From a virus (Duplodnaviria > Heunggongvirae > Uroviricota > Caudoviricetes): a stretch of DNA of 22,209 bases. The notes under the pieces were generated by a model that worked only from the letters and a program-made list of their open reading frames with translations, ran no database searches and had not been told where the DNA came from. How positions within the stretch are numbered: position 1 is the stretch's first letter; the number at the start of each line of letters is the position of its first letter. Both the position numbers and the translations under genes were made by a program. Where the stretch lies: the IMG/VR virus record IMGVR_UViG_2526164633_000039; one strand, 5' to 3'. Of this stretch, positions 1 through 22,209 are shown piece after piece.

Positions 1-1239
1 CTACTTGCTAACCACGAGCGGCAAATCCAGTGTTGGTGTGATTTTTGTTTTACGATCGTAAATCAACACCTGATTTTCTGTTTTATGCCCGCTGAAAATT
101 TGTTTGTCGCGACTGCTGCCTTCGTAATCTGAGATCCCCTTGGCTTTTATGTCGTGAAAATTACACCCGAACGGAACGCCAACTTTTTGCTCGGCTGCGC
201 GTTTAGCCTGATTCCACCAGTTATTCAGCGTTTTAGCTATGACTTTCCCGCCTTTGGTTGTATTGATCACATATTCGCATGTACAGGAAGATACATTTCG
301 GGCTAACTGGATCGCTGTACGTAATCGCGGTGACCATTCCTTGATTTGTTTGGTGCCGGTTTTGTTTTGCTCAATGTAGATCCCTTTATCCATAATATCC
401 TGCCATTTCAACTCAAGCACATCACCGAGTCTTGCCGCACAGAGATAGGAAATCTCCATTGCAATGCGTAACTGTGGAATTGCTTCCGCATATATCGCCG
501 CATACTGTTCATCGGTGATGTAAACAGTGCGGGCTTTAAGAGAGAATTTTCTGACTCCTTTGCATGGGTTATTCTTCACATACCCACGCTCATATCCCCA
601 CCCGTATACTCGACTCAGGCTTGCCAGTTCATGATTTGCCTGGGTCTTGCTCTCAAGCCCTCGTTTATCCATGAAAATTCTTACCTGCTCAGTTTTGACA
701 TTATCAGCAAGCACTTTTCCGAATACCATCAGCAACGCCTTCTGATGTTGTCGATAATCTTTTTGGGTTCGGGGGGCCAGTTCTGTAAATGCAGGGGAGT
801 CCATAAACATGTGCCATAATTTAGCTACGGTCATTATGTTGTGGAGTTTTGCTTTTTCCAGTTCATAATTTTGCCAGACTTTAGCTACGCTGGTTTTCCG
901 CACTCTTCCTAGCCCTATACTTCTTGTACTTCCTTCGGGTTTCCACACGTAACTGTAACCATTCGATCTAACCCGCGGTGGCAGTACATTATCTTTTTTA
1001 TTTTTCTTGGTCTTCCCATTGTTCAGCGCCTCAAAATCGGGTTCAGCAGAAACCAGTTCAGATGTTTTTGGCATCGTTGTCAGACCGTGTGGAATATCCC
1101 TGCGGAGAACTATGGGTTCGTTTTTAGGGCCGATTACAAATGGGATGCCGTGCAGTCTTAACTGGTGTTGCTGTTTTGTGTATCGCTCGTATTTCGTGAT
1201 CTCTTTAATCTCTGCTGGAGATAGAGTTAATTCGTACAT
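1..1239 (-). CDS. int: Phage integrase, tyrosine recombinase family
   Basis: Minus-strand ORF with stop at 1-3. Start chosen at the internal ATG at 1237-1239 (protein begins MYELTLSPAEIK) because the track's longer start at 1377 overlaps the upstream gene. The C-terminal half carries recombinase-like ARLGD, HDIKAKGIS and LIYDR motifs. Terminal position next to exo is typical of lambdoid prophages. Confidence 0.8.
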   Translation of the reverse strand: MYELTLSPAEIKEITKYERYTKQQHQLRLHGIPFVIGPKNEPIVLRRDIPHGLTTMPKTSELVSAEPDFEALNNGKTKKNKKDNVLPPRVRSNGYSYVWKPEGSTRSIGLGRVRKTSVAKVWQNYELEKAKLHNIMTVAKLWHMFMDSPAFTELAPRTQKDYRQHQKALLMVFGKVLADNVKTEQVRIFMDKRGLESKTQANHELASLSRVYGWGYERGYVKNNPCKGVRKFSLKARTVYITDEQYAAIYAEAIPQLRIAMEISYLCAARLGDVLELKWQDIMDKGIYIEQNKTGTKQIKEWSPRLRTAIQLARNVSSCTCEYVINTTKGGKVIAKTLNNWWNQAKRAAEQKVGVPFGCNFHDIKAKGISDYEGSSRDKQIFSGHKTENQVLIYDRKTKITPTLDLPLVVSK

Positions 1240-1306
1240 GTGGTCACGTGCCTTTACAGCATGACCGCCGCCACTATAGCTGGTGGGCGGCGATATGGGT
1301 TGAACA

Positions 1307-3778
1307 TTAAAAATCAGCCTGACTCGGGAGCAGTTTTTGCCAGATGGCTGAAACGTATTTCGCCTGGTAACGTGCATCGTTCAGAGCGTTATGGCGTTCA
1401 CCTTCGAATGGAATAGTCGTTCTTGCGTCGAAATCCATCACCAGTCCCAGAGCAACCATCGTTCTTACATCGCGATCATTGGTGTAACGCCACGGGCAGG
1501 GGATCCCCTGCCGTTCATATGAACGGCGTAAAATCACGTTGTCGAAAGTTGCACCGTTACCCCAGACCTGAACAAAAAATTCACCGGAGTTTTCGTCGAT
1601 AAATTCCCGCAATTGTAACAGTGCATCATCTAACGGGATTTCATCGGTCATAATGGCAGATTGCGCTTCGCGTGATTGCTTAAGCCACCATTTAATGGTG
1701 TCCCGATCAATGACTCCGCCAGCAGTTTCCAGATCAATAGTCTTACTAAATTCCGGTCCCATATCTCCGGTTTGCGGATCGAAAAATATTGCACCTATTG
1801 AGATAATCGGGGCATCAGGATTTTTTCCCATGGTTTCAAGGTCGATCATTAGATGGTCACACGTCCTGCTGGTGGATGTGATAACGTGATGACCGTTCAC
1901 CGTAATTAAGGGATCTGCCGTCTCGCCAGTTTCACTATCGCTGGCGTGATCCTGAGCGCTACCAGCATTCTCCTTGTGTGGATGTTCAGCGCCTTCCATT
2001 TCCTCCGGATCATTTTCCTGAACTTCAACCTGATTCTCTTCATCGAATGTTTCCTGGTATGTTGCGTCACCCATCACCGCGCCACAATCATGGCAGTTGC
2101 CACCACCGCTTTGACCGCAGGCGGTGCAGACTTTTTCCGGTTCCTGTTGCGCTACTGGCTCAGGTTGTTTCGTTTCTGGCTCGTTTTGTTGCGTATTTGG
2201 GCTGTTTTGTTCCGCTTTCTGGTCGTTCTGTTCCGATTCTTGCTGGTTCTGGTTTACAGAATCGCGGGTTTCCATCCCCTTTACCCATTTCGGATCATTC
2301 GGGTCGCTAATCCCTGCAACAAATTCTCCGCGAGAGGCAGCAAGCAACTTATCGGCGTCAGGCTGGCTGATATTGGCTGCCTGCATAATTTTGTTTACTT
2401 CGTCAGCGGTAACTTTTACCGGCTCTGGTTGTGCGGTCGTGTCAGATGCACCAGTATTTTGTTGTGAACCTGAGTATGTACTGTTTTTGCGGGCGAAATA
2501 TTCTTCTTTCGTGATTTCAGTAGCCCCGGCAGCCAGTGCCTTATCCAGACCAGAAAGTTTGTTTGCGCGACCGTATTTTTCGCCATCCTTGTCGGTGAAG
2601 AGGAAGTAGAACGGCCCCTCACGCTCTACAGATGGTTCGACTTCCACTTTGCATTCGGTTTTTTCGTTGTCCGGAATTGCCGTTTCCACTGCATCAGTTT
2701 CTGGTACTGACGACGAGAGAGTATCAGTTGCGCTCTGATTTGTTCCTTCATCTTCAAACACGCCCTTTGTAGTCAGGTATTCAGTAATGTATTTGTTCAG
2801 TGCCACAGGGTCTTTGTGAATGTCGATCGGACGTTCACGGACAAGGCCAAAAATAGTCTGGCGGTCGTAGCGAAGGGCATCAGGCTGTTTGCGCATTGAT
2901 GTCGAGATACGCTTCCAGTCTTCGCGGTCGTTGTCGATAACTTCATTTTTTGCCCAGCGATGGATGCTGCCGTCAATGTTTCCGGCATCCACATCACCAG
3001 GCCAGAGAGCGTAGGCCAGTTCGTCATCCAGTGTTTTCCATGTCTGCTTGTATTCGCGATGAATGGCAGCAATGACCAGGCTGATTTTTCCTGTTGAATT
3101 TTCAGTGTGCTGTTGATTGACTCTGGCGCGGGCGAGATCAACAACAGACGTGTATTTTCCGGTTTCCTTGCGTTCACCTTCGCGACGTTTTTTCCAGATG
3201 CGCATCTCTGCCTGAATTTCGGGCCATTTGGCACCAGGCTTACATTTATGCTTAACCCACCCGATGGCATGCAGCTTAAGCTCCGGATACATGGCGTTAA
3301 CTTCTGGCATTTTCATCAACGCTTCAACGATATGTCCGTCGAATGTTGCCATGTCTTCCTGCAACAATTCCTGTGCGCTAATAACCATATCAACGGTGAT
3401 GTTTTCACATGTGTCGAACTTAACCATGACAGCGTTCTGTACTTCAGGGGCCAGCTTGTCAAAAGTGACGTTCATCGGATCGGATTCAGTCTCAACCGGG
3501 ACAAAGGAAGCAGACTCCTCATCCCAGCGGTTTTCCTGCATATATTCAGCATCCCAGGAATCGAGGGCAGGGCGGGGTATGCCGGGTTTATCCTCACAGA
3601 CAATAAATTTATAAGCGCAGTCCTGAGCTGCAGGGAATTGCTCCAGAAATTGCCAATGAAATTTTGCGCGTGCGCGACGCTCATCACCAGCTTCAATGGC
3701 AGTGGCCACCGCAACAGCGCTATCTTCTTTTATGGCCTGTTCATCAGGAATAGCAGCGCAAATAAAGACTTTACTCAT
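1307..3778 (-). CDS. Large phage exonuclease (823 aa) with a C-terminal DnaQ-like DEDDh 3'-5' exonuclease domain, a Cys4 cluster and an acidic low-complexity linker
   Basis: ATG at 3776-3778 with GAGGT about 9 nt upstream. C-terminus shows [12 protein letters not shown] and HNALNDARY motifs typical of DEDDh exonucleases. [16 protein letters not shown] suggests a zinc ribbon. Sits between int and the dicB operon, as in EHEC-type lambdoid prophages. Confidence 0.65.
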
Positions 3779-3870
3779 TTTGTTTTACCTCATTACAGAT
3801 TTAAGGGTGAACAAATCCCTGCCATTGCTGGCATATAAGAATGAAACCGGATATTTATTACGGAACTGTT

Positions 3871-4062
3871 TTAAAGACCTGCCGGGATTTCGTTATTATC
3901 CTGGTGAATAACTTTATCGACCGGGTAACAGTTACCGGGAATTTTCTGTTCGGTTGCTGCAGTCACACACTCCTGCATTGTCCTGTGAACACTGACTGCA
4001 ATATCAACTGGCTCTCCGGAAACAAGAAAAACTGTCAGAACAAGTGCAAATGCTGTATTCAT
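3871..4062 (-). CDS. ydfD: Small protein (63 aa) with N-terminal hydrophobic segment, YdfD-like (Qin prophage lysis protein) by position and size
   Basis: Start ATG at 4060-4062 overlaps the dicB-like stop as ATGA. Protein MNTAFALVLTVFLVSGEPVDIAV... Sits immediately downstream of dicB as in Qin. Name is from recollection. Confidence 0.5.
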   Translation of the reverse strand: MNTAFALVLTVFLVSGEPVDIAVSVHRTMQECVTAATEQKIPGNCYPVDKVIHQDNNEIPAGL

Positions 4063-4247
4063 TGCCAGCATCCTTTTTGTATCGGACGTAAACGGGCCAG
4101 CATTGAAAGAATGCATATTTTATTTAATAACTCCCGTTCGTGTTTTCTCTTGTTAATGGCATCTTCAGTAAATACAGGGTTACTGATAGTGACACCAATT
4201 TCAAAACAACCTTCAGACGTATTAACGTTTGGTAATAACGTTTCCAT
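4059..4247 (-). CDS. dicB: DicB-like cell-division inhibitor (62 aa)
   Basis: Internal ATG of track ORF 4059..4352 at 4245-4247, preceded by GAGGA. Protein METLLPNVNTSEGCFEIGVTISNPVFTEDAINKRK... matches my recollection of E. coli DicB. DicF lies just upstream. Confidence 0.65.
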   Translation of the reverse strand: METLLPNVNTSEGCFEIGVTISNPVFTEDAINKRKHERELLNKICILSMLARLRPIQKGCWQ

Positions 4248-4427
4248 TATCGCGTCCTCAACAATGAATTTTGTGATGCGATGCCTGGTGCCTCCAGGTG
4301 ACGTTAACCAGTTAACAATTAACGCCGGATACAGAGAATCCACCCATAACACTGTTTTTGGTTTTAACTGTTCCGCGTGCGCTCAGCCGCATTCACCACA
4401 TCACAAAATTCACTTTAAAAAGGGCGG

Positions 4428-4485
4428 CAGAGCAGTCACGGAGTAAAACTGATACCGCCAAACGTCACCAGAAAATTGATAACAG
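4428..4485 (-). ncRNA. dicF: DicF small regulatory RNA (ftsZ-targeting) with intrinsic terminator
   Basis: Reverse complement of 4433-4485 reads TTTCTGGTGACGTTTGGCGGTATCAGTTTTACTCCGTGACTGCTCTGCCGCCC followed by a T-run, matching the DicF sequence as I recall it. GGCGG...CCGCC forms the terminator stem. Confidence 0.65.
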
Positions 4486-4815
4486 AGGGCGTTGCAGCGG
4501 GGTTGTCACTTAAGCGTATGGTCAACCTGACAACCCGGTGTCCTCAACGGGGGAAGGAATAACCCCGCCATACTTACCGCCGCGCCATTTCGCGGATTGC
4601 CACAACCGGAAGCGCACGGTCGACGAAAATTTAACGACAGGCTATCTATGAACCAGCTACCTCGCCGTGCGCTTTCGCGTTATGGTCTGACTTTTCAGGG
4701 AAATATCCTTTCAGTAAACTGTCAATGCCGGATGCTCACCCATGTCCGGCGCACGCACTCCACCTCACCCGTGGAGAACTCCTTAATTACCAACCTTAGC
4801 TTCGTTGGTTAGCTA

Positions 4816-5034
4816 TTAACGCGGGTATGTAATCATTCTGGCAATGCTTAATGCCGCTGCTTTTTCCAGCCTGGTGATATCCTGCTCCAGAGCGGACAGA
4901 TTTTCAGCCTGCTTAGCCCTGGCTTCATTGGCCCATTTCAGATCCTGCGCTGCATTAATTTTCTGGCGCATCCACTCATAAAGTTCATCATCGGTATAGT
5001 CTGGCGAGATGATGACGGGTTCTCGTTTCTGCAT
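4816..5034 (-). CDS. Hypothetical 72-aa protein (YdfC-like by size and position)
   Basis: Track ORF with GAGGAA RBS upstream of the ATG at 5032-5034. Third small gene upstream of dicF in the dicB-type operon. Confidence 0.45.
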   Translation of the reverse strand: MQKREPVIISPDYTDDELYEWMRQKINAAQDLKWANEARAKQAENLSALEQDITRLEKAAALSIARMITYPR

Positions 5035-5063
5035 ACTGATTCCTCGCGGTGCTGCTTCGCTTA

Positions 5064-5192
5064 TCAGCCGTTAGATTTTGCCGAGCTGGAAAGCGCCTGT
5101 TTAAACTCACTGAAGCTGAGAGCTTCTTCGCCTTCGGCAAGGCCTTCGAAGTATTCTTCGTAAGCCTTTTCCATGATTGTGTCGAAATCCAT
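5064..5192 (-). CDS. Hypothetical 42-aa acidic protein (YdfB-like by size and position)
   Basis: Not in the track (<60 aa). Hand translation of the minus strand gives MDFDTIMEKAYEEYFEGLAEGEEALSFSEFKQALSSSAKSNG, with an AGGTGA RBS before the ATG at 5190-5192. Fits tightly between neighbouring genes. Confidence 0.4.
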   Translation of the reverse strand: MDFDTIMEKAYEEYFEGLAEGEEALSFSEFKQALSSSAKSNG

Positions 5193-5193
5193 A

Positions 5194-5349
5194 TCACTCA
5201 CCTGAGTTTCTTTCCAGCCAGCGACGGGCACCATTTTCGGTTTTAAACGTTTTGCTTCTGGTATACGTCATCGCGGTAAACGTGCCGTCCTGGTTGGGAA
5301 ACACGCCGCATACCAGAGATTCGTTGTTGCCAAGATCGATAGTATTCAT
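5194..5349 (-). CDS. Hypothetical 51-aa protein (YdfA-like by size and position)
   Basis: Internal ATG at 5347-5349 of track ORF 5194..5403 with GAGG 6 nt upstream. Protein MNTIDLGNNESLVCGVFPNQDGTF... First gene after the operator-bearing intergenic region. Confidence 0.45.
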   Translation of the reverse strand: MNTIDLGNNESLVCGVFPNQDGTFTAMTYTRSKTFKTENGARRWLERNSGE

Positions 5350-5429
5350 GCTGACCTCATTTCCCCTTAACGCCGGGGTAGCGGAACTGTTTGCTGAGAA
5401 CACCGTGCGGTGTCTTGGTGGAGATTAAT

Positions 5430-5481
5430 TTAGAATAACCTAACAAATGTAGCAAGTATTTTTGTTAGATTGGTCTAACAA
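5430..5481. promoter_or_regulatory. Two palindromic operator-like sites (TTAGAATAACCTAACA and TTGTTAGATTGGTCTAACAA) upstream of the early-left small-gene operon
   Basis: 5462-5481 is a perfect 8+4+8 inverted repeat sharing the TGTTAG/CTAACA half-site with the sites at 5927-5991. Consistent with a repressor-controlled promoter of the dicB-type operon. Confidence 0.4.
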
Positions 5482-5516
5482 AAAGAGTGAGGGAATCTAA
5501 GTATCTGAAAGGAGTG

Positions 5517-5924
5517 TTATTTTATTGATTTGTTTTTACGTGCTTTAAGCATTTCTTCGAAGAGTTTATTGAAATTCTCTACTCTTGCGCGCATTTCAGA
5601 CAGTAAGGCTTCCTGCTCGGAGGAGGGAAGAGCATCGAATAATTCGATCAATTCTTTGTGGCTGGGAGTTAACTCGGTTTCCACATGAAGTTCTTGTGCT
5701 GGCACTGGTGCCTTGTCTTCGTCACCAAACATTAGCCATGTAGGCGAGCACTTCAGCGCATCAGCTAAAGCAAATAACCGCTTCCCGACCGGTTGGGTTT
5801 CGTCTCTTTCCCATTGTGAAATTGTGACGTGAGCTACCCCAGCGAGGCGTGCAGCTTCTCGTTGTGTTAGGCGTAATTCTTTTCGTCGTGCCAGAACTCG
5901 CTGGCCTAGGGTTCTTGTATCCAT
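5517..5924 (-). CDS. dicA: XRE-family HTH repressor, DicA/CI-like (135 aa)
   Basis: ATG at 5922-5924. HTH signature LTQREAARLAGVAHVTISQWERDE. C-terminal CSPTWLMFGDEDK and EMRARVENFNKLFEEMLKAR resemble DicA as I recall it. Divergent from a Cro/DicC-like gene. Confidence 0.7.
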   Translation of the reverse strand: MDTRTLGQRVLARRKELRLTQREAARLAGVAHVTISQWERDETQPVGKRLFALADALKCSPTWLMFGDEDKAPVPAQELHVETELTPSHKELIELFDALPSSEQEALLSEMRARVENFNKLFEEMLKARKNKSIK

Positions 5925-5926
5925 AG

Positions 5927-5991
5927 TTAGGTAATTCTAATTTTTCTTGACTTAGGTATCCCGCGCACATTACTGTTAGGAATATCTAACA
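5927..5991. promoter_or_regulatory. Divergent promoter/operator region with palindromes TTAGGTAATTCTAA (5927-5940) and TGTTAGGAATATCTAACA (5974-5991)
   Basis: Inverted repeats with the same half-site as 5430-5481, lying between the divergent repressor and cro-like genes. A TTGACT -35-like hexamer sits at about 5947-5952. Confidence 0.45.
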
Positions 5992-6004
5992 AGAGGGGGC
6001 TTTG

Positions 6005-6232
6005 ATGCTTAAAGTTGACGCAATTACTTTTTTTGGCAGCAAAACAAAACTTGCCAATGCCGCAGGAGTGAAACTGGCAAGTGTTGCTGCATGGGGGGAA
6101 CTGGTTCCTGAAGGTCGCGCGATGCGCCTGCAAGAGGCATCCGGCGGGGAACTTCAGTACGACCCCAAAGTTTATGACGAATATCGTAAGGCAAAGCGGG
6201 CGGGGCGGTTGAACAATGAAAATCACCCCTGA
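6005..6232 (+). CDS. dicC: Cro/DicC-like small DNA-binding protein (75 aa from ATG; TTG at 6002 possible)
   Basis: AGAGGGGG RBS 5-8 nt upstream of the ATG at 6005. Divergent from the repressor. Sequence MLKVDAITFFGSKTKLANAAGVKLASVAAW... is YdaS/DicC-like. Confidence 0.6.
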   Translation: MLKVDAITFFGSKTKLANAAGVKLASVAAWGELVPEGRAMRLQEASGGELQYDPKVYDEYRKAKRAGRLNNENHP

Positions 6233-6737
6233 ACAGGTTTGTGAGGCTCTGGATGCCTGGGTATGCCGACCAGGAATGACACAGGAGCAGGCGACGATAT
6301 TAATCACGGAAGCATTCTGGGCTCTGAAAGAACGCCCGAACATCGATGTTCAACGCGTCACGTTTAATGATGGCGAGGTTGATCAACGGGCGTTGGGCGT
6401 TAACCGGGTGAAGATATTCGAACGCTGGAAAGCTATCGACACCAGGGATAAGCGGGAAAAATTCACGGCGCTGATTCCGGCAATTATGGAGGCTATCCGG
6501 ATCAGCGATTTCAGGTTGTATTGTGAAATTACTGACGGAAAAAGCATTACGTACATGATCGCCGGGTTAAACAAAGAATATGGTGATGTGGTGGAGTCCG
6601 GGCTGCTTTTTGCGGATCCATCTGTTGTGGAACGTGAGACTGACGAGCTTATAGAAAAAGCTATTGCTTTCAAGCATGCGTATCGTCAGCAATACCAACA
6701 AAAAGCTGGATGGAATTATGAGCCTTCTTTTTGCTGA
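6216..6737 (+). CDS. Hypothetical 173-aa protein in the cII position (possibly YdaT-family)
   Basis: Track ORF overlapping the end of the dicC-like gene. Family assignment is a weak recollection only. Confidence 0.4.
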   Translation: MKITPEQVCEALDAWVCRPGMTQEQATILITEAFWALKERPNIDVQRVTFNDGEVDQRALGVNRVKIFERWKAIDTRDKREKFTALIPAIMEAIRISDFRLYCEITDGKSITYMIAGLNKEYGDVVESGLLFADPSVVERETDELIEKAIAFKHAYRQQYQQKAGWNYEPSFC

Positions 6738-7683
6738 ACGCCCACTGGTTATAAACACACAGCTTGCGATGAAGATTGGCTTAAATGAAGCCATTGTGTT
6801 GCAGCAGTTGCATTACTGGTTGAGAGATACCAGTTCCGGTATGGAATGTGACGGGGTTCGCTGGATTTATAACACAACAGAACAATGGCTGGAACAGTTC
6901 CCGTTCTGGTCAGAGTCAACGTTAAAACGCGCATTTGCAAGTCTGAAAACGCTGGGGCTTTTGCGTTGCGAAAAGCTCAACAAATCAAAGCGTGATATGA
7001 CTAATTTTTACACGATTAATTACGAGAGTGAGCTTTTAGATGGTGGCAAAGTGAGCGAATCCATCAGGTCAAAATGCGCCGCTCCATCGGGTCAAAATGA
7101 CACGATGGAAGAGGTCAAAATGGCACGCTCCATTGGTTCAAAACGACCCAATGTCATCGGGTCAAAATGGCCTGATGATCTTACAGAGAATACAACAGAG
7201 ATTACTACAGAGAATAAAAACACTTCTCGTCCGGAAGCTTCGCAACCGGACCCGCAGACGGCTGAACAGGATTTTTTAACCCGACACCCTGACGCGGTTG
7301 TGTTCAGTGCGAAAAAACGCCAGTGGGGAAGTCAGGAAGATTTGGCGTGCGCACAGTGGATCTGGGGACGAATCGTGAGTCTTTACGAGCAGGCTGCCAG
7401 CGATGATGGCGAGATCACGCGACCGAAAGAACCAAACTGGACCGCATGGGCCAATGACGTGCGCACAATGCGGATGCTGGATGGCAGAAGCCACAGACAA
7501 ATTTGCGAAATGTTTGGTCGGGTACAGCGAGATCCATTCTGGGTAAAAAACATCATGAGCCCGTCAAAGCTTCGCGAAAAATGGGACGACCTGGTCATCC
7601 GCCTGGGGCGTTCACCTGTACAGTGTTGTGTGAATCATATTTCTGAACCGGATACCGAAATTCCGCCTGGTTTCAGGGGATAA
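6718..7683 (+). CDS. Replication initiator, phage O-like, with origin iterons embedded in the coding sequence
   Basis: Start chosen at the ATG at 6718 (MSLLFAERPLVINTQLAMKIGLNEAIVLQQLHYWL, winged-helix-like N-terminus); alternative starts at 6664 and 6676. Contains five about 17-bp repeats at 23-bp spacing followed by an AT-rich tract, as in lambda O/ori. Confidence 0.6.
   Translation: MSLLFAERPLVINTQLAMKIGLNEAIVLQQLHYWLRDTSSGMECDGVRWIYNTTEQWLEQFPFWSESTLKRAFASLKTLGLLRCEKLNKSKRDMTNFYTINYESELLDGGKVSESIRSKCAAPSGQNDTMEEVKMARSIGSKRPNVIGSKWPDDLTENTTEITTENKNTSRPEASQPDPQTAEQDFLTRHPDAVVFSAKKRQWGSQEDLACAQWIWGRIVSLYEQAASDDGEITRPKEPNWTAWANDVRTMRMLDGRSHRQICEMFGRVQRDPFWVKNIMSPSKLREKWDDLVIRLGRSPVQCCVNHISEPDTEIPPGFRG
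7060..7169. repeat. Iteron array: five copies of about TCCATCGGGTCAAAATG at 23-bp periodicity (candidate replication origin)
   Basis: Copies start near 7060, 7083, 7106, 7129 and 7152 (TCCATCAGGTCAAAATG, TCCATCGGGTCAAAATG, GAAGAGGTCAAAATG, TCCATTGGTTCAAAACG, TCATCGGGTCAAAATG). An A/T-rich ACAGAGAATA-type tract follows at 7176-7240. Confidence 0.65.
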
Positions 7684-7723
7684 GTGGTGATTTTAGGGCA
7701 TAAAGTAATGTTCAGGAGGACTT

Positions 7724-8131
7724 ATGGCAAAAGTATTTACACAGGAAGAGCGGGAAAAAATTAAAGGACAGGTGGTGGAACTCGTGCGCCAGAGCGGTCG
7801 TGAGACGTTACGGCAACTGGAAGCTAAAACAGGTGCGACAAGATATCTGATGAGCGTTCTTGCCAGAGAGCTGGTTGCCAGTGGTGATGTATATCACTCT
7901 GGCTATGGGGTGTTCCCGTCAGAACGGGCTCGTAAGGACTGGCAAAACGCCCGCAAAAAACTCTCGAGGGCAAAGGTGAAGAAACCTGTTGTGGTTGATC
8001 CGGGCCTTATCTGGACATTACCCGACGGAGAAATACGCCGCTACGACAGGCGTATGAACATAATCTGTCGCGAGTGCCGGAAGAGCGAAGTTATGCAGCG
8101 TGTATTGGCGTTCTATCAGGGATATGCCTAG
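7724..8131 (+). CDS. Hypothetical 135-aa protein, possible winged-helix DNA-binding N-terminus
   Basis: Strong AGGAGGA RBS before the ATG at 7724. No confident family assignment. Confidence 0.5.
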   Translation: MAKVFTQEEREKIKGQVVELVRQSGRETLRQLEAKTGATRYLMSVLARELVASGDVYHSGYGVFPSERARKDWQNARKKLSRAKVKKPVVVDPGLIWTLPDGEIRRYDRRMNIICRECRKSEVMQRVLAFYQGYA

Positions 8132-8177
8132 AATTGTCACAGGTAATGAAATTAAAGAGTATTGGTTCGGATATGAA

Positions 8178-8206
8178 TTGACATTTTCGCGGCACAGAGC
8201 TAAAAA
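8178..8206 (+). promoter_or_regulatory. Candidate sigma70 promoter (TTGACA, 17-bp spacer, TAAAAA) directed toward the SIR2-like gene
   Basis: TTGACA at 8178-8183, 17-nt spacer, TAAAAA(T) at 8201-8207, about 290 bp upstream of the 8500 start codon inside an AT-rich non-coding stretch. Confidence 0.3.
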
Positions 8207-8499
8207 TAGCCTACTTGTTGGTTTTGTGTGAAAAGCAGACATTTTGAGGCTCAGGATTTGTTATCAAATAAGACCAATACTTATCTATATTAATACACAT
8301 TAAATACTGTGCAATACATTATTGCATTTTATTAGATAAGCGATATTTAGGGAAAAGAAAAGTCATAGAAAACAGGCCGCTATTTGTTGTTGGATTTTAT
8401 AGGCTATATCTAGATTATCTTGCCACTGCGGTCTCTGTTTACCTAACAGCTTGGGCTTCTTTGCATGCAAGTTTGTAATAACAAGAGTAATCAAACGGA

Positions 8500-9531
8500 A
8501 TGTCTATTAATCCTAAACTTAAGCGTATCGCGCGACGCTATCCAGCGTTATTCCAATATGAGTCCCCCTATATGGCAAGAAAATTAATAATATTCGGCAA
8601 CGGTCTCGGTATGGCTTTAGATCCTGCTCACTTCTCCTTAGACAGAGCGTTGGAAGAAATTTGGCATCGCCCCAATTTTTTAAAAGATATCCACAAGCAA
8701 CTTATCGAGCGTTGTCTTCAGCGGCAAGGTCCACCAGAAGGAGAACATGAGTTGGATACCCTTCACCAGGCTGTCACATATTGTAAAGCTCTTGCTCAAA
8801 TTGGAGAGGGGAACGTGCATTGGCTTACTGAAGATGGACTAAACTTCCCCAAAATTACCGCCACTTATATTCACAAAGTTGCAACCAGGTTGCATAATTA
8901 CGATAAAGGTTTGCCACAAAGATTCGAAAATGCGCTTGTGGAGTTTGTAAAGAACACACACTCACATATCGCGACATTAAACTATGACAAATTATTATAC
9001 AATTCATTCATAGATAATGATATATTCAACGGGTATGATGGGGTTTTAGTTGATGGGATGCTAAGCCACGGATTTTCCTCTGCAGCGCTCGAACGGAAAT
9101 ACAATCGTAGGTTTGGTTATTATTTGCACTTGCATGGTTCACCACTATTTATTAATCAGCATGAAAATGTTTTAAAACTTTCACGCTCACAACTTACTCT
9201 TGACATAGATGAACCTAGTGAGCATATAGTGTTAACTCATATAAAAAGAAAACCGTCAGTTATAGCAGCATCTAATGTTCTTTCTACGTACTGGGATTAT
9301 TTGCAGTTTGCATTATTTGAATCAGAAGAAATAATATTGTTTGGTTACTCTGGTCTCGATATTCACCTTAACCTGCTTATTCGACCTTACCTAACCTCTA
9401 AGCCTTTAAGAGTAATTGAGTGGAGCGGTGCTGGTGAACAAAACGCTCGTGAGATATATTGGAAAAACCAGTTGAGACGGGAAGTTACTGTAATTAGGTT
9501 GGATAACATCACTGATTTTATTGATTGGTAG
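8500..9531 (+). CDS. SIR2-like (sirtuin-fold, SIR2_2/DUF4020-type) protein, 343 aa; candidate NAD-consuming anti-phage defence effector
   Basis: Motifs read directly from the translation: glycine-rich IIFGNGLGMA (aa 30-39), IATLNYD (Asn161), YLHLHGS (His210/His212), ILFGYSGLDIHL (aa 279-290). These match the order and spacing of defence-associated SIR2 domains. Coding GC is far lower than the flanking prophage (about 32% in sampled 60-nt stretches). Confidence 0.65.
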   Translation: MSINPKLKRIARRYPALFQYESPYMARKLIIFGNGLGMALDPAHFSLDRALEEIWHRPNFLKDIHKQLIERCLQRQGPPEGEHELDTLHQAVTYCKALAQIGEGNVHWLTEDGLNFPKITATYIHKVATRLHNYDKGLPQRFENALVEFVKNTHSHIATLNYDKLLYNSFIDNDIFNGYDGVLVDGMLSHGFSSAALERKYNRRFGYYLHLHGSPLFINQHENVLKLSRSQLTLDIDEPSEHIVLTHIKRKPSVIAASNVLSTYWDYLQFALFESEEIILFGYSGLDIHLNLLIRPYLTSKPLRVIEWSGAGEQNAREIYWKNQLRREVTVIRLDNITDFIDW

Positions 9532-9601
9532 CGCAATGCGAAGTTAAAGAGGCAGCCTCATATTTATCAGAGCTGGTGTACGTCCAATACAGGAGGTTAT
9601 C

Positions 9602-9691
9602 GTGCTGGTTCTCAAATGCGCGCTGGCTATTGCGGCTGTAGTGGCAATTTATTGTCTTGCTATTGTTCTTATGGATCGCCTTTCTGATTGA
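9602..9691 (+). CDS. Small hydrophobic peptide (29 aa, GTG start), possible membrane-active type I toxin-like peptide
   Basis: Perfect AGGAGG at 9591-9596, 5 nt before the GTG at 9602. Translation (M)LVLKCALAIAAVVAIYCLAIVLMDRLSD is one predicted TM helix plus a short charged tail. Not in the ORF track (<60 aa). Confidence 0.4.
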   Translation: MLVLKCALAIAAVVAIYCLAIVLMDRLSD

Positions 9692-9902
9692 TTTTATATT
9701 GGCGAGGTGACGGGAGTTAAGTAGAATTGCTGCGGGTGCTTGAGGCTGTCTGCCTCGGGCATGCCACCGTAAGGCAGACAGAGAAAAGCCCCAGTTAACA
9801 TTACGCGTCCTGCAAGACGCTTAACATTAATCTGAGGCCCAATCTATGCTTCACAAACGTAGGTTAGCCTCTTACGCGCCGAAAGGCAAGGAGAAGCAGG
9901 CT

Positions 9903-10058
9903 ATGAAGCAGCAAAAGGCGATGTTAATCGCCCTGATCGTCATCTGTTTAACCGTCATAGTGACGGCACTGGTAACGAGGAAAGACCTCTGCGAGGTACG
10001 AATCCGAACCGGCCAGACGGAGGTCGCTGTCTTCACAGCTTACGAACCTGAGGAGTAA
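9903..10058 (+). CDS. hokD: Hok/Gef-family type I toxin (51 aa), HokD/RelF-like
   Basis: MKQQKAMLIALIVICLTVIVTALVTRKDLCEVRIRTGQTEVAVFTAYEPEE has the Hok TM segment and conserved Cys. An in-frame upstream extension from 9846 is mok-like. A perfect 10-bp leader hairpin lies at about 9745-9780. Confidence 0.8.
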   Translation: MKQQKAMLIALIVICLTVIVTALVTRKDLCEVRIRTGQTEVAVFTAYEPEE

Positions 10059-10126
10059 GAGACCAGGCGGGGGAGAAATCCCTCGCCACCGCTGATGTGT
10101 CAGGCATCCTCAACGCACCCGCACTT

Positions 10127-10150
10127 AACCCGCTTCGGCGGGTTTTTGTT
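10127..10150 (+). terminator. Rho-independent terminator downstream of hok
   Basis: AACCCGC-TTCG-GCGGGTT stem-loop followed by TTTTGTTTT. Confidence 0.6.
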
Positions 10151-10273
10151 TTATTTTCAACGCATTTGAAGTTCTGGACGGTGTCGGAATAGAATCAAAA
10201 ATACTTAAGTAGCGCGCAGGGATAAGAGGGATGGTCCCTTAAAGGGGAGAGCTAATTATCCGGAAGGATTCTG

Positions 10274-10525
10274 ATGATGAACATCGAAGAACTGCGTAAA
10301 ATTTTTTGTGAAGATGGCCTCTATGCTGTGTGCGTTGAAAATGGAAATATTGTTAGTCATTACCGCATTGTGTGTTTGCGAAAGAATGGGGCTGCGTTAA
10401 TTAATTTTGTGGATGGTCGAGTGACAGACGGATTTATCTTGCGCGAAGGTGAGTTTGTCACTTCATTACAGGCACTGAAAGAGATCGGAATAAAAGCTGG
10501 CTTTTCTGCTTTTTCAGAAGAATAA
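10274..10525 (+). CDS. rem: Hypothetical 83-aa protein, Rem-like (Qin prophage rem neighbour of hokD) by size and position
   Basis: GGAAGGA RBS before ATGATG at 10274. Lies immediately downstream of hok as in Qin. Identity rests on recollection and synteny. Confidence 0.45.
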   Translation: MMNIEELRKIFCEDGLYAVCVENGNIVSHYRIVCLRKNGAALINFVDGRVTDGFILREGEFVTSLQALKEIGIKAGFSAFSEE

Positions 10526-10591
10526 ACTCATCTACAATCTTGCGCGGGGCTGAACTCCCGCTGAGTAACACCGTGCCGCCGGAGGAAACCG

Positions 10592-10870
10592 ATGGCACGC
10601 AACGCAAAATATTACAATCATGATAATTCGACCGTTCTTGCCCACACGCACGAGCGGTATTCTCACGCATTTAAGTCAGACTGGTACCAGCATCCCCCAT
10701 GCACTGAAGAACAGGCCGAATGGCTCATTCAGTGTTACCGCAGGCGCGGATGCGAGGTTAAAAAAGCCCTTAGCCTCGACTACCGTCACTGGATAATCTC
10801 CGTCGGGCTTCCTTACTCCGAACGCCCACCGCGTCTGTCCCGCACATTCCAGCAACGCATCTGGAGGTAA
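10592..10870 (+). CDS. Hypothetical 92-aa protein
   Basis: Strong GGAGGA RBS before the ATG at 10592. Stop abuts the GTG start of the following gene. Confidence 0.5.
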   Translation: MARNAKYYNHDNSTVLAHTHERYSHAFKSDWYQHPPCTEEQAEWLIQCYRRRGCEVKKALSLDYRHWIISVGLPYSERPPRLSRTFQQRIWR

Positions 10871-10871
10871 C

Positions 10872-11611
10872 GTGCGGGTATTACTTCGACCTGTTCTGGT
10901 ACCGGAACTCGGGCTGGTGGTCCTTAAGCCCGGTCGCGAATCACTGCCGGTTTTTCATTGCGGCAGGGTGCTGGTGGAGCCGGAACCGAAAAGCATGCGC
11001 GGTCTGCCGTCCGGAGTCGTCCCTGCCGTTCGCCAGCCGCTGGCGGAGGATAAATCATTACTGCCATTTTTCAGCGATGAGCGTGTGATTCGTGCTGCTG
11101 GCGGCGCTGGCGCACTGTCTGACTGGCTCCTGCGTCATGTCAAATCCTGCCAGTGGCCTCATGGTGACTACCATCACAGTGAAACCGTCATACATCGTTA
11201 TGGTACCGGCGCAATGGTGTTGTGCTGGCACTGCGACAACCAGCTGCGCGACCAGACCTCCGAATCACTCGGGCAACTTGCTCACCAAAACCTGTCTGCA
11301 TGGATGATTGACGTCATACGCCATGCAATGAATGGCTCGCAGGAACGGGAATTATCGCTGGCTGAATTATCCTGGTGGGCGATCCGCAATCAGGTGGCGG
11401 ACGCGCTACCGGAAGCGGTATTACGTCGTTCGCTGGGGTTGCGTGCGGAAAAAATCCGCTCAATGTACCGTGAAAGCGACATCGTACCGGGAGAGCAGAC
11501 CGCCACCAGCATACTGAAACAGCGCACAAAAAATCTTGCGCCGCTGCCTCACGCCCACCAGCAACAGAACCCGCCACAGGAAAAGACGGTGGTCAGCATT
11601 GCTGTTGATCC
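10872..11611 (+). pseudogene. ydfU: YdfU/DUF968-like gene, 5' portion, interrupted by IS66-family insertion
   Basis: Reading frame runs into the IS and terminates at a TAA created by the IS terminus (GTAAGCG). After removing the IS and one copy of the 8-bp duplication it continues in frame into 14324..14633. Confidence 0.6.
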
Positions 11612-11641
11612 GTAAGCGGCTCGCCAGAACCGTATTGATAT

Positions 11642-13213
11642 TTACTGAGAGGTCAGATCAACTTTCCAGGGCAACAGATCGCGTACCCGGTTTGCCGGCC
11701 AATCCTGGATATGCTCAATGACGTAACGCAGCCATTTTTCTGGTTCCACATTGTTCAGACGGCATGTGCCGATCAGCGAGTACAACACCGCCGCATGTTC
11801 GCCACCGCTGTCGGAACCCGCGAACAGCCAGTTTTTCCGGCCTACGGCCACTCCCCGTAAGGCGTTCTCTGCGATGTTGTTGTCGATTTCCACCCAGCCA
11901 TTACTGCAGTACACGTTCAGGCCATCCCACTGTTTCAGCAGGTATGCGAACGCTTTTGCCGTATCCGAGTGACGCGACAGTGTTTTCATCTGAGTCTGTA
12001 TCCAGTCATACAGTGACTGCATCAGTGGCGCAGCTCTGGCTTTTCTTGCCGCCAGACGCTGTTCTGCTGTACATCCCCGGACTTCTGCCTCTATGGCATA
12101 CAGTTCACCGATACGCTGCAGGGCTTCCGTGGTGATGTCGGTGGGCACTCTTGCATGCACATCGTGGATTTTTCTCCGGGCATGAGCCATACACGCGGCT
12201 TCCGTTATTCTGCCGGATTCGTATAACACCCGGTAACCACCGTAAGCATCGGCCTGAAGCACACCGCTGTAACCGGCCAGATGATTTTGTGGATGGATAC
12301 CTTTCCGGTCCGGTGAGTACGCGAACCAGACCGCCGGGGGCATTTCCGAACCGGCGTTACGGTCATCACGGACGTAGACCCACAGCCGGGCGGTCCGGGT
12401 TTTACCGCTGCCCGGCTCCTGGACCGGGACGGGGATATCATCAGCATGGACTTTACCGGGCATCAGCACATACTGGCGCAGGACGTCATACAGCGGCTCC
12501 AGCAGTTCAGCAACGGCACCTGTCCAGCGCCCCAGCGTGGCGCGGCTCAGCTCCACGCCCTGGCGACGGTATATTTCTGACTGGCGGTATAACGGCAGAT
12601 GGTCTGCATATTTCCCGGTAACAACATGGGCCAGAAGCCCCGCTCCGGCATAACTGCGTGCAATGGGTTTTGAAGGTACTGTTGCCTGCACGATATGGTC
12701 GCACCGACAACAGGCCAGTTTCGGACGTTGTGTTTCGATAACCTTAAAGGCGCTGCTGATAAGCTCCAGTTGCTCTGACACATCACACCCCAGAGGACTG
12801 AGGTCACCACCACAGGCCGGGCAGCATTCCTCTTCCGGCCGGATGACCCGGGTTTCACGGGGAAGTGAGGCCGGTAACGGTTTACGGGCTGAAGACTGGC
12901 GCAGGGCGGATGGCAGTACCGGGTCATATTGCTCACCCAGCGTTTCCGCCATTTCTTCCTGAAGTGCGCTGATTCGCTCCTGTGCTTCCTGTATCTGCCG
13001 TTCGGTTTTAGCGCGAAGTTTTTCTGAGCTTTTACCGAACTGCATGCGCTGCAGTTTCGCAACCAGCGCCTTCAGCCGGTTGATTTCGGAAGCATAAGCC
13101 GCCACCCGCTGTGAGAGCAGGCGGTTGTATTTCGCCATCTGGCGGATGGTGTCCTGTTGCGTCTGCAACAGTGCCCGCAGGCGGGCATTCTCATGAGCAA
13201 GTGAGGTGTCCAT
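11642..13213 (-). CDS. tnpC: IS66-family transposase TnpC (523 aa)
   Basis: Intact ORF with N-terminal coiled-coil/leucine-zipper-like region, a Cys-rich zinc-finger region (CPACGG...CCRCDH) and conserved IS66 transposase core. Confidence 0.9.
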
Positions 13214-13232
13214 ATCCTCACTTTACAACGGG

Positions 13233-13580
13233 TTATATGCGGATGCCAGCGCGTTCCGTTCGTTTCGGGTGCTTCCAGTCGATGCCTTCGAGAAGCATGG
13301 ACAACTGAGCCGGAGTAAGGTGAACCTTTCCATCGCGGGTGACCGGCCAGACGAAGCGGCCCCGCTCCAGGCGTTTGGTGAAGAGGCACAGTCCGTCACT
13401 GTCAGCCCACAGCACTTTTATCTGGTCACCCCGGCGTCCGCGGAAGATGAACAGATGCCCGGAGAACGGGTCATCCTTCAGGACGTTCTGAACTTTTGAG
13501 GCCAGGCCGTTAAAGCCATTTCGCATATCGGTGATACCGGCAACCAGCCAGATACGCGAACCGGCAGGGAGAGATATCAT
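13233..13580 (-). CDS. tnpB: IS66-family accessory protein TnpB (Orf2, 115 aa)
   Basis: MISLPAGSRIWLVAGITDMRNGFNGLASKVQ... is typical IS66 Orf2. Start overlaps the tnpA stop. Confidence 0.9.
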   Translation of the reverse strand: MISLPAGSRIWLVAGITDMRNGFNGLASKVQNVLKDDPFSGHLFIFRGRRGDQIKVLWADSDGLCLFTKRLERGRFVWPVTRDGKVHLTPAQLSMLLEGIDWKHPKRTERAGIRI

Positions 13581-14230
13581 CAGTGGCTGCTCCCTTTCAT
13601 TTCGCGGATAAGTGTCTGTAATAACGCCGGTGTCAGTTCACCTTTCAGCCTGAGAGTTCCGGCCGGCAGAACCAGCTCGCAGCACAGACTGTCTGGCAGT
13701 GTATTTATCTGTTCAGGTATCTGCACTGGTGCCGGGATTTTATTATCCGGCTCCGGAGTTAACGTCACGGGAAGTAGCGATGTTTCATGTTCGCCGGGCG
13801 GTTGCAGGCCACCGTTACGCCAGAGATGCCGCCAGTTAAAGAGCAGGTTATCGTTAATTCCATTCTCTCGAGCTATTTGTGCGACACAGGCACCGGGTAA
13901 AAGAGTTTGCTGAACCAGTCTCCATTTAAACTCCGGTGAAAATCGGTTCCGGCGGGGTTTCTCTGCTTTCACAGGCTGAGTCACGGTCGGGGCTGAAGGG
14001 TATCGCCCCGGGAAAAGAGCCCGGGCCAGTTGCCCGCAGGAATATTCACCGGAAAGAGGCCAGTCAGTGAATACCTGGTGAAATCGCCTCACCAGAGAAA
14101 AAATGGCGGTTTTGCTGACACCAGTCTGCGCAGAAATGCGCGGGTACGACAGTGACTCGTCAAATCTCAGCTGTAGCACACGCAGGATCAATTCTGGATT
14201 ATCTGCCAGTACCGCTTTTCGTGCATTCAT
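13580..14230 (-). CDS. tnpA: IS66-family accessory protein TnpA (Orf1, 216 aa as drawn; a shorter internal start is possible)
   Basis: First ORF of the element, with an HTH-like N-terminus. ATG at 14228-14230. Confidence 0.75.
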   Translation of the reverse strand: MNARKAVLADNPELILRVLQLRFDESLSYPRISAQTGVSKTAIFSLVRRFHQVFTDWPLSGEYSCGQLARALFPGRYPSAPTVTQPVKAEKPRRNRFSPEFKWRLVQQTLLPGACVAQIARENGINDNLLFNWRHLWRNGGLQPPGEHETSLLPVTLTPEPDNKIPAPVQIPEQINTLPDSLCCELVLPAGTLRLKGELTPALLQTLIREMKGSSH

Positions 14231-14323
14231 CTTAAATGTCCTTTTACTGCGAAAATGGACATTAGTATCGGAAACAGGAAAGGGAGGCGAAAGACGGTTT
14301 AAATGATGCGCTTACGTTGATCC

Positions 14324-14633
14324 GGAGTCTCCGGAATCTTTAATGAAGCGACCTAAACGTCGCCGTTGGGTAAATGAGAAATATACGCGCTGGGTAAAGA
14401 CACAGCCGTGTGCGTGTTGTGGTAAGCCAGCCGACGATCCCCATCACCTGATTGGTCATGGTCAGGGCGGAATAGGGACAAAAGCCCACGATATTTTCAC
14501 GCTACCGTTGTGCCGGGAGCATCACAACGAACTTCATGCTGATCCGCTGGCATTTGAAGAAAAGCATGGTTCCCAGATTGATTTAATTTTTCGTTTTCTT
14601 GATCGCGCCTTTGCAACCGGCGTGCTCGGGTAA
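14324..14633 (+). pseudogene. ydfU: YdfU/DUF968-like gene, 3' portion (Cys/His-rich C-terminal domain)
   Basis: In-frame continuation of 10872..11611 once the IS is removed. Contains CACCGKPADDPHHLIGHGQGG...CREHHNELH. Confidence 0.6.
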
Positions 14634-14645
14634 AAGAGGTTACTG

Positions 14646-15005
14646 ATGCGTATAGAGTTTGTTTTGCCTTACCCGCCGACGGTGAACACCTACTGGCGAC
14701 GTCGTGGCAGCACATATTTTGTGTCAAAAGCCGGTGAGCGTTATCGCCGGGATGTGGCACTTATTGTTCGCCAGCAGCGGCTGAAATTAAACCTGTCCGG
14801 AAGGCTGGCGATAAAGATTATTGCAGAGCCACCGGATAAGCGCCGCCGCGACCTGGACAATATCCTGAAGGCACCACTGGATGCGCTTACGCATGCCGGA
14901 CTACTTATAGACGACGAGCAGTTTGATGAAATCAATATTGTGCGCGGTCAGCTCGTTTCTGGTGGGCGGCTGGGCGTGAAGATTTACAAAATTGAAAGTG
15001 AGTGA
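14646..15005 (+). CDS. rusA: RusA Holliday-junction resolvase (119 aa)
   Basis: AGAGG RBS. Protein carries PPTVNTYWRRRG and RRRDLDNILKAPLDALTHAGLLIDDEQ, matching RusA motifs including the catalytic DxD region. Confidence 0.85.
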   Translation: MRIEFVLPYPPTVNTYWRRRGSTYFVSKAGERYRRDVALIVRQQRLKLNLSGRLAIKIIAEPPDKRRRDLDNILKAPLDALTHAGLLIDDEQFDEINIVRGQLVSGGRLGVKIYKIESE

Positions 15006-15568
15006 GCATAAATATGATATACCCGGAAATTACAGGCAAAAGCGGTGAGCATTTACGCCTGAAAACGCTGGAAAGTGTCTGGATCCAGGGGAAACTGCGT
15101 ATGTGGGGGCGTTGGTCGTATATTGGCGACGGTAAGACGGGAAATATGTTCAACCAATTACTGACCTCTAAAAAGCTGACAAAAACGGCAATTAACGAGG
15201 CGCTCCGGAGGATGAAAAAAGCGGGTCTGGACAAACCTGAACTTGAGGCTTTTTTGCGGGATATGATCAACGGCAATCAAAAAAGCTGGCTGGCACATTG
15301 TACCGATTCAGAGGCGTTAATAATCGACAGGGTTATTGGTGAAGTACTGGCAGGTTATCCCGGGCTGCTCAATGTTCTGAGTCAGCGTTATGTGGGGCGG
15401 GGGATGACTAAGCGCAAAATGGCTGAACTGCTGAATGATGCACATCCGGAATGGAGTTTAAGAACCTGTGAAAGACGCATTGAGCATTGGCTAAAGGTGG
15501 CAGAATTTATTTTGTACAAACCAATGGTTATGGCTTTTGGTATAGAGAAAAAAGTTATTGCTTTTTGA
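15002..15568 (+). CDS. Putative late-gene antiterminator (Q-like) assigned by position; function not confirmed from sequence
   Basis: GTG at 15002 overlaps the rusA stop; alternative ATG at 15014. Located between rusA and a hairpin plus T-run, where Q and tR' sit in lambdoid phages. No strong motif recognised. Confidence 0.4.
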   Translation: MSINMIYPEITGKSGEHLRLKTLESVWIQGKLRMWGRWSYIGDGKTGNMFNQLLTSKKLTKTAINEALRRMKKAGLDKPELEAFLRDMINGNQKSWLAHCTDSEALIIDRVIGEVLAGYPGLLNVLSQRYVGRGMTKRKMAELLNDAHPEWSLRTCERRIEHWLKVAEFILYKPMVMAFGIEKKVIAF

Positions 15569-15645
15569 CGTAAAAACTGCTTCAATTCCGGTAAGCTTCG
15601 CAAAGCTGTACCGCGAGGCGAATAGCAGACATGGACATTTGAAAG

Positions 15646-15669
15646 AGCCCGCTTTTTGCGGGTTTTTTT
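15646..15669 (+). terminator. Intrinsic terminator-like hairpin (possible tR'-like element)
   Basis: CCCGC-TTTTT-GCGGG followed by a 7-T run at 15663-15669. Confidence 0.4.
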
Positions 15670-15780
15670 ATGACTGAAAAACGGCACGGGGCGTTAAACG
15701 CGCTGGTGGTTGCTAATACCGGTCTTTCAACTTGCTGGCTTTTTCGACAAGAGTTATTGGTATGTCACGTTAACCGGAAA

Positions 15781-15990
15781 ATGGAAAAAGGCATGCTAAA
15801 ACAGCAGGATATGACCGAAACCGCCAGAGTGGTGTTTAATGAATTAAGCGTCACCGAACCGGCGACCGCCGGGGAAATTGCGCAGAACACTTATCTTTCA
15901 CGCGAACGCTGCCAGTTAATACTGACCCAGCTTGTTATGGCGGGTCTGGCAGATTATCAGTTCGGTTGTTACAGACGCCTTCCTCAGTGA
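15781..15990 (+). CDS. Hypothetical small protein (start uncertain; track ORF begins at 15670)
   Basis: Track ORF 15670..15990; the upstream ATG lies inside the terminator T-run, so an internal start (15781 or 15793) seems more plausible. Confidence 0.3.
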   Translation: MEKGMLKQQDMTETARVVFNELSVTEPATAGEIAQNTYLSRERCQLILTQLVMAGLADYQFGCYRRLPQ

Positions 15991-16009
15991 AGGCTTTTTA
16001 TTTGTGGTA

Positions 16010-16147
16010 ATGGGCGGCTGGTGGGTGTTAGCGGCACCTGCCAGCCATCTGCTCATGCGTTGGGGTCACAAGCAAACCTCAGGCCCATCTGCTTTGCGCA
16101 AAAGCGGTATGAGCCTATCAGAGAAGTGCTTATTGATCTATGGCTAA
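16010..16147 (+). CDS. Hypothetical small ORF whose stop overlaps the methyltransferase start
   Basis: Track ORF 15932..16147 with an internal ATG at 16010. Its TAA at 16145-16147 overlaps the methyltransferase ATG at 16140, suggesting translational coupling. Weak RBS. Confidence 0.25.
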   Translation: MGGWWVLAAPASHLLMRWGHKQTSGPSALRKSGMSLSEKCLLIYG

Positions 16148-17198
16148 TACTGTAAAAATATCCAGTTGTGAGTTAATCAACGCTGATTGCCTGGAATTTA
16201 TCCAGACCTTACCGGAAAACTCTGTCGATCTGATAGTCACAGACCCGCCATACTTTAAAGTGAAGCCCGAGGGCTGGGATAACCAGTGGAAGGGCGACGA
16301 TGATTACCTGAAGTGGCTGGACCAGTGTCTGGCGCAGTTCTGGCGGGTGCTGAAACCTGCCGGAAGTCTTTACCTGTTCTGTGGTCATCGCCTGGCATCT
16401 GATATCGAAATCATGATGCGTGAACGCTTCAGTGTGCTGAACCATATTATCTGGGCGAAGCCGTCCGGACGCTGGAACGGATGCAACAAGGAAAGCCTGC
16501 GGGCGTATTTCCCCGCCACAGAGCGCATTCTGTTCGCGGAACATTATCAGGGGCCGTATCGTCCGAAAGATGCCGGGTATGCGGCGAAGGGCAGTGCACT
16601 GAAACAGCATGTGATGGCCCCGCTGATTTCTTACTTTCGTGATGCGCGCGCGGCCCTGGGGATAACGGCAAAACAGATTGCAGATGCCACAGGAAAGAAA
16701 AACATGGTGTCGCACTGGTTCAGTGCCAGTCAGTGGCAGCTACCGAACGAAAGCGATTATCTGAAATTACAGTCGCTGTTTGCCCGGGTGGCAGAAGAGA
16801 AACATCAGCGGGGAGAACTGGAAAAGTCCCATTACCAACTGGTCAGCACATACAGTGAGCTGAACCGGCAGTATATGGAACTGCTGAGTGAATATAAGCA
16901 TCTGCGGCGGTATTTTGGCGTGACGGTGCAGGTGCCGTATACCGATGTGTGGACGCATAAACCGGTGCAGTTCTATCCCGGGAAACATCCGTGCGAAAAA
17001 CCGGCAGAAATGCTGCAGCAGATAATCAGCGCTAGCAGTCGTCCGGGTGACCTGATTGCAGATTTTTTCATGGGGTCGGGTTCGACAGTGAAAGCGGCAC
17101 TGGCGCTCGGGCGTCGTGCAATTGGCGTTGAGCTGGAGACTGAACGTTTTGAGCAGACGGTTCGGGAAGTACAGGATTTAGTCAGCCAGAACGGATGA
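16140..17198 (+). CDS. Orphan DNA methyltransferase (N6-adenine/N4-cytosine type, DPPY motif; beta-class order)
   Basis: IVTDPPYF (motif IV) near the N-terminus and FFMGSGST (motif I, SAM-binding) near the C-terminus. No adjacent restriction endonuclease ORF. Confidence 0.85.
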   Translation: MANTVKISSCELINADCLEFIQTLPENSVDLIVTDPPYFKVKPEGWDNQWKGDDDYLKWLDQCLAQFWRVLKPAGSLYLFCGHRLASDIEIMMRERFSVLNHIIWAKPSGRWNGCNKESLRAYFPATERILFAEHYQGPYRPKDAGYAAKGSALKQHVMAPLISYFRDARAALGITAKQIADATGKKNMVSHWFSASQWQLPNESDYLKLQSLFARVAEEKHQRGELEKSHYQLVSTYSELNRQYMELLSEYKHLRRYFGVTVQVPYTDVWTHKPVQFYPGKHPCEKPAEMLQQIISASSRPGDLIADFFMGSGSTVKAALALGRRAIGVELETERFEQTVREVQDLVSQNG

Positions 17199-17238
17199 TA
17201 TTGAAGAATTAATTACGCGTCGTTATTATGCGGCTCCC

Positions 17239-22209: not shown

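Follow-up and report, generated by a model that had tools for sequence, protein, structure and literature searches.

Background

This locus raises the question whether a DicF small RNA and a DicB-type division inhibitor lie in the early-left operon of a phage, and what such an arrangement adds to what is known from E. coli K-12. The original prediction had described DicF followed by a 62-aa DicB-like and a 63-aa hydrophobic YdfD-like reading frame, in a pL-like operon beside exo and int of an apparently complete phage backbone, with a role in host takeover during induction. The window, i.e. the whole stretch of 22,209 nucleotides analysed here, almost certainly carries the known dicBF operon of a Qin-like lambdoid prophage of E. 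coli in uninterrupted form, the analogue of the lambda pL early-left operon.

The presence of the dicBF operon in prophages and working phages is already known, and the operon is very common. It was reported in many E. coli prophages by Balasubramanian et al. 2016 (PMC5069750), and dicB, dicF, dicAC and rem were noted in the functional phage mEp460_ev081 by Ragunathan et al. 2023 (PMC10448788). We found the 1-kb dicF-dicB-ydfD locus matched in 4745 of 5426 complete E. coli genomes, at a median of 2 and up to ten places per genome. A match to the dicF segment of at least 97% identity is present in 22 phage records, among them phages obtained from virions or by induction. The only lead worth keeping is the spacer between dicF and dicB, which is related to the STnc100 RNA family and could matter more than the identification of dicBF.

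Identity of the operon

The features of the locus are collected in Table 1. On the minus strand the gene order is ydfA-ydfB-ydfC-dicF-dicB-ydfD, with dicF, dicB and ydfD at the distal end.

Table 1. Position and basis of assignment of the features discussed in the text (positions are those of the window)
Feature	Position	Strand	Basis
Fused Xis-like (DUF4224) and tyrosine integrase, 412-aa product	1-1239	minus	Pfam DUF4224 and Phage_integrase
Full-length exonuclease gene, 823 aa, ydfE-equivalent	1307-3778	minus	Pfam Rv2179c-like 3'-5' exonuclease domain, 1.3e-65
ydfD, 63-aa DUF1482 protein	3871-4062	minus	Pfam PF07358
dicB, 62-aa division inhibitor	4059-4247	minus	Pfam DicB PF05358, full length
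Structured spacer	4263-4414	minus	21-bp closing helix 4414-4394/4283-4263 enclosing three hairpins; core 4273-4404 related to STnc100
dicF, 53-nt sRNA	4422-4474	minus	Rfam RF00039 and identity to the K-12 lineage; terminator hairpin, then CUUUUU
Long predicted helix 5' of dicF	4600-4685	minus	MFE helices 4685-4679/4606-4600 and 4674-4665/4619-4610
ydfC, 72 aa	4816-5034	minus	Co-linear with annotated ydfC; about 98% DNA identity to Qin
ydfB, 42 aa	5064-5192	minus	Co-linear with annotated ydfB of the closest genome; about 98% DNA identity to Qin
ydfA, DUF1391, 51 aa	5194-5349	minus	Pfam DUF1391, 2.4e-28; about 98% DNA identity to Qin
Putative dicBp-like (pL-like) promoter	5427-5478	minus	-35 TTGCTA 5455-5450, 17-nt spacer, -10 TAAATT 5432-5427
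Operator-like sites TTAG-N6-CTAA, interval between repressor gene and ydfA	5430-5443, 5465-5478		Overlapping the operon promoter
dicA-like repressor gene, 135 aa, cI analogue	5517-5924	minus	Pfam HTH_3, 1.2e-14
Operator-like sites TTAG-N6-CTAA, dicA-like/dicC-like intergenic region	5927-5940, 5976-5989		pR/pRM analogue
dicC-like Cro-type regulator gene	6005-6232	plus	Pfam P22_Cro, 2e-13; divergent from the dicA-like gene
rem, antirepressor	10274-10525	plus	95% identical to Rem of the K-12 lineage

The three identities proposed at the outset were borne out, all by family matches far above chance. In a cmscan search of the whole window, DicF (RF00039; gathering score 48 bits) was found at 4422-4473 on the minus strand with 76.7 bits, an E-value of 1.3e-15 and model positions 1-52 of 52. 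DicB matches PF05358 with 127.4 bits (1.7e-37; gathering score 27), residues 1-62 covering profile positions 1-62, and YdfD matches DUF1482 (PF07358) with 88 bits (3.7e-25; gathering score 25). Both reading frames have the predicted lengths, and the dicB stop overlaps the ydfD start in ATGA as described. The position of DicF had to be corrected: strand and region (3871-4490, which holds the complete gene) were right, but the interval 4433-4485 given for it is 11 nt too high. No observation speaks against the identification of the operon.

The original prediction had also called for a comparison with dicF of K-12, and was to fall if no significant identity to dicF or dicB emerged. In a four-way alignment, dicF at 4422-4474 is identical in 53 of 53 positions to the Qin copy of a K-12-lineage (O16:H48) genome, both seed regions included, and the flanks on either side likewise agree at 100%. 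From the 5' UTR through dicF the DNA identity with Qin is about 98%, and it is about 97-98% over the full transcribed region. DicB is identical to its K-12-lineage counterpart in 55 of 62 residues (89%), the differences being clustered C-terminally (5 within the last 16 residues), and YdfD in 59 of 63 (94%). By analogy with K-12, where DicB diverts MinC to the septum and bars the entry of phage DNA that depends on ManYZ (PMC10448788) and YdfD is a lysis protein (PMC8835842), DicB is predicted here to block FtsZ rings in a MinC-dependent manner and to inhibit ManYZ. Two plus-strand ORFs, 3841-4446 (201 aa) and 4358-4513, were rejected as genes, being antisense to dicB, ydfD and dicF with their strong family matches.

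Control region

The repressor gene lies upstream in the same orientation, a Cro-type gene diverges from it, operators are found at both promoters, and the exonuclease, xis and int genes follow downstream. This layout identifies a pL-type early-left operon, and the proposed setting beside exo and int thus held. The motif TTAG-N6-CTAA occurs four times in the whole 22-kb window against 0.17 expected, a number reached in none of 100 shuffles, and its occurrences are confined to the two expected promoter regions (5430-5478 and 5927-5989). Four operator-like sites at just the operon promoter and the repressor/Cro intergenic region fit the lambdoid pL/pR layout.

The DicA-like repressor is 57% identical to DicA of the K-12 lineage, the C-terminal third being best kept, and the DicC-like protein is 83% identical to DicC. 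Judged from its sequence, the repressor is a heteroimmune variant. As expected of a heteroimmune relative, identity to the K-12 sequence begins only downstream of the promoter.

The promoter hexamers were placed by alignment to hexamer-like sequences at the same position of the K-12-lineage locus and are weak, with a score of 8 of 12. The latter are presumed to be dicBp, whose location was taken from the published description (5' of ydfA) and not from mapped coordinates. A consensus promoter scan of 3700-6300 did not call dicBp. The scan demands at least 9 of 12 hexamer matches and so excludes hexamers of 8 of 12, which means that this negative result is uninformative.

Rem relieves DicA repression in K-12 (PMC10448788). 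With a repressor that shares just 57% of its residues with DicA, the window may differ from K-12 in the inducing signals and in its control by Rem. Rem itself is conserved at 95% next to this diverged repressor (57%), a hint that the part of DicA-type repressors which it recognises is the conserved C-terminal one.

The DicF RNA

The 3' hairpin of DicF (GGCGGUA...UGCCGCC, followed by CUUUUU) has an MFE of -15.9 kcal/mol and corresponds to an intrinsic terminator and Hfq-binding module. It was not called by a consensus terminator scan of 3700-6300, where the rule allows loops of at most 8 nt; the DicF loop is longer, so its absence from the scan carries no information.

A check of the pairing with ftsZ had been suggested as well. 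Over a long stretch that crosses the Shine-Dalgarno sequence, the ftsZ 5' leader of E. coli is complementary to the 3' half of DicF, as expected, and the predicted duplex (ftsZ -29 to +25, Shine-Dalgarno included) has an energy of -38.5 kcal/mol, but 133 of 1000 shuffled DicF sequences gave a duplex at least as stable. As the energy is no better than that of shuffles, pairing here rests on identity to the K-12 RNA, whose interaction with ftsZ was validated by compensatory mutations (PMC5069750). On this ground we accept that DicF of the window would pair with ftsZ as K-12 DicF does.

Two predicted helices coincide with reported processing sites. A 190-nt DicF precursor has been reported, and RNase III has a role in making its 5' end (PMC10448788). 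Counted back from the 3' end at 4422, this 5' end falls at 4611, inside the predicted helix upstream of dicF. The 3' end of the reported 72-nt DicF falls at 4403, within the 21-bp closing helix of the spacer. The helices around 4611 and 4403 are plausible RNase III substrates, as far as structure prediction goes.

A structured spacer between dicF and dicB

The RNA of the dicF-dicB spacer has a secondary structure backed by covariation, and it is a relative of the sRNA STnc100. Against the Rfam model of STnc100 (RF02076) it scores 34.6 bits (E 3e-5, full model length) at a relaxed threshold, and its homologues at four other loci score 32.9-40.4 bits. Because the score is under the gathering score of 47, we describe the spacer as a relative of the family and do not file it as a member. 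The window also contains a true STnc100 copy, which scores 139 bits and lies in its late region at 17564-17754.

Diverged copies of the spacer stand 27-42 nt 5' of the start codons of several genes. They were found upstream of kilR or kil in Rac-type and Stx-type phages, upstream of tciA/terB in P7, D6 and a P1-like plasmid, and upstream of an ORF in an unannotated Klebsiella phage. The lambdoid copies are preceded by a DicF-like terminator hairpin and the P1-like copies by tRNAs.

The consensus structure that we derived from 11 diverged copies has one closing helix and three hairpins, with a variable insert. Of its 32 pairs, 8 show compensatory changes, and 98.3% of cells are paired. None of 500 shuffles reached this, and slid controls gave at most 2. 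Furthermore, a covariance model built solely from spacer and leader copies (R1) retrieves true STnc100 with 57.7-60.6 bits and E-values of about 1e-13; in a search of 124 kb with this model nothing matched besides true STnc100 copies.

We tentatively propose, with nearly an even chance of being right, that the spacer is a conserved cis-acting structured leader of an STnc100/PasD superfamily. Together with the preceding terminator hairpin or tRNA it would form a portable module placed 5' of toxic or host-directed genes (dicB, kil, kilR, tciA/terB). Its closing helix would be an RNase III site at which transcripts reading through DicF are trimmed and the 5' end of the division-inhibitor mRNA is fixed, and with it the translation or stability of that mRNA. 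Our observations are a conserved structure and the fact that the reported 72-nt end falls inside it, and from these we infer gating by RNase III.

If this is true, 'sRNAs' of the STnc100 type would act as cassettes for processing and gating, in place of or in addition to regulating in trans. For a prophage RNA family of unclear role (PMC12370729), the spacer offers a testable function, namely RNase III processing and the gating of toxic genes.

As to novelty, the literature links STnc100 to PasD, and a preprint of the Storz laboratory on PasD/STnc100 nowhere mentions DicF or dicB. No mention of a link between the spacer and STnc100 was found in the literature searched, and the STnc100-like leader may be new. 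Faubladier & Bouche (1994) are reported to have described dicF-like sequences in Rac and other prophages, so that part of it may be old knowledge.

Integrity of the surrounding prophage

The description of the phage backbone as apparently complete could not be substantiated. The window spans only int to the start of the lysis cassette, the morphogenesis genes being outside it. An IS66-family element at 11613-14316, with ORFs for a transposase, TnpB and a TnpA-like protein and an 8-bp target duplication (GTTGATCC), interrupts a DUF968 gene, and a second IS66-family copy begins at 20603 directly after a ydfR-like gene and runs off the end of the window, at a place where the closest relative has a lysozyme gene. 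In addition, the Xis-like and integrase frames are fused: an A-run has five A here and six in the closest genome, where the genes are separate (the run here is 1 nt shorter). A complete (inducible) lambdoid prophage would have its replication, late-regulation, lysis and morphogenesis genes free of interruptions, and the window does not establish one.

The closest genomes share 99.4% identity over 80% of the window, and there the prophage adjoins yccA and the terminase is interrupted by an IS. IS66 elements in the relatives lie at other sites than in the window, so that they give no guide to the rest of its prophage. The main value of the window is that it exemplifies an ancestral, uninterrupted early-left arm with full-length exonuclease and integrase and a heteroimmune repressor.

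No defence system is called at a SIR2-like protein, PADLOC giving only weak matches (best E-value 3.8e-6, 24 bits) and none for the ORFs beside this protein.

Proposed mechanism and role

Sequence identity, gene order, operator sites and RNA structure come from the present analysis, and every functional step below is taken from experiments in K-12, done on nearly identical sequences (PMC5069750, PMC6832061, PMC10448788, PMC8835842). The DicA-like repressor would bind the TTAG-N6-CTAA operators at the operon promoter and keep the operon off. Repression would be lifted by the Rem antirepressor or by a flip of the DicA/DicC switch, as is the case for dicBp in K-12 (PMC10448788), giving a polycistronic RNA. 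RNase E and RNase III would process this RNA, with the 53-nt DicF set free by its own intrinsic terminator; in K-12 the 3' end of DicF is made either by this terminator (53 nt) or by an RNase III cut (72 nt) (PMC10448788, PMC5069750). DicF would then pair with the ribosome-binding region of ftsZ and with the xylR, pykA and manX mRNAs and block their translation, the repression of ftsZ being expected to depend on Hfq. For K-12, repression of ftsZ translation has been assigned to the 3' region of DicF and that of xylR and pykA to the 5' region (PMC5069750). Transcripts reading through the terminator would carry the structured spacer and then dicB and ydfD. DicB would bring MinC to the septum, so that FtsZ rings are blocked, and would also block ManYZ-dependent phage DNA entry, while overproduced YdfD would lyse the cell.

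The DicF match could be fortuitous or a degenerate relic that has kept a terminator hairpin but does not regulate, like the DicF-like hairpins upstream of kil in Rac-type and Stx-type phages; Rac-type loci do have a sub-threshold DicF-like hairpin (39.1 bits against the cut-off of 48) at the equivalent position. Here this reading is refuted by 76.7 bits and 53 of 53 identical positions, both seeds included, with a DicF that is functional in K-12, and we give it practically no credence. The locus could also be an inert relic, intact in sequence and never expressed in a decaying and silenced prophage. The two IS66-family insertions and the fused xis/int frame would agree with decay, as would the IS-interrupted terminase of the closest relative, and strong repression of the operon under laboratory conditions has been reported in K-12. 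Against it, no damage is seen in any of the six ORFs, in dicF, in the genes for the repressor, the Cro-like protein and Rem, or in the operators. The noncoding RNA segments, moreover, match fully or almost fully those of K-12, where expression and processing have been demonstrated; we regard an inert locus as improbable.

A role in host takeover during induction, as originally suggested, is plausible. The operon occupies the exact position of lambda kil under a lytic early-left promoter, and it is retained in phages isolated as virions. Both observations speak against the view that the selected role lies in the lysogen instead, where low or stochastic expression would provide superinfection exclusion, through the DicB block of ManYZ-dependent DNA entry, and metabolic tuning by DicF, the genes being host-benefit morons. 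To that view we assign a sizeable minority of the probability. The published function of dicBF in lysogens is superinfection exclusion (PMC6832061), and phage protection by DicB, a build-up of DicF in stationary phase and derepression that occurs spontaneously in about 1% of cells all point to the lysogen (PMC6832061, PMC10448788). The same holds for the fact that 4745 of 5426 genomes have kept the locus, often several times over, and that IS-broken prophages like this one have it too. The lysogenic and lytic roles are not mutually exclusive.

Comparison with known systems

Qin (Kim) of E. coli K-12 has the same order dicA-ydfABC-dicF-dicB-ydfD-exonuclease-int, with dicA/dicC-type regulators and rem laid out alike. 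It differs in its repressor (57% identity between the DicA proteins), which goes with a different operator and promoter sequence, and in its site, the closest relative of the window being integrated next to yccA. Furthermore, the window has a full-length exonuclease gene and an integrase gene, whereas the K-12-lineage copies are pseudogenes separated by IS2, the ydfE-equivalent being annotated there as a partial pseudogene, truncated beside the IS. The contrast with K-12 implied in the original prediction had already been published, for many E. coli prophages (PMC5069750) and for the functional phage mEp460_ev081 (PMC10448788).

The functional phages mEp460_ev081, Tritos, PhiR42_1 and HannyBb carry the 1-kb dicF-dicB-ydfD segment at 94-96% identity, while the records of the PPompW phages cover only 70% of it. 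In the functional phages, as in the window, the immunity region adjoins the operon on one side and exonuclease/xis/int on the other. In Tritos, DicF, dicB and ydfD are annotated in the same order, adjoining exonuclease, excisionase and integrase. Unlike the window, in which a partial prophage carries IS66 insertions, these records are complete genomes, and their immunity regions and integrases differ from those of the window (cI/Cro in Tritos).

Lambda kil and Rac kilR likewise encode small toxic division inhibitors in a pL-type operon, upstream of recombination or exonuclease genes. The kil gene of Rac-type and Stx-type phages is preceded by the same module of terminator hairpin and structured leader as dicB here. 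The proteins themselves are unrelated: DicB acts via MinC, and lambda Kil acts on FtsZ in a ZipA-dependent manner (PMC3961180).

With STnc100/PasD the spacer shares the closing helix, the three internal hairpins and the motifs UGGUGAAU and CACCnGGAGGCACCnGGCA. STnc100 has its own 3' terminator, which the spacer lacks, and lies in the late region after tRNAs, whereas the spacer lies in the early-left operon, 27 nt 5' of a start codon. In the lambdoid pL versions the closing helix is lengthened to 18-21 bp relative to STnc100.

Structured RNA elements

The spacer between dicF and dicB is, judged by covariation, a structured RNA related to STnc100 (Rfam RF02076), a prophage sRNA family. A model built from this spacer element retrieved true STnc100 copies, and elements of the spacer type were also found in other phage and prophage loci, both 5' of kil or kilR (L006, L008 and L013-L015) and 5' of terB/tciA or a gene for an SPFH-domain protein (L009, L011 and L012). 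The reported 3' end of the 72-nt DicF, which is made by RNase III, falls within the 21-bp closing helix of the spacer.

A DicF-like hairpin is present in one of these loci (L008, positions 1451-1506), a Rac-type prophage of E. coli B771, where it is placed directly 5' of the structured leader and kilR. It scores 39.1 bits and is thus below the DicF gathering score of 48 bits. Since its 5' seed region is different from that of DicF, this hairpin is probably a terminator only.

Additionally, partial dicF together with the spacer was found at 97.6% identity (matches H22, H87 and H109) in positions 249906-250152 of Aeromonas phage AP1 (MT713136.1, 254 kb). Such an identity to E. coli DNA is unexpected for the Aeromonas host of this phage. 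The copy is located close to the end of the record and may be the result of contamination or mis-assembly.

The late region of the window holds a bona fide STnc100 copy, placed directly after three phage tRNA genes and 5' of a DUF6645 gene; in Stx phages the same position is occupied by stx. The first of the three tRNAs is assigned to Met by ARAGORN, whereas the RefSeq annotation of the closest genome has tRNA-Ile. Presumably this tRNA is of the ileZ type, where the CAT anticodon is decoded as Ile once modified with lysidine.

Coordinates of features in the window
Feature	Position	Strand	Remarks
dicF-dicB spacer, structured RNA	4263-4414	-	covariation; related to STnc100
Iteron-like direct repeats, 4 x 23 nt (CATCGGGTCAAAATG...)	7062-7177	+	within ORF 6718-7683
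SIR2-like protein gene	8500-9531	+	weak matches: Pfam SIR2_2 1e-5, PADLOC Aga_SIR2 3.8e-6
hokD/sok-type type I toxin-antitoxin locus	9734-10058	+	116 bits to the sok family of Rfam; end of the hokD ORF at 10058
IS66-family element, first copy	11613-14316		transposase 523 aa, TnpB 115 aa, HTH ORF 216 aa
Three tandem tRNA genes	17239-17488	+	ARAGORN: Met(CAT), Arg(TCG), Arg(TCT)
STnc100 sRNA, bona fide copy	17564-17754	+	139 bits
IS66-family element, second copy	20603-22209		continues past the window end

Insertions and frame changes

The two IS66-family copies are 94-97% identical to each other. The first interrupts a DUF968 (ydfU-like) gene with a clean 8-bp target duplication, GTTGATCC, and is absent from the closest genomes. 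The second starts approximately 50 nt beyond the ydfR-like gene, where the closest relative carries a lysozyme gene.

An A-run at about 1003-1008 has one base fewer in the window (A5) than in the closest genome (A6), and the DUF4224 Xis-like and integrase frames are thereby joined as one ORF of 412 aa (1-1239, minus strand). The A5 run could be a homopolymer sequencing error, a real mutation inactivating or fusing the genes, or a slippery site.

Repressor, probable replication origin and variable slot

The DicA-like repressor (5517-5924, minus strand) has 57% identity to K-12 DicA, with the conserved portion being the C-terminal third, while Rem (10274-10525, plus strand) has 95% identity to its K-12 counterpart. 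From sequence comparison, a diverged repressor conserved in this third together with a highly conserved Rem hints at the conserved C-terminal region as the part of DicA-type repressors that Rem may act on, whatever the immunity type.

The ORF containing the iteron-like repeats gave no Pfam match, and phage Tritos has an annotated replication protein gene at the matching position. By analogy with lambda O, the repeats are probably a replication origin inside the initiator gene.

The SIR2-like gene, which may be defence cargo, occupies a variable slot with the replication genes on one side and hokD on the other. In this slot the K-12-lineage locus has relBE and flxA, and another relative has SMEK and methyltransferase genes. 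The hokD/sok locus is located 5' of rem, which is the same arrangement as in Qin.

Follow-up and report, generated by a model that had tools for sequence, protein, structure and literature searches.

In the Qin prophage of Escherichia coli K-12, the repressor DicA binds the operator Oc, TTGTTAGTCATAACTAACAA, in vivo, and a single A-to-C change in one arm of Oc abolishes the binding (Yun et al. 2012, PMC3441716). Oc overlaps the -10 element (TATCTT) of the dicC promoter, for which the start was determined by 5'RACE and the -35 and -10 were mapped; DicA at Oc represses dicC and activates dicA (PMC3441716). Two other operators predicted from sequence, Om and Oa, are not bound by DicA alone in vivo, and Cnu-H-NS antagonises DicA at the K-12 site (PMC3441716). 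Deletion of dicA de-represses the promoter of the dicB operon (dicBp) 22-fold, the anti-repressor Rem induces it 165-fold, and the switch displays DicC-dependent bistability (Ragunathan et al. 2023, PMC10448788). The same authors, citing Bejar 1988, state that each intergenic region holds three operators, like OR and OL of lambda (PMC10448788). In a 2024 preprint, ChIP-seq of DicC gave its two strongest peaks to either side of dicA, and a palindromic motif TT(A/C/T)G...C(G/A/T)AA; DicC strongly represses dicA in K-12, and regulation of DicA targets by YjdC is reported for cells without DicA (PMC11430063). The Reg-Seq paper (2020) treats the DicA site at dicB as low-evidence with its location not known, a gSELEX paper gives the target operon only for DicA, and a ChIP compendium paper does not mention the protein. 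Control of an OR-like and a PL-like set of operators by a single repressor is already established for Qin since 1988, through the publications of 1988, 2012, 2023 and 2024.

The DNA analysed here, referred to as the window, is a stretch of 22,209 nucleotides. It represents a lambdoid E. coli prophage of the Qin type and, over 2.4 kb, shows 99.8% identity to strains including O111:H2 12A, in which the prophage adjoins yccA. The genes of the switch and of the operon that it is predicted to control are as follows.

5517-5924, minus strand: dicA-like repressor, 135 aa, with an N-terminal helix-turn-helix (HTH) (Pfam HTH_3, E = 1.2e-14)
6005-6232, plus strand: dicC-like Cro analogue, 75 aa (Pfam P22_Cro, E = 1.9e-13; 83% identity to K-12 DicC)
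6216-6737, plus strand: ydaT-family gene, 173 aa, in the CII position of the PR-like operon (Pfam YdaT_toxin; RefSeq annotation)
4059-5349, minus strand: ydfA-ydfB-ydfC-DicF-dicB operon (Pfam DUF1391 for ydfA, Rfam, and the RefSeq annotation of the 99.8% identical locus)
5194-5349, minus strand: ydfA (DUF1391)
about 5064-5192, minus strand: ydfB
4816-5034, minus strand: ydfC
4422-4473, minus strand: DicF RNA (Rfam, 76.7 bits)
about 4059-4247, minus strand: dicB
10274-10525, plus strand: rem, an ORF of 83 aa, likely an anti-repressor gene ('protein Rem' in the 99.8% identical RefSeq locus)

The dicA-like repressor is 57% identical to K-12 DicA over 132 aa (E = 3e-55), and its recognition helix reads AHVTISQWE. 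Residues 1-71 match the N-terminal domain of the P22 c2 repressor (E = 1e-18), with no alignment beyond residue 71. A Pfam search of the 135-aa protein returned HTH families only and no Peptidase_S24, the protein thus being devoid of a self-cleavage domain. The dicC-like gene is transcribed divergently from the repressor gene. By analogy with K-12, the rem product likely inactivates a repressor of the DicA type. The Qin DicA/DicC system is present here as a diverged allele. Its defining features amenable to sequence analysis are all in place, namely a DicA homologue, a divergent dicC, an Oc-type site TTGTTAG-N6-CTAACAA, a predicted downstream dicBp, and rem.

Elsewhere in the window, a direct repeat of ∼1.2 kb and 94-97% identity (11612-12829 and 20602-21825, the copies ∼9 kb apart) points to duplication or mosaicism of a late-regulatory module, or else to two phage segments that adjoin; its first copy spans the DUF968, RusA, and DUF1133 gene region. 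An ORF of the SIR2 family (343 aa, 8500-9531, plus strand) is placed like a moron, with the replication genes on one side and hokD on the other, has weak PADLOC matches (Aga_SIR2 and PDC-S21, E about 1e-6), and may be a prophage-borne anti-phage defence gene. Rfam matches at 9734-9908, 17239-17485, and 17564-17754 correspond to the sok antitoxin RNA beside hokD, a cluster of three tRNAs, and the sRNA STnc100, which are typical cargo of lambdoid or Stx-like prophages.

The motif TTAG-N6-CTAA has exactly four matches in the window (5430-5443, 5465-5478, 5927-5940, and 5976-5989), where 0.17 are expected, and none of 100 shuffles reached four. Dinucleotide-preserving shuffles restricted to the two site-bearing intergenic stretches (57% and 61% A+T) averaged 0.011 matches, and two or more never occurred in 20,000 such shuffles. 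The longer 18-mer TGTTAG-N6-CTAACA is perfect at 5463-5480 and 5974-5991, and carries two mismatches at 5428-5445 and three at 5925-5942. The hexamer TGTTAG taken singly is not enriched (10 occurrences in the whole window against 8.7 expected); hence, the signal lies in the paired, spaced arrangement. Other sequences of the window that have two to three mismatches to the 18-mer, such as those at 16026 and 17416, number 13 against 7 expected and were set aside as chance, one of them lying within a tRNA. The first-pass annotation had proposed four operator candidates with the common half-site TGTTAG/CTAACA, two on either side of the repressor gene. The enrichment of the motif upholds the proposal, and so does its placement, with two sites between the dicA-like stop (5517) and the ydfA-like ATG (5349) and two between the dicA-like ATG (5924) and the cro/dicC-like ATG (6005). 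We consider it highly probable, judging from the sequence, that these palindromes serve as operators in an immunity switch of the DicA/DicC (CI/Cro-like) type.

The divergent dicA/dicC-like region contains the following predicted elements.

5974-5991: strong predicted operator, counterpart of K-12 Oc, TGTTAGGAATATCTAACA; a perfect 18-mer that overlaps the -10/start region of the dicC-like promoter
5950-5967: weak middle candidate site, counterpart of K-12 Om, ACTTAGgtatccCGCGCA; read from the sequence and absent from the first-pass annotation
5925-5942: weak predicted operator, counterpart of K-12 Oa, AGTTAGGTAATTCTAATT; it abuts the dicA-like ATG and its TTAG/CTAA core is intact
5947-5976, plus strand: predicted dicC-like (PR-like) promoter, with -35 TTGACT at 5947-5952, placed by alignment with K-12

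The region consists of one strong, one weak, and one half-site-only site with a spacing of ∼24-25 bp. In an alignment across 21 relatives, the arms of 5974-5991 are invariant and its spacer is variable, and 5925-5942 is strongly conserved among relatives. At 5950-5967, the recognisable half-site is limited to the one beside the -35 of the dicC-like promoter; the half-site adjoining GTCAAG varies by specificity class, reading CTAAG in the window, CTCAAG in the related locus L012, and AGTTAT in L014 and L017. The -35 is kept in the alignment of relatives, and the -10 is ambiguous, being either ATTACT (5969-5974, 16-nt spacer) or TACTGT (5971-5976, 18-nt spacer); it runs into the left arm of 5974-5991. 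Within 5922-5942 (minus strand), no Shine-Dalgarno sequence was seen before the dicA-like ATG; 7-15 nt upstream of the ATG, relatives share a -10-like element (TAGAAT/AATTAC). The dicA mRNA of K-12 is leaderless by dRNA-seq, one of few such mRNAs in E. coli (PMC4681348). The dicA-like repressor is, by this analogy, probably translated from a leaderless transcript, as is lambda cI from PRM, and the lack of a Shine-Dalgarno sequence together with the K-12 precedent places the predicted dicA -10 and start inside 5925-5942. A scan of 5340-6020 against the sigma-70 consensus gave no promoter at the scanner threshold, and promoters were therefore assigned by alignment with K-12; we infer their hexamers and start sites in both intergenic regions from sequence.

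The second region lies downstream of the repressor gene and ahead of ydfA.

5463-5480 (20-bp form 5462-5481): strong distal predicted operator of the dicB-operon promoter, TGTTAGATTGGTCTAACA; a perfect 18-mer
5428-5445: proximal predicted operator of the dicB-operon promoter, ATTTAGAATAACCTAACA; two mismatches; it fills the spacer between -35 and -10 and overlaps the -10
5427-5455, minus strand: predicted dicBp (PL-like) promoter, with -35 TTGCTA (5455-5450), a 17-nt spacer, and -10 TAAATT (5432-5427)

The predicted promoter ahead of ydfABC-dicF-dicB is bracketed by predicted operators, with two sites around its -35 and -10 within 5427-5480. It aligns with TTGACC-17-TAATCT of K-12, scores 8/12 (under the scanner threshold), and would start near 5419-5421. 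The distal site lies 7 bp upstream of the predicted -35, and among relatives its position is kept at 35-42 bp past the dicA stop. The degenerate arm of the proximal site is also the -10 hexamer, TAAATT or TAATCT, in every relative. A candidate third operator upstream of the distal site (ACTTAG...CTCACT, 15-32 bp past the dicA stop) was rejected as weak and unconserved in relatives. In several relatives (L045, L083, and L106), the stretch from the dicA stop to the distal operator holds a clear terminator made of a hairpin and a T-run, which in L083 reads CCTAACT...AGTTAGG-TTTTTT. No obvious equivalent was seen in the window at 5480-5516; hence, transcription of dicA might read into the ydfA promoter region.

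The leader between dicBp and ydfA (5350-5420, minus strand) is conserved even between loci of different operator specificity, as compared in L003-L020 and many of L024-L143. Its elements comprise the start region (CATCAA), the first of two hairpins (ACACCG-CA-CGGTGT), an invariant motif GTTCCGC/GTTCTGAC, and a second hairpin with co-varying stems (CCCC/GGGG, GCC/GGC, CCCTG/CAGGG, GCCG/CGGC, and GTCTG/CAGAC) and loops GCGATAA or GAAAGA. It was found by blastn in phages mEp460, HannyBb, PPompW, and phiES15. An Rfam search with the leader gave no match even at E = 10, and the immunity region of HK022 showed neither a comparable motif nor a sequence match; an HK022-type put RNA and a known Rfam family were accordingly rejected as its identity. 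The fold of the single sequence was no better than that of shuffles, and an automatic consensus fold was uninformative. Possible roles for the leader are antitermination, in the manner of nut or put, and processing.

Conservation of the palindromes in related phages is the check that the first-pass annotation had named for its proposal, and the sites proved to be kept. A scan of one genome per species gave 21 loci with DicA relatives of 46-100% identity in 12 genera, including Escherichia, Citrobacter, Enterobacter, Symbiopectobacterium, Rahnella, and Buttiauxella. All intact loci of this set have one palindrome before the divergent cro-like gene and one abutting the dicA ATG, as well as two palindromes past the dicA stop around a TTGnnn-17-TAAnnT promoter; the layout of two plus two holds across about 50 related loci. 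Among relatives the half-site changes with the recognition helix of the repressor. The helix H-V-[ST]-[IV]-S-Q pairs with TGTTAG, S-[GD]-S-S-I-S-L with (A)TTGAG/CTCAA(T), S-S-V-S-V-F-K with ATAACT/AGTTAT, and S-[HY]-A-[ST]-I-S-L with TGTTGAG/TTAACA. As an independent test, viral contigs were scanned for the exact 20-mer TTGTTAG-N6-CTAACAA. Of 120 matches, 43 have a DicA homologue (61-100% identity) at a distance of 39-62 bp, and every DicA allele read among those found in this way carries the helix [AS]HV[TS][IV]SQ. The remaining 77, most of them on contigs of low GC content, appear to be chance matches. When unique intergenic sequences were aligned, the arms were invariant, the spacers variable, and the -35 elements conserved. 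These comparisons lend support to the site of action of DicA at the dicB-operon promoter, the place that Reg-Seq (2020) called unknown, and locate the predicted operators and promoters to the base in a common, unstudied DicA-switch allele.

A reading that has to be weighed against operators of the phage repressor is that the palindromes arose by chance in AT-rich intergenic DNA, the regions being 57-61% A+T, or that they are sites for host proteins such as H-NS/Cnu or YjdC. In K-12, Cnu-H-NS antagonises DicA at its site (PMC3441716), and YjdC is reported on DicA targets without DicA (PMC11430063). Chance origin is excluded by the shuffles, however, and the positions are kept across genera with a half-site that co-varies with the recognition helix of the phage repressor, while a host factor would not switch specificity between prophages. 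This reading is already disfavoured, and we hold it to be extremely improbable.

A narrower reading accepts phage operators and limits those of the repressor to the two perfect sites, with 5428-5445 and 5925-5942 kept mainly as -10/start elements, or as sites of DicC rather than DicA. Each weak site does coincide in part with a -10-like hexamer, formed by precisely its deviating arm (TAAATT or AATTAC/TAGAAT); the K-12 sites Oa and Om show no DicA binding in vivo (PMC3441716), and ChIP of DicC found binding on both sides of dicA along with strong repression of dicA (PMC11430063). Against this, both weak sites retain the invariant TTAG/CTAA core, and at loci of other specificity the site at the ATG drifts towards the half-site of its own locus, as in L012, where it reads ATTTAG...CTTAAT and the locus's own form is ATTGAG...CTCAAT. 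The proximal dicBp site is, in addition, the sole one placed to block the -10. Cooperatively filled weak sites are normal in lambdoid switches, as at OR2 and OR3 of lambda, which also counts against a restriction to the perfect sites. We regard the narrower reading as unlikely.

A dimer of the 135-aa repressor would bind the 18-bp TGTTAG-N6-CTAACA sites, as the homology of its HTH domain to P22 c2 leads one to expect a two-fold site of 18 bp bound by a dimer. Repressor on 5974-5991, which covers the predicted -10 and start of the dicC-like gene, would switch off dicC and ydaT, and its presence there would favour the overlapping, weak, and probably leaderless dicA promoter. Since the two divergent starts are ∼60 bp apart, we infer that repression of the dicC promoter alone could relieve competition and appear as activation of dicA. 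The site at 5925-5942 covers the predicted dicA promoter and start and would allow dicA to be shut off by the Cro-like DicC or by excess repressor, in the manner of lambda OR3. Given that K-12 Oa is not bound by DicA alone, this site may serve DicC or need cooperativity, and DicA itself may not use it as an operator. It is almost certain that the Cro-like protein uses the same sites as the repressor. At dicBp, the predicted -35 lies between 5463-5480 and 5428-5445, the latter extending into the -10, so that occupation of the pair would block RNA polymerase and keep the division inhibitors silent. The weak sites are plausibly degenerate because the deviating arm of each doubles as a -10 hexamer. 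With a repressor that is without a self-cleavage domain, release is expected through Rem or through a flip to the DicC state rather than through RecA-dependent cleavage.

The tally of unique half-sites by allele class points to a further layer of specificity. The rule for picking sites fixed TTAG/CTAA alone, and positions 7-9 of the half-site are therefore unbiased by it. Positions 1-6, T-G-T-T-A-G, are common to the window class (helix AHVTISQ) and the K-12 class (helix SHVSVSQ). Position 7 is a purine in 59/70 half-sites of the window class and a pyrimidine in 56/58 of the K-12 class, position 8 is T in 44/70 and a pyrimidine in 56/58, respectively, and position 9 is A or T in the former and A in 51/58 of the latter, the tallied sites being related by descent and the K-12 class representing only about three or four independent lineages. 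The inner triplet is thus R-T-W in the window class and Y-Y-A in the K-12 class, a difference that may be new, and the pattern suggests separate immunity types for the two classes in spite of their common core. It is conceivable, though in our judgement somewhat short of an even chance, that there are at least two DicA allele classes with immunity specificity written in the apparent spacer (positions 7-9), and that the shared core, together with a DicC that seems to recognise TTAG...CTAA alone, could permit partial cross-regulation of dicB/dicF operons between co-resident prophages. The reported DicC motif is without the inner positions (PMC11430063), which leaves room for such cross-talk. Since positions 7-9 differ between the classes, the binding data of K-12 may not transfer quantitatively to the window.

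The proposal that one repressor controls both the immunity switch and the division-inhibitor operon is supported by the K-12 Qin circuit, by positional homology, and by the co-variation of helix and half-site, and it extends to the window by analogy, as DicA binding and regulation have been shown by others for K-12 only and the window allele is only 57% identical. The description of the locus as a special, compact bipartite circuit does not hold up, the layout being that of an ordinary lambdoid OR/OL.

Comparison with the described systems places the locus among them as follows. The RacR/YdaS/YdaT module of Rac has the same lambdoid immunity layout, with a Cro-like gene and then a YdaT-family gene in the rightward operon, whereas its repressor (RacR) and operators differ from those of the window. 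In Rac, the transcription factor YdaT has binding sites both in the immunity region and in a box within the ydaT gene itself (PMC11879457); the YdaT boxes (ATGATT-N6-AATCAA) were rejected as a source of the window palindromes, which their motif does not match. With lambda CI/Cro the window shares divergent repressor and cro promoters over a multi-site operator region and a second operator set that governs the leftward early operon, and lambda resembles K-12 in its leaderless repressor mRNA (dicA in K-12) and bistable switch. In contrast, the window proteins are not homologous to CI or Cro, the operator sequence differs, the PL-like promoter has two clear sites only, 35 bp apart and flanking the -35, and no N gene follows it.

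The c2 repressor of P22 has a homologous N-terminal DNA-binding domain, with the helix SNVAISQWE against AHVTISQWE in the window (V-x-I-S-Q-W-E kept). The P22 operators and the window sites are alike 18-mers of two-fold symmetry, in which the outer half-site contains TTA and the centre is uncontacted. The consensus operator of P22 is ATTTAAG-N4-CTTAAAT, and its half-site ATTTAAG contrasts with TGTTAG of the window. P22 c2 comprises 216 aa with a C-terminal LexA-like cleavage domain, whereas the 135-aa window repressor has none, and induction is expected to depend on an anti-repressor in the window system in place of RecA for P22 c2.

The K-12 Qin prophage has the same gene order, with dicC divergent from dicA, followed by ydfA, ydfB, ydfC, dicF, and dicB, and rem present; the architecture of the 135-aa repressor and the operator core TGTTAG-N6-CTAACA are common to both. 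The differences lie in the recognition helix (AHVTISQ in the window and SHVSVSQ in K-12), in the gene after dicC (the 173-aa ydaT-family gene in the window and the 96-aa YdfX ORF in K-12), and in the distal dicBp site, which is degenerate in K-12 (TGTTAGCTATAGCATACA) and perfect in the window. The proximal dicBp site of K-12, TGTTAGTCATGGCTAATC, is the counterpart of 5428-5445, and the pair brackets the -35 at 35 bp centre to centre in both prophages. Oc of K-12, in the same orientation, is TGTTAGTCATAACTAACA and lies 68 bp before the dicA ATG (offset -68), with the window site 5974-5991 at 67 bp (-67), and Oa, ATTTAGCATTAGCTAACT, is at -18 from the dicA ATG in K-12 and equally in the window, such that the distance from Oc to Oa is 50 bp in K-12 and 49 bp in the window.

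Follow-up and report, generated by a model that had tools for sequence, protein, structure and literature searches.

A probable replication origin embedded in the initiator gene of an mEp460-type lambdoid prophage of E. coli

What does a phased 23-bp repeat array do inside a phage gene that resembles lambda O, and does it determine the replicon to which the prophage belongs? The array lies in a 22,209-bp stretch of DNA, the whole of which was analysed and is called the window here. The host element is a lambdoid prophage of E. coli that belongs to the mEp460 type and has yccA beside its integration site. Judged from sequence and comparative evidence, the array and the A/T-rich tract beside it are very probably the theta-type replication origin of this prophage type, embedded in its own initiator gene. 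The embedded-origin design is familiar from phage lambda, pSK41 and SPP1, all studied by experiment; the DNA-binding domain is uncatalogued and very widespread. The genes and protein domains around the array are as follows, the context at 5517-6737 being based on the RefSeq annotation as well as on the matches listed:

5517-5924, minus strand: HTH repressor of the immunity region upstream (Pfam HTH_3)
6002-6232, plus strand: Cro/YdaS-like gene of the early-right operon (Pfam P22_Cro)
6216-6737, plus strand: CII/YdaT-like gene (Pfam YdaT_toxin; PHROG CII-like)
6718-7683, plus strand: initiator gene, 321 aa, with the putative origin in its middle third (PHROG 391 'replication initiation O-like', E 7.5e-95)
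6718-7047, plus strand: N-terminal winged-helix domain of the initiator, aa 1-110, putative iteron-binding module
7264-7599, plus strand: C-terminal domain, aa 183-294, homologous to the lambda O C-terminal domain
7627-7680, plus strand: C-terminal tail, aa 304-321, CVNHISEPDTEIPPGFRG, which resembles the very end of host DnaT
7724-8131, plus strand: DUF977/Ren-like gene (Pfam DUF977, E 1.7e-29; PHROG 142 Ren-like)

The 321-aa initiator, labelled 'hypothetical protein' in RefSeq (WP_000054523.1), had no match in Pfam (cut-off E<=0.01) or NCBIfam. An earlier note on this DNA had called the gene O-like, and this holds for its C-terminal half: the C-domain is 39% identical to lambda O over 112 aa by BLASTP (E 1e-27), and tblastn gave 39.3% identity to lambda O (E 1e-17), with E 1e-17 also for many lambda and Stx phage O genes. 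The N-terminal half does not bear the name out, as hhalign gave a probability of 0.14% against the lambda O N-domain (aa 1-121) and Phage_rep_O did not match. Its fold, a winged helix of the RepA/DnaD-NTD kind, is closest to plasmid RepA_N. This likeness is structural only (12% identity); PF06970 (RepA_N) did not match the N-domain even at E<=5, and the N-domain profile search retrieved no RepA chain from the PDB. The initiator is a chimera: its winged helix is RepA_N-like, its iterons are of RepA_N style, and its C-domain is of the lambda O type.

The tail adds a further element. Its last 18-20 residues align end to end with the DnaT chains 2ru8, 6aep and 9zbt (phmmer against the PDB, E 0.08-0.2), a match that is short (18 aa) and of E about 0.1. 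A similar P(A/P)GFR(G/S) ending occurs on relatives with a different C-domain, and the DnaT literature consulted (PMC13377028, cryo-EM work) establishes no role for the extreme DnaT C-terminus. Assignment of the protein as DnaT or 'Primosomal protein I', the name in mEp460 records, was rejected, as the last 18-20 residues alone align and neither Pfam nor NCBIfam gave a DnaT match; the tail alone seems to have prompted the name. Neither the homologous prophage nor phage mEp460_ev081 has an annotated P, DnaC or helicase gene. The DUF977/Ren-like gene holds the position of lambda P and is not a helicase loader.

Repeat search located five 23-nt copies starting at 7062, 7085, 7108, 7131 and 7155, and TRF on the window reported a period of 23 with 5.3 copies at 7047-7169. 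The five copies described earlier are thus present; their spacing, said to be exactly 23 bp, is only nearly so, being 23, 23, 23 and then 24. A position weight matrix (PWM) built from these five clear copies, with a reporting threshold of 8, found one degenerate unit in front of them. The array comprises six abutting 23-bp units at 7039-7177, spaced 23, 23, 23, 23 and 24 bp:

7039-7061, no strand assigned: iteron unit 0, degenerate, GATGGTGGCAAAGTGAGCGAATC; PWM score 12.3; 23 bp in phase with unit 1
7062-7084, no strand assigned: iteron unit 1, CATCAGGTCAAAATGCGCCGCTC; PWM score 23.8
7085-7107, no strand assigned: iteron unit 2, CATCGGGTCAAAATGACACGATG; inverted repeat and best palindrome (18/23); PWM score 30.6
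7108-7130, no strand assigned: iteron unit 3, GAAGAGGTCAAAATGGCACGCTC; PWM score 19.5
7131-7153, no strand assigned: iteron unit 4, CATTGGTTCAAAACGACCCAATG; PWM score 24.1
7155-7177, no strand assigned: iteron unit 5, CATCGGGTCAAAATGGCCTGATG; 24 bp from unit 4; PWM score 29.7

Unit 0 scores higher in homologues, at 15.8-20.9 versus 12.3 in the window. The 10-mer core GGTCAAAATG has four exact matches in the 22,209-bp window, every one within the array, where about 0.04 would be expected by chance on both strands (our own arithmetic); copy 4 carries GTTCAAAACG in place of this core, and the left arm of copy 3 is divergent (TGGAAGAGG...). The iteron consensus is a near-palindrome, CATCGGGTCA-AAA-TGACCCGATG, with 10-18 of the 23 positions self-complementary in each unit versus a window-wide mean of 5.5. 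This near-palindromy had been overlooked in the earlier note. Half-site variants include GGTCA, TGTTCA, TGATCA and CCGACA.

The spacing had also been read as placing all sites on one face of the DNA, which is wrong for B-DNA. Each 23-bp step rotates the next unit by about 69 degrees, so that at 10.5 bp per turn the six units stand at 0, 69, 137, 206, 274 and 17 degrees and describe about one spiral round the helix; the sites are therefore not on one face, and their alignment would need 11.5 bp per turn. No DnaA box (up to one mismatch) and no clustering of GATC was found in 6900-7400, no Rfam family matched the repeat site, and promoter- and terminator-like matches around the array were at chance level only. 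A candidate extra inverted iteron at 7267-7284 was discarded, as it scored below the PWM threshold of 8 and sits in the C-module common to non-cognate N-domains.

Directly 3' of the array the base composition changes, GC falling to 0.30 at 7175-7224 versus about 0.5 on both flanks. The earlier description of an A/T-rich, repeat-containing stretch after the iterons is borne out by this value and by three 12-bp repeats with the motif ACAGAGAATACA, all in one orientation:

7182-7219, plus strand: three oriented 12-bp repeats, TACAGAGAATACAA / AACAGAGATTACTA / TACAGAGAATAAAA, in an A/T-rich, A-skewed tract; putative unwinding or loading element

The tract contains the ORF's least stable 40-mer (7181-7220) and its least stable 50-mer, which rank in the top 0.7% of the window. 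AT skew in the 12-mer tract is +0.43; A+T is only about 70%, and lambda's tract is more extreme. Another A/T-rich patch, at 6994-7023 (the least stable 30-mer), was set aside as an origin part, since it codes for the wing of the N-domain and its third-position diversity is ordinary.

The array and tract are also coding sequence. Their periodicity might reflect a repeated or low-complexity peptide linker under selection at the protein level. The array corresponds to aa 108-153 of the initiator and codes for a hydrophilic segment, in which pLDDT falls to 44 at aa 111-120; the structure model was limited to aa 1-120, so low linker confidence is seen for aa 111-120 only. The 12-mers, moreover, are nearly always in one frame, encoding T-E-x-T. 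A 23-bp period is, however, impossible as a peptide period. Iteron units occupy all three reading frames in the window and, across the family, divide 81/52/91 among them, and third-codon positions here are the most conserved of the gene. For the 12-mers a reading-frame test is uninformative because their frame is constant, and a synonymous-codon test took its place. Threonine is encoded by ACA in 78% of 12-mer positions versus 20% usage in the same ORFs (p = 8e-55), and glutamate by GAG in 98% versus 48% (p = 2e-30). The frame and codon tests therefore already contradict the peptide explanation, which we regard as exceedingly improbable.

Synonymous positions delimit the constrained DNA. Across 59 unique genes that are 91-100% identical, diversity at third codon positions was 0.138 for the N-domain and 0.169 for the C-part, but 0.030 for the array and 0.008 for the 12-mer tract. 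In sliding windows it stayed at 0.013-0.033 over one segment versus 0.06-0.27 elsewhere in the gene (Mann-Whitney p = 6.8e-9):

7048-7257, no strand assigned: segment under DNA-level constraint, the extent of the putative cis-acting origin by synonymous-site conservation

These values point to purifying selection on the array DNA itself. Low central diversity could partly reflect recombination history rather than constraint. The conserved DNA might also be a recombination 'linker' at a module boundary, kept for the shuffling of N- and C-modules in mosaic phages. The unusually low diversity would fit a frequently exchanged stretch, and the junction with at least three different C-modules falls just 3' of the 12-mers. 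Yet such a linker leaves unexplained the palindromic units, their 22-24-bp phasing and the strict strand orientation of the 12-mers; the motif is kept between Staphylococcus, Bacillus, Pseudomonas and E. coli elements without DNA identity in the flanks, and the array is inherited together with the N-domain, a change of N-domain bringing a change of array. We hold this explanation to be very unlikely.

That co-inheritance emerged from a survey of 80 loci with the N-domain, dereplicated by species and 47-100% identical, from Enterobacterales, Pseudomonas, Campylobacterales, Bacillus, Geobacillus and Staphylococcus. This species-dereplicated genome scan replaced an N-domain scan of viral contigs that had given only relatives of at least 96% identity. 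The window PWM found 248 sites at +290 to +520 from the gene start (13.6 per kb) and 13 in the remaining 306 kb of the same loci (0.04 per kb). As the survey PWM was built from this window only, it selects query-like sites and biases the resulting logo, GA---GG-CA AAW TG-CC---TC, but not the positional enrichment or the phasing. De novo, 23 bp was the best period in 52 of 79 loci. The 12 of 80 loci without a PWM match are mostly Bacillus/Neobacillus, some with variant palindromes and some with no obvious array. The 12-mer motif was surveyed in 76 loci; it occurred on the plus strand only, 152 times in the zone versus 7 elsewhere, strand-specific and with a period of 12.

The modules can also be seen to exchange. 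In different hosts the N-domain is fused to lambda-O-like, Phg_2220_C or DnaB_2/DnaD-like C-modules. Conversely, three loci (L004, L005 and L010) keep the C-domain and tail and carry an HTH_36 domain in the N-terminal position, and there the repeat is a different 15-bp unit. The earlier proposal that the array sets replicon specificity gains support from this joint swap of N-domain and repeat; locating the probable origin would therefore also locate the replicon specificity of this prophage type.

Plasmid iterons commonly serve both initiation and control. The repeats might be N-domain sites for autoregulation, copy control or incompatibility (by titration or handcuffing), with initiation elsewhere. 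The array does lie inside the initiator's own transcription unit, and co-inheritance with the N-domain attests a protein-site partnership, not initiation itself. Against control as the sole function, an oriented, DNA-constrained element of low stability always lies 3' of the array, a hallmark of origins and not of operators; the PWM finds no second repeat cluster anywhere else in the 22-kb window; and the same position is the origin in lambda, pSK41 and SPP1 (PMC5703833; PMC5737612). We consider a purely regulatory array unlikely.

The N-domain family is large: at 50% identity it forms about 16,000 clusters, and Pfam has no model for it. It is abundant in Proteobacteria as well as Firmicutes; RepA_N, by comparison, is reported to be almost confined to Firmicutes (PMC7145576). 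An N-domain protein is the only candidate Rep of a 15-kb plasmid, where it adjoins ParA/CopG. The initiator gene itself is about 91-96% identical in genomes deposited as phages (mEp460_ev081, HannyBb and PhiR42_1), from which a loader gene is likewise absent. Of 5,426 complete E. coli genomes, 1,390 cover at least 80% of the 2.2-kb replication region, which is 100% identical in three genomes and 91-97% identical in many others.

Could the element nevertheless be a fossil, a once-functional origin in a decaying prophage that is out of use in this genome? Two IS66-family copies lie in the window, and in the 100%-identical locus of strain FDAARGOS_1059 an IS66-like element splits the terminase gene; with two such copies in the prophage, the origin may never fire in this strain. 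The initiator ORF, however, is intact, none of the six units or the 12-mers has been lost, the close identity of the 2.2-kb region among genomes speaks against decay, and synonymous-site constraint over the 59 variants argues that selection continues in the family as a whole. The objection bears on activity in one strain and not on the nature of the element, and as an account of the locus it is quite unlikely.

For a functional origin embedded in its initiator gene, we propose the following mechanism. Dimers of the N-terminal winged-helix domain would bind the six 23-bp palindromic iterons, as suggested by co-inheritance, fold and palindromy. Lambda and pSK41 suggest by analogy that the phased A-tracts, together with the 23-bp register, may fold the DNA into a wrapped or spiralled complex like the O-some. 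The resulting strain might open the neighbouring A-skewed tract of lowest stability (about 7178-7225), whose position is conserved and whose role we put forward speculatively. The three oriented 12-mers, whose DNA sequence is itself conserved, may be recognised in single-stranded form, which is likewise speculative. The lambda-O-type C-domain and the DnaT-like tail would then recruit the helicase-loading machinery of the host, since the prophage has neither a loader of the P/DnaC type nor a helicase of its own. At the same time the array DNA would code for the low-confidence stretch that joins the N- and C-terminal domains, as happens in pSK41 Rep. Given the gene order, transcription of the cro-cII operon passes through the origin and may activate it, as at lambda pR.

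A broader and tentative possibility is that a RepA_N-like superfamily has a single origin cassette, ancient and portable, made up of the N-domain, the 23-bp iterons and the oriented ACAGAGAnTAC 12-mer triplet. The 12-mers might in that case serve as a sequence-specific single-strand or unwinding element for the initiator or the host primosome, and the DnaT-like tail might plug a loader-less initiator into the host DnaT/PriA or DnaB-DnaC pathway. Together, the 12-mer triplet and the tail offer testable handles on DNA opening and host helicase recruitment by loader-less phage initiators.

The analysis locates a probable origin for a prophage type whose initiator RefSeq calls a hypothetical protein only. 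It exposes a large DNA-binding family that lacks a Pfam model and whose recognition site can be read directly from the encoding genomes, which would aid origin annotation in phages, phage-plasmids and plasmids. The chimera links replicon types that are usually treated apart and illustrates the exchange of cassettes made of an N-terminal domain plus origin.

A literature search found no paper describing this specific origin type, and the known systems resemble it in different parts. The Rac prophage of K-12 (ydaU-ydaV, oriJ) has a similar neighbourhood of repressor, Cro/YdaS, YdaT, replication gene(s) and a DUF977/YdaW-type gene, but at the initiator position it has YdaU (DUF1376) and the DnaC-like ATPase YdaV. 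As this is another initiator family and comes with a loader, the window locus is not an oriJ-type replicon.

In SPP1, oriL lies inside gene 38, comprises initiator-bound repeats and an A-T-rich DUE, and is sufficient in vitro (PMC5737612); an origin embedded in the initiator gene, with repeats and an adjacent A-T-rich element, is common to both systems. The G38P family, pfam09524 (Phg_2220_C), is moreover a C-module on the same N-domain in Klebsiella phage Kp4886-3; Phg_2220_C has no match in the window protein, though relatives such as L003 match it. SPP1 differs in that the G38P N-domain has no detectable homology (hhalign probability 0.13%), its repeats are of 11-12 bp and 9 bp and do not match the PWM, and it has its own loader and helicase (G39P and G40P).

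The pSK41 N-terminal domain (residues 1-120) binds four Rep boxes centrally in rep, residues 121-199 are a dispensable linker encoded by ori, and the C-terminal domain is host-specific (PMC5703833). The window locus is alike in that the origin is central in the initiator gene and encodes the inter-domain segment, and in its variable, host-related C-terminal domain (PMC5703833). The consensus CATCGGGTCA AAA TGACCCGATG and the family logo agree with the iterons of RepA_N replicons (PMC7145576). Unlike in RepA_N replicons (pSK41, pTZ2162 and the PLE RepA of Vibrio cholerae), sequence membership in the family is absent here, the C-terminal domain is of the lambda O type instead of a DnaG-binding domain, and the element is a prophage instead of a plasmid; the RepA_N literature consulted makes no mention of an oriented 12-mer element.

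Lambda is the remaining comparison. The window locus has the C-domain, iterons and AT tract of a lambda-type replicon, and lacks the Phage_rep_O N-domain and the downstream P-type loader. The N-terminal DNA-binding domains are unrelated in sequence; lambda has four 19-bp units with spacers where six 23-bp units abut here; the conserved oriented 12-mer triplet in the A/T tract is a feature of this locus; and the P gene is absent here, while the DnaT-like tail is absent from lambda O. Both systems nevertheless place dyad-symmetric iterons inside the initiator gene between its two domains (for ori-lambda, see also the Stx-phage variants; PMC7466680), with spacings of 20/24/23 bp in lambda and 23/23/23/23/24 here and a central A-run in every iteron. 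In both, cro and cII precede the initiator gene within the early-right operon, and the C-terminal domains are homologous. The A-rich, least stable tract lies immediately 3' of the iterons in the direction of transcription; in measurements on lambda, the least stable 40-mer of gene O comes directly after the iterons, whose starts are 20, 24 and 23 bp apart. The earlier view that the locus mirrors the lambda ori inside the O gene finds strong comparative support; array and A/T-rich tract follow one another in the same order and orientation in both.

A repeat search found five clear 23-nt copies starting at 7062, 7085, 7108, 7131 and 7155, and TRF reported 5.3 copies of period 23, confirming the repeats where an earlier note, made from the sequence alone, had placed them. 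That note gave their spacing as exactly 23 bp; the measured steps are 23, 23, 23 and 24 bp, and a PWM built from the five copies detected a sixth, degenerate unit at 7039, in phase with the others. The array therefore consists of six abutting units at 7039–7177. The core GGTCAAAATG has four exact matches in 22,209 bp, every one within the array, against about 0.04 expected by chance from simple arithmetic. The near-palindromy of the units had been missed: the consensus is CATCGGGTCA AAA TGACCCGATG, with 10–18 of 23 positions self-complementary per unit against a background mean of 5.5. The suggestion that a single face carries all sites does not hold for B-DNA, in which 10.5 bp per turn puts the units at 0, 69, 137, 206, 274 and 17 degrees; the six coincide rotationally only at 11.5 bp per turn. 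A spiral of this kind, more than a planar arrangement, fits DNA wrapped round a multimeric complex.

Four independent tests agree in pointing to a DNA-level element rather than a by-product of coding. First, the 23-bp period causes the copies to be read in all three frames within the window, and frame usage was 81/52/91 over 224 sites in divergent loci. Second, third-codon-position diversity among 59 unique gene variants (91–100% identity) has a trough at about 7048–7257 (Mann–Whitney p = 6.8e-9).

Third-codon-position diversity along the initiator gene (59 variants)
N-domain: 0.138
Iteron array: 0.030
12-mer tract: 0.008
C-terminal part: 0.169

Third, in 80 species-dereplicated genomic loci encoding the N-domain (47–100% identity), 248 PWM sites (13.6 per kb) lie at +290 to +520 of the gene and 13 in the remaining 306 kb (0.04 per kb). 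At least one site is present in 68 of the 80 loci and at least three in 50, with spacings that are multiples of 22–24 bp; independently of the PWM, the best autocorrelation period is 23 bp in 52 of 79 loci. The palindrome takes variant forms (TGTTCA-AAA-TGAACA, TGATCA-AAT-TGATCA and CCGACA-AAA-TGTCGG) in some Bacillus-type loci and in a Paracaedibacter plasmid. Fourth, Shigella, Klebsiella and E. coli phages share the lambda-O-like C-domain and tail but have an HTH_36-type N-domain; in place of the array, these relatives have another repeat, of 15 bp (TCTGACCCGTCAAAA). Frame usage, synonymous constraint, co-inheritance and this module swap together show the array to be the predicted cognate site of the N-domain.

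The A/T-rich, repeat-containing stretch that the earlier note described after the array was also borne out. Three 12-bp repeats at 7182–7219 lie in a tract with a GC content of 0.30 and a strong A-over-T skew. Within the ORF, 40- and 50-mers are at their least stable in this tract, where they rank in the window's top 0.7%. The 300 bp following the arrays of 76 loci contain 152 copies of CAGAGAnTA[C/A], with a period of 12, versus 7 elsewhere and none on the opposite strand. The repeats almost always read T-E-x-T, which makes a frame test uninformative; T-E-x-T was located at the protein level and its codons were compared with the rest of the same ORFs. ACA encodes 78% of these Thr residues but 20% of those elsewhere (p = 8e-55), and GAG encodes 98% of the Glu residues against 48% (p = 2e-30). 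The 12-mers accompany the N-domain and iterons regardless of the C-module and are absent from the HTH_36-type relatives, which marks them as a second, oriented cis element. Their position and low stability suggest an unwinding or loading site. Array and 12-mers alike behave as DNA-level elements co-inherited with the N-domain.

The initiator is a chimera. The description of its gene as O-like holds for the C-terminal half, where residues 183–294 share 39% identity with the C-terminal domain of lambda O (E 1e-27), and fails for the N-terminal 110 residues, for which neither a relationship to the N-domain of lambda O (hhalign probability 0.14%) nor a sequence-level link to RepA_N was detected. 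This N-domain is common to initiators of Klebsiella, Providencia, Pseudomonas, Geobacillus and Staphylococcus phages; its family, clustered at 50% identity, has 16,107 representatives at E≤1e-3, and none of the 120 homologues listed has a precomputed Pfam domain over it. AlphaFold2 models the N-terminal part with a winged-helix topology (mean pLDDT 83.7), and pLDDT drops to 44 at residues 111–120, where the iteron-encoded segment starts. Many top family representatives (P0121–P0152 and others) are 400–880 aa long, match the profile in two separate stretches and appear to be tandem double N-domain proteins. The last 18 residues of the initiator, SEPDTEIPPGFRG (window 7627–7680, aa 304–321), align end to end with the host DnaT C-terminus, which probably explains the label 'Primosomal protein I' in some records. 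Endings of the type P(A/P)GFR(G/S) or SGFRT also occur on relatives that differ in N-domain or C-domain (loci L002, L003, L004, L005 and L010). The tail resembles a short linear motif that moves between proteins and may dock onto components of the host primosome; no loader gene was found with any of these modules or with that of the window.

The sequence of the window is that of a lambdoid prophage of E. coli. Three complete genomes carry the 2.2 kb around the array at 100% identity, and in strain FDAARGOS_1059 this region lies inside a prophage integrated beside yccA.

Gene order around the initiator
HTH repressor, − strand
Cro/YdaS-like gene
CII/YdaT-like gene
6718–7683, initiator ORF, 321 aa
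DUF977/Ren-like gene

The initiator is assigned to PHROG 391, 'replication initiation O-like' (E 7.5e-95). Neither Pfam nor NCBIfam has a model that matches it, and RefSeq names it a hypothetical protein. Three records deposited as phage genomes, mEp460_ev081, HannyBb and PhiR42_1, contain nearly the same gene. The loader gene is absent, no P/DnaC-type loader or helicase being seen in these records or in the prophage.

Other features of the window
4422–4473, − strand, DicF sRNA (Rfam)
9734–9908, + strand, sok antitoxin RNA (Rfam), with a hokD-like ORF at 9846–10058
17239–17488, + strand, three tRNAs (Rfam); Met(cat), Arg(tcg) and Arg(tct) by ARAGORN
17564–17754, + strand, STnc100 sRNA (Rfam)

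The first tRNA, Met(cat) by ARAGORN, is tRNA-Ile in the RefSeq annotation of the homologous prophage. A SIR2-like ORF (8500–9531, + strand) lies between hok/sok and the DUF977 gene, a moron position, and may serve in defence against phages; its matches to Pfam SIR2_2 (E 1e-5) and to PADLOC Aga_SIR2 and PDC-S21 (about 4e-6 to 8e-6) are weak and not diagnostic. Two IS66-family copies, 94–97% identical, lie at about 11612–14300 and at 20602–22209, the window end; a TnpC-like 523-aa ORF (11642–13213, − strand) goes with them. The prophage may be decaying, because the first copy appears to interrupt a DUF968 gene (10872–11615) that is intact, at 1,050 bp, in FDAARGOS_1059. Overlapping 21-bp tandem repeats at 2145–2251, inside an 823-aa exonuclease-like ORF (1307–3778, − strand; C-terminal Rv2179c-like 3'-5' exoribonuclease domain, E 1.3e-65), are probably a peptide repeat since their period stays in frame.

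We consider it highly probable that the array is a replication origin bound by the product of its own gene; the small remaining likelihood is shared by sites serving copy control alone, a linker for recombination, a repeated peptide and a fossil origin. Autonomous function is supported by the deposited phage genomes, which depend on the initiator gene without a loader, by 87 plasmid records encoding the N-domain, and by a 15-kb alphaproteobacterial plasmid on which an N-domain protein, adjoining ParA/CopG, is the sole candidate Rep. In this plasmid (NZ_CP008942.1, Candidatus Paracaedibacter; locus L174), the gene for the 418-aa protein, at 5736–6992, contains a pair of CCGACAAAATGTCGG palindromes at 22-bp spacing together with a degenerate stretch resembling the 12-mers, and the C-terminal part of the protein has a sub-threshold DnaA_N match (E 0.008). 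This locus suggests that the cassette may also drive true plasmids, pairing with another helicase-recruiting module. At the predicted phage origin, N-domain dimers would bind the palindromic units and the initiator–array complex would open the adjacent tract, both steps having good support. More speculatively, the 12-mers could be read as single strands, and the lambda-O-type C-domain and DnaT-like tail could recruit the host DnaB–DnaC or PriA/DnaT pathway; the DnaT C-terminus has no settled role in PMC13377028.

Origins of this kind are already known, and specialists would look for iterons in a gene like this one. In the searchable literature we came across no account of this particular origin type, and the N-domain lacks a Pfam model. 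Of moderate interest are the conservation of the iteron site across phyla, the oriented 12-mer triplet, the loader-less design with its DnaT-like tail, and a RepA_N-like fold in abundant Gram-negative prophages, whereas RepA_N is reported to be almost confined to Firmicutes (PMC7145576). A search of E. coli genomes with the 2.2-kb cro-cII-initiator-DUF977 segment gave a median of 2 matching places per genome and a maximum of 8, so co-resident prophages may share the same or similar iteron specificity, with possible cross-activation or incompatibility.

The lambda-ori-like layout proposed in the earlier note was upheld by measurements on lambda, where iteron starts are 20, 24 and 23 bp apart and the least stable 40-mer lies directly 3' of the iterons, in the same orientation to transcription as in the window. 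K-12 Rac has a similar neighbourhood but another replicon, YdaU (DUF1376) plus YdaV. Sequence membership failed for RepA_N, the lambda O N-domain family, DnaT and G38P. In SPP1, whose oriL lies inside gene 38 and was reconstituted in vitro (PMC5737612), neither the repeats nor the N-domain of G38P is related to its counterpart in the window. In the 319-aa Rep of pSK41, the winged-helix NTD (1–120) binds four Rep boxes located centrally within rep, the ori-encoded central segment (121–199) is dispensable as protein, and the CTD is host-specific; in plasmid pPR9 the CTD is kept and the 'NTD plus ori' is swapped for an HTH_36 phage-type module (PMC5703833). In RepA_N iterons, the direct repeats are described as semi-palindromic, with inverted arms that meet at a poly-A tract (PMC7145576), the layout of the window units. 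The initiator is thus RepA_N-like in fold and site layout in its DNA-binding half and homologous to lambda O in its C-terminal half. Its architecture matches those of lambda, pSK41 and SPP1, and the window element is a further example of a well-established origin design.

Follow-up and report, generated by a model that had tools for sequence, protein, structure and literature searches.

The window, by which we mean the whole stretch of 22,209 nucleotides that was analysed, is a lambdoid prophage of the Rac/Qin type that is inserted next to yccA. With E. coli O111:H2 strain 12A it shares 99.9% identity over positions 1-11612 and 100% identity over the 3 kb between 6600 and 9600. The gene under study runs on the plus strand from an ATG at 7724 to a TAG at 8129-8131 and encodes a protein of 135 amino acids, with start, stop and length as given in the initial annotation. 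It is preceded by the Shine-Dalgarno sequence AGGAGGA (7714-7720, read straight from the sequence), which is the strong ribosome-binding site that had been pointed out, yet its spacing to the ATG is short (3 nt). The exact protein already has a RefSeq entry (WP_001151174.1), under the name "DUF977 family protein", and there is thus nothing new in its identity. Comparison with eight homologues gave dN/dS values of 0.07-0.32, which means that the gene is under purifying selection.

The genes that precede it on the same strand belong to the early region of the prophage. The rightward early operon starts with a Cro/CI-family gene (6005-6232), for which we follow RefSeq (L001 11406-11633, identical in sequence). 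It is followed by a YdaT/CII-like gene (6216-6737; Pfam YdaT_toxin, 8e-06; PHROG_163 CII-like, 1.5e-41) and by the gene of an O-like replication initiator (6718-7683; PHROG_391 "replication initiation O-like", 7.5e-95). The start of the latter at 6718 is that of RefSeq, and the longest open reading frame begins at a TTG at 6664. Within the initiator gene, a repeat search (families D1 and D3) revealed five 23-nt iterons at 7062-7177, with a spacing of 23-24 nt and a consensus near CATCGGGTCAAAATGNCNCGATG. They are followed at 7182-7219 by an A/T-rich repeat consisting of two copies of TACAGAGAATA(C/A)AA. By analogy, the iterons and the A/T-rich repeat are presumed to constitute a lambda-type origin inside the initiator gene. 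The O-like gene ends with a TAA at 7681-7683, which leaves a gap of 40 nt before the ATG of the 135-aa gene, so that the two genes indeed follow each other directly, as had been proposed. No plus-strand promoter-like site was found within 5400-8105, and no terminator-like site between the O-like gene and the 135-aa reading frame.

Two minor features of this region may be mentioned. The last 18-20 residues of the O-like protein (window 7625-7683) are 90-100% identical to the corresponding parts of otherwise dissimilar genes in the initiator position, the tail being common to the genes of Shigella phage 75/02 Stx ("primosomal protein I"; L004) and of L016; either a docking tail that these proteins share or a recombination junction could account for this. 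On the minus strand, opposite the cro-like and YdaT genes, there is a 138-aa reading frame at 5927-6343. It is not annotated by RefSeq, gave no family matches, and is probably a shadow of the plus-strand genes.

The position of the gene behind a replication gene is a general property of its relatives. In all 20 sampled contexts the DUF977 gene begins from -1 to 40 nt after the preceding gene, on the same strand, and in 19 of these the preceding gene encodes an O-like initiator, a DnaC/IstB-like loader or a DUF1627 protein, which corresponds to the order O-P-ren in lambda. The gap in front of the other sampled members is 14-40 nt, and an overlap occurs only in a copy on a phage-plasmid. This exceptional copy (L021, 3444-4423; NZ_CP151021.1, a 45.9-kb plasmid) is located on an N15-like phage-plasmid that carries genes for a CyRepA1-family replication protein, Cro and Q. 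There, the DUF977 gene overlaps the end of an Rv2179c-like 3'-5' exonuclease gene and has no adjacent replication gene.

The initial annotation had left the protein without a function and had proposed a profile HMM search, which now places it in DUF977 and PHROG_142. The Pfam model of DUF977 (PF06163) matches with an E value of 1.7e-29 and 103 bits (cut-off 22.1), residues 1-134 aligning end to end with positions 1-132 of the 134 of the model. This match, the dN/dS values and the presence of the gene in 4433 of 5426 complete E. coli genomes show that the reading frame is not a product of chance. PHROG_142, which is named "Ren-like exclusion protein", matches the 135-aa protein with 1.6e-45 and Ren of phage lambda (NP_040633.1, 96 aa, from NC_001416) with 1.6e-41. 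With BLASTP, the final 20 residues alone align with lambda Ren, 11 of 20 being identical (NIICRECRKSEVMQRVLAFY vs NLVFKECRQSAAMKRVLAVY). When a profile of 15 DUF977 proteins was aligned by hhalign with a profile of 14 Ren proteins, a probability of 96.7% and an E value of 3.5e-10 were obtained, the alignment extending over the winged-helix region at the N-terminus (residues 18-60) as well as the C-terminal motif (residues 110-134). The Pfam, PHROG_142 and profile-profile evidence thus identifies the protein as a longer variant of Ren, in which some 40 additional residues lie in the middle. We regard this membership of the lambda Ren family (DUF977 and PHROG_142, called LygF in phage records) as almost certain, and the grouping itself is already made in PHROGs. 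Other searches were less informative: a scan against NCBIfam found no family, and a sequence search of the PDB gave only matches at chance level (E at least 0.07). LygF is a gene name that has been passed along in phage records, and the literature found under it concerns lysozyme-g and unrelated subjects. No functional study was found in the literature on DUF977 and "Ren-like exclusion protein".

The structure predicted by AlphaFold2 from an alignment of 15 sequences has a mean pLDDT of 77. Residues 7-64 (7742-7915) are modelled as three helices and a beta hairpin (H-H-H-strand-strand), which is a winged-helix domain; averaged over blocks of ten residues, the pLDDT reaches 91-94 within residues 11-70 and stands at 73 in residues 1-10. 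The N-terminus had initially been described as helix-turn-helix-like, and whereas the DNA-binding type of fold stands, both AlphaFold2 and Foldseek point to a winged helix instead of a plain helix-turn-helix. The domain is followed by a strongly basic helix (residues 67-85; 7922-7978), which coincides with a gap in lambda Ren when the proteins are aligned. Ten of the 24 residues from 67 to 90 are lysine or arginine (pI 11.6), and the pI of the complete protein is 10.05. The C-terminal 50 residues or so are modelled with low confidence, including the C-terminal motif (residues 107-131; 8042-8116; pLDDT 50-74), which was recognised from invariant alignment columns, from the BLASTP alignment with Ren and from hhalign. 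It reads Y-x4-N-x2-C-x-E-C-R-x-S-x2-M-x-R-x-L-A-F-Y and is common to DUF977 proteins and lambda Ren, the form for the Ren family as a whole being N-x2-[CF]-x-E-C-R-x-S-x2-M-x-R-[VI]-L-A-x-Y, with invariant columns in 20 sequences. In the family alignments the invariant residues are N112, C115, E117, C118, R119, S121, M124 and R126, followed by L-A-F-Y. It is this motif, and not the winged helix, that is the best-conserved part of the DUF977 family.

The gene itself is a mosaic, with different degrees of similarity for 7724-7888 (residues 1-55) and 7889-8122 (residues 56-133). Two alleles of the winged helix occur: over residues 1-55, one shares about 98% and the other about 55% identity with the window protein, and across these alleles the C-terminal half is 81-90% identical. 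No correspondence was found between the winged-helix allele and the type of initiator or repressor encoded nearby, from which it follows that the winged helix probably does not read a cognate origin or operator.

These properties bear on the possibility that the protein is a stand-alone winged-helix transcription factor for early or delayed-early phage genes, such as those of the nin/hok region or the replication genes, which would bind DNA via its N-terminal domain and basic helix and would not act within the replisome. The confidently predicted fold, the high pI and the very basic helix are in agreement with such a role, and so are sub-threshold matches of one homologue to HTH_24, IclR and AsnC and the classification of DUF977 as a winged helix in the Fido paper (PMC2686095). 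Furthermore, Foldseek searches of PDB and BFVD returned generic winged-helix DNA-binding domains only (GntR, MarR, DtxR/MntR, Z-alpha), with GntR, MarR and DtxR domains as the closest structures. However, these matches, with probabilities of 0.9-1.0, have E values of at least 0.016, none is below 1e-3, and the poorly modelled C-terminal half matched nothing in these databases. No dimerisation or effector domain was recognised with Pfam, NCBIfam or Foldseek, conservation is strongest outside the winged helix, and the two alleles of the latter vary independently of the neighbouring genes. Winged helices also serve protein-protein contacts, and we consider a dedicated transcription factor unlikely, with perhaps one chance in a handful.

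The similarity to lambda Ren extends beyond sequence profiles. Both proteins have PHROG_142 in common, both combine an N-terminal winged-helix-like region with the motif N-x-[IV]-x-x-E-C-R-x-S-x-x-M-x-R-V-L-A-x-Y, and in both cases the gene ends the replication cluster in the rightward early operon. There are differences as well. The 135-aa protein is some 40 residues longer than Ren (135 vs 96 aa), owing to an additional stretch (about residues 65-105), made up of a basic helix and a linker, that is missing from Ren, and it has a CxxC pair (C115 and C118) where Ren has F-x-x-C. The lambda ren gene overlaps its upstream gene translationally, whereas the 135-aa gene is separated from it by the 40-nt gap and has its own Shine-Dalgarno sequence. 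It also follows the O-like initiator gene without an intervening loader gene of the P or DnaC type. Much closer relatives are the LygF proteins of Rac-SA53, Shigella phage 75/02 Stx and POCJ13, which are 70-93% identical to the 135-aa protein and have the same synteny, although in these phages the gene comes after DnaC-like and DUF1627 genes instead of directly after an O-like gene. Beyond the sequence AFYQG, the window protein ends with YA, which is shorter than the NFQEVMA-type tails of LygF and would fit a recombination junction at the 3' end of the gene.

A further comparison is needed because of the name YdaW. The product of ydaW (b1361) of the Rac prophage of E. coli K-12 is encoded in the same prophage gene cluster and also has winged-helix-like regions. 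In intact Rac-type phages the gene order is YdaU, YdaV, DUF1627 (YdaW) and DUF977 (LygF), with DUF1627 immediately upstream of DUF977. The YdaW protein of K-12 is a truncated DUF1627 protein (PF07789, 3.6e-34). We rejected the notion that DUF977 and K-12 YdaW are the same, as they gave no BLASTP alignment and the 135-aa protein has no match to PF07789. An apparent sharing of the C-terminus with DUF1627 (hits H77 and H78, which carry the label "DUF1627 domain-containing protein") was discarded too, these hits being a 3' fragment of a DUF977 gene beside a DUF1627 pseudogene in a degraded Rac remnant; intact DUF1627 proteins are without the C-terminal Ren-type motif. The Rac prophage of K-12 has lost its DUF977 gene, as can be seen when the ydaW region (L005 4253-4813) is compared with L003 5223-6423. 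A screen has reported ydaW as a blocker of the retron-Sen2 toxin, and since YdaW is unrelated to the 135-aa protein, this effect does not transfer. Functional data on K-12 "ydaW" are thus inapplicable to DUF977.

What is known of lambda provides the most direct indications for a role. There, O, P and ren are co-translated, and a ren gene is present in phages that have replication modules with an initiator and a helicase loader; on Rex+ lysogens the growth of heteroimmune lambda ren mutants is poor, their suppressors lie in O and P, and two-hybrid assays show contacts of Ren with both RexA and RexB (Thomason et al., bioRxiv 10.1101/2021.04.19.439022). The explanation that we favour is that the 135-aa gene encodes a long-form Ren, that it closes the conserved part of the rightward early (pR-type) operon in a lambdoid prophage of the Rac/Qin type, that its product acts as a replication accessory and that it has no tie to the SIR2 gene further downstream. 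As a whole we judge this explanation to be probable, by a modest measure. Upon derepression of the prophage, the gene would be co-transcribed with the cro-like, YdaT/CII-like and O-like initiator genes, and it would be translated from its own strong ribosome-binding site. By homology with Ren, the C-terminal motif may then engage in protein-protein contacts, which would make the protein an accessory of the phage replication-initiation complex that probably tunes or protects phage replication, and in this way it could decide how sensitive the phage is to Rex-type exclusion by resident prophages. For this mechanism proper, which leans on the analogy with lambda, our confidence is tentative and falls slightly short of even. 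The 40-nt gap without overlap, the basic helix and 40 residues that are absent from Ren, and the 3'-5' exonuclease gene that precedes the DUF977 gene in the N15-like phage-plasmid all speak against an accessory function modelled on Ren. Moreover, as the annotated part of the window prophage showed no rexAB genes and the family occurs much more widely than Rex does, escape from Rex cannot be its general role.

The same phenotype of Ren allows a second reading, in which the protein is primarily an anti-defence (exclusion-escape) protein, by which abortive-infection systems of resident prophages would be neutralised or evaded, and has no role in replication. The protection of lambda against Rex exclusion, together with the two-hybrid contacts with RexA and RexB, is after all the sole known phenotype of the family; the name of PHROG_142 refers to exclusion, the family falls in the category "moron, auxiliary metabolic gene and host takeover", and the 135-aa gene adjoins a slot with defence cargo. 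On the other hand, the suppressors of ren in O and P tie the phenotype to replication, and the gene is a near-universal backbone gene with a fixed synteny to replication genes and not a variable moron. A PADLOC search with the 135-aa protein gave no match to any defence-system model, although PADLOC holds defence systems and not anti-defence proteins. We find a purely anti-defensive function rather improbable, and prefer that of a replication accessory.

Downstream of the gene, the prophage backbone soon gives way to other DNA. According to blastn comparisons of the window with the homologous loci, the 3' flank at 8132-8243 still belongs to the backbone and forms the left edge of a cargo slot: sister prophages cease to be homologous at 8188 (L008) or 8243 (L006 and L010), i.e. 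60-110 nt past the stop codon, and become so again at 9549-9669. The backbone order of the sister prophages is repressor, YdaT, O-like, DUF977 and then hok, rem and DUF968, and the slot lies between the DUF977 gene and hokD (window 8190/8244 to 9548/9668). In the window it contains, on the plus strand, a SIR2 gene that starts at 8500 or, according to RefSeq, at 8572 and ends at 9531; the protein has weak matches to Pfam SIR2_2 (1e-05) and to PADLOC models (4e-06). The spacer between the two genes is 368 bp up to the first SIR2 ATG (8500) and 440 bp up to the RefSeq start. It is AT-rich (GC 0.39 for 8001-8500) and has a promoter-like site, TTGACA-18-AAAAAT, at 8178-8207, in line with the roughly 370 bp of promoter-like DNA noted before. 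The imperfect inverted repeats in the spacer are in part located in cargo DNA that sister prophages lack, and no plus-strand terminator-like site was found between 8131 and 8500.

Elsewhere the slot is filled differently. The cargo is a RelA_SpoT protein with a match to the candidate defence system PDC-S33 (5e-119) in L008, QueH together with Kiwa KwaA/KwaB (1e-101 and 3e-159) in L010, QueH in L006, L012, L023 and L024, DUF262 in L028 and an alpha/beta hydrolase in L027, whereas some sister prophages carry small hypothetical proteins. The interval thus looks like a defence hotspot of Rac/Qin-type prophages. Sister prophages with different cargo keep the DUF977 gene, at 90% identity on the protein level, and a SIR2 gene stands beside it in only 46 genomes, as against the 4433 that have the gene. 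The SIR2 gene is therefore exchangeable cargo with its own upstream AT-rich DNA, while the 135-aa gene and its flank of 60-110 nt are backbone. The conserved replication-gene context, the rarity of the SIR2 pairing and the presence of other cargo in the slot make the 135-aa gene a member of the replication cluster and not a regulator of the island. Of the two roles that the initial annotation had considered, the replication module is therefore borne out, by homology to Ren and by the replication gene directly upstream in nearly all sampled contexts, and that of a cargo regulator is not supported: the gene is clearly assigned to a replication-region family and has no link to the SIR2 island, which is what the initial annotation had named as a refutation. 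The earlier caution about a common operon was right as well. That the protein would be a dedicated regulator or partner of the SIR2 protein, as adjacency on the same strand, a DNA-binding-type fold and the lack of a terminator-like site between the genes might suggest, is already largely refuted and extremely improbable in view of the homology breakpoint between the two genes, the few genomes with the pair, the absence of a PADLOC match, and the sister prophages that have Kiwa, PDC-S33, QueH, DUF262 or nothing comparable instead. In our preferred reading, the SIR2 gene is interchangeable cargo inserted just downstream, and the 135-aa protein neither its partner nor its regulator. In practical terms, the 135-aa gene should not be counted within the SIR2 island, and the cargo slot that contains the SIR2 gene has its left edge 60-110 nt after it.

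A more far-reaching proposal would combine these elements. Long-form Ren could protect lambdoid replication complexes in general from abortive-infection systems: the invariant C-terminal motif would dock on the phage initiator or on DnaB of the host, the variable winged helix would select the resident defence, Rex-like or other, that is evaded, and the 3' end of the gene would serve as the left anchor of the cargo hotspot. If this were true, the conserved 3' end would be the recombination anchor for the slot in which SIR2, Kiwa, PDC-S33, DUF262 and QueH are exchanged in Rac/Qin-type prophages. We put this forward as speculation that is a good deal more likely to be wrong than right.

The DUF977 family is narrow yet very abundant. 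About 82% of the complete E. coli genomes have the gene (4433 of 5426), with a median of two copies and up to seven, about 8700 copies in all. Searching 1.84 billion representative proteins exhaustively with HMMER, we obtained no more than 101 clusters, among them many fragments, and among GTDB species representatives there are only 12 DUF977 loci, nearly all in Escherichia or Shigella. Due to this narrowness, no deep alignment is possible for covariation analysis or for improved structure prediction. Some loci were assigned to unexpected hosts: L007, L009 (MAG "Collinsella sp.") and L010 (MAG "Veillonella parvula") carry an E. coli-type prophage region with a DUF977 protein that is about 90% identical to that of the window. 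These copies in Gram-positive and Negativicutes MAGs most likely result from contamination during binning and do not indicate true hosts.

The 135-aa gene is thus an ordinary and very common backbone gene of lambda-like prophages of E. coli, and the useful results of this analysis are mainly negative and clarifying, with little weight as a discovery. To our knowledge, no biochemical function has been assigned to the Ren family since 1980. Occurring in some four-fifths of the complete E. coli genomes, frequently as more than one copy, the family offers a cheap and tractable target for studies on lambdoid replication and Rex-type exclusion.

Further to the right, the window carries a 2.7-kb insertion (11613-14315) that splits a DUF968 gene which is intact in strain 12A. 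It contains three minus-strand reading frames, of 523, 115 and 216 aa, and is accompanied by a duplication of about 9 bp of the target; judged by the layout of the reading frames alone, this suggests an IS66-family element. A second copy of the insertion, 95.7% identical to the first, is found at 20602-22209 and runs past the right end of the window.

Follow-up and report, generated by a model that had tools for sequence, protein, structure and literature searches.

Results

Organisation of the locus

The window, a stretch of 22,209 nucleotides from a Caudoviricetes record (IMGVR_UViG_2526164633_000039), carries a gene for a SIR2-like protein in a slot between a DUF977 gene and a hok/sok locus. 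The features of this region are as follows.

7724..8131 (+), DUF977 gene (Pfam DUF977, 1.7e-29), conserved left flank of the slot, outside the cassette
8223..8571 (+), AT-rich upstream block that travels with the gene, presumed to be its own promoter and 5' UTR, including the optional extension 8500-8571
8500..8571 (+), in-frame extension of 24 codons with an ATG at 8500, the start of the 343-aa form
8572..9531 (+), SIR2-like CDS of 319 aa plus stop, a single domain, RefSeq WP_000101550.1 ("SIR2 family protein")
8596..8610 (+), glycine-rich, dinucleotide-binding loop GNGLG following strand beta-1 (aa 9-13 in the 319-aa form, 33-37 in the 343-aa form)
8974..8988 (+), TLNYD motif, aa 135-139, with N137 (N161 of the 343-aa form) as the predicted catalytic Asn
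9127..9141 (+), HLHGS motif, aa 186-190, with H188 (H212 of the 343-aa form) as the predicted catalytic His, directly before the Gly
9343..9360 (+), GYSGLD motif where a Rossmann strand ends, aa 258-263
9734..10059 (+), type I toxin-antitoxin locus hok/sok, complete, conserved and bounding the slot on the right (Rfam sok, 116 bits, E 3.9e-27)
9904-10059 (+), annotated hokD CDS within the hok/sok locus

The open frame of 343 aa at 8500..9531 on the plus strand, from which an earlier note on this DNA had numbered the residues, is indeed present in the window. As judged from sequence comparison, 8572 (M25, giving 319 aa) is more likely than 8500 to be the true start, because RefSeq begins the CDS there, nearly all homologs begin at the equivalent position, with the 24-codon extension missing in most of the family, and the substitutions in the extension are spread evenly across codon positions (e.g. 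16/8/15, compared with 15/7/41 in the gene body). The extension, whose ATG and open frame are retained in five diverged copies, is probably untranslated or dispensable. With the start at 8572 the numbering falls by 24; the two residues singled out in the earlier note, N161 and H212, therefore stand as residues but become N137 and H188, their former numbers being probably 24 too high.

Fold and conserved motifs

The protein has a SIR2 fold with the catalytic Asn/His motifs. All four motifs that the earlier note had read from the letters (in the 343-aa numbering FGNGLG at aa 32-37, TLNYD at 159-163, HLHGS at 210-214 and FGYSGLD at 281-287) were found, and they vary little or not at all in the two homolog sets, of 31 and 89 sequences, in which conservation was scored. 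Among the 89 homologs GNGLG, which sits after the strand aa 4-8 in the AF2 model, is nearly invariant; HLHGS is invariant in 89/89 and forms the lowest-entropy block of the protein, while G258, G261 and D263 are invariant and Y259 and S260 nearly so. Within TLNYD, which is located in the SIR2_2 match region, L136, N137, Y138 and D139 do not vary in either set, and T135 hardly does. The catalytic role of N137 and H188 is one that we assume from ThsA N112/H152 and DSR2 N133/H171.

The Pfam and structural comparisons proposed in the earlier note both point to SIR2. In the Pfam scan SIR2_2 (PF13289) is the sole domain, with a match above the gathering cutoff, though marginal (26.1-26.3 bits against 24.5), and the same model is matched by 89/89 relatives. 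The AF2 model (pLDDT 90.9, pTM 0.89) is of Rossmann type and has a glycine-rich loop following beta-1, as expected of the SIR2 superfamily (DHS-like NAD-binding fold). NADase effectors account for all of its closest structures, the best Foldseek matches being Sir2 of Sir2-HerA/Nezha (E 3e-11) and not DSR2. A sequence-profile search of the PDB based on the family alignment matched no SIR2 chain, so the family is tied to the solved structures through fold comparison only. Every profile match is marginal, the best PADLOC E for the protein being 3e-6, and searches of NCBIfam and PHROGs gave no family for it.

A mobile cassette in a variable slot

Homology to the copy at locus L083, which lies in an unrelated context adjoining TacA/TacT, begins at window position 8223, and genomes that do not have the SIR2 gene rejoin the conserved right flank at about 9549. 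Because 9549-9733 belongs to a conserved module that precedes hok/sok and is found also in prophages without the SIR2 gene, it falls outside the cassette. The unit is thus a 1.3-kb cassette, 8223-9545, instead of the 8132-9700 first proposed. It contains no partner ORF, in agreement with the earlier observation that no second large ORF or partner domain accompanies the gene, and the AT-rich island described at the same time was borne out, GC being 38.9% in the gene and 35.5% in the upstream block against 48-52% in the flanks. In 71/75 loci the SIR2 gene is likewise AT-richer than its own flanks. The upstream block is kept in L090 and L083 and in part in L087; since its indels are not multiples of three, it holds no conserved small ORF. 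Neither a conserved small antitoxin ORF nor a known RNA was found upstream of the gene, and a sigma-70 consensus scan of 8223-8571 gave no strong or convincing site, so that the gene's own promoter is putative.

The gene behaves as a mobile cassette and as prophage cargo. The 1.3-kb unit was seen in at least three unrelated contexts, and the gene on 21 IMG/VR viral contigs, at varied positions in unrelated prophages; a search of 50,697 deposited phage genomes did not find it, and the viral structure library held no close match to the protein. Among 5426 E. coli genomes 46 have the gene, invariably in the DUF977-hokD slot, where two alleles occur and the ORF is intact in 46/46. DUF977 anchors the slot on its left also in prophages with other cargo, such as DUF5677, QueH with a methyltransferase, and others; in K-12 Qin the slot is occupied by relBE, as anticipated by the earlier note, which had placed toxin-antitoxin cargo there in Qin-type prophages. 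Comparison across genomes supports the view of the slot as a variable cargo hotspot. The SIR2 gene lies on the strand of the early-right operon, and the window prophage, one of E. coli, is damaged by two IS66-family insertions.

Neighbours and family

Partners were sought by clustering the ORFs of 80 related loci from many phyla, and no conserved neighbour emerged, the best non-SIR2 cluster being present in 6 loci. A Pfam/PADLOC scan of 132 flanking ORFs gave a mixture of defence, mobile and housekeeping genes, none of them recurrent; in other loci the SIR2 gene lies beside, among others, integrases, type I R-M, AriA, MADS, PtuA-like and GajA-like proteins. The SLOG, DSR C-terminal domain, HerA, pAgo and TIR that had been found wanting at this locus are absent from the window and from the 80 related loci as well. 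NAPRTase (pncB) adjoins the SIR2 gene in four Rhodobacteraceae loci; a metabolic link is disfavoured, the SIR2 copies lying 11-14 GC points below their flanks, and an insertion site is therefore likelier than an operon.

The family forms a discrete group of about 200-350 clusters at 50% identity (357 representatives); among the representatives listed, almost all measure 310-365 aa and the longest does not exceed 397 aa. The gene is under purifying selection (dN/dS 0.08-0.16), and conservation spans the whole protein including the helical insertion, with a mean column identity of 62%. Two subclades carry an extra module, fused N-terminally in Vibrio and encoded in Alphaproteobacteria by an upstream gene, c1, with stop and start overlapping, so the bare SIR2 core may sometimes be insufficient. 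The Vibrio extension and the c1 protein show no Pfam domain and are mutually unrelated. Neither was found fused to other effectors, the extension being without relatives and c1 having 16 standalone clusters only, and an argument from modular swapping was dropped for this reason.

A literature search returned no paper on the 319-aa SIR2 family and no match for WP_000101550, and tests of the family are absent from Vassallo 2022, Rousset 2022, Hochhauser 2023 and DefensePredictor 2026; the domain-centric screen of 2026, which excluded single genes, reported none either. The earlier suggestion that the protein may be uncharacterised was put too strongly in one respect, since the gene carries the name "SIR2 family protein" in RefSeq.

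Discussion

SIR2 NADases rank among the commonest effectors of bacterial immunity and, to our knowledge, the well-studied ones are all switched on by a separate sensor, be it SLOG with TIR, the DSR C-terminal domain, HerA, pAgo or STAND. The nearest structure to the window protein is the Sir2 subunit of Sir2-HerA (Nezha / Gao_Her), with 275/319 residues aligned, and the PADLOC SIR2 models of that system match at E ~5e-5; however, the sequence identity is 13-17%, the window protein is ~60-80 aa shorter, and the adjacent HerA gene of Sir2-HerA has no counterpart in the window and none recurrent in the 80 related loci. ThsA (Thoeris) has a C-terminal SLOG and the TIR partner thsB, whereas the window protein is single-domain and its cassette has no TIR or SLOG gene. 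KomC (Kongming) is driven by KomA/B and the SIR2 effector of Avs5 by a STAND ATPase, none of which is found here, and DSR1/DSR2 reach ~1000 aa with a large non-SIR2 sensor domain that the 319-aa protein does not have. SPARSA pairs SIR2-APAZ with an adjacent short pAgo; here there is neither pAgo nor APAZ, and the weak PADLOC match to Aga_SIR2 (E 3e-6) is confined to the SIR2 part.

The classical sirtuin deacylases (CobB/Sir2Tm/SIRT1-7) carry a Cys4 zinc ribbon, which is absent here since the protein has only two Cys (48 and 71), and the classical Pfam SIR2 (PF02146) gave no match at E<=1. DUF4917 (PF16263) is likewise a standalone SIR2-like family of similar size, and several sources label homologs "DUF4917 family protein"; it is matched weakly by 57/89 relatives (best E 1.5e-8) and by the window protein not at all at E<=1. 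One DUF4917 member, SliP of C. jejuni, has been reported as a secreted histone deacetylase, a role for which the window protein gives no support. The PADLOC single-gene defence candidate PDC-S21, with a profile of 336 positions, is similar in length to the family and is matched weakly by 72/89 members (~23 bits for the window protein, family best E 3.5e-9, ~60% profile coverage); on these matches we regard the window protein as a relative of PDC-S21 and not a member. The literature search found no mention of PDC-S21, and we know of no experimental test of it.

The closest precedent for the concept is sole-Sir2, a standalone Sir2 protein of ~440 aa from a CRISPR-supervised immune system (CRISIS), proposed as anti-phage; it breaks down NAD+ in vitro, and one of its close homologs protects against T2 and T4 (bioRxiv 10.1101/2024.12.27.630466). 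Both are small standalone Sir2 proteins encoded by a single gene. By its described architecture, a separate N-terminal non-Sir2 domain followed by a DSR2-like C-terminal Sir2 domain (bioRxiv 10.1101/2024.12.27.630466), sole-Sir2 is set apart from the 319-aa window protein, which is SIR2 from end to end and Sir2-HerA-like instead of DSR2-like. As sole-Sir2 is already reported to act alone, the concept of a standalone-Sir2 defence is not new.

We propose, at slightly better than even chances, that the gene is a prophage-borne, single-protein abortive-infection NADase defence; the NADase activity, the defence role and the mode of switching on are what we infer for this protein. A 319-aa SIR2-fold NAD+ glycohydrolase would be expressed in the lysogen from its own upstream region and held inactive until a superinfecting phage triggers it. 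The triggered enzyme would hydrolyse NAD+ to ADP-ribose and nicotinamide via N137 and H188, and the loss of NAD+ would starve phage replication. In favour of this reading stand the SIR2 fold with its conserved motifs, the absence of partner genes and extra domains, the behaviour as a mobile cassette and as prophage cargo, the purifying selection, and the precedent of sole-Sir2. Against it count the marginal profile matches, the absence of the gene from the deposited phage genomes, the weak DUF4917 matches among relatives in view of the deacetylase role reported for SliP, and the extra modules of two subclades. Analogy with ThsA, KomC, Avs5 and the Sir2 of Sir2-HerA suggests activation through a change in oligomeric state. 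Neither a sensor domain nor a trigger nor an autoinhibitory element could be identified; candidates for sensing the trigger are the helical insertion (aa 23-130), which is conserved, and the surface segments aa 196-210 and 286-315, which vary, although conservation as strong throughout as that seen here would be out of the ordinary in a protein that senses fast-evolving phage proteins directly. It is conceivable, if somewhat short of probable, that these proteins are minimal SIR2 immune proteins in which a single domain of ~320 aa both detects infection and depletes NAD+, forming a discrete, widely transferred family carried as cargo by diverse temperate phages. For a single domain without sensor, partner or signalling input, sensing would have to reside in the SIR2 fold itself, for instance as trigger-induced oligomerisation via the helical insertion.

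A SIR2-fold enzyme could also serve the prophage without bulk depletion of NAD+, by modifying a host or phage protein as an NAD-dependent ADP-ribosyltransferase or deacylase. We consider this unlikely, given the missing zinc ribbon and the two Cys, the failure of both classical SIR2 and DUF4917 to match the protein, and nearest structures that are all NADase effectors. That the protein is a component whose partner resides elsewhere in the prophage or host, such as a HerA-like ATPase or a signal-producing enzyme acting in trans, would accord with its resemblance over 275 of 319 residues to subunits of the two-gene Sir2-HerA system and with the added modules of two subclades (the overlapping upstream c1 and the Vibrio N-terminal fusion). 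This possibility is nevertheless quite improbable in our view, for no neighbour is conserved in the 80 loci, the cassette moves alone between unrelated contexts, and DUF977 and hok/sok flank other cargo equally.

The SIR2 fold cleaves N-glycosidic bonds in NAD-like nucleotides, which would also suit a selfish or offensive role, either as an addiction-module toxin that stabilises the prophage or as a counter-defence enzyme that works for the phage by breaking down NAD-derived immune signals; relBE can occupy the slot instead, hok/sok adjoins it, and the gene is on the strand of the early-right operon. We give such a role little credence, in view of the lack of a conserved antitoxin ORF in the cassette and of anything similar in deposited phage genomes or the viral structure library, and since the anti-Thoeris and anti-CBASS proteins known to us are sponges or phosphodiesterases, not SIR2. 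That the gene is a decaying, functionless passenger of a degraded prophage is hardly credible: the IS66-family damage to the prophage and the marginal SIR2_2 score would fit, but the intact ORF in all 46 E. coli genomes with two alleles in one slot, the dN/dS values and the family-wide invariance of the catalytic motifs argue against it.

Should the protein prove inactive alone, it would be an ordinary, annotated SIR2-family moron. If, returning to the single-protein defence that we favour, the bare SIR2 domain suffices, it would represent the minimum needed for sensing and response, an easy system for the structural study of SIR2 NADase gating, and an extra defence gene for the lambdoid prophages of pathogenic E. 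coli (O55:H7, O111:H2 and porcine Stx2e strains). The DUF977-hokD slot is in turn marked for the mining of further cargo.

The SIR2-like gene, its start codon and its fold

The 343-aa open reading frame described in the earlier note is present at 8500..9531 (+) and carries, in order, the motifs FGNGLG, TLNYD (N161), HLHGS (H210/H212) and FGYSGLD, all of which vary little or not at all across aligned sets of 31 and 89 homologs. The start at 8500 and the residue numbering built on it probably do not hold, and comparison with homologs points to 8572 as the likelier start. The RefSeq entry ("SIR2 family protein", WP_000101550.1, 319 aa) begins there, and the ATG and open 24-codon frame upstream are kept in one subclade of close relatives (73-89% identical). 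We prefer 8572 because almost all relatives from other genera are 319-325 aa long and start at the equivalent Met, because substitutions are even across the three codon positions in the 24-codon extension (e.g. 16/8/15), those in the gene body being concentrated at third positions (15/7/41), and because a purine-rich GAG/AGG patch lies 9-13 nt 5' of the 8572 ATG in 5/5 copies. With this start N161, H210 and H212 become N137, H186 and H188.

The sole Pfam match to the protein is SIR2_2, a marginal one (26.1 bits, cutoff 24.5), and PADLOC gave weak matches to the models Aga_SIR2, PDC-S21 and SIR2 (E 3e-6 to 4e-4). No match was found in NCBIfam or PHROGs, no SIR2 chain among PDB sequences by profile search, and no close match in a viral structure library. 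SIR2_2 is weakly matched by all 89 relatives and DUF4917, also weakly, by 57 of them. The AlphaFold2 model (89-sequence input, pLDDT 90.9, pTM 0.89) is confident and gives a clearer picture, a single domain with a Rossmann core and a helical insertion of ~100 residues between strands 1 and 2. In Foldseek the Sir2 subunits of Sir2-HerA/Nezha rank first (E 3e-11, TM ~0.6, 13-17% identity), with CobB and SIRT2/5 behind them. Since the protein has only two cysteines, the zinc ribbon of deacylase sirtuins is missing. Conservation peaks in the catalytic strands, and the helical insertion too is strongly conserved. Variation is greatest at aa 196-210 and 286-315, two segments that are candidate recognition surfaces.

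A solitary and widespread family

When 1.84 billion representatives were searched exhaustively with a profile, 357 clusters were obtained at E<=1e-3, including 201 at E<=1e-30, nearly all of 310-365 aa and matched as a single stretch; the family is discrete and set well apart from the remaining SIR2 groups. Close members, 56-89% identical, were found in Pantoea, Serratia, Citrobacter, Klebsiella, Vibrio, Aeromonas, Pseudoalteromonas, Chromohalobacter, Chromobacterium and one Desulfobacteria MAG. A scan of species-representative genomes added copies of 37-53% identity in Pseudomonas, Stenotrophomonas, Xanthomonas, Acinetobacter and many Alphaproteobacteria, and in Chloroflexota, Verrucomicrobiota, Bacteroides and Bdellovibrio.

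As claimed, no second large ORF lies beside the gene, none of substance being present between the DUF977 gene (7724-8131) and hokD. ORF clustering of 80 loci revealed no recurrent neighbour, the top non-SIR2 cluster covering 6 loci. Two additions are confined to particular clades. In six alphaproteobacterial loci (L048, L057, L060, L065, L071, L080) an unannotated ~200-aa protein, c1, is encoded directly 5' of the SIR2 homolog, abutting or overlapping its start. The c1 family comprises 16 clusters, standalone in all, and c1 with the SIR2 homolog may constitute a two-gene variant of the system. Two Vibrio proteins, P0043 (506 aa) and P0051 (541 aa), have an in-frame N-terminal extension of 190-220 aa fused to the SIR2 core; these extensions are homologous (30% identity, E 1.6e-11), no relatives of them were found beyond this pair, and they may represent a sensor module or read-through from an upstream gene. 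Neither c1 nor the extension contains a Pfam domain, the two are mutually unrelated, and the E. coli form has neither.

In four Rhodobacteraceae loci (L064, L072, L073, L076) the homolog lies between pncB (nicotinate phosphoribosyltransferase) and an RF-1-domain (ArfB-like) gene. The GC content of the SIR2 gene is there 11-14 points under that of its flanks, and the locus is therefore probably an insertion site; a tie to NAD salvage is possible.

Proposed function and alternatives

ThsA, DSR1/2, Sir2-HerA, SPARSA and classical sirtuins each have a defining architecture that the protein does not share. In concept it comes nearest to sole-Sir2, a single ~440-aa protein in which a DSR2-like Sir2 domain is accompanied by an additional N-terminal domain; sole-Sir2 degrades NAD+, and one of its close homologs protects against T2 and T4 (bioRxiv 10.1101/2024.12.27.630466). 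The published description of sole-Sir2 sets it apart from our protein, whose architecture and structural affinities differ. The family is annotated but uncharacterised, with a bare-domain architecture; no published test of it was found in the literature searched, a scope that does not extend to the Brenes & Laub 2025 screen. The observation of a standalone SIR2-like gene is confirmed, and its interpretation as a NAD-depleting defence is partly supported. If the family defends alone, it would be a variant of an already known kind of system, with sole-Sir2 as nearest precedent.

The best-supported reading, to which we give somewhat better than an even chance, is that of a prophage-borne, single-protein abortive-infection NADase. 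In this proposal the gene would be expressed from the cassette's own upstream DNA, its product may be switched on by altered oligomerisation, like ThsA, KomC, Avs5 and Sir2-HerA, and NAD+ would be hydrolysed via N137 and H188, by analogy with N112/H152 of ThsA and N133/H171 of DSR2, with anti-phage defence as the presumed role. A weak point is the high conservation of the protein, which would be unusual in a direct sensor of phage.

That the protein is instead a SIR2 enzyme that modifies other proteins, as SirTM or SliP would, we consider unlikely. Dependence on a partner encoded elsewhere is quite improbable, and we attach a similarly small probability to a selfish toxin or counter-defence enzyme. 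A decaying passenger is highly improbable: dN/dS between diverged copies is 0.08-0.16, and the protein is therefore under strong purifying selection, a functional constraint.

A mobile AT-rich cassette

The AT-rich block reported around the gene was recovered, with GC of 35-43% over 8000-9600 versus ~48-52% on both sides (SIR2 gene 38.9%, upstream block 35.5%); among 75 loci the gene is under its flanks in 71, with a median difference of -7.8 points. Comparison with the L083 copy (87% nt identity), which adjoins a TacA/TacT pair, delimits a cassette at 8223-9545 consisting of one gene with ~350 nt ahead of it and 14 nt past the stop; a further copy lies near rpoD and mug. The gene behaves as a cassette and as a moron. 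Neither a conserved small ORF nor a known RNA family was found in the upstream block.

A short palindromic GAGGC...CTCA motif was seen at both cassette ends, at 8245-8253 (TGAGGCTCA) on the left and 9549-9559 (GAGGCAGCCTCA) on the right. So short a match could be due to chance, and the right-hand motif may be a weak terminator hairpin.

In other taxa the homologs are flanked by phage integrases, type I R-M subunits and AriA-, MADS-, PtuA- and GajA-like proteins, interspersed with housekeeping genes. The family is found on 21 IMG/VR viral contigs, where unrelated prophages carry seven distant copies at varied positions (close to a portal gene, behind a tail fibre and a methyltransferase, beside an integrase, near an HNH gene), on 1 of 72,556 plasmids, and in none of 50,697 deposited phage genomes.

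The E. coli prophage and its cargo slot

The window is an E. coli lambdoid prophage of the Qin/DicB type. It shares 99.9% identity at 1-11612 and 98.5% at 14316-20545 with a prophage that O111:H2 strain 12A carries beside yccA. The SIR2 gene is present in 46 of 5426 complete E. coli genomes in two allelic forms, one in 30 genomes (>=99% nt identity) and the other in 16 (~87%), and all copies examined, of both alleles, occupy the slot between the DUF977 gene and hokD. The corresponding slot of K-12 Qin holds relB-relE, in agreement with the toxin-antitoxin cargo named in the earlier note, and that of other prophages a DUF5677 gene, QueH with a methyltransferase, an alpha/beta hydrolase or a DUF7167 cluster. 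The slot is a cargo hotspot, and these four cargoes are more candidates from it; the DUF5677 cargo is a single 341-aa gene (L114 2173-3198). In K_EC180 (L002 8156-9229) and many porcine ETEC/STEC genomes an IS481-family element lies between the SIR2 gene and hokD, and the same prophage type carries Stx2e in porcine strains.

Further features of the window are:

9602-9691, +, hydrophobic ORF of 29 aa with GTG start, MLVLKCALAIAAVVAIYCLAIVLMDRLSD
10067-10148, +, weak, sub-threshold Rfam match to the Hfq-binding sRNA isrK (24.9 bits, gathering score 50, E 0.012)
11613-14315 and 20602-22209, IS66-family element in two direct copies, 94-97% identical

The slot is flanked on the right by a complete hok/sok locus (sok scores 116 bits in Rfam). 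The 29-aa ORF, preceded by a strong Shine-Dalgarno sequence (AGGAGG, 5 nt spacing), belongs to a conserved module between the cargo slot and hok/sok that prophages devoid of the SIR2 gene have as well; the ORF is unmatched in Pfam and could be an unannotated small membrane peptide. The isrK-like match ends in a good intrinsic terminator (10127-10144 and T-run) just 3' of hokD. The first IS66-family copy is complete, with tnpA, tnpB and a 523-aa tnpC on the minus strand. It has duplicated 9 bp of its target (GTTGATCCG) and splits the DUF968 gene, of which a 247-aa stump remains at 10872-11615. The second begins at the position of the strain 12A lysozyme gene and extends to the window end, its tnpC ORF cut to 398 aa. 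With these two insertions the prophage is degraded; the SIR2 gene is nevertheless intact.

Follow-up and report, generated by a model that had tools for sequence, protein, structure and literature searches.

Probable two-part architecture of the DNA upstream of a prophage SIR2-family gene: a phage backbone element joined to a mobile cassette

Genes of the locus and the variable slot between DUF977 and hok/sok

The window, by which we mean the whole stretch of 22,209 nucleotides analysed here, represents a Rac/Qin-like lambdoid prophage integrated beside yccA, and its positions 7600-9700 are 100% identical to the corresponding region of E. coli O111:H2 strain 12A. The gene order leads from a Cro/CI-family gene through a YdaT-family gene, a replisome-organiser-like gene and a DUF977 gene to a gap of 440 bp and a SIR2-family gene, after which come sok/hokD and then rem and nin-like genes. 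The DUF977 gene (7724-8131, + strand; Pfam PF06163, E = 1.7e-29, and annotated as such by RefSeq at the identical 12A locus) is the final gene of the replication, or early-right, module of the prophage. The SIR2 gene, of the SIR2_2/DUF4917 type (Pfam PF13289), occupies 8572-9531 (+) and encodes 319 amino acids when counted from the RefSeq start, which is also the family-wide methionine. The sok/hokD type I toxin-antitoxin locus lies at 9734-9908 (+; Rfam RF01794, 116 bits, with hokD annotated). DUF977 and sok/hokD are the left and right flanks, respectively, of a cargo slot that SIR2 occupies in this prophage. The literature on DUF977, DUF4917, WP_000101550 and lambdoid hotspots yielded nothing about a DUF977-SIR2 locus.

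Several other elements were recognised elsewhere in the window. Rfam matches above the gathering scores include the DicF small RNA at 4422-4473 (-) and, at 17239-17485 (+) and 17564-17754 (+), three phage-borne tRNA genes together with an STnc100 small RNA. A sub-threshold match to the Hfq-binding small RNA isrK (24.9 bits; gathering score 50) covers 10067-10148, between hokD and rem, and its end forms a strong hairpin of the terminator type (10127-10144). An IS66-family element is present in two copies about 9.4 kb apart (11642-14230 and 21013-22209), recognised by their repeated minus-strand ORF pattern; since 12A has no IS at the first of these positions, the DUF968 region of the strain behind the window carries an extra IS insertion.

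The 440-bp gap between DUF977 and SIR2 has a GC content of 35.7% at 8132-8243 and 33.2% at 8244-8499, compared with 50% for the window, so the AT-richness that the original prediction had ascribed to it is real. It also holds no ORF of size, as had been claimed: the longest encodes 43 amino acids, and none is conserved.

The gap is not a single unit in related prophages. Using 8132-8571 as the BLAST query against 5,426 complete E. coli genomes, we retrieved matches in 1,035 genomes, and the entire stretch was found in only 46 of them. Thirty of these 46 are 98.9-100% identical to the window, and the other 16 carry a second allele with 78.5% identity. Lysogens with the allele of the window include E. 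coli O111:H2 12A and O55:H7 CB9615. This second allele (represented by L050 from E. coli KSC1031, with 15 other genomes, and called allele b below) sits in the same prophage slot, with about 89% protein identity and 78.5% identity upstream of the gene; its 3' sequence is longer by about 90 nt, and an ISEsa1 element is inserted downstream. Some 990 genomes without SIR2 match only 8143/8151-8243, with 75-79% identity, and have other cargo behind this segment. The segment 8143-8243 (+) is a conserved piece of phage backbone 3' of DUF977, as delimited by BLAST against the E. coli genomes, by alignment and in viral contigs, and it ends at a sharp junction after ...AAGCAGACATT. At this left cargo junction the conserved sequence reads ...GCGGACAT(T); the right junction varies with the cargo. 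In the window, backbone homology stops at 8243 and picks up again at 9549, 17 nt past the SIR2 stop codon.

When viral contigs were scanned for the element by pattern, 115 copies proved usable, and the sequences at their cargo junctions are of at least 11 kinds; the number of different inserts in the slot between DUF977 and hok/sok is at least 11 as well. In E. coli genomes the cargo consists of a DUF5677 gene, of QueH, of QueH with a hypothetical gene and a KwaB-like gene, or of two hypothetical genes; phage Tritos carries a 444-aa gene on the opposite strand; and the viral contigs hold cargo assigned by PADLOC to Tmn, PDC-M68B, Hp1/Hp2 and PDC-S15, in addition to NUDIX/HAD and LysR genes. 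The DUF977-hok/sok interval is a hotspot of variable cargo, in which defence genes are numerous. A 12-nt direct repeat at 8148 and 9540 was considered as a target-site duplication and discarded, because it extends across the junction and is no more than expected by chance.

The slot resembles the system of PMC9122126, published in 2022. As there, conserved flanks surround highly variable cargo, much of the cargo matches known or candidate anti-phage systems (here Tmn, PDC-M68B, Hp1/Hp2, PDC-S15, KwaB-like and SIR2), and relatives of the same SIR2 gene adjoin a P2-type ogr gene in Pantoea-like genomes. However, both the phage type (Rac/Qin-like lambdoid) and the position (DUF977-hok/sok) differ from those of that system, and the slot also holds non-defence genes, namely QueH, NUDIX/HAD and a LysR regulator.

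A promoter-like site within the phage backbone

The original prediction placed a near-consensus promoter, made up of TTGACA, a 17-nt spacer and TAAAAA(T), ahead of the SIR2 gene. This sequence is present as described at 8178-8207 (+), with TTGACA at 8178-8183. Its -10 element can be read in two ways: TAAAAA (8201-8206) follows a 17-nt spacer and matches 4/6 consensus positions with the -7 T missing, and AAAAAT (8202-8207) follows an 18-nt spacer, also matches 4/6 and has both A-11 and T-7. In the arrangement TTGACA-18-AAAAAT the site combines hexamers near TTGACA/TATAAT, a spacer of 16-18 nt, A-11 and T-7, as looked for in a sigma-70 promoter. With 10/12 matches it has the top score of the consensus scan in 7000-10500 and is, in this allele, the better consensus match of the two candidate promoters discussed here. 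Sites scoring at least 10/12 occur twice in the whole 22-kb window when both strands are counted, compared with 3.1 +/- 1.7 in first-order Markov shuffles, and the shuffles give a probability of 0.14 for at least one such site on the + strand of the 440-nt gap; therefore, the match alone is not beyond chance. Since the backbone segment is common to prophages with other cargo, the site is a feature of the phage backbone at the left edge of the hotspot. The predicted promoter thus has in its favour a perfect -35, a -10 of acceptable quality, its orientation towards the gene and an uninterrupted path to it (the scan found no + strand terminator-like site between 8131 and 8572), whereas its score lies within chance and its DNA is backbone rather than cargo. 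A promoter at 8178-8207 is a plausible candidate, judged from its sequence.

Among the relatives collected by BLAST, the -35 TTGACA is invariant, and the whole 100 bp is similarly conserved, spacer included. Most variants read TAGAGC, TTGAGC, GAGAGC or TAGCGC at the -10 position, with the -7 T missing. The variants linked to SIR2 are nearer to the -10 consensus, with TAAAAAT in the window and TAGAACT in allele b, as against TAGAGCT where other cargo follows. From these motifs it is possible that the backbone element acts as a promoter, and this would be likeliest in the allele of the window.

The same element contains a weaker promoter-like site facing the first one on the - strand (8203-8232; TTCACA-18 nt-TATTTT, 9/12 in the scan), at which relatives carry TTGACA. 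An imperfect inverted repeat, GTTGGTTT-8 nt-AAGCAGAC, lies at the backbone/cargo junction (8217-8240, +). On folding, the corresponding hairpin is weak in the window (-5.7 kcal/mol) and in the commonest variant (-6.8); two variants form a strong one (-17.3 and -16.5 kcal/mol), and allele b forms none. Across the nested inverted repeats at the junction 90% of cells are paired, with a covariation that lacks significance, being reached in 78 of 500 shuffles. A conserved hairpin or pseudoknot at the junction was rejected on account of this covariation result and of a fold that is weak or absent in several variants, including the window. Visual inspection of the backbone element and of 8303-8325 for sigma-54 and LexA boxes gave half matches only.

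It is possible, if somewhat unlikely, that 8143-8243 is not a promoter at all and supplies the early operon with a 3' end or processing signal, or serves as a protein-binding site or simply as a block of recombination homology, SIR2 being transcribed from its own promoter and by read-through. Such a role would fit the even conservation of the whole 100 bp, which is not confined to the hexamers, the poor -10 of most variants, the facing TTGACA motifs on both strands, the nested inverted repeats, and the combination of a sharp left junction with a variable right one. However, no terminator-like fold was found in the backbone element, the hairpin is neither kept in all variants nor accompanied by significant covariation, and no known motif was recognised in the element.

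The mobile SIR2 cassette, its conserved motif and its leader

By comparison with other prophages, the SIR2 cassette is delimited to 8244-9548 (+) and comprises a low-GC upstream region, the gene and 17 nt past the stop codon. Homologues of the SIR2 protein with 71-91% identity occur in other genomic settings, and the upstream region 8244-8571 recurs with the gene in at least four unrelated genomic contexts. In the non-E. coli chromosome L036 the cassette adjoins TacA/GNAT toxin-antitoxin genes and its flanks are not those of E. coli; in the Pantoea-like genomes L040, L041 and L048 it lies between TetR/SDR genes and a P2-type ogr gene; L043 provides a fourth separate context; in L045 it adjoins a VCH_CASS14 gene; and L189 and L190 come from metagenomes. 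In all of these (L036, L040, L041, L043, L045, L048, L189 and L190), 150-330 bp upstream of the gene align with 8244-8571. Further SIR2 cassettes were sought in phage and plasmid collections and none was found.

The most conserved non-coding feature of the cassettes is a motif consisting of TTGAAT/C, a spacer of exactly 17 nt and TAnnTT, which is present in seven lineages (L036, L040, L041, L043, L045, L048 and L189). Its -10 variants read TATTTT, TAGGTT, TATATT, TACTTT, TAGTTT and, in L189, TAATCT. Across nine lineages with shared ancestry, 6/12 positions are invariant in the hexamers compared with 8/67 in the spacer and flanks (Fisher p = 0.005). Conservation of the hexamers above their surroundings is the pattern expected of a working sigma-70 promoter. 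The homology of L045 to the other cassettes begins at the -35. The upstream regions of more distant homologues (L193, L194, L195 and L258) cannot be aligned, and the motif is missing from them.

In the window the corresponding candidate promoter lies at 8322-8349 (+), with TTGCAT (8322-8327), a 16-nt spacer and TATTTA (8344-8349). It matches only 6/12 consensus positions, one spacer base and the -7 T having been lost, and allele b shares the spacer deletion and has a -10 of TATTTG, also without the -7 T. The cassette promoter may thus be inactive here. The ancestral promoter of the gene would lie inside the supposed leader and may be weak in the E. coli prophages. From the predicted transcription start, at about 8356, the 5' UTR would measure about 145 nt if translation began at 8500 and about 215 nt if it began at 8572. 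Three other elements proposed for this region were rejected. A palindrome, TGCAATAcatTATTGCA (8310-8326), overlaps the cassette -35 and is not kept in L036 or the Pantoea group. For the conserved G(C/T)AATATCGAG block (about 8473-8490), considered as a second proximal promoter, there is no -35 at a usable spacing. A CI-operator-like half-site, TTACCTAACAG (8439-8449), also occurs in the non-prophage L036, and about 0.5 such 9-mer matches to the immunity region are expected by chance. Read on the other strand, TTACCTAACAG corresponds to GTTAGGTAA / CTGTTAGG, motifs that are repeated in the repressor-cro intergenic region (5926-5934 and 5973-5980) and are likely operators there.

The degradation of the cassette motif in both E. 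coli alleles leaves room for the original view, in which the backbone site at 8178-8207 is the sole SIR2 promoter and a single AT-rich leader of 290-365 nt is a target of H-NS or other regulation. The site matches the consensus better than any other in the region, has a perfect -35 and is not separated from the gene by a terminator; its -10 in the window (TAAAAAT) and, less so, in allele b (TAGAACT) is nearer to consensus than the TAGAGCT of backbones with other cargo; and the GC content is 33%. Against this, the match is within chance (P = 0.14), the -10 is poor in most variants, and the element is common to prophages with unrelated cargo, including cargo on the opposite strand. Moreover, in contexts without the TTGACA site SIR2 is still preceded by about 330 bp of DNA of its own, which contains the conserved motif. 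We consider it unlikely that the backbone site acts alone. The length of the leader is affected as well: the predicted figure of about 290 nt holds for a start codon at 8500 and becomes about 365 nt from 8572, and the notion of a single long leader is doubtful because a second conserved promoter-like motif, 8322-8349, lies inside the region.

The left boundary of the cassette is somewhat blurred by two copies outside prophages. In L036 the cassette begins about 27 nt further left, at about 8217, with homology that covers L036 2735-4085 only. In both L036 (2735-2760) and L043 (about 95-150) the final 27-60 nt of the backbone element (GTCTGCTTTGTGCCAGAAGCGGACATT) are retained, and the boundary 8243/8244 is therefore less clean. 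This retained end suggests either export of the cassette out of the prophage slot or a motif that is part of the cassettes themselves.

Integron gene cassettes carry an attC recombination site at their 3' end and normally have no promoter. This type of element was considered because of the VCH_CASS14 neighbour in L045, and it was rejected: the 17 nt after the stop codon leave no room for attC, the junctions do not fit GTTRRRY, and the cassette has a long upstream region.

A cis-acting regulatory RNA (a riboswitch, a thermosensor or the target of a small RNA), or a small RNA controlling a toxic NADase, would account for the fact that, across genera, the gene is accompanied by about 250 conserved non-coding nucleotides, and the start region of 8572 (8573-8584) has a complement in the 12-nt stretch 8414-8425. 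However, this stretch is a window-specific insertion that is missing in L036 and altered in L050, and the long-range pairing was discarded as a candidate. A riboregulator in the leader had also been suggested, and no structural result supports it. Rfam gave no match at E <= 1 from DUF977 to the SIR2 stop, and across 7500-10600 at the same threshold only sok and sub-threshold isrK-like, rsmX and ceN48 matches, all downstream of SIR2. The prophage small RNA svsR is located at the 3' end of cI (PMC12803456) and not in the gap region, and was dropped as a candidate. Folding of the leader, which had been proposed as a check, was no better than that of shuffled sequences (z = -0.68 for 8213-8520 and -0.09 for 8356-8595), and RNAalifold on seven homologous leaders gave a consensus of 5 pairs at -2.77 kcal/mol. 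The leader has no conserved RNA structure, and it is about 65 nt shorter in L045. Control by an RNA element is very improbable.

Silencing by H-NS was the other proposal for the leader. H-NS silences horizontally acquired, AT-rich genes in Enterobacteriaceae. SIR2 resembles such genes in being horizontally acquired and in having 33-39% GC within a region of about 50% GC, composition being the sole feature shared. Silencing of the SIR2 region is compatible with its base composition alone (33% GC upstream).

The start codon that had been assumed, 8500, is probably 72 nt too far upstream, and the true one at 8572. Most of the 120 best homologues listed are 319-320 aa long with the Met of 8572 as the start, and in many genera a stop codon stands 2-10 codons upstream of this Met. 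An invariant, Shine-Dalgarno-like GAG lies 10-12 nt upstream of ATG 8572, within AAGGAGG in Citrobacter, GGGAG in Serratia and AAGAGG in the Pantoea group.

Between the two ATGs lies an in-frame extension of 24 codons, MSINPKLKRIARRYPALFQYESPY (8500-8571, +), with the clade-conserved motif R-x-x-L-R-Y-P-x-L-F in the protein alignment. Exactly 24 extra in-frame codons are found in a subclade that includes enteric bacteria as well as some sequences from metagenomes, with identities as low as 73%. LRYPxLF is encoded by different codons in L258, L195 and L189, with third-position changes in the R-Y-P codons, and the ratio of synonymous to non-synonymous changes is 87/221 in frame compared with 58/285 and 47/293 in the other frames and 626/318 in the core. 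The R-Y-P changes and the frame ratio suggest that the extension is translated under a constraint much weaker than that on the core. The extension is interrupted by a stop codon in Pantoea L041 and is without a start codon in Serratia L042; it is therefore dispensable. AlphaFold predicts residues 1-24 to be disordered (pLDDT <50). The extension could provide a longer isoform or a leader peptide. A small ORF in another frame (8465-8587) was rejected, with a stop in L043 and no coding signal.

Two further readings, which we jointly judge quite improbable, would give these elements larger roles. In the first, the backbone element of about 100 bp may be a dedicated platform for cargo in Rac/Qin-like prophages, a shared promoter with a 5' stem-loop at a fixed junction that would express whatever defence cassette is recombined in behind it, pieces of the element being exported with cassettes as in L036 and L043. 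In the second, the LRYPxLF extension would yield two isoforms, or a leader peptide, that gate the toxic NADase activity or the translation of SIR2.

The SIR2 protein, related systems and the two-part reading

The SIR2 protein is a single SIR2_2 domain of 319-343 aa. PADLOC gave weak matches to Aga_SIR2 and PDC-S21 (E about 1e-5 to 1e-6), and no sequence matches were found in NCBIfam or the PDB. The structural model, with a mean pLDDT of 70.8, has its best fold match in 8uae_B, the SIR2 of SIR2-HerA/Nezha (E = 7e-9, TM 0.56), and a further match in 8btp_A, ThsA (E = 6e-5), with identities of only 14-18%. SIR2-HerA (Nezha) and ThsA of Thoeris are thus the closest structures to the predicted protein. 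The NYD and HLHGS motifs, which we take to be those of the catalytic Asn and His of defence SIR2 NADases, are invariant in the protein alignment. No partner gene or domain (HerA, ThsB, SLOG or pAgo/APAZ) was found beside SIR2 or fused to it, the neighbours being DUF977 and hokD. In this the gene differs from SIR2-HerA, Thoeris and pAgo-SIR2 systems, since it stands without a partner gene.

Morons are extra genes in lambdoid phages that have their own promoter and are expressed from the prophage (Hendrix, Juhala and colleagues). SIR2 resembles them in several respects: it is present or absent among related prophages (46 of 1,035 genomes with the backbone element), its GC content of 33-39%, compared with 50%, is below that of the surrounding phage genes, and it sits between two conserved phage modules with a conserved promoter-like motif of its own. 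It differs from them in missing its own terminator, with 17 nt between the stop codon and the backbone and no terminator-like site before 9626, and in the degraded state of the promoter motif in this allele. The SIR2 upstream region is an ordinary moron-type promoter region in which two units had been read as one.

We favour, with a probability of about 0.6, an origin of the 440-bp gap and the DNA upstream of SIR2 in two parts, the tail of the replication module and a mobile cassette with its own promoter. The first quarter (8132-8243) would be the conserved tail of the early-right/replication module and the left edge of the slot, which happens to hold TTGACA-N17/18-TAAAAAT. The remaining three quarters (8244-8571) would be part of the mobile SIR2 cassette of about 1.3 kb. 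The cassette would supply a sigma-70 promoter, located at 8322-8349 in the window and ancestrally of the form TTGAAT-17-TAnnTT, followed by about 150-215 nt of AT-rich 5' UTR without structure. It would also supply two in-frame starts, the family-wide ATG 8572 with its GAG remnant of a Shine-Dalgarno sequence and the clade-specific ATG 8500, which adds 24 residues with LRYPxLF. Anatomy, boundaries, conservation and the absence of RNA structure are shown by the comparisons above, while the activity of both candidate promoters, for which we rely on consensus and conservation, the choice of start site and any influence of H-NS are our inference. In the lysogen, SIR2 would be transcribed from one or both of these constitutive-type promoters, and during lytic growth read-through from the early-right operon would add to its transcription, because there is no terminator in between. 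As the cassette promoter has lost a spacer base and the -7 T and the backbone -10 is better here, the backbone site may contribute more in this allele than elsewhere.

This two-part reading would leave the understanding of promoters and leaders unchanged. If it is correct, the gene would be annotated with a start at 8572 and a possible longer isoform from 8500, and its regulatory DNA would be the 330 bp that travel with it, the consensus promoter being a feature of the phage backbone. For tests of SIR2 in phage defence, the fragment to clone would be 8132-9548 and not the ORF alone. Finally, the DUF977-hok/sok slot would be useful for mining new defence systems.

Follow-up and report, generated by a model that had tools for sequence, protein, structure and literature searches.

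A 29-codon ORF at the edge of a lambdoid prophage cargo hotspot is very probably a membrane-peptide gene

Several very short type I toxins are found in E. coli, namely TisB (29 aa), ZorO (29 aa), DinQ (27 aa), ShoB (26 aa) and IbsC (19 aa). What defines these loci is a cognate sRNA, either antisense or divergent, together with a structured, translationally inert primary transcript. Other small inner-membrane proteins of E. coli are non-toxic, among them YohP (27 aa), KdpF (29 aa), MgtS (31 aa) and AcrZ (49 aa). In phages, a 'moron' is a promoter-ORF-terminator unit that has been inserted among backbone genes and that the prophage expresses. We analysed a 22,209 nt stretch of Caudoviricetes DNA (IMG/VR record IMGVR_UViG_2526164633_000039, hereafter the window) in which, as judged from sequence comparison, a 29-codon ORF very probably constitutes a genuine gene whose product is a tiny peptide spanning the membrane.

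The small ORF is located on the plus strand at 9602..9691, with a GTG start and a TGA stop, and its product is MLVLKCALAIAAVVAIYCLAIVLMDRLSD. An AGGAGG Shine-Dalgarno sequence (9591-9596, plus strand) is positioned 5 nt 5' of the GTG, the spacer being TTATC. An earlier note on this DNA had described an AGGAGG, a 5-nt spacer, a GTG and a 29-codon hydrophobic ORF, and all of these are found at 9591-9691; its description of a peptide with one transmembrane helix and a short charged tail is likewise supported, and translation of this small ORF is plausible. In the peptide, a short N-terminus with a single lysine leads into a hydrophobic helix of 19 residues, and the tail, DRLSD, is acidic. A single transmembrane helix is predicted for residues 6-24, and the GRAVY score is 1.90. 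The best 19-residue Kyte-Doolittle window, also at residues 6-24, scores 2.84, whereas the highest value among the window's 286 stop-to-stop segments of 25-45 aa is 2.45. At 29 aa, the product thus falls among hydrophobic peptides of fewer than 60 aa with a predicted transmembrane helix. We infer that the peptide is translated and inserted in the membrane; it would adopt a single-pass helix in the inner membrane and act there. Inspection by eye revealed no lipobox before either Cys, and a lipoprotein reading was rejected. A small-xxx-small motif (A7/A11/A15) was also considered and discarded, as it is not conserved and Val substitutions are seen.

The peptide resembles TisB, ZorO, DinQ, ShoB and IbsC in its length, extreme hydrophobicity, single predicted helix and accessory-genome location. 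Unlike at those loci, neither an sRNA nor a structured transcript was found for the small ORF, and no sequence similarity to these toxins is detectable in the libraries searched. Similarly, it shares with the Hok/Gef type I toxins (PF01848) a small size, hydrophobicity, a single helix, the same prophage region and mobility with hok/sok. However, at 29 aa rather than 51 aa it is shorter than Hok, it has no periplasmic Cys-containing domain and it shows no sequence relationship to Hok; a mok-like overlapping frame, a long folded leader and a conserved antisense RNA are all missing. The likeness to YohP, KdpF, MgtS and AcrZ lies in a single transmembrane segment within fewer than 50 aa, a strong Shine-Dalgarno sequence, omission by standard annotation and conservation mainly of hydrophobic character. 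In contrast to these proteins, the small ORF is prophage- or plasmid-borne and absent from K-12, the strain for which most translation data exist, and is therefore invisible to K-12 small-protein surveys (ribosome profiling, tagging). As in morons, the small gene is compact, has a candidate promoter of its own, is dispensable, is shuffled independently and sits at an accessory/defence hotspot. It differs from them in that its G+C content is backbone-like, it lacks a terminator of its own when hok follows and it forms a conserved flank of the hotspot rather than a variable insert.

The earlier note had called the peptide unannotated, which is correct for RefSeq/PGAP and incorrect for GenBank, where deposits from E. 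albertii, REL606 and BL21(DE3) carry the exact peptide as 'hypothetical protein' or 'membrane protein'. The copy on the Shigella plasmid is predicted by Prodigal. Searches of Pfam, PHROGs, NCBIfam and PADLOC with the peptide gave no family match; the sole hit, F0F1 subunit c, is far below the cut-off and meaningless. A 40-aa stop-loss variant recovered its own cluster only in a large protein search, and a full-text literature search for the peptide sequence found no papers. If translated, this would be a widespread small membrane protein, present in ~30% of complete E. coli genomes and omitted by RefSeq annotation.

The case for a gene comes from comparison. In the single sequence, the ORF and its signals amount to no more than chance, the AGGAGG-N4-9-start motif alone being found 2 times in the window compared to 2.19 expected. 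By comparison across copies, the evidence for the small ORF is well beyond chance. Of 159 pattern-selected loci, 145 preserve the ORF together with its Shine-Dalgarno and start, with 33 unique ORF alleles among them. Because the search patterns used to collect the IMG/VR loci fix one end of the ORF, these 'intact' counts are inflated; a second set, made up of prophage and phage loci picked solely by BLAST, mitigates this bias, and all three elements are intact in 15/15 of them. The sequences are closely related and recombining, and the counts therefore do not represent independent events.

The substitution pattern indicates that purifying selection acts on the small-ORF frame only. Variable sites are distributed 11/9/21 over the three codon positions, with 23 synonymous and 22 non-synonymous variants from 66 and 186 possible sites, respectively. 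This corresponds to an omega-like ratio of 0.34 in the ORF frame, compared to 0.88 and 1.01 in the two other frames. Pairwise NG86 dN/dS values are 0.10-0.55 in frame and ~1 or more in most off-frame comparisons. Between SCU-109 and pINV there are 13 synonymous and 7 non-synonymous changes, and amino-acid replacements are nearly all hydrophobic-for-hydrophobic. The ORF alignment contains 0 gap columns, versus 69 in the adjacent 150-nt upstream block.

To judge from the diverged copies, the frame, start and ribosome-binding site of the ORF are maintained. GTG is the start codon in most alleles. One lineage combines an in-frame one-codon deletion with an ATG start, and the plasmid (pINV) copy, intact at 81.7% nucleotide identity, also starts with ATG. 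The GGAG core of the Shine-Dalgarno is invariant in the 9 sequences of one alignment. The variants AGGAGA, GGGAGG, AGGGGG and AGAAGA also occur, and the spacing to the start is constant in all loci. The sole frameshifted copy has both a degraded Shine-Dalgarno (AGAAAG, found nowhere else) and a degraded -10 box. The most divergent allele, N1420, has 80% nucleotide identity and 12/29 residues changed, with the frame kept and the stop deleted; constraint is therefore mainly on hydrophobic character.

The gene is carried by a conserved backbone block with homology to other prophages (9549..9706, plus strand), found in ~1,620 of 5,426 complete E. coli genomes at a coverage of at least 80%. Four cultured lambdoid phages (Tritos, mEp460, Evi and HannyBb) also contain the block, as do E. 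albertii, E. ruysiae and Shigella. The laboratory B strains BL21 and REL606 carry the small ORF, which occupies complement 1573618..1573707 of NZ_CP020368.1 in BL21(DE3)/BLR(DE3); on pWR100 of S. flexneri M90T its position is complement 90908..90997. In addition, 135 Shigella/EIEC virulence plasmids encode a version of the peptide with ~72% amino-acid identity, the Shigella virulence plasmid copy being located ~260 nt upstream of icsP. The peptide is conserved in related elements, as the gene proposed in the earlier note needed to be. In K-12 the small ORF is absent from both the Rac and Qin prophages, and relBE directly abuts hokD in Qin. Of 164 loci, 119 have the left end of homology at 9549 and 14 have the right end at 9703 or 9706; in loci without hok, homology stops at 9703-9706. 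In the window, homology to other prophages begins at 9549 because the SIR2 cassette abuts there. Approximately half of the matching genomes retain just the last 8-14 codons, with cargo junctions inside the ORF, and the gene is therefore dispensable.

Our preferred reading, to which we assign a probability of about 0.68, is that of an independent single-pass membrane-peptide gene of the lambdoid-prophage backbone, probably expressed from its own weak promoter in most prophages and by read-through in the window. The sequence comparisons detailed below indicate that the small gene forms a separable unit that depends on neither SIR2 nor hok. With regard to its cellular role, our favoured guess is a membrane peptide of the 'moron' type, accessory and dispensable, through which a host membrane function is altered; a dedicated toxin is the main alternative.

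A promoter of the small gene's own is inferred from the 5' regions. A candidate -10 box, CATATT (9559..9564, plus strand), is shared by 37 of the 39 unique 5' regions, and in 32 of the 39 a TTGNNN is found exactly 17 nt upstream of it, across 18 different spacers. The putative promoter matches the consensus at 8/12 positions only, and a promoter scanner therefore makes no call. In most prophages, expression would be from this weak sigma-70 promoter (TTGAAT-17-CATATT), giving a leader of ~30 nt. In the window, the -35 box would have been replaced by the SIR2 cassette: the corresponding position (9536-9541) reads ATGCGA, a poor match within SIR2-cassette DNA. The peptide would thus most likely be made from read-through SIR2 or early-right-operon transcripts, translated by means of the strong Shine-Dalgarno. 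No terminator is predicted between 9531 and 9602, making the SIR2 gene a likely source of read-through into the small ORF. The Shigella M90T dRNA-seq table, which covers one growth condition, contains no transcription start at the predicted promoter, and the nearest upstream start on the same strand is ~320 nt away.

A type I-like small membrane toxin beside hok, silenced by an antisense RNA from 9720..9691 and depolarising the membrane, appears unlikely. The peptide is 29 residues long and very hydrophobic, within the size class of TisB and ZorO, and its ORF adjoins a bona fide type I locus (hok/sok). The weak GTG start of most alleles would also fit a toxin, as would the orphan transcription start on the Shigella plasmid, from which the leader would be long. 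On the minus strand, a promoter-like site, TTAACT-18-TAAAAT (9691..9720), points across the ORF with a 9/12 match to the consensus, a consensus match being all that identifies it. However, this site lies in hok-specific DNA: it is missing in the 10 loci where hok is replaced and altered on pINV, and the ORF is intact in each case. It is the sole candidate for the antisense RNA that the earlier note had suggested looking for, and a search for a conserved antisense promoter or a structured leader of the ORF found neither. Neither strand folds better than shuffled sequence (z-scores of -0.27 for the plus strand and +0.61 for the antisense strand), and the consensus structure shows no covariation, being equalled by 124 of 500 shuffles. 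An alignment fold pairs the Shine-Dalgarno locally, without covariation support. No Rfam family covers the small ORF, and a structured-RNA reading was rejected on the fold and covariation results. There was no toxin match: no Pfam match of the peptide to the Hok/Gef family was obtained at E up to 1, and BLASTP against the window's Hok gave no alignment at E up to 100. Finally, the Shine-Dalgarno is strong and optimally spaced, and the tail is acidic rather than basic. Equally doubtful is a functional, uncharacterised membrane effector, be it a tiny toxin/abortive-infection peptide of a new family or a modulator of Hok or of a host membrane protein, contributing to prophage-encoded phage exclusion at the hotspot.

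It is quite unlikely that the block is conserved as DNA or RNA, for example as hok regulatory sequence, a cargo terminator or a recombination 'linker', with the reading frame incidental. The block does coincide precisely with a mosaic boundary, the ORF is often interrupted by junctions, and even lineages with strongly differing leaders show fair conservation at synonymous sites. The ORF's absence from RefSeq annotation and the chance-level frequency of its Shine-Dalgarno-plus-start motif would be consistent with this explanation, as would a weak terminator-like hairpin within the ORF (9626-9645). Against this, terminator-like matches are at the shuffled level (2 versus 0.9 expected), and no structure or covariation signal supports an RNA function. 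The frame-specific substitution pattern, and the lack of indels in the ORF next to a non-coding block with many, argue for coding. The Shine-Dalgarno, start and stop are kept at 80-83% nucleotide identity, both a GTG-to-ATG change and an in-frame deletion are seen, and the ORF persists in the absence of the hok promoter. How an unconstrained frame behaves here is illustrated by a Cys-rich ORF of 96 aa that overlaps the small ORF in a different frame (Tritos 2349..2639): just 9 of 76 alleles keep it open, indels break it, and it was rejected as a candidate. Antisense ORFs (RAST calls; phage HannyBb) are not conserved, are interrupted in the window and were likewise set aside.

The hok/sok locus directly follows the small ORF. 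The hok (mok) promoter, TTGGCG-17-TAGAAT (9699..9727, plus strand), has its -35 box 8 nt past the ORF stop. The hok mRNA leader and sok region matches Rfam RF01794 at 9734..9908 on the plus strand (116.2 bits, E = 3.2e-26), 42 nt from the ORF stop. The mok/hok reading frames occupy 9846..10058 (plus strand), with hok proper (51 aa) at 9903..10058, and positions 9889-10060 have 100% nucleotide identity to K-12 Qin hokD. The distance of about 200 bp to the hok leader given in the earlier note is correct only for the hok ATG (9903). That note had also raised the possibility of a hok-locus accessory peptide. On such a reading the peptide, or transcription and translation running into the hok promoter, would tune hok/sok expression or Hok action. 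This is only partly supported, and we consider it decidedly unlikely. In its favour, hok follows the ORF in 114 of 124 loci, and with no terminator between the ORF and the nearby -35 box, small-gene transcripts would be expected to enter hok as 5'-extended RNAs. On the other hand, the ORF is intact in 10/10 loci with a different cassette in place of hok, and on pINV despite a decayed hok. Furthermore, the full ORF is missing from most hok-like loci (~8,970 hok-like places compared to ~1,617 full ORF copies), including plasmid ones and K-12 hokD, and many hok loci hold just its last 8-14 codons.

On the other side, the window contains a SIR2_2/DUF4917 cargo gene (8500..9531, plus strand; PGAP start 8572, 319 aa), with a Pfam SIR2_2 match at E = 1e-5 and weak PADLOC SIR2 matches. 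The gap between its stop (9531) and the small ORF is 70 nt, as previously noted. We found 48 different upstream contexts of the ORF in 143 loci, of which SIR2 is one (4 loci), compared to 2 downstream contexts only. Stand-alone SIR2 homologues occur in many Gammaproteobacteria. That the peptide serves the SIR2-like defence protein as membrane partner or effector is extremely improbable: the SIR2 gene lies immediately upstream on the same strand with no intervening terminator, and the ORF is downstream in all 46 E. coli genomes with the SIR2 gene, but this co-occurrence results from a shared insertion site, the ORF block being widespread in other contexts (~1,620 genomes), no counterpart of the peptide is encoded downstream of the SIR2 homologues (73-82% identity) of Klebsiella, Serratia and Aeromonas, SIR2 stands out by its low G+C content (0.30-0.46) as foreign cargo whereas the ORF groups with the backbone (~0.5), and the SIR2 cassette junction removed the putative -35 box of the ORF. 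For the window's SIR2 gene, this removes a tempting but wrong two-gene model.

After the replication and Ren-like (DUF977) genes comes a hypervariable cargo/defence hotspot, and the small ORF, usually just ahead of a complete hok/sok locus, is the first conserved feature on its right side. This hotspot holds SIR2, restriction enzymes, AbiH, RelA/SpoT-domain genes, QueH and relBE. Since the ORF marks the hotspot's fixed right-hand edge, it offers a practical landmark when prophages are mined for defence genes.

The small ORF, a 29-codon reading frame on the plus strand (9602..9691), lies between the SIR2-like gene and hok/sok and encodes MLVLKCALAIAAVVAIYCLAIVLMDRLSD. Its GTG start at 9602 is preceded by the Shine-Dalgarno sequence AGGAGG (9591-9596, plus strand) and a TTATC spacer; these signals, together with the 70-nt gap from the end of the SIR2-like ORF (9531, plus strand), are as the earlier note described them. 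The distance of about 200 bp it gave to the hok leader was not borne out for the hok promoter (TTGGCG-17-TAGAAT, plus strand, 9699-9727), whose -35 box lies 8 nt past the ORF end, nor for the hok/sok Rfam match (plus strand, 9734-9908), which starts 42 nt past it; the hok ATG (9903, plus strand) is ~210 nt away. The signal from the window sequence alone is weak when taken without comparison: AGGAGG-N4-9-start is observed 2 times versus 2.19 expected. The hydrophobic stretch is a stronger single-sequence signal than the RBS motif, the top 19-residue Kyte-Doolittle window of the peptide reaching 2.84 compared to a maximum of 2.45 among 286 random segments of 25-45 aa from the window.

Comparison between loci indicates that the small ORF is a real, conserved gene of the lambdoid backbone, probably translated into a 29-residue membrane peptide. 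Loci were sampled using two DNA patterns, each of which fixes one end of the ORF only. Of the 159 loci recovered, 145 (33 unique nucleotide alleles) contain the whole frame, ungapped and bounded by its start and stop codons; such counts are not independent since the copies are related and recombining. All 15 prophage or phage loci found by BLAST only (83-95% identity) are intact, with a GTG, a 5-nt spacer and AGGAGG, AGGAGA or AGGGGG. Codon positions 1, 2 and 3 contain 11, 9 and 21 variable sites respectively, and the variants comprise 23 of 66 possible synonymous and 22 of 186 possible non-synonymous changes, a ratio of 0.34; the same calculation yields 0.88 and 1.01 for the other two frames. 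Divergent pairs have Nei-Gojobori dN/dS values of 0.10-0.55, with most off-frame comparisons at ~1 or more, and SCU-109 differs from the Shigella plasmid copy by 13 synonymous and 7 non-synonymous changes. Residue swaps are overwhelmingly among Ala, Val, Ile, Leu, Met and Thr, and the ORF contains 0 gap columns versus 69 in the adjoining 150-nt conserved non-coding block upstream (76 unique sequences). One lineage combines a single-codon in-frame deletion with an ATG start, while the sole frameshifted copy has a Shine-Dalgarno decayed to AGAAAG and a decayed -10 box. In the strongly diverged N1420 copy (L168), 12 of 29 residues differ and all of these are hydrophobic, suggesting constraint is mainly on hydrophobic-helix character. 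An 11-nt deletion in N1420 takes out the stop, leading to a 35-aa product, as well as the sequence right before the hok -35 box. A 96-aa cysteine-rich ORF overlapping the small ORF in phage Tritos (L007, 2349-2639) lies in another frame and was rejected as a chance frame, being open in just 9 of 76 alleles; it illustrates an unconstrained frame in the same stretch.

The 600 bp located 3' of the ORF block, the conserved backbone segment around the small ORF that starts at 9549, display two contexts only: hok (114 loci) or a TehB/DUF1971 cassette (10 loci). The proposal of a hok-locus accessory peptide agrees with this common linkage, but the small ORF also occurs intact without hok, and most hok-like loci are devoid of it. 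In the 10 non-hok loci, homology ends 12-15 nt past the stop, and the small ORF is intact and represented by at least 3 alleles. Across E. coli genomes, hok-like sequence is found at ~8,970 places and the complete ORF block at ~1,617, and many hok loci hold only the last 8-14 codons of the small ORF as a consequence of cargo junctions inside the ORF. Intact non-hok copies and hok-only loci together indicate that neither hok nor the small ORF needs the other, and linkage between the two is loose.

Virulence plasmids of the Shigella/EIEC type, 135 in number, carry a small-ORF copy with 72% identity, which keeps an ATG start, AGGAGG and a TTGAGT-17-CATATT promoter-like site. Of hok, only the promoter and ~90 nt of decayed leader are left before icsP. 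The icsP upstream region, which is well studied, is thus in part a prophage hok-locus remnant. In S. flexneri M90T pWR100 (L166, 2895-3348), the diverged, intact small ORF precedes the icsP (sopA) protease gene by ~260 nt.

Conserved backbone sequence runs ~150 nt further upstream in most loci than in the window, and TTGAAT-17-CATATT is found there. Among 39 unique 5' regions, 37 have the -10 box (window 9559-9564) and 32 have TTGNNN placed exactly 17 nt before it, across 18 different spacers. Conserved boxes over varied spacers are the pattern expected of a real promoter; this candidate promoter matches 8 of 12 consensus positions only, and a promoter scanner makes no call. The published M90T dRNA-seq table contains no start at the predicted promoter positions of the small ORF or hok remnant, the nearest same-strand starts being two icsP starts and an orphan start ~320 nt upstream (PMC7132871). 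In the window, the SIR2 cassette has put ATGCGA in place of the -35 box. With no terminator predicted in the window between SIR2 and the small ORF, read-through from SIR2 would be the likely source of small-ORF mRNA. In N1420 (L168, ~3530-3860), a second SIR2 allele (88.8% identity) has its backbone junction 100 nt farther upstream, with the -35 box kept. An E. coli B deletion (BLR(DE3), L003, 2204-2613) fuses a truncated DUF977 gene to the small-ORF leader; the DUF977 frame now runs into the small ORF out of register and ends there, leaving the small ORF intact and the promoter region lost.

It is unlikely that the small ORF acts like a small membrane toxin. Its predicted product resembles other very small single-pass membrane peptides. 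Of the features that define type I toxin loci, neither a conserved antisense RNA nor a structured leader was found. Folding is no better than for shuffled sequence on either strand (z = -0.27 and +0.61), the covariation term of the alignment consensus structure (-1.1 kcal/mol) was equalled by 124 of 500 shuffles, and no Rfam family covers the small ORF, the sole hit being a sub-threshold minus-strand match to the sok model (E = 0.048). A minus-strand promoter-like site (TTAACT-18-TAAAAT, 9720..9691) could yield antisense RNA; it overlaps the hok promoter within hok-specific DNA, and small-ORF loci without hok lack it or have it altered. Across 8 aligned sequences with a hok context, the AGTTAAG motif in the hok promoter spacer is invariant, an unusual trait in a spacer. 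The peptide falls outside the Hok/Gef family, for which profile and similarity tests gave no support, and Pfam, PHROGs, NCBIfam and PADLOC contain no family for it. RefSeq annotation of the small ORF is absent from every record examined. The peptide is not wholly new to databases: entries for REL606, BL21(DE3) and E. albertii contain the exact sequence under the label 'hypothetical' or 'membrane protein', and Prodigal calls the Shigella copy (CP037924_00134). As a membrane peptide gene, the small ORF is widespread, yet it adds to an already familiar class, with no hint of an unusual mechanism.

A full match to 9400-9900 was found in only 30 complete E. coli genomes. The 9549-9733 segment is present (at least 80% coverage) in ~1,620 of 5,426, as well as in the cultured phages Tritos, mEp460, Evi and HannyBb and in E. 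albertii, E. ruysiae and Shigella. Conservation of the peptide in related elements, on which the earlier note made its proposal depend, is thus supported by both the E. coli genomes and the four phages. Among 143 loci with the complete block, the 600 bp 5' of it show 48 unrelated contexts, with genes for SIR2, a restriction endonuclease, QueH, AbiH, a RelA/SpoT-domain protein or an acetyltransferase, or host genes at a remnant edge. SIR2 itself occurs in 46 E. coli genomes, every one at the same site, and nothing like the small ORF lies downstream of its stand-alone chromosomal homologues in Klebsiella, Serratia and Aeromonas (73-82% identity). The distribution seen from both the block side and the SIR2 side, i.e. 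the 48 contexts and the homologues devoid of a small ORF, leads to rejection of the suggested role as membrane partner of SIR2; the small ORF belongs to the prophage backbone.

The region from the DUF977/Ren-like gene to the small-ORF/hok block (window 8131-9549; equivalent in the compared loci L002-L009 and L173-L180) is a hypervariable cargo hotspot, containing SIR2 in the window, relBE in K-12 Qin and a methyltransferase among the contents of other loci. In Qin, relBE sits at the site and adjoins hokD directly, which explains why K-12 is devoid of the small ORF, mok and sok. The small ORF marks the fixed edge of this defence/cargo hotspot in lambdoid prophages.

The window is a lambdoid prophage that also contains the DUF977/Ren-like gene (7724-8131), a complete hok/sok locus, rem and a DUF968 gene. 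DicF sRNA (4422-4473), a cluster of three tRNA genes (17239-17485) and STnc100 (17564-17754) are typical content of Qin- and Stx-type lambdoid prophages. The longest ORF of the SIR2_2/DUF4917 gene (8500-9531) encodes 343 aa from 8500, while PGAP and most homologues start at 8572 (319 aa). The low G+C of the SIR2 segment (0.30-0.46) marks it as foreign; the small ORF has a backbone-like composition. The SIR2_2/DUF4917 protein represents a compact stand-alone family of ~319 aa with 60-82% identity in Pantoea, Serratia, Citrobacter, Klebsiella, Aeromonas and Vibrio, and its similarity to catalogued defence SIR2 proteins is only weak. Two copies of an IS66-family element (11612-14230 and 20602-22209; 94-97% identical) each encode a 523-aa DDE_Tnp_IS66 transposase and accessory ORFs, the first copy breaking the DUF968 gene and cutting it short at 11615.

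What the first reader, a model, noticed from the sequence alone, without database searches (positions are those of the whole stretch)
9730..10160. hok-type type I toxin locus with mok-like in-frame leader ORF, stable leader hairpin and terminator
The 51-aa Hok-family toxin is preceded by a perfect 10-bp stem (CTGTCTGCCT...AGGCAGACAG, about 9745-9780) and an in-frame upstream ORF from 9846, and followed by a classic terminator. Whether a Sok-like antisense RNA on the minus strand (about 9780-9860) is intact decides whether the toxin is controlled or silent. Together with the SIR2-like gene and the small peptide this makes a three-gene toxin/defence cluster.
Basis: partly seen in the sequence, partly recalled or inferred. 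Interest (0 to 1): 0.4.

Follow-up and report, generated by a model that had tools for sequence, protein, structure and literature searches.

The report
Complete prophage hok/mok/sok toxin–antitoxin locus
This is an ordinary, complete copy of the well-known hok/mok/sok RNA-controlled toxin module, of the hokD/hokW type that most E. coli carry in lambdoid prophages; the neighbouring SIR2 gene is separate cargo.

Summary
Window 9734-10150 (+) is a full-length hok-family mRNA.

- It carries a promoter, a 5' tac element, the 10-bp leader stem, ucb, mok (70 codons, in frame with hok), dcb, a 51-aa Hok identical to K-12 HokD, fbi and a terminator.
- Rfam RF01794 scores 116 bits against a cut-off of 59. 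Pfam HOK_GEF gives E = 1e-23.
- Folding reproduces the published switch. In the full-length RNA tac pairs with fbi and ucb covers the mok Shine-Dalgarno. In a 3'-shortened RNA tac pairs with ucb.
It lies on the minus strand at 9854-9784 (71 nt), with promoter TTGCCT-17-TAACCT, a -30.7 kcal/mol hairpin and a U tail. The promoter hexamers are identical to those of sokW of phage Sp5, and 66 of 71 RNA positions match. sokW has been shown experimentally to work as an antitoxin.
- K-12 hokD matches only from window 9889 onward, so it lacks all of this leader.
- The same locus occurs in 4726 of 5426 complete E. coli genomes.

The "three-gene toxin/defence cluster" is not supported. The SIR2 segment (8021-9578) is precisely absent from BL21 and is present in only 46 genomes.

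Verdict: already known, low interest. Expression and toxicity of this particular copy were not tested.

The parts
9699..9727 (+). hok/mok mRNA promoter, TTGGCG-17-TAGAAT
   Evidence: Consensus scan, 9 of 12 matches. The -10 hexamer (TAGAAT, TACAAT or TATAAT) is conserved in homologs. The predicted start G9734 lies 7 nt downstream and coincides with position 1 of the Rfam model.
9734..9745 (+). tac (translational activator element), the 5' end of the mRNA: GGGUGCUUGAGG
   Evidence: Pairs with fbi in the full-length fold and with ucb in 3'-shortened folds. Nearly invariant in 25 homologs.
9746..9781 (+).
   Evidence: 89.5% of cells are paired in 25 homologs and 3 pairs change on both sides. The pair G9748-C9779 is A-U in Sp5 and BL21.
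9786..9792 (+). ucb (upstream complementary box, the anti-SD of mok): AAGCCCC
   Evidence: In the full-length fold 9788-9792 pairs with the mok SD region 9834-9838. In shortened folds 9786-9792 pairs with tac 9734-9741. tac/ucb is paired in 99.4% of cells in homologs, but the columns are invariant.
9793..9833 (+). Sok-target hairpin of the mRNA, the complement of the Sok terminator hairpin; includes an 18-nt stem extension (9804-9821) typical of the hokD/hokW lineage
   Evidence: Shown as an insertion relative to the consensus in the Rfam alignment. Present in 16 of 25 homologs, with GC to AU double changes.
9834..9837 (+). mok Shine-Dalgarno, GAGG, 8 nt before the mok ATG
   Evidence: Sequence. 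Aligns with the GAGG mok SD of R1 described in PMC9841398.
9846..10058 (+). mok reading frame, 70 codons, in frame with hok
   Evidence: Same length and frame relation as the annotated mokW and mokC. The ATG column is conserved in 23 of the 24 chromosomal and prophage homologs (L033 reads ATA); the R1 row is misaligned by one base in this column.
9784..9854 (-). Predicted Sok antisense RNA, 71 nt: unpaired 5' tail, long hairpin, U-rich tail
   Evidence: Ends mapped from the annotated 71-nt sokW of VT2-Sakai (L061 15019-15089) through alignment A1. 66 of 71 positions are identical to sokW. Fold of the 73-nt stretch 9853-9781 (minus strand), which contains most of the 71-nt RNA (9854-9784): -30.7 kcal/mol, z = -5.6. 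The 5' end overlaps the mok start by 9 nt, as in sokC of K-12.
9861..9889 (-). sok promoter: -35 TTGCCT (9889-9884), 17-nt spacer, -10 TAACCT (9866-9861)
   Evidence: The hexamers are identical in Sp5 sokW, BL21 and four other loci. R1's validated promoter aligns at the same place (TTGCGC-17-TATCCT). It scores below the 9-of-12 threshold of the scan, as R1's does.
9867..9871 (+). dcb (downstream complementary box), GCCUC, able to pair with the mok SD GAGGC
   Evidence: Paired in 97.6% of cells in 25 homologs, but the columns are invariant. Not chosen by the MFE fold of the shortened RNA.
9888..9893 (+). hok Shine-Dalgarno, AAGGAG, 9 nt before the ATG
   Evidence: Sequence. Invariant CAAGGAG in the alignment.
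9903..10058 (+). hok toxin gene, 51 aa, protein identical to HokD (RelF)
   Evidence: Pfam PF01848, E = 1.2e-23. Annotated hokD in RefSeq. 47 of 51 residues match HokW and 100% match BL21 and K-12 HokD.
10041..10044 (+). TACG motif at the Tyr47 codon, the known TadA A-to-I editing site of hokC, hokD and hokE (Tyr to Cys)
   Evidence: Sequence. TACGAA is invariant in all 25 homologs. Editing of hokD is reported in PMC5630033. Not tested here.
10066..10087 (+). 3' stem-loop, expected to be the protective 3' end of the processed (truncated) mRNA
   Evidence: Folds. 92.8% of cells are paired and 2 pairs change on both sides. The role is inferred from R1 (PMC9841398).
10108..10120 (+). fbi (fold-back inhibitory element), CCUCAA-C-GCACCC, complementary to tac
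   Evidence: 12 pairs with 9734-9745 in the MFE and centroid structures. 96.3% of cells are paired in 25 homologs. One pair is GC in 20 sequences and AU in 4.
10127..10150 (+). Intrinsic terminator of the hok mRNA
   Evidence: Terminator scan: 7-bp stem, 5 G-C pairs, T-rich tail.

Best explanation
Window 9699-10150 is a complete hok/mok/sok type I toxin-antitoxin module of the hokD/hokW lineage. It sits between the replication genes and the rem/DUF968/RusA/Q genes of a Qin/Rac-like lambdoid prophage.

The mechanism below is inferred by homology to R1 hok/sok and Sp5 hokW-sokW. The in-silico steps are shown here.

1. A constitutive promoter makes a roughly 415-nt mRNA.
2. In the full-length form, the 5' tac element pairs with the 3' fbi element, and ucb covers the mok Shine-Dalgarno. 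Neither mok nor hok is translated, and Sok cannot bind.
3. Slow 3' trimming removes fbi. tac then pairs with ucb, which frees the mok ribosome-binding site.
4. Translation of mok through the hok start allows Hok synthesis. Hok is a 51-aa inner-membrane toxin.
5. A 71-nt antisense RNA, Sok, is made from the opposite strand (9854 to 9784). It pairs with the mok start region of the trimmed mRNA, and the duplex is destroyed by RNase III.
6. As long as the short-lived Sok is made, the toxin stays off. If sok transcription stops (loss of the element, DNA damage or prophage induction, or transcription shut-off), the stable mRNA pool is translated and the cell is killed or lysed.

The locus is controlled rather than decayed.
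For: Family membership:
- Rfam RF01794 scores 116.2 bits (cut-off 59) over the full model at 9734-9908.
- Pfam HOK_GEF gives 82.9 bits.

Folding:
- The full-length fold pairs tac with fbi and ucb with the mok SD, z = -7.0.
- Shortened RNAs switch to tac/ucb pairing.

Conservation in 25 homologs from Escherichia, Shigella, Kluyvera, Pseudocitrobacter and plasmid R1:
- 89.9% of cells are paired, against 42-46% when partners are slid by 1-3 columns.
- 12 pairs change on both sides, against 4-7 in the slid controls.

Sok:
- The promoter hexamers are identical to those of Sp5 sokW, and 66 of 71 RNA positions match.
- The hairpin folds at -30.7 kcal/mol with a U tail.
- Takada et al. 2021 (PMC8621323) showed that HokW is toxic. 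They showed that sokW expressed from its own promoter neutralises it, and that mutations in the -10 region abolish protection. They also showed that RNase III and Hfq contribute.
- HokD was toxic in the assays cited by bioRxiv 10.1101/2025.08.07.668861.

Other:
- The R1 mechanism is described in PMC9841398.
- The locus is annotated hokD in RefSeq and is present in 4726 of 5426 genomes.
Against: - No transcript, processing or toxicity data exist for this copy.
- The sok promoter matches the sigma-70 consensus at only 7 of 12 positions and was missed by the scan. The validated R1 promoter also scores 7 of 12, and the functional sokW promoter has the same hexamers.
- The tac/ucb and SD/dcb helices are invariant in the alignment, so they offer no covariation support. 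The MFE of the shortened RNA pairs the mok SD with a different downstream segment than dcb.
- Chromosomal hok loci tested by Pedersen and Gerdes did not mediate post-segregational killing (as cited).
- This prophage carries an IS66-family insertion, so it may be cryptic.
- NCBIfam Hok models score below their curated cut-offs: 48.5 bits against 73.
Confidence: 0.88

Rival explanations
1. The locus is structurally complete but physiologically silent. It would be a resident, neutral passenger like the chromosomal hok loci of laboratory strains, with little or no Hok ever produced and no killing on loss of Sok.
For: [quoted passage not shown] The prophage has an IS66-family insertion in its DUF968 gene, so it may no longer be inducible. 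Nothing here measures expression.
Against: Every regulatory element is conserved, with compensatory changes. The closely related hokW-sokW (92.6% identical over the mRNA) is active from its native locus and affects lysis and phage yield (PMC8621323). A single chromosomal copy of R1 hok is lethal without Sok (PMC9841398).
Confidence: 0.1
2. hok, the 29-aa ORF and the SIR2-like gene form one three-gene toxin/defence system.
For: The three are adjacent and on the same strand. The SIR2 protein has weak matches to PADLOC SIR2 and PDC-S21 models, E = 4e-6 to 4e-4. The 29-aa ORF accompanies hok in 1327 genomes.
Against: BL21 lacks window 8021-9578 exactly and keeps hok. The SIR2 segment is in 46 genomes against 3925-4726 for hok. 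The upstream neighbour varies: DUF4209, MFS transporter, IS3, DUF977. Many hok loci of this lineage lack the 29-aa ORF (L003, L010, L012, L013 and Sp5). hok has its own promoter, antisense regulator and terminator. No enrichment of hok near defence systems was found at large scale.
Confidence: 0.02

Closest known systems
hokW-mokW-sokW of Stx2 prophage Sp5 (VT2-Sakai, AP000422), characterised by Takada et al. 2021 (PMC8621323)
   Same: Same lineage. The two are 92.6% identical over the mRNA. mok is 70 codons and in frame with hok in both. The sok promoter hexamers are identical (TTGCCT-17-TAACCT). Sok is 71 nt with 66 of 71 positions identical. Both carry the 18-nt extension of the Sok hairpin, the same tac and fbi sequences, and a prophage location.
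   Different: Four C-terminal residues differ (TAYEPEE here, VDYESEK in HokW). Sp5 has no canonical terminator hairpin after fbi. In Sp5 the locus lies near attR on the opposite strand, whereas here it lies in the early-right (nin-like) region of a Qin/Rac-like prophage.
hokD (relF) of E. coli K-12, Qin prophage
   Same: The Hok protein is identical. The hok SD, fbi, terminator and downstream rem and ydfU (DUF968) genes are the same, at 98% DNA identity from window 9889 to 10600.
   Different: K-12 matches only from window 9889 onward. relBE replaces the hok promoter, tac, ucb, the mok start, the Sok RNA and most of the sok promoter. The window holds the complete form from which the K-12 arrangement is a truncation.
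hok/mok/sok (parB) of plasmid R1
   Same: Same architecture and the same set of elements, found here by alignment and folding: tac, fbi, ucb, dcb, mok SD, a Sok promoter overlapping dcb, and a 3' stem-loop.
   Different: About 47% DNA identity, and the Hok proteins clearly diverged. R1 mok is in the +1 frame relative to hok (58-nt offset, against 57 here). R1 Sok is 64 nt without the 18-nt hairpin extension. R1 is a plasmid stabilisation system.
hokC (gef)/mokC/sokC of E. coli K-12
   Same: mokC is in frame with hokC. sokC starts 9 nt inside mok. The leader shows 67% identity to a hokC-type locus (L024).
   Different: A different Hok subgroup (84% DNA identity in the ORF). There is no 18-nt hairpin extension. 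The K-12 copy has lost its fbi region to IS186.

Membership tests
hok/mok/sok type I toxin-antitoxin family | Small Hok/Gef-family membrane toxin ORF (about 50 aa) | tested here: met
   PF01848, E = 1.2e-23, 82.9 bits against a cut-off of 22. Protein identical to HokD.
hok/mok/sok type I toxin-antitoxin family | Leader RNA matching the family covariance model (Rfam RF01794) | tested here: met
   116.2 bits against a gathering score of 59, full model 1-157, at 9734-9908.
hok/mok/sok type I toxin-antitoxin family | Overlapping mok reading frame with its own SD, starting upstream of hok and running across the hok start | tested here: met
   GAGG at 9834-9837, ATG at 9846, 70 codons. Same as the annotated mokW and mokC.
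hok/mok/sok type I toxin-antitoxin family | Long-range 5'-3' pairing (tac/fbi) that closes the full-length mRNA | tested here: met
   12 pairs between 9734-9745 and 10108-10120 in the MFE and centroid structures. 96.3% of cells paired in 25 homologs, with one GC/AU covarying pair.
hok/mok/sok type I toxin-antitoxin family | ucb sequesters the mok SD in the full-length RNA, and tac/ucb pairing replaces it after 3' shortening | tested here: met
   Both states are recovered by folding 9734-10150 against 9734-10095, 9734-10105 and 9734-9908. The pairs are conserved but invariant. This is in silico only.
hok/mok/sok type I toxin-antitoxin family | mok SD/dcb stem in the truncated RNA | tested here: inconclusive
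   GAGGC (9834-9838) and GCCUC (9867-9871) are complementary and paired in 97.6% of cells in homologs, but the columns are invariant. The MFE of the shortened RNA chooses another partner.
hok/mok/sok type I toxin-antitoxin family | Cis-encoded Sok antisense gene: a promoter inside mok, a 5' tail over the mok start, a terminator hairpin and a U tail | tested here: met
   TTGCCT-17-TAACCT at 9889-9861. RNA at 9854-9784. Hairpin of -30.7 kcal/mol. Hexamers identical and 66 of 71 nt identical to the annotated, functional sokW (PMC8621323).
hok/mok/sok type I toxin-antitoxin family | Sok RNA is actually transcribed, is unstable, and triggers RNase III decay of the truncated mRNA; the mRNA is 3'-processed | not testable with these tools
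   Requires Northern blot, RNA-seq or genetics. Shown for R1 (PMC9841398) and in part for hokW-sokW (PMC8621323).
hok/mok/sok type I toxin-antitoxin family | Toxicity of the encoded peptide | not testable with these tools
   The identical HokD peptide is listed among the previously characterised control sequences described as exerting a toxic phenotype in bioRxiv 10.1101/2025.08.07.668861. HokW (47 of 51 residues identical) is toxic (PMC8621323).
Multi-gene SIR2-based defence system that includes hok | Consistent co-occurrence of the component genes | tested here: not met
   The SIR2 segment is in 46 genomes against 3925-4726 for hok. It is precisely absent in BL21, and the upstream neighbours vary.

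The most novel reading that the evidence does not exclude
The slot immediately upstream of the hokD-type locus in Qin/Rac-like prophages may be a cargo hot spot. It holds SIR2, DUF4209, an MFS transporter, IS3 or nothing in the seven contexts seen. The unannotated 29-aa hydrophobic ORF (9602-9691) travels with hok in about a quarter of E. coli genomes and may be a real small membrane protein functionally tied to the hok module, for example as a second toxin or a modulator. Neither idea is excluded by the data. Neither has positive support beyond ORF conservation and a strong Shine-Dalgarno.
Probability: 0.15. Interest if true: 0.35.

Novelty: already known. Interest (0 to 1): 0.08.

Why it matters
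It matters little beyond correct annotation.

- The locus shows the complete regulatory form of what K-12 carries only as the truncated relBE-hokD (relF) arrangement. RefSeq annotates only the hokD CDS here, and mok and sok are left unmarked.
- For anyone studying this prophage, the module is a plausible helper of lysis on induction, as shown for hokW-sokW in Sp5. It is also a plausible prophage-retention or abortive-infection element.
- It should not be counted as part of a SIR2 defence system.

Tried and rejected
- The sigma-70 and terminator scan found the hok promoter and terminator but no minus-strand Sok promoter or terminator. I did not take this as absence. The validated R1 Sok promoter (TTGCGC-17-TATCCT) also scores 7 of 12, and the functional sokW promoter has hexamers identical to the window's. 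The Sok hairpin has internal mismatches and a stem longer than the scan allows.
- Mapping the Rfam consensus structure directly onto window coordinates gave several non-canonical pairs, caused by register shifts around the 18-nt insertion. I used thermodynamic folds for the pair lists instead.
- The first 45 kb of VT2-Sakai contained no hok. The locus is at 59.8-60.1 kb of that record.
- NCBIfam Hok models hit below their curated cut-offs, and PADLOC has no Hok model. Neither was used for membership.
- K-12 hokC (3' end replaced by IS186), L008 and L050 (visibly decayed leaders), and the short contigs L025 and L058 were left out of the covariation alignment.
- The R1 row is poorly aligned in the fbi region. 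It accounts for most of the "other" cells in helix 1.
- The three-gene cluster idea was tested by distribution and rejected.

Full report
**1. What is in the sequence**

- A 51-aa ORF lies at 9903-10058.
- An upstream ATG at 9846 opens a 70-codon frame that is in frame with it.
- A perfect 10-bp inverted repeat, CTGTCTGCCT / AGGCAGACAG, lies at 9746-9755 and 9772-9781.
- A G+C-rich hairpin with a T tract lies at 10127-10150.

The 51-aa product matches Pfam HOK_GEF (E = 1.2e-23). The leader 9734-9908 matches the full Rfam model RF01794 ("sok", modelled in the hok-sense orientation) at 116 bits against a gathering score of 59.

The 10-bp stem is the core of the longest short-range inverted repeat in the whole 22-kb window. 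The 59-nt element containing it folds with z = -4.6. The whole 417-nt transcript folds with z = -7.0.

**2. Anatomy**

A promoter-like site, TTGGCG-17-TAGAAT (9699-9727), places the start at G9734, which is position 1 of the Rfam model.

I compared the window with plasmid R1 hok/sok. My recalled R1 sequence was verified as a 100% match to many plasmids and fetched as L059. The element descriptions are those of Le Rhun et al. 2022 (PMC9841398). The named elements map as follows:

| Element | Window coordinates |
|---|---|
| tac | 9734-9745 |
| apical stem | 9746-9781 |
| ucb | 9786-9792 |
| Sok-target hairpin | 9793-9833 |
| mok SD (GAGG) | 9834-9837 |
| mok ATG | 9846 |
| dcb (GCCUC) | 9867-9871 |
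| hok SD (AAGGAG) | 9888-9893 |
| hok | 9903-10058 |
| 3' stem-loop | 10066-10087 |
| fbi | 10108-10120 |
| terminator | 10127-10150 |

**3. Does the RNA switch work in silico?**

The MFE and centroid structures of 9734-10150 pair the first 12 nt with 10108-10120, which is the tac/fbi pairing. They also pair ucb (9788-9792) with the mok SD region (9834-9838).

When the 3' end is removed (9734-10095, 9734-10105, or the leader alone), tac pairs with ucb instead (G9734-C9792 through U9741-A9786). The ucb/SD pairing is then lost.

This is the closed-to-open rearrangement described for R1. The predicted SD/dcb stem is possible, but the MFE does not choose it.

**4. Comparative support**

A protein-guided scan of one genome per species returned 53 loci. 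I aligned the full mRNA region from 25 distinct sequences. These were the window, Sp5, BL21, the Rac record, Shigella, E. albertii, E. ruysiae, E. whittamii, Kluyvera species, Pseudocitrobacter, unnamed Enterobacteriaceae and R1.

On the full-length structure:
- 89.9% of cells are paired, against 42-46% when partners are slid by 1-3 columns.
- 12 pairs change on both sides, against 4-7 in the slid controls.
- tac/fbi is 96.3% paired, with one pair that is GC in 20 sequences and AU in 4.

The window itself differs from Sp5 and BL21 by the compensated pair G9748-C9779, which is A-U in those two.

tac/ucb and SD/dcb are 99.4% and 97.6% paired but invariant. This is expected for bases that must pair with two partners, but it gives no covariation evidence.

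These structures were derived from the window sequence, which inflates "cells paired" to some extent, as the tool's control (b) warns.

**5. The antisense gene**

On the minus strand the order of features is:
- TTGCCT (9889-9884), then 17 nt, then TAACCT (9866-9861);
- then an RNA with an unpaired 5' tail;
- then a long interrupted hairpin (-30.7 kcal/mol, z = -5.6);
- then GGGGCUUUUCUC.

The GenBank record of phage VT2-Sakai (Sp5) annotates mokW, hokW and a 71-nt sokW. Alignment A1 transfers the sokW ends to window 9854 and 9784. Both promoter hexamers are identical to those of sokW, and 66 of 71 RNA positions match.

K-12 sokC likewise starts 9 nt inside mokC.

Takada et al. 2021 (PMC8621323) showed four things:
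- HokW arrests growth.
- sokW expressed from its own promoter prevents this.
- Mutations in the -10 region abolish the protection, and sokW supplied in trans restores it.
- RNase III and Hfq contribute.

The promoter scan missed this promoter only because it matches the consensus at 7 of 12 positions. The validated R1 promoter (TTGCGC-17-TATCCT) scores the same.

The 18-nt insertion that Rfam shows relative to its consensus (9804-9821) is a G+C-rich extension of the Sok hairpin. It is shared by 16 of the 25 homologs and carries compensatory changes. It is a lineage trait, not damage.

**6. mok frame**

In the window, in Sp5 and in K-12 mokC, mok is in frame with hok (57-nt offset). In R1 and in the Rac record MN652886 a 1-nt difference puts it in another frame.

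[quoted passage not shown] The "in-frame leader ORF" is therefore normal for this lineage.

**7.

K-12-type genomes match only from window 9889 onward. Upstream of that point K-12 has relE and relB.

K-12 hokD keeps the hok SD, the ORF, fbi and the terminator. It has lost the promoter, tac, ucb, the mok start, Sok and most of the Sok promoter. The window holds the complete form.

**8. Context and the "three-gene cluster"**

The window is a Qin/Rac-like lambdoid prophage. It carries DicF, dicB, a cI/cro-like pair, YdaT, DUF977, hokD, rem, DUF968, RusA, a Q-like gene, three tRNAs and STnc100.

- BL21(DE3) has the same DUF977-hokD-rem arrangement, but window 8021-9578, which holds the SIR2-like gene, is exactly absent.
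- At least 80% of that segment occurs in 46 of 5426 genomes. The hok locus occurs at that coverage in 3925 genomes, and in any form in 4726.
- Other genomes have DUF4209, MFS-transporter or IS3 genes at the same position.
- The 29-aa ORF lies outside the SIR2 segment. It accompanies hok in 1327 genomes but is missing from many hok loci of the same lineage.
- A large survey found hok enriched in prophages but not near defence systems.

hok/mok/sok is a self-contained module, and SIR2 is independent cargo.

**9. Mechanism, with status of each step**

Shown here by sequence, folding or homology:
- all cis elements are present;
- the two alternative RNA conformations are recovered;
- the Sok gene is intact.

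Inferred from R1 and Sp5:
- 3' processing of the mRNA;
- translational coupling of mok and hok;
- Sok instability and RNase III decay of the duplex;
- membrane toxicity of Hok.

The biological role was not tested here. The most direct precedent is facilitation of lysis and phage release after induction (PMC8621323). Prophage retention and abortive infection are the classical alternatives.

A further known layer is TadA editing of the Tyr codon in the invariant TACG motif (10041-10044), reported for hokD (PMC5630033).

**10. Verdict**

This is a canonical, already-known element that is present in most E. coli. The defence-cluster idea fails. Interest is low.

Noticed in passing
window 9602-9691 (+): An unannotated 29-aa hydrophobic ORF (MLVLKCALAIAAVVAIYCLAIVLMDRLSD). 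It has a GTG start and a strong SD, AGGAGG, 7 nt upstream, and it ends 7 nt before the hok -35 hexamer. The block is present in 1327 of 5426 E. coli genomes and none of the 14 sampled rows annotates it. The ORF is intact and of constant length in 7 variants, with 0-3 synonymous and 2-5 conservative non-synonymous differences. It has no Pfam, NCBIfam or PADLOC match. It could be a real small membrane protein or just conserved spacer.
   Followed up: partly
window 8021-9578 (+), ORF 8500-9531: A SIR2-like gene (Pfam SIR2_2, E = 1e-5; weak PADLOC Aga_SIR2, PDC-S21 and SIR2 hits) on a 1558-bp segment. The segment is precisely absent from BL21(DE3), and at least 80% of it is present in only 46 of 5426 genomes. 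It is a rare single-gene cargo, possibly a defence gene, inserted between the DUF977 gene and hok.
   Followed up: partly
window 11613-14315: A 2.7-kb IS66-family element (three minus-strand ORFs, 11642-13213, 13233-13580 and 13580-14230) interrupts the DUF968 (ydfU-like) gene. There is an 8-9-bp duplication of the target relative to strain FDAARGOS_1059, which lacks the insertion. The prophage may therefore be defective.
   Followed up: partly
upstream of the hokD block in L002 and L062-L065, compared with window 8021-9578: The position just upstream of the (29-aa ORF + hokD) block holds different genes in different strains: SIR2, DUF4209, an MFS transporter, an IS3 transposase, or a direct join to DUF977. 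This suggests a recombination or cargo hot spot in this prophage family.
   Followed up: partly
window 10041-10044 (+): The TACG at Hok codon Tyr47 is invariant, as TACGAA, in all 25 aligned hok loci including R1. It is the reported TadA A-to-I editing motif, which recodes Tyr to Cys in hokC, hokD and hokE (PMC5630033).
   Followed up: partly
window 4422-4473 (-), 17239-17485 (+), 17564-17754 (+): Rfam hits above gathering score: DicF sRNA (76.7 bits), three tRNAs (annotated Ile, Arg, Arg in the near-identical strain) and STnc100 (139 bits). These are typical of Qin/Rac-like and Stx-phage-like late-region leaders.
   Followed up: no
L061 14749-14815 (Sp5), compared with window 10121-10150: The experimentally studied Sp5 hokW locus keeps fbi but lacks the canonical GC-rich terminator hairpin that follows fbi in the window, BL21 and Rac copies. 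Its mRNA 3' end must be formed differently.
   Followed up: no

What the first reader, a model, noticed from the sequence alone, without database searches (positions are those of the whole stretch)
11604..14323. Clean IS66-family insertion with 8-bp target duplication splitting a DUF968/YdfU-like gene; the intact gene can be reconstructed
GTTGATCC occurs at 11604-11611 and 14316-14323, immediately outside termini that begin GTAAGCG and end CGCTTAC. Removing the IS plus one duplicate joins 10872..11611 to 14324..14633 in frame as a roughly 345-aa protein (...SIAVDP/ESPESLMKRPKRRRW...). This is a recent simple transposition, and the element is intact and potentially active.
Basis: seen in the sequence. 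Interest (0 to 1): 0.45.

Follow-up and report, generated by a model that had tools for sequence, protein, structure and literature searches.

The report
IS679 insertion splitting a prophage gene
An intact copy of the known E. coli insertion sequence IS679 has recently jumped into a DUF968/YdfU-like gene of a lambdoid prophage; this is an ordinary, well-understood event.

Summary

- **The element.** Window 11612-14315 is a 2704-bp IS66-family element. It is 100% identical over its full length to copies that RefSeq annotates as IS679. It carries intact tnpA, tnpB and tnpC on the minus strand and has GTAAGCG termini.
- **The duplication.** The element is flanked by a perfect 8-bp direct repeat, GTTGATCC.
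- **The empty site.** Removing the IS and one repeat gives a sequence that is 100% identical, as one uninterrupted piece, to three complete E. coli genomes, for example O111:H2 strain 12A. There the octamer occurs once at the junction, inside a 349-aa DUF968 gene (WP_001265206.1) that matches the reconstruction base for base.
- **How recent.** None of 5,426 complete E. coli genomes has this site occupied.
- **Other copies.** Six of eight other near-identical IS679 copies, at unrelated sites, each have their own perfect 8-bp duplication.

So this is a recent simple transposition of a known, probably active IS into a prophage gene. The gene lies directly upstream of rusA and a Q-like antiterminator.

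The restored protein is 349 aa, not about 345, and the element can be named exactly as IS679. Novelty: already known. Interest: low.

Seen in passing: a second, frameshifted IS66-family copy starts at 20602 in the same orientation.

The parts
10872..11611 (+). 5' part of the interrupted DUF968/YdfU-like gene (codons 1-246 plus 2 nt). The truncated ORF 10872-11615 ends in a TAA supplied by the IS terminus (CCG TAA GCG).
   Evidence: ORF list. Pfam DUF968 profile positions 1-72 of 171. Identical to L001:8861-9600.
11604..11611 (.). Left copy of the 8-bp target-site duplication, GTTGATCC.
   Evidence: Present once in the empty site of L001.
11612..14315 (-). IS679 (IS66 family), 2704 bp, complete. 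Its genes are on the minus strand.
   Evidence: 100% identity over 2704 bp to copies annotated IS679 in E. coli chromosomes and plasmids. 0 mismatches to L004, L005 and L010.
11612..11636 (.). Terminal inverted repeat at the tnpC-distal end of the IS (starts GTAAGCG). It is imperfect: 17 of 25 positions match the other end.
   Evidence: End-to-end comparison. The GTAAGCG terminus is typical of the IS66 family (PMC12888890).
11642..13213 (-). tnpC, the 523-aa DDE transposase.
   Evidence: Pfam DDE_Tnp_IS66 346.7 bits (profile 1-283 of 284), plus the zf-IS66, LZ_Tnp_IS66 and IS66_C domains. NCBIfam NF033517 474 bits. Identical to WP_000381456.1, because the DNA is identical to L004 and L005.
13233..13580 (-). 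tnpB, the 115-aa IS66 accessory protein. Its start overlaps the tnpA stop (TGATG). tnpC starts 19 nt downstream, after a GAGGA motif.
   Evidence: Pfam TnpB_IS66 136.8 bits. NF033819. Junction sequences.
13580..14230 (-). tnpA, the 216-aa helix-turn-helix accessory protein.
   Evidence: Pfam HTH_Tnp_1. NF038385 IS66_access_TnpA 283.6 bits.
14291..14315 (.). Terminal inverted repeat at the tnpA-proximal end of the IS (ends CGCTTAC).
14316..14323 (.). Right copy of the 8-bp target-site duplication, GTTGATCC.
14324..14633 (+). 3' part of the interrupted DUF968 gene. It carries the Cys/His-rich HNH-like region. An internal ATG at 14343 opens a 96-aa ORF.
   Evidence: Pfam DUF968 profile positions 79-171 of 171, 173 bits. 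Identical to L001:9601-9910.

Best explanation
An intact copy of the known insertion sequence IS679 (IS66 family; tnpA-tnpB-tnpC; DDE transposase TnpC) transposed into a DUF968/YdfU-like gene of a lambdoid (Qin-like) prophage. It made staggered cuts 8 bp apart at GTTGATCC, and repair of the gaps duplicated that octamer. The insertion cuts the 349-aa protein after residue 247. The N-terminal fragment stops at a TAA supplied by the IS end, and the HNH-like C-terminal domain is separated from it. The event is recent and specific to this strain's lineage. Shown here: the element's identity, its boundaries, the duplication, the empty site and the intact ORFs. Inferred: that this copy can still transpose, and that 2.7 kb of antisense, untranslated sequence reduces read-through into the downstream rusA and Q-like antiterminator genes.
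For: - Element identity: 100% over 2704 bp to copies annotated IS679.
- Gene content: the three ORFs hit the IS66 TnpA, TnpB and TnpC models far above their cut-offs. The tnpA stop and tnpB start overlap, and tnpC follows after 19 nt. This fits the translational coupling reported for the family by Han et al. 2001, as cited in PMC3469429.
- Empty site: the 1200-bp reconstruction matches three complete genomes at 100% in one piece, and 2166 genomes at 80% coverage or more, always annotated as DUF968 followed by RusA.
- Junction: L001 has one GTTGATCC at the junction, and its DUF968 CDS equals the reconstruction base for base. The junction residues VDPESPES are invariant in four uninterrupted homologues of 85-100% identity.
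- Restored family match: DUF968 profile 1-171 of 171 at 252.9 bits, and phrog_96 profile 1-333 of 334.
- Occupied site: none of 5,426 complete genomes has it.
- Flank divergence: outside the IS the flanks differ from strain 12A at only 12 positions in 9.6 kb on the left, and 3 positions in 5.7 kb on the right up to 20000.
- Other copies: six of eight IS679 copies at unrelated sites have perfect 8-bp duplications of differing sequence at the same element boundaries. A seventh appears to have one offset by 1 bp.
Against: Nothing contradicts it. Caveats:
- The name IS679 rests on RefSeq/PGAP annotation of identical copies. Neither the ISfinder reference nor the original pB171 copy could be fetched.
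- Transposition competence and polarity on rusA and Q were not tested.
- The window's provenance is unknown, so an assembly artefact cannot be formally excluded. A perfect duplication at exact element ends argues strongly against one.
Confidence: 0.97

Rival explanations
1. The 8-bp repeat is native sequence or a chance match, and the IS sits between two unrelated gene fragments. One route would be homologous recombination between two IS copies, giving a chimeric junction rather than a simple insertion.
For: GTTGATCC also occurs a third time in the window, at 7994. One other IS679 copy (L010) lacks a duplication, so rearranged copies do exist. A second IS66-family copy lies 6.3 kb away, at 20602.
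Against: Uninterrupted relatives join the two flanks exactly, with a single octamer, at 100% identity over 1200 bp. The two fragments together restore a full-length DUF968 protein that is colinear with its homologues.
Confidence: 0.01
2. The two IS66-family copies (11612-14315 and 20602 onward, same orientation) act as a composite transposon that brought in the segment between them, which carries rusA, Q, a methyltransferase, tRNAs and an esterase.
For: The two copies are in direct orientation and are 95.7% identical over 1.6 kb.
Against: The segment 14316-20000 is colinear with the IS-free prophage of strain 12A and nearly identical to it (3 differences), in the same position. The first copy has its own perfect duplication, which marks an independent simple insertion. 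The second copy has a frameshifted tnpC.
Confidence: 0.01
3. The insertion is an assembly artefact: a repeated IS was placed wrongly in a draft assembly.
For: The window's source and sequencing method are unknown. IS679 is multicopy in related strains, with 15-16 matching places per chromosome. The second IS copy has several single-base indels, which could be sequencing errors.
Against: Misassembly would not create a perfect 8-bp duplication exactly at the element's ends, with both flanks precisely contiguous in relatives.
Confidence: 0.01

Closest known systems
IS679 (IS66 family; first described on EPEC plasmid pB171 by Han et al. 2001, J Bacteriol 183:4296, which I cite from my own knowledge and from reference lists seen)
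   Same: Same 2704-bp length. 100% identity to RefSeq copies annotated IS679. Same tnpA-tnpB-tnpC organisation, GTAAGCG termini and 8-bp target duplication.
   Different: Nothing except the insertion site, which is unoccupied in all 5,426 complete E. coli genomes searched.
ISCro1 and other E. coli IS66-family elements (ISEc8, ISEc22)
   Same: Same three-gene architecture and family. ISCro1 also splits a DUF968 homologue in an O157:H16 strain (L002).
   Different: They are about 90-96% identical or less at the DNA level (identity bands). The ISCro1 insertion in L002 is at a different position in the gene, about nt 219 rather than nt 740.
YdfU (Qin prophage, E. coli K-12), Pfam DUF968 and PHROG 96 'HNH endonuclease'
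   Same: The reconstructed 349-aa protein is 85% identical to a protein annotated YdfU (L012) and covers the whole DUF968 and phrog_96 profiles. It has the same genomic position, downstream of hokD and rem and upstream of the antiterminator gene.
   Different: Here the gene is interrupted. Its biochemical function is uncharacterised, and the HNHc_6 Pfam hit is below its cut-off (21.8 against 26.6 bits).

Membership tests
IS66 family (classic three-ORF type) | Three consecutive genes, tnpA-tnpB-tnpC, on one strand, with closely coupled starts and stops. | tested here: met
   ORFs at 14230-13580, 13580-13233 and 13213-11642. TGATG overlap, then a 19-nt gap with GAGGA. NCBIfam equivalogs NF038385, NF033819 and NF033517 all score above their cut-offs.
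IS66 family (classic three-ORF type) | TnpC carries the full DDE_Tnp_IS66 catalytic domain with the zinc-finger and leucine-zipper regions. | tested here: met
   PF03050 profile 1-283 of 284 at 346.7 bits, plus PF13005, PF13007 and PF13817.
IS66 family (classic three-ORF type) | Imperfect terminal inverted repeats that begin GTAAGCG. | tested here: met
   Both ends begin GTAAGCG, and 17 of 25 positions match. The same terminus is reported for other IS66 members.
IS66 family (classic three-ORF type) | An 8-bp target-site duplication. | tested here: met
   GTTGATCC on both sides, single in the empty site. Six of eight other copies have 8-bp duplications.
IS679 (the specific element) | Near-identity in nucleotide sequence and length to the reference IS679 (2704 bp, a figure from my own knowledge of Han et al. 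2001). | tested here: met
   100% over 2704 bp to many RefSeq copies that PGAP names 'IS66-like element IS679 family transposase'. The ISfinder and pB171 reference sequence itself was not available.
IS679 (the specific element) | Demonstrated transposition activity of this copy. | not testable with these tools
   Only indirect evidence: the identical sequence sits at several unrelated sites, each with its own duplication.
DUF968 / YdfU (PF06147) | A full-length match to the family profile above the gathering score. | tested here: met
   The reconstruction scores 252.9 bits over profile 1-171 of 171. The two fragments alone cover 1-72 and 79-171.
HNH endonucleases | A significant match to a curated HNH model, and nuclease activity. 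| tested here: inconclusive
   Pfam HNHc_6 scores 21.8 bits, below its 26.6 cut-off. phrog_96 is labelled HNH endonuclease at E = 2e-173, but that is an annotation and not an assay.

The most novel reading that the evidence does not exclude
The insertion may have a regulatory consequence and not merely disrupt a gene. It places 2.7 kb of antisense, untranslated IS DNA between the prophage's early region and the co-oriented, tightly packed rusA and Q-like antiterminator genes. That could block late-gene expression and lock the prophage in place. Together with the second IS66-family copy at 20602, in direct orientation, it also sets up a 9-kb recombination or deletion cassette covering Q, the tRNAs and the esterase gene.
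Probability: 0.1. Interest if true: 0.25.

Novelty: already known. Interest (0 to 1): 0.08.

Why it matters
It matters little beyond annotation. It is a textbook example of a recent IS insertion whose ancestral empty site can be recovered exactly. The practical uses are modest. The two DUF968 fragments should be annotated as one pseudogene interrupted by IS679. The insertion is a strain-specific marker that could serve for typing within the O111:H2-related EPEC lineage. It may also contribute to decay of the prophage by polarity on Q.

Tried and rejected
- **Primary paper.** I tried to read the primary IS679 paper (Han et al. 2001) by DOI and by PMC95320. It is not held, so details such as the 2704-bp reference length rest on my own knowledge and on secondary citations.
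- **Reference copy.** I tried to fetch the original pB171 copy. AB024946 is absent. NC_010862, which I recalled wrongly, is pMAR7 and irrelevant.
- **Insertion hotspot.** I looked for a shared IS66-family hotspot at this site. The other IS66-family insertions near ydfU homologues (L002, L003, L012, L013) are all at different positions, so I rejected a hotspot.
- **Target consensus.** I saw no obvious consensus on inspecting the eight target duplications.
- **Outward promoter.** I looked for a promoter at the IS end that could drive the 96-aa C-terminal ORF, rusA and Q. The consensus scan found no candidate on the + strand in 14100-14640.
- **Composite transposon.** Rejected.

Full report
**Observation.** The window contains GTTGATCC at 11604-11611 and again at 14316-14323. 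The 2704 bp between them begin GTAAGCGGCT and end ATGCGCTTAC. The two ends form an imperfect inverted repeat: the first 7 positions match, and 17 of the first 25 match. The octamer is not rare in the window, with 3 occurrences against 0.69 expected. What matters is that it abuts both ends of an independently defined element, which has a chance probability of about 1.5e-5. One base of the boundary is ambiguous, because G follows both repeats. Other copies of the element settle the boundary as GTAAGCG...CGCTTAC with an 8-bp duplication.

**What the element is.** On the minus strand there are three full-length ORFs:
- tnpA, 216 aa, at 14230-13580.
- tnpB, 115 aa, at 13580-13233.
- tnpC, 523 aa, at 13213-11642.

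They hit the following models:
- Pfam HTH_Tnp_1, for TnpA.
- Pfam TnpB_IS66, for TnpB.
- Pfam DDE_Tnp_IS66 for TnpC, covering profile positions 1-283 of 284 at 346.7 bits, together with the zf-IS66, LZ_Tnp_IS66 and IS66_C domains.
- The NCBIfam equivalogs IS66_access_TnpA, IS66_TnpB and transpos_IS66, all well above their cut-offs.

The tnpA stop overlaps the tnpB start (TGATG), and tnpC starts 19 nt after the tnpB stop, behind a GAGGA motif. This matches the translational coupling described for the family by Han et al. 2001, as summarised in PMC3469429. GTAAGCG termini are also reported for other IS66 members (PMC12888890).

At the DNA level the 2704 bp are 100% identical, end to end, to copies on E. 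coli chromosomes and on E. coli and Shigella plasmids that RefSeq annotates as 'IS66-like element IS679 family transposase'. The element is therefore IS679, a known insertion sequence.

**Is the repeat a target duplication?** I built the empty site from 600 bp on each side, keeping one copy of the octamer, and searched 5,426 complete E. coli genomes.
- It matches three genomes at 100% identity as one uninterrupted 1200-bp piece: O111:H2 strain 12A, FDAARGOS_1059 and 602687.
- It matches 2,166 genomes at 80% coverage or more, always annotated as a DUF968 protein followed by RusA.
- In the strain 12A locus (L001), the window aligns up to 11612 on the left and from 14316 on the right, overlapping on a single GTTGATCC.
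- The annotated DUF968 CDS there (WP_001265206.1, 349 aa) is identical base for base to the reconstruction 10872-11611 plus 14324-14633.
- The junction residues VDPESPES are invariant among four uninterrupted homologues that are 85-100% identical to the reconstruction.
- The reconstruction restores a full DUF968 match (profile 1-171 of 171, 252.9 bits), whereas the two fragments cover 1-72 and 79-171. It also restores a full phrog_96 match.

Eight other IS679 copies with 0-11 mismatches, at unrelated sites, served as an independent check. Their sites include the genes traC, yiaA/B, traH and an integrase gene. Six of the eight have perfect 8-bp duplications, each of a different sequence, at the same element boundaries. 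One appears to have a duplication offset by 1 bp, and one has none.

**How recent, and is it intact?** No complete genome has this site occupied. The only long matches to 10600-15300 are loci with other IS66-family elements at other positions. Outside the IS, the prophage differs from that of strain 12A at 12 positions in 9.6 kb on the left, and at 3 positions between 14316 and 20000 on the right. The duplication is perfect, and the IS has 0 mismatches to copies elsewhere that carry their own duplications. This supports a recent insertion of a sequence variant that has been transposing recently. That this particular copy is active remains an inference.

**Consequences.**
- The N-terminal fragment of 247 aa ends at a TAA created by the IS terminus (GAT CCG TAA GCG).
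- The Cys/His-rich HNH-like C-terminal region is detached. An internal ATG at 14343 opens a 96-aa ORF, but nothing shows that it is expressed. The consensus scan found no promoter-like site facing outward from the IS.
- The gene lies 12 bp upstream of rusA (14646-15005), which in turn overlaps the start of a Q-like antiterminator gene (15002-15568; DUF1133 and phrog_753). Polarity of the antisense IS on these two genes is plausible but untested.

**Rivals.**
- A native or chance repeat, or a recombinant junction between two IS copies, is refuted by the empty-site loci.
- A composite transposon formed with the second IS66-family copy at 20602 is refuted. The intervening DNA sits in its native position in the IS-free relative, and the first copy has its own duplication.
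- An assembly artefact cannot be formally excluded without reads, but it would not produce an exact duplication.

**Verdict.** The corrections are minor: the protein is 349 aa, and the element is specifically IS679. This is an ordinary, already known kind of event and is of low interest.

Noticed in passing
window 20602-22209 (runs off the right end): A second IS66-family element starts with GTAAGCG at 20602, in the same orientation as IS679. It is 95.7% identical to IS679 over 1.6 kb, and relatives annotate it as the ISCro1 family. Six single-base indels break its tnpC, so the ORF stops at 21013 after 398 aa. It is either a decayed copy or carries sequencing errors. The two copies are direct repeats 6.3 kb apart and could mediate deletion of the segment from rusA through Q and the tRNAs to the esterase gene.
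   Followed up: partly
window 20000-20601: Of the 92 differences from the strain 12A prophage on the right flank, 89 fall between 20000 and 20545 (85 of them in 20000-20499), and homology ends at 20545, 56 bp before the second IS. This looks like a mosaic breakpoint in the holin/YdfR (DUF1327) region.
   Followed up: partly
L002 (NZ_CP062876.1 617800-621556), compared with window 10872-14633: In an O157:H16 strain an ISCro1 element independently splits the homologous DUF968 gene at a different position, after about 219 nt. Other IS66-family insertions lie near ydfU homologues in L003, L012 and L013, but none is at the window's site.
   Followed up: partly
window 8500-9531 (+): A 343-aa ORF with a SIR2-like domain (PF13289, 26.1 bits), annotated 'SIR2 family protein' in the relative. 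It sits in the prophage early region between DUF977 and hokD, and may be a prophage-borne defence gene.
   Followed up: no
window 17239-17488 and 17977-19839 (+): A cluster of three tRNAs: CAT anticodon, which RefSeq calls tRNA-Ile in the relative, then Arg-TCG and Arg-TCT. It is followed by a 620-aa protein with DUF1737, SASA (sialate O-acetylesterase) and DUF6645 domains. To my knowledge this is the position downstream of Q where Stx phages carry the toxin genes.
   Followed up: no
L010 (plasmid RIP71a, NZ_MN626601.1 62952-65655): An IS679 copy with 0 mismatches to the window copy has no target duplication (GAACAAAC against CTTTGATT). This suggests a later rearrangement or an IS-mediated deletion at that site.
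   Followed up: no

Follow-up and report, generated by a model that had tools for sequence, protein, structure and literature searches.

Does the lone DNA methyltransferase gene of this lambdoid prophage mark a specific sequence motif in the lysogen, and what keeps the gene under control? The window (the whole 22,209-nt stretch of viral DNA that was analyzed) carries it between a Q-like gene (positions 15002 to 15568) and three tRNA genes (17239 to 17488), as a preliminary description had correctly placed it. That description had taken the product for an orphan DPPY-motif enzyme with a probable anti-restriction or epigenetic function, possibly translationally coupled to a small upstream open reading frame (ORF), and had suggested that its modified motif be sought in the methylome of a lysogen.

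Identity of the methyltransferase

The ORF at positions 16140 to 17198 on the plus strand encodes a 352-amino-acid (aa) protein, which Pfam, PHROG, RefSeq, and BLASTP comparisons assign to the M.EcoGII family of beta-class N6-adenine methyltransferases. The methyltransferase of the preliminary description is real: the match to the Pfam family N6_N4_Mtase (PF01555) spans aa 29 to 340 (E = 1.3e-43; 150 bits versus a cutoff of 26.7), a PADLOC Type II MTase model also matches the ORF (E = 2.8e-165), and the protein is identical to RefSeq WP_000024312.1. The DPPY motif (motif IV; aa 35 to 38, nt 16242 to 16253) is N-terminal and is followed by the recognition domain and a C-terminal FxGxG motif (motif I; FMGSGS, aa 310 to 315, nt 17067 to 17084), which is the order expected of the beta class. 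The recognition domain contains an HTH and lies at about 16617 to 16850 on the plus strand, with limits set by homology from PMC11551740. Matches to PDB entries were split and covered aa 8 to 114 and aa 281 to 343 only (E = 1e-15 to 1e-25), and for the central recognition domain of ∼150 aa the PDB yielded no match by sequence. The nearest solved structures are beta-class adenine methyltransferases, alignable in the catalytic Rossmann halves: 8urk/9c3u (deposited as "Methyltransferase"), M.RsrI (1eg2), CcrM (6pbd), and M1.MboII (1g60), all of which are site specific, unlike the M.EcoGII type.

By BLASTP, the protein is identical to M.EcoGII at 328 of 349 positions (∼94%) without large gaps; the reference sequence came from a machine-read PDF (PMC11551740, Table S1), and the true identity is probably slightly higher. 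About 21 differences separate the two proteins, four of them in the recognition region (aa 160 to 237), and some may be machine-reading errors. M.EcoGII and M.EcoGI, from Escherichia coli O104:H4 C227-11, are nonspecific beta-class N6-adenine methyltransferases (Murray et al. 2018, PMC5778455). M.EcoGII acts on adenine in any context, whether in dsDNA, ssDNA, or RNA; neither enzyme is expressed during normal growth of the lysogen, and constitutive expression is deleterious, with clones growing poorly (PMC5778455). Six reconstructed ancestors were designed that span the distance from M.EcoGII back to the last ancestor it shares with M.PflMI; the five that could be expressed all methylated DNA and RNA, and nonspecificity on RNA was shown for two reconstructed ancestors, Anc291 and SUPREM (PMC11551740). 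The initial rates of M.EcoGII are 11.12 on DNA and 0.12 on RNA, a difference of ∼90-fold (PMC11551740, Table S3). Phage 1720a-02 has been named as a carrier of a gene very similar to that of M.EcoGII (PMC5778455), and its locus is 92.5% identical in DNA sequence to the window locus.

The window methylase shares with M.EcoGII its length class, the DPPY-TRD-FxGxG order, an HTH-type recognition domain, and the status of a prophage-borne orphan. It differs in the ∼21 substitutions, in residing in an IS66-disrupted prophage, and in that its activity is predicted from sequence. M.EcoGII is a widely used reagent in footprinting, chromatin mapping, and RNA m6A tools. As judged by sequence, the window gene is an intact copy of this known type of prophage enzyme and not a new one. 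Similar loci are common, occurring in 1,761 of 5,426 complete E. coli genomes (about one-third) and in 293 phage records, and many Stx phages carry them; RefSeq sometimes labels the homologues "site-specific DNA-methyltransferase."

No restriction endonuclease family was found among the scanned neighboring ORFs, so the methylase is an orphan, as had been proposed. Its neighbors encode RusA, the Q-like protein, a winged-helix ORF, tRNAs, an esterase, and a holin. We considered a split DUF968 gene 1.5 kb upstream as a restriction partner and rejected it: its matches to HNH-type nucleases were below threshold, and DUF968 is a common gene of the lambdoid nin region, annotated as an HNH endonuclease in SfV.

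With SAM, the methylase would convert adenine to N6-methyladenine in essentially any sequence, with no cognate nuclease. We infer this lack of a motif for the window allele from the literature on the 94%-identical protein, and the "modified motif" of the preliminary description is contradicted by it (PMC5778455). The proposal that the lack of a prophage-dependent motif would refute a functional methylase is likewise invalid, as a comparison of lysogen and cured-strain methylomes is expected to show no motif even with a fully functional enzyme. Searching the methylome of a lysogen for a motif would come out negative for the wrong reason, because M.EcoGII is nonspecific and silent in the lysogen. 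Neither a motif nor a lysogen methylome signal should be expected from the "DNA-methyltransferase" genes that are common in Stx and other lambdoid prophages.

Gene order and state of the prophage

The late antiterminator gene upstream (plus strand; RefSeq start at 15014) was identified by Pfam (DUF1133, E = 3.7e-105; Phage_antitermQ, 33.1 bits) and PHROG (753, "anti-termination protein Q-like," E = 5.8e-81), and the identical RefSeq locus labels its product a DUF1133 family protein. It is followed on the same strand by a tR′-like intrinsic terminator at 15647 to 15669 (GCCCGC-UUUUU-GCGGGU and then a U run), with a fold of −18 kcal/mol (z = −6.0) whose stability was equaled in none of 200 shuffles. 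SfV has an annotated terminator at the equivalent position, and a weak isrK-like Rfam match (E = 0.066, below the gathering score) covers 15595 to 15668. The terminator and the ∼80 nt upstream of it probably form a short late-promoter transcript; a consensus scan found no late promoter between the Q-like gene and tR′. A promoter scan of 15569 to 16139 found no promoter-like site.

A small gene of a family of unknown function lies at 15793 to 15990 (plus strand; 65 aa, WP_000917751.1 in the identical RefSeq locus). Its product belongs to PHROG 331 (function unknown; E = 5e-37), matches Pfam TrmB only below the cutoff (E = 0.004), and is annotated in phiP27 as a "TrmB family transcriptional regulator"; it is probably a winged-helix protein. 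A single-sequence AF2 model showed three helices with a pLDDT of 59, too poor for a fold search. At the stop of this gene, a terminator scan placed a second terminator-like element, P0, consisting of a hairpin (15977 to 15994; −8.9 kcal/mol) and a U-rich tail reaching to 16003 on the plus strand. By eye, a P0 hairpin is seen to keep its position in the sampled homologues even where the upstream gene is a different one, and its sequence varies with pairing maintained. An automated hairpin-plus-T-run criterion was passed by only 6 of 79 sequences, and in many relatives the tail is only weakly U rich.

Downstream of the methylase, a sigma-70 promoter-like site (TTGAAG-17-TATTAT; 17201 to 17229, plus strand), which is a consensus match only, stands just upstream of the tRNA genes, and an intrinsic terminator (17503 to 17528, plus strand; −11.4 kcal/mol) follows them. 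The plus-strand tRNAs have the anticodons CAU, UCG (Arg), and UCU (Arg); ARAGORN calls the CAU tRNA Met, and RefSeq and phage records list it as Ile (ileZ). The order of Q, terminator, small gene, methylase, and tRNAs/stx or holin is common to phiP27, WGPS2, 1720a-02, SfV, mEp460, and phiNP.

The prophage itself is probably dead. An IS66-family element (11612 to 14340, minus strand; DDE_Tnp_IS66, TnpB_IS66, and HTH_Tnp_1) interrupts the DUF968 gene, which precedes rusA and the Q-like gene, and splits it into 10872 to 11615 and 14343 to 14633; DUF968 is intact in a related RefSeq prophage. A second IS66 copy, 94 to 97% identical and in the same orientation, runs from about 20602 past the window end, the two forming direct repeats. 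One insertion thus lies between the early region and Q, and the other lies in the lysis region. The IS66/DUF968 junction was found in none of the 5,426 complete E. coli genomes. The methylase gene has stayed intact in this copy, but in all likelihood it is never expressed.

The conserved leader upstream of the methylase

The small ORF to which the methylase was supposed to be coupled (71 aa, TTG start; 15932 to 16147, plus strand) was judged not to be a gene. Its TAA stop (16145 to 16147) does overlap the methylase ATG at 16140 by 8 nt (ATGGCTAA), but neither its status as a gene nor the coupling held up. It starts inside the 65-aa gene in a different frame and reads through the P0 hairpin, and RefSeq has no annotation for it in the locus of identical sequence. 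The closest relatives from E. coli (phiP27, 1720a-02, and WGPS2) keep the frame open; in SfV, mEp460, phiNP, Kp4866-6, and Stx2c phages, stops shorten it to 24 codons. Across 95 distinct homologous leaders, no frame is open in more than 33, and which frame is open varies by clade; substitutions in the ORF showed no third-position excess (32/32/23 by codon phase). Translational coupling is unsupported because the ORF is not conserved. By these sequence comparisons, the ORF is a chance open frame over a conserved noncoding leader. A leader peptide starting at a conserved ATG at 16010 (MGGWWVL) was also rejected, as its frame stops, according to clade, after 7, 33, 38, 43, or 45 codons; its Trp-Trp codons derive from the Chi/P1 sequence. 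No minus-strand frame over the leader is consistently open.

Homologue alignments delimit this leader to ∼132 nt (16008 to 16139, plus strand). Of 163 instances of the leader, 160 have a DPPY methylase ORF directly downstream, with a constant spacing to the AUG. Mean pairwise identity is 0.857 in the leader, compared with 0.483 for third codon positions of the methylase gene. A covariance model of the leader gave a single match per locus across 86 loci (637 kb). The 65-aa gene lies upstream of the leader in about 100 of 127 distinct contexts and is absent in about 23, and P0 is always immediately 5′ of the leader. The leader is not indispensable, because a few relatives at 74 to 77% identity (L028 and L047) lack it. 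No Rfam family (Rfam 15) matched 16008 to 16139 at an E value of ≤10 in a scan of 15560 to 16260 or in a whole-window scan at gathering scores, and no described sRNA or leader at this position was found in the literature (Tree 2014, the Pas sRNA preprint, and the StxS paper).

The preferred fold, on the plus strand, is a three-way junction with a junction stem (16011 to 16015 with 16083 to 16087), a long hairpin, P1 (16016 to 16027 with 16035 to 16046), and P2 (16050 to 16053 with 16071 to 16074), followed by P3 (16091 to 16095 with 16101 to 16105) and a pre-AUG helix in which GGUCA (16064 to 16068) pairs with UGAUC (16134 to 16138) just 5′ of the AUG. P1 (∼19 bp) has a predicted stability of −30.4 kcal/mol (z = −4.3) and contains a Chi octamer (GCTGGTGG, 16017 to 16024), which is present in 83 of the 95 leaders; the window as a whole has 8 Chi sites, versus 0.86 expected. 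The closing pair of P2 covaries (CG in 30, AU in 20, UA in 6, and UG in 5 sequences) with 100% pairing. Taken over the full structure, 98.4% of cells show pairing, and none of 500 shuffles reached the observed score, in a covariance-model alignment that leans toward the model. The P2 closing pair, which covaries strongly, is the main source of covariation, together with a few single events; most columns are invariant and uninformative on structure. The data accommodate two alternative pairings about equally well. The rod-like single-sequence minimum free energy fold was discarded, as it had no covariation support. None of the 95 leaders has a Shine-Dalgarno (SD)-like tetramer. Thermodynamic prediction has the UGAUC before the AUG 96% paired in the ensemble and the AUG 77% unpaired; the GGUCA and UGAUC partners are conserved, with one-sided covariation only in this helix.

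Control and role of the methylase

We consider it likely that the locus encodes a late, Q-dependent, M.EcoGII-type anti-restriction hypermethylase with an additional gate at the RNA level, silent in this copy. The methylase gene is a "moron" in the lambdoid late operon, with no promoter-like site of its own and placed 3′ of the Q-like gene and two terminator hairpins (15647 to 15669 and 15977 to 16003). It would therefore be transcribed only by read-through of Q-modified RNA polymerase after induction, a dependence that gene order and terminators suggest. The enzyme would then hypermethylate replicating phage DNA before packaging, and in their next host the progeny would resist many adenine-sensitive restriction systems. 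Of the two functions in the preliminary description, anti-restriction appears the most plausible role; a lysogen epigenetic role is unlikely because M.EcoGI and M.EcoGII are silent and toxic (PMC5778455) and because the gene has two terminators before it and no promoter-like site. A second layer of control is plausible because unscheduled expression of the methylase is harmful. The leader fold, pairing the SD-less pre-AUG sequence with its upstream partner, may act as a translational gate, possibly as a two-state switch. To our knowledge, neither the silencing of a toxic M.EcoGII-type enzyme by phages nor a conserved RNA element before its gene has been described previously, and we know of no demonstration of anti-restriction by this enzyme family in a real phage cross.

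More tentatively, the leader could represent an undescribed class of cis-regulatory RNA for M.EcoGII-family hypermethylases, a bistable translational switch with an SD-less start that is released by a signal; we regard this as possible, but we would not bet on it. In one state, AUGGGC would pair with GCUCAU; in the other, UGGGC would pair with GCCCA and P2 would be formed. Candidate triggers are the SAM/SAH level, a late phage protein, or the methylase itself. The methylase could drain the SAM pool of the cell, which is the rationale for a SAM/SAH trigger. The leader is a more useful outcome than the identification of the enzyme, which serves mainly to correct the preliminary description. Were the leader a gate or switch, the tight silence of the gene would be accounted for, and a compact natural module for the control of toxic genes would become available.

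Other readings of the leader were weighed against the translational gate. The conserved block might act as DNA, either as a Chi-based recombination or anti-RecBCD element or as an operator or promoter bound by, for example, the winged-helix protein. The frequency of Chi in the leaders and its excess in the window fit such a role, as does the usual presence of an adjacent gene of DNA-binding type. In lambda textbook biology, RecBCD enters from the cos end, and the strand carrying the Chi at 16017 to 16024 would face it. Yet Chi covers 8 of ∼132 conserved bases and has been lost in 12 leaders that retain the hairpin, the Watson-Crick/GU covariation of the P2 closing pair in all sequences points to a single-stranded fold, and the leader keeps a fixed distance from the AUG, has no promoter-like site, and persists where the winged-helix gene is absent; we hold a DNA-level role to be unlikely. 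A function in RNA processing or stability, such as an RNase III site in P1, would suit the length and stability of that hairpin. Phage polycistronic transcripts are often processed at long stable hairpins, as in the lambda N leader and T7 early RNAs. Processing would leave unexplained the 80 nt conserved 3′ of P1, the lack of an SD sequence, and the pairing before the AUG, and as a replacement for a gate or switch, it seems quite improbable. The two roles are not mutually exclusive.

For the enzyme, the reading as a solitary sequence-specific methylase, which would modify a lysogen motif to epigenetic or anti-restriction ends and be translationally coupled to the 71-aa ORF, would agree with the stop/ATG overlap, with the open frame in the closest relatives, and with the site-specific labels of RefSeq. 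This reading is very improbable and already largely refuted by comparative data: the protein is ∼94% identical to an enzyme demonstrated to be nonspecific and silent in the lysogen (PMC5778455), and the ORF is broken in diverged relatives, has a clade-dependent frame without a codon-phase signal, and lies partly over a genuine gene and a terminator hairpin. Still less credence attaches to the idea that the relevant in vivo substrate is RNA, whether transcripts of phage or host, rRNA, or tRNA, instead of phage DNA. M.EcoGII and its ancestors do methylate RNA in vitro (PMC5778455, PMC11551740), and the gene adjoins phage tRNA genes, but M.EcoGII is far faster on DNA (PMC11551740), and the cassette occurs without tRNAs in other lambdoid phages.

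The gate is proposed by analogy with com-mom of phage Mu (Hattman; PMC6483171, PMC3378877), where mom is toxic and its translation is gated by a start-site hairpin and Com. As proposed for the window methylase, Mom is a late, host-toxic, adenine-modifying anti-restriction enzyme. Both loci have a small gene just upstream, and the mom start is sequestered in mRNA structure, as the start region of the window methylase may be. Mom differs in being an unrelated carbamoylmethyl-transferase of acetyltransferase fold, and the Mu RNA is also unrelated to the window leader. Com is a zinc-finger protein encoded by an ORF that overlaps mom, whereas the small protein of the window is a putative winged helix whose gene ends 149 nt before the ATG and is dispensable for retention of the leader; no Com-like zinc-finger activator was found upstream of the methylase, the protein there having no zinc-finger signature. 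If it is a gate or switch, the leader would be a lambdoid counterpart to the com/mom paradigm. In Mu-like prophages, nonspecific adenine methylases replace mom behind com-like genes (PMC3299994). These enzymes, Hia5, Hin1523, and Nma1821 (Drozdz et al. 2012, PMC3299994), are nonspecific m6A methylases in the anti-restriction slot of a temperate-phage late operon, as here, but belong to the alpha class (FxGxG first and DPPY last), lie in a Mu-type rather than a lambdoid context, and follow com-like genes.

The methylase and its relatives

The ORF at 16140-17198 (+ strand) encodes a 352-residue protein that matches the Pfam family N6_N4_Mtase (PF01555) over residues 29 to 340 (E = 1.3e-43). Its DPPY motif occupies residues 35 to 38 (nt 16242-16253) and its FMGSGS motif residues 310 to 315 (nt 17067-17084); the order of catalytic motif, recognition domain and SAM motif is that of the beta class. 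When compared with the PDB, matches were confined to the two catalytic halves (aa 8-114 and 281-343) and comprised beta-class adenine methylases (8urk/9c3u, M.RsrI, CcrM and M1.MboII), with no solved relative found for the central 150 residues. The identical RefSeq protein, WP_000024312.1, is named simply "DNA-methyltransferase".

The protein is identical to M.EcoGII at 328 of 349 residues, probably a slight understatement because our reference copy (GenBank EGT69837.1, from Table S1 of PMC11551740) was machine-read from a PDF and contains evident reading errors. Such similarity places the window protein in the M.EcoGII clade, and non-specific N6-adenine methylation is predicted for it on this basis. 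M.EcoGII acts on adenine whatever the surrounding sequence, with dsDNA, ssDNA, DNA:RNA hybrids and RNA all serving as substrates, and in vivo it modifies 86% of the adenines of a plasmid; clones that express it constitutively are unstable and slow-growing, and the lysogen expresses neither M.EcoGII nor its paralogue M.EcoGI (95% identity) (PMC5778455). Six ancestors of the clade have been reconstructed, of which five were expressible, and all five methylate DNA and RNA (PMC11551740). The same M.EcoGII paper names a "very similar" enzyme in phage 1720a-02 (PMC5778455), whose locus is 92.5% identical in DNA to that of the window. The enzyme is thus already known and extremely common, and on the enzyme alone the finding is ordinary.

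The preliminary description had placed an orphan methylase between a Q-like gene and tRNAs, and both its position and its orphan status hold. Upstream lies a Q-like antiterminator gene (15002-15568; DUF1133, E = 4e-105; Phage_antitermQ, 33 bits; PHROG "anti-termination protein Q-like") and downstream are three tRNAs (17239-17488), with no restriction endonuclease among the neighbouring ORFs scanned. A NanS-p-like esterase gene (DUF1737-SASA-DUF6645), a phage-21-type holin gene and a YdfR-like gene follow the tRNAs. The first tRNA (17239-17314) is called Met (anticodon CAT) by ARAGORN and tRNA-Ile (ileZ), i.e., lysidine-modified CAU, in RefSeq and phage records. An STnc100 sRNA (17564-17754, +; Rfam RF02076, 139 bits) is encoded past the tRNAs and ahead of the esterase gene, in the slot occupied by stx in Stx phages; a 2026 preprint ties the STnc100 and PasD sRNAs to esterase genes in Stx-type prophages.

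The region is widespread. Sequence 15560-17540 has counterparts in 293 phage records (82 to 94% identity), mostly Stx2-converting phages, and in 3,306 of the 5,426 complete E. coli genomes; in 1,761 of these genomes the match covers 80% or more of its length, and a single genome can hold up to 15 copies. In phiP27, WGPS2, 1720a-02, SfV, mEp460 and phiNP, the recurrent order is Q, terminator, small gene, about 150 nt and methylase, followed by tRNAs/stx or directly by the holin gene. The locus in E. coli FDAARGOS_1059 is identical to the window throughout the small upstream gene, the intervening spacer and the methylase at every base but one T, in the T-run that follows the hairpin at 15977-15994 (T5 at window 15995-16000 versus T6 at 18436-18442 of that locus).

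A conserved noncoding leader upstream of the methylase

A small ORF (15932-16147) had been proposed to be translationally coupled to the methylase. Its TAA does overlap the methylase ATG (ATGGCTAA), but we judge that it is not a gene, and the proposed coupling finds no support. It begins with TTG within the real upstream gene (15793-15990) in a different frame, runs through the hairpin at 15977 and is unannotated at the identical RefSeq locus. Of nine phage loci compared, only those of the closest E. coli relatives keep its frame open; in SfV, mEp460, phiNP, Kp4866-6 and an Stx2c phage it spans 24 codons from stop to stop, with a different end. At most 33 of 95 distinct homologous sequences have any given frame open, whichever the strand, and the two main clades differ by 1-nt indels and in which frame is open. 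Even in the clade with the open ORF, substitutions fall 32/32/23 on codon phases 1, 2 and 3, with no third-position excess. Peptides read from a conserved ATG at 16010 would vary in length among lineages (3, 7, 33, 38, 43 or 45 residues). In 31 of the 95 leaders, the mini-ORF from this ATG (16010-16033) stops after seven codons and reads MGGWWVL (MGGWRVL in five); its tandem Trp codons are the Chi sequence of the hairpin described below, in frame. We found no evidence of function for it.

In alignments, the spacer that separates the small gene from the methylase proved better conserved than the flanking coding DNA on both sides. We gathered 48 loci from about 45 Enterobacterales species via the methylase protein, and a DNA pattern derived from the spacer recovered at least 120 viral contigs. 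A DPPY methylase ORF followed the pattern at a fixed distance (73 to 74 nt) in 160 of its 163 testable occurrences; in the other three, a decayed copy of the same gene was present. A covariance model of the leader (16008-16139), built from 42 sequences, matched exactly once per locus in 86 loci (637 kb), always at the same place, and nowhere else in the window. It had no match upstream of four more divergent methylases, two of which are 74 to 77% identical in protein (L028, Erwinia endophytica, 2359-2509, and L047, Pantoea sp.). The Erwinia locus retains just the last ~15 nt before the ATG (GCGTTTACTGGCCTATG) and carries GGAGGAG about 40 nt upstream. Across 40 species-level loci, mean pairwise identity was 0.857 in the leader versus 0.826, 0.878 and 0.483 at codon positions 1, 2 and 3 of the adjacent methylase gene. 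The leader is therefore as constrained as amino acid-determining positions, while synonymous sites are near saturation.

For the leader, RNAalifold (42 sequences) proposed a three-way junction, closed by the stem UGGGC:GCCCA (16011-16015 with 16083-16087; one compensatory event, G:C to A:U), with a long hairpin, P1 (16016-16046), and a short helix, P2 (16050-16053 with 16071-16074), and followed by a hairpin, P3 (16091-16105). The strongest covariation was at the closing pair of P2 (16050:16074), which is C:G in 30 sequences, A:U in 20, U:A in 6 and U:G in 5 and is never unpaired; the divergent locus L035 contributes a second compensatory pair in this helix. In the model-fitted alignment of 62 distinct sequences, 98.4% of cells were paired and five pairs had double changes, versus 1.4 in shuffles; the covariation score was reached by none of 500 shuffles, and slid controls were 27 to 48% paired. 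An unfitted alignment gave the same picture. The rod-like single-sequence MFE fold had no covariation support. P1 could instead be extended by AUGGGC:GCUCAU, which is likewise 99.6% pairable and excludes the junction stem plus P2; the two pairings agree with the data about equally well, as they might in an element with two states.

Within 18 nt of the AUG, the tetramers GGAG, GAGG and AGGA are absent from all 95 leaders. Instead, UGAUC occupies positions −6 to −2 in 88 of them. It is complementary to GAUCA near the 3′ end of 16S rRNA and also to a conserved GGUCA/GGAUCA at 16064-16068. Thermodynamic ensemble prediction for the window sequence puts UGAUC at 96% paired and the AUG at 77% free. 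Overall, the leader is obligatory, constrained, partly structured and noncoding. No Rfam 15 family matches it at E ≤ 10, and we found no description of it in the literature searched.

The 5′ arm of P1 contains a Chi octamer (GCTGGTGG) at 16017-16024, kept in 83 of the 95 distinct leaders. The 22 kb hold eight such octamers, including one at 15702-15709, versus 0.86 expected, six of them on the + strand. By the logic of lambda biology, the Chi in P1 would face RecBCD entering from the cos end. It may be selected or may be a by-product of the hairpin sequence.

Transcription and a possible role in anti-restriction

A consensus scan of the + strand from the Q-like gene to the methylase ATG found no sigma-70-like promoter and located no late promoter. 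Two hairpins of the intrinsic-terminator type lie between the genes, and SfV annotates terminators at equivalent positions. The first (15647-15669; GCCCGC/GCGGGU plus a U7 run; −18 kcal/mol, z = −6.0) was overlooked by a simple terminator scan because its stem can extend into the U-run. The second, P0 (15977-15994), was found by terminator scan and folding and has a U-rich tail. Inspection by eye of sampled contexts showed P0 ahead of the leader, even with a different upstream gene, its sequence varying and its pairing kept; an automated hairpin-plus-T-run criterion recovered it in only 6 of 79, and many relatives have a tail that is only weakly U-rich.

Short transcripts running from the late promoter to tR′, the late terminator, are known from lambda. 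The segment 15595-15669, with its terminator, is probably such a constitutive transcript, similar to that described as StxS in Stx phages (PMC7547250). It includes a weak isrK-like Rfam match (15595-15668; E = 0.066, below the gathering threshold). By analogy with established lambdoid biology, the methylase would be read by Q-modified polymerase alone, after induction, with Q antitermination as the sole route to its expression. The enzyme would then hypermethylate replicating phage DNA, making adenine-sensitive restriction less effective when the next host is infected. The leader may act as an added translational gate, possibly a switch, that sequesters a start region lacking a Shine-Dalgarno sequence.

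Functionally, the nearest analogue is com-mom of phage Mu: mom is an anti-restriction gene, toxic and adenine-modifying, and its start is sequestered in a hairpin that the small Com protein opens (PMC6483171, PMC3378877). In Mu-like prophages of Haemophilus and Neisseria, the place of mom after com-like genes is taken by adenine methylases of the alpha class that are non-specific (PMC3299994). The likeness is one of function, not membership. Unlike Com, the small upstream protein of the window is not a zinc finger (PHROG 331, weakly TrmB-like). Its gene stops 149 nt short of the methylase ATG and is absent in about 23 of the 127 distinct contexts in which the leader is retained.

Non-specific m6A activity, toxicity and silence in the lysogen are carried over to the window allele from literature on a 94%-identical enzyme, and the reading of an orphan phage methylase that is probably anti-restrictive stands. 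The suggested epigenetic role, with a modified motif to be sought in a lysogen versus a cured strain, does not hold up: from M.EcoGII (PMC5778455), neither a motif nor lysogen expression is expected, so the absence of a prophage-dependent motif would be normal for a functional gene and no refutation. Besides correcting this test, the analysis adds a strongly constrained leader RNA, tied to the M.EcoGII-type family and apparently undescribed.

State of this prophage copy

The DUF968 gene, which lies between the early region and rusA/Q, is interrupted by an IS66-family element (11612-14340), and a second copy of the element in the same orientation (94 to 97% identical) begins after the YdfR-like gene at ~20602 and runs to the window end at 22209. 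The related RefSeq prophage has an intact DUF968 gene and an IS66 element in its terminase gene; the IS/DUF968 junction of the window occurs in none of 5,426 complete E. coli genomes. Given these insertions, the prophage is most likely defective, and its intact methylase gene is probably never transcribed in this copy. The direct IS66 copies flank a 6-kb segment with rusA and Q, the methylase, the tRNAs, the esterase gene and the holin gene; this segment could be moved or deleted as a unit.

The early region also encodes a 343-residue SIR2-like protein (8500-9531, +; Pfam SIR2_2, E = 1e-5; weak PADLOC SIR2/PDC-S21 matches) beside hok/sok (~9734-9908). Its RefSeq counterpart is named "SIR2 family protein", and it is possibly a prophage-borne anti-phage defence gene. 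A DicF antisense RNA (4422-4473, −) and the sok antitoxin RNA with hokD (9734-9908, +) are typical of Qin/Rac-like defective lambdoid prophages.
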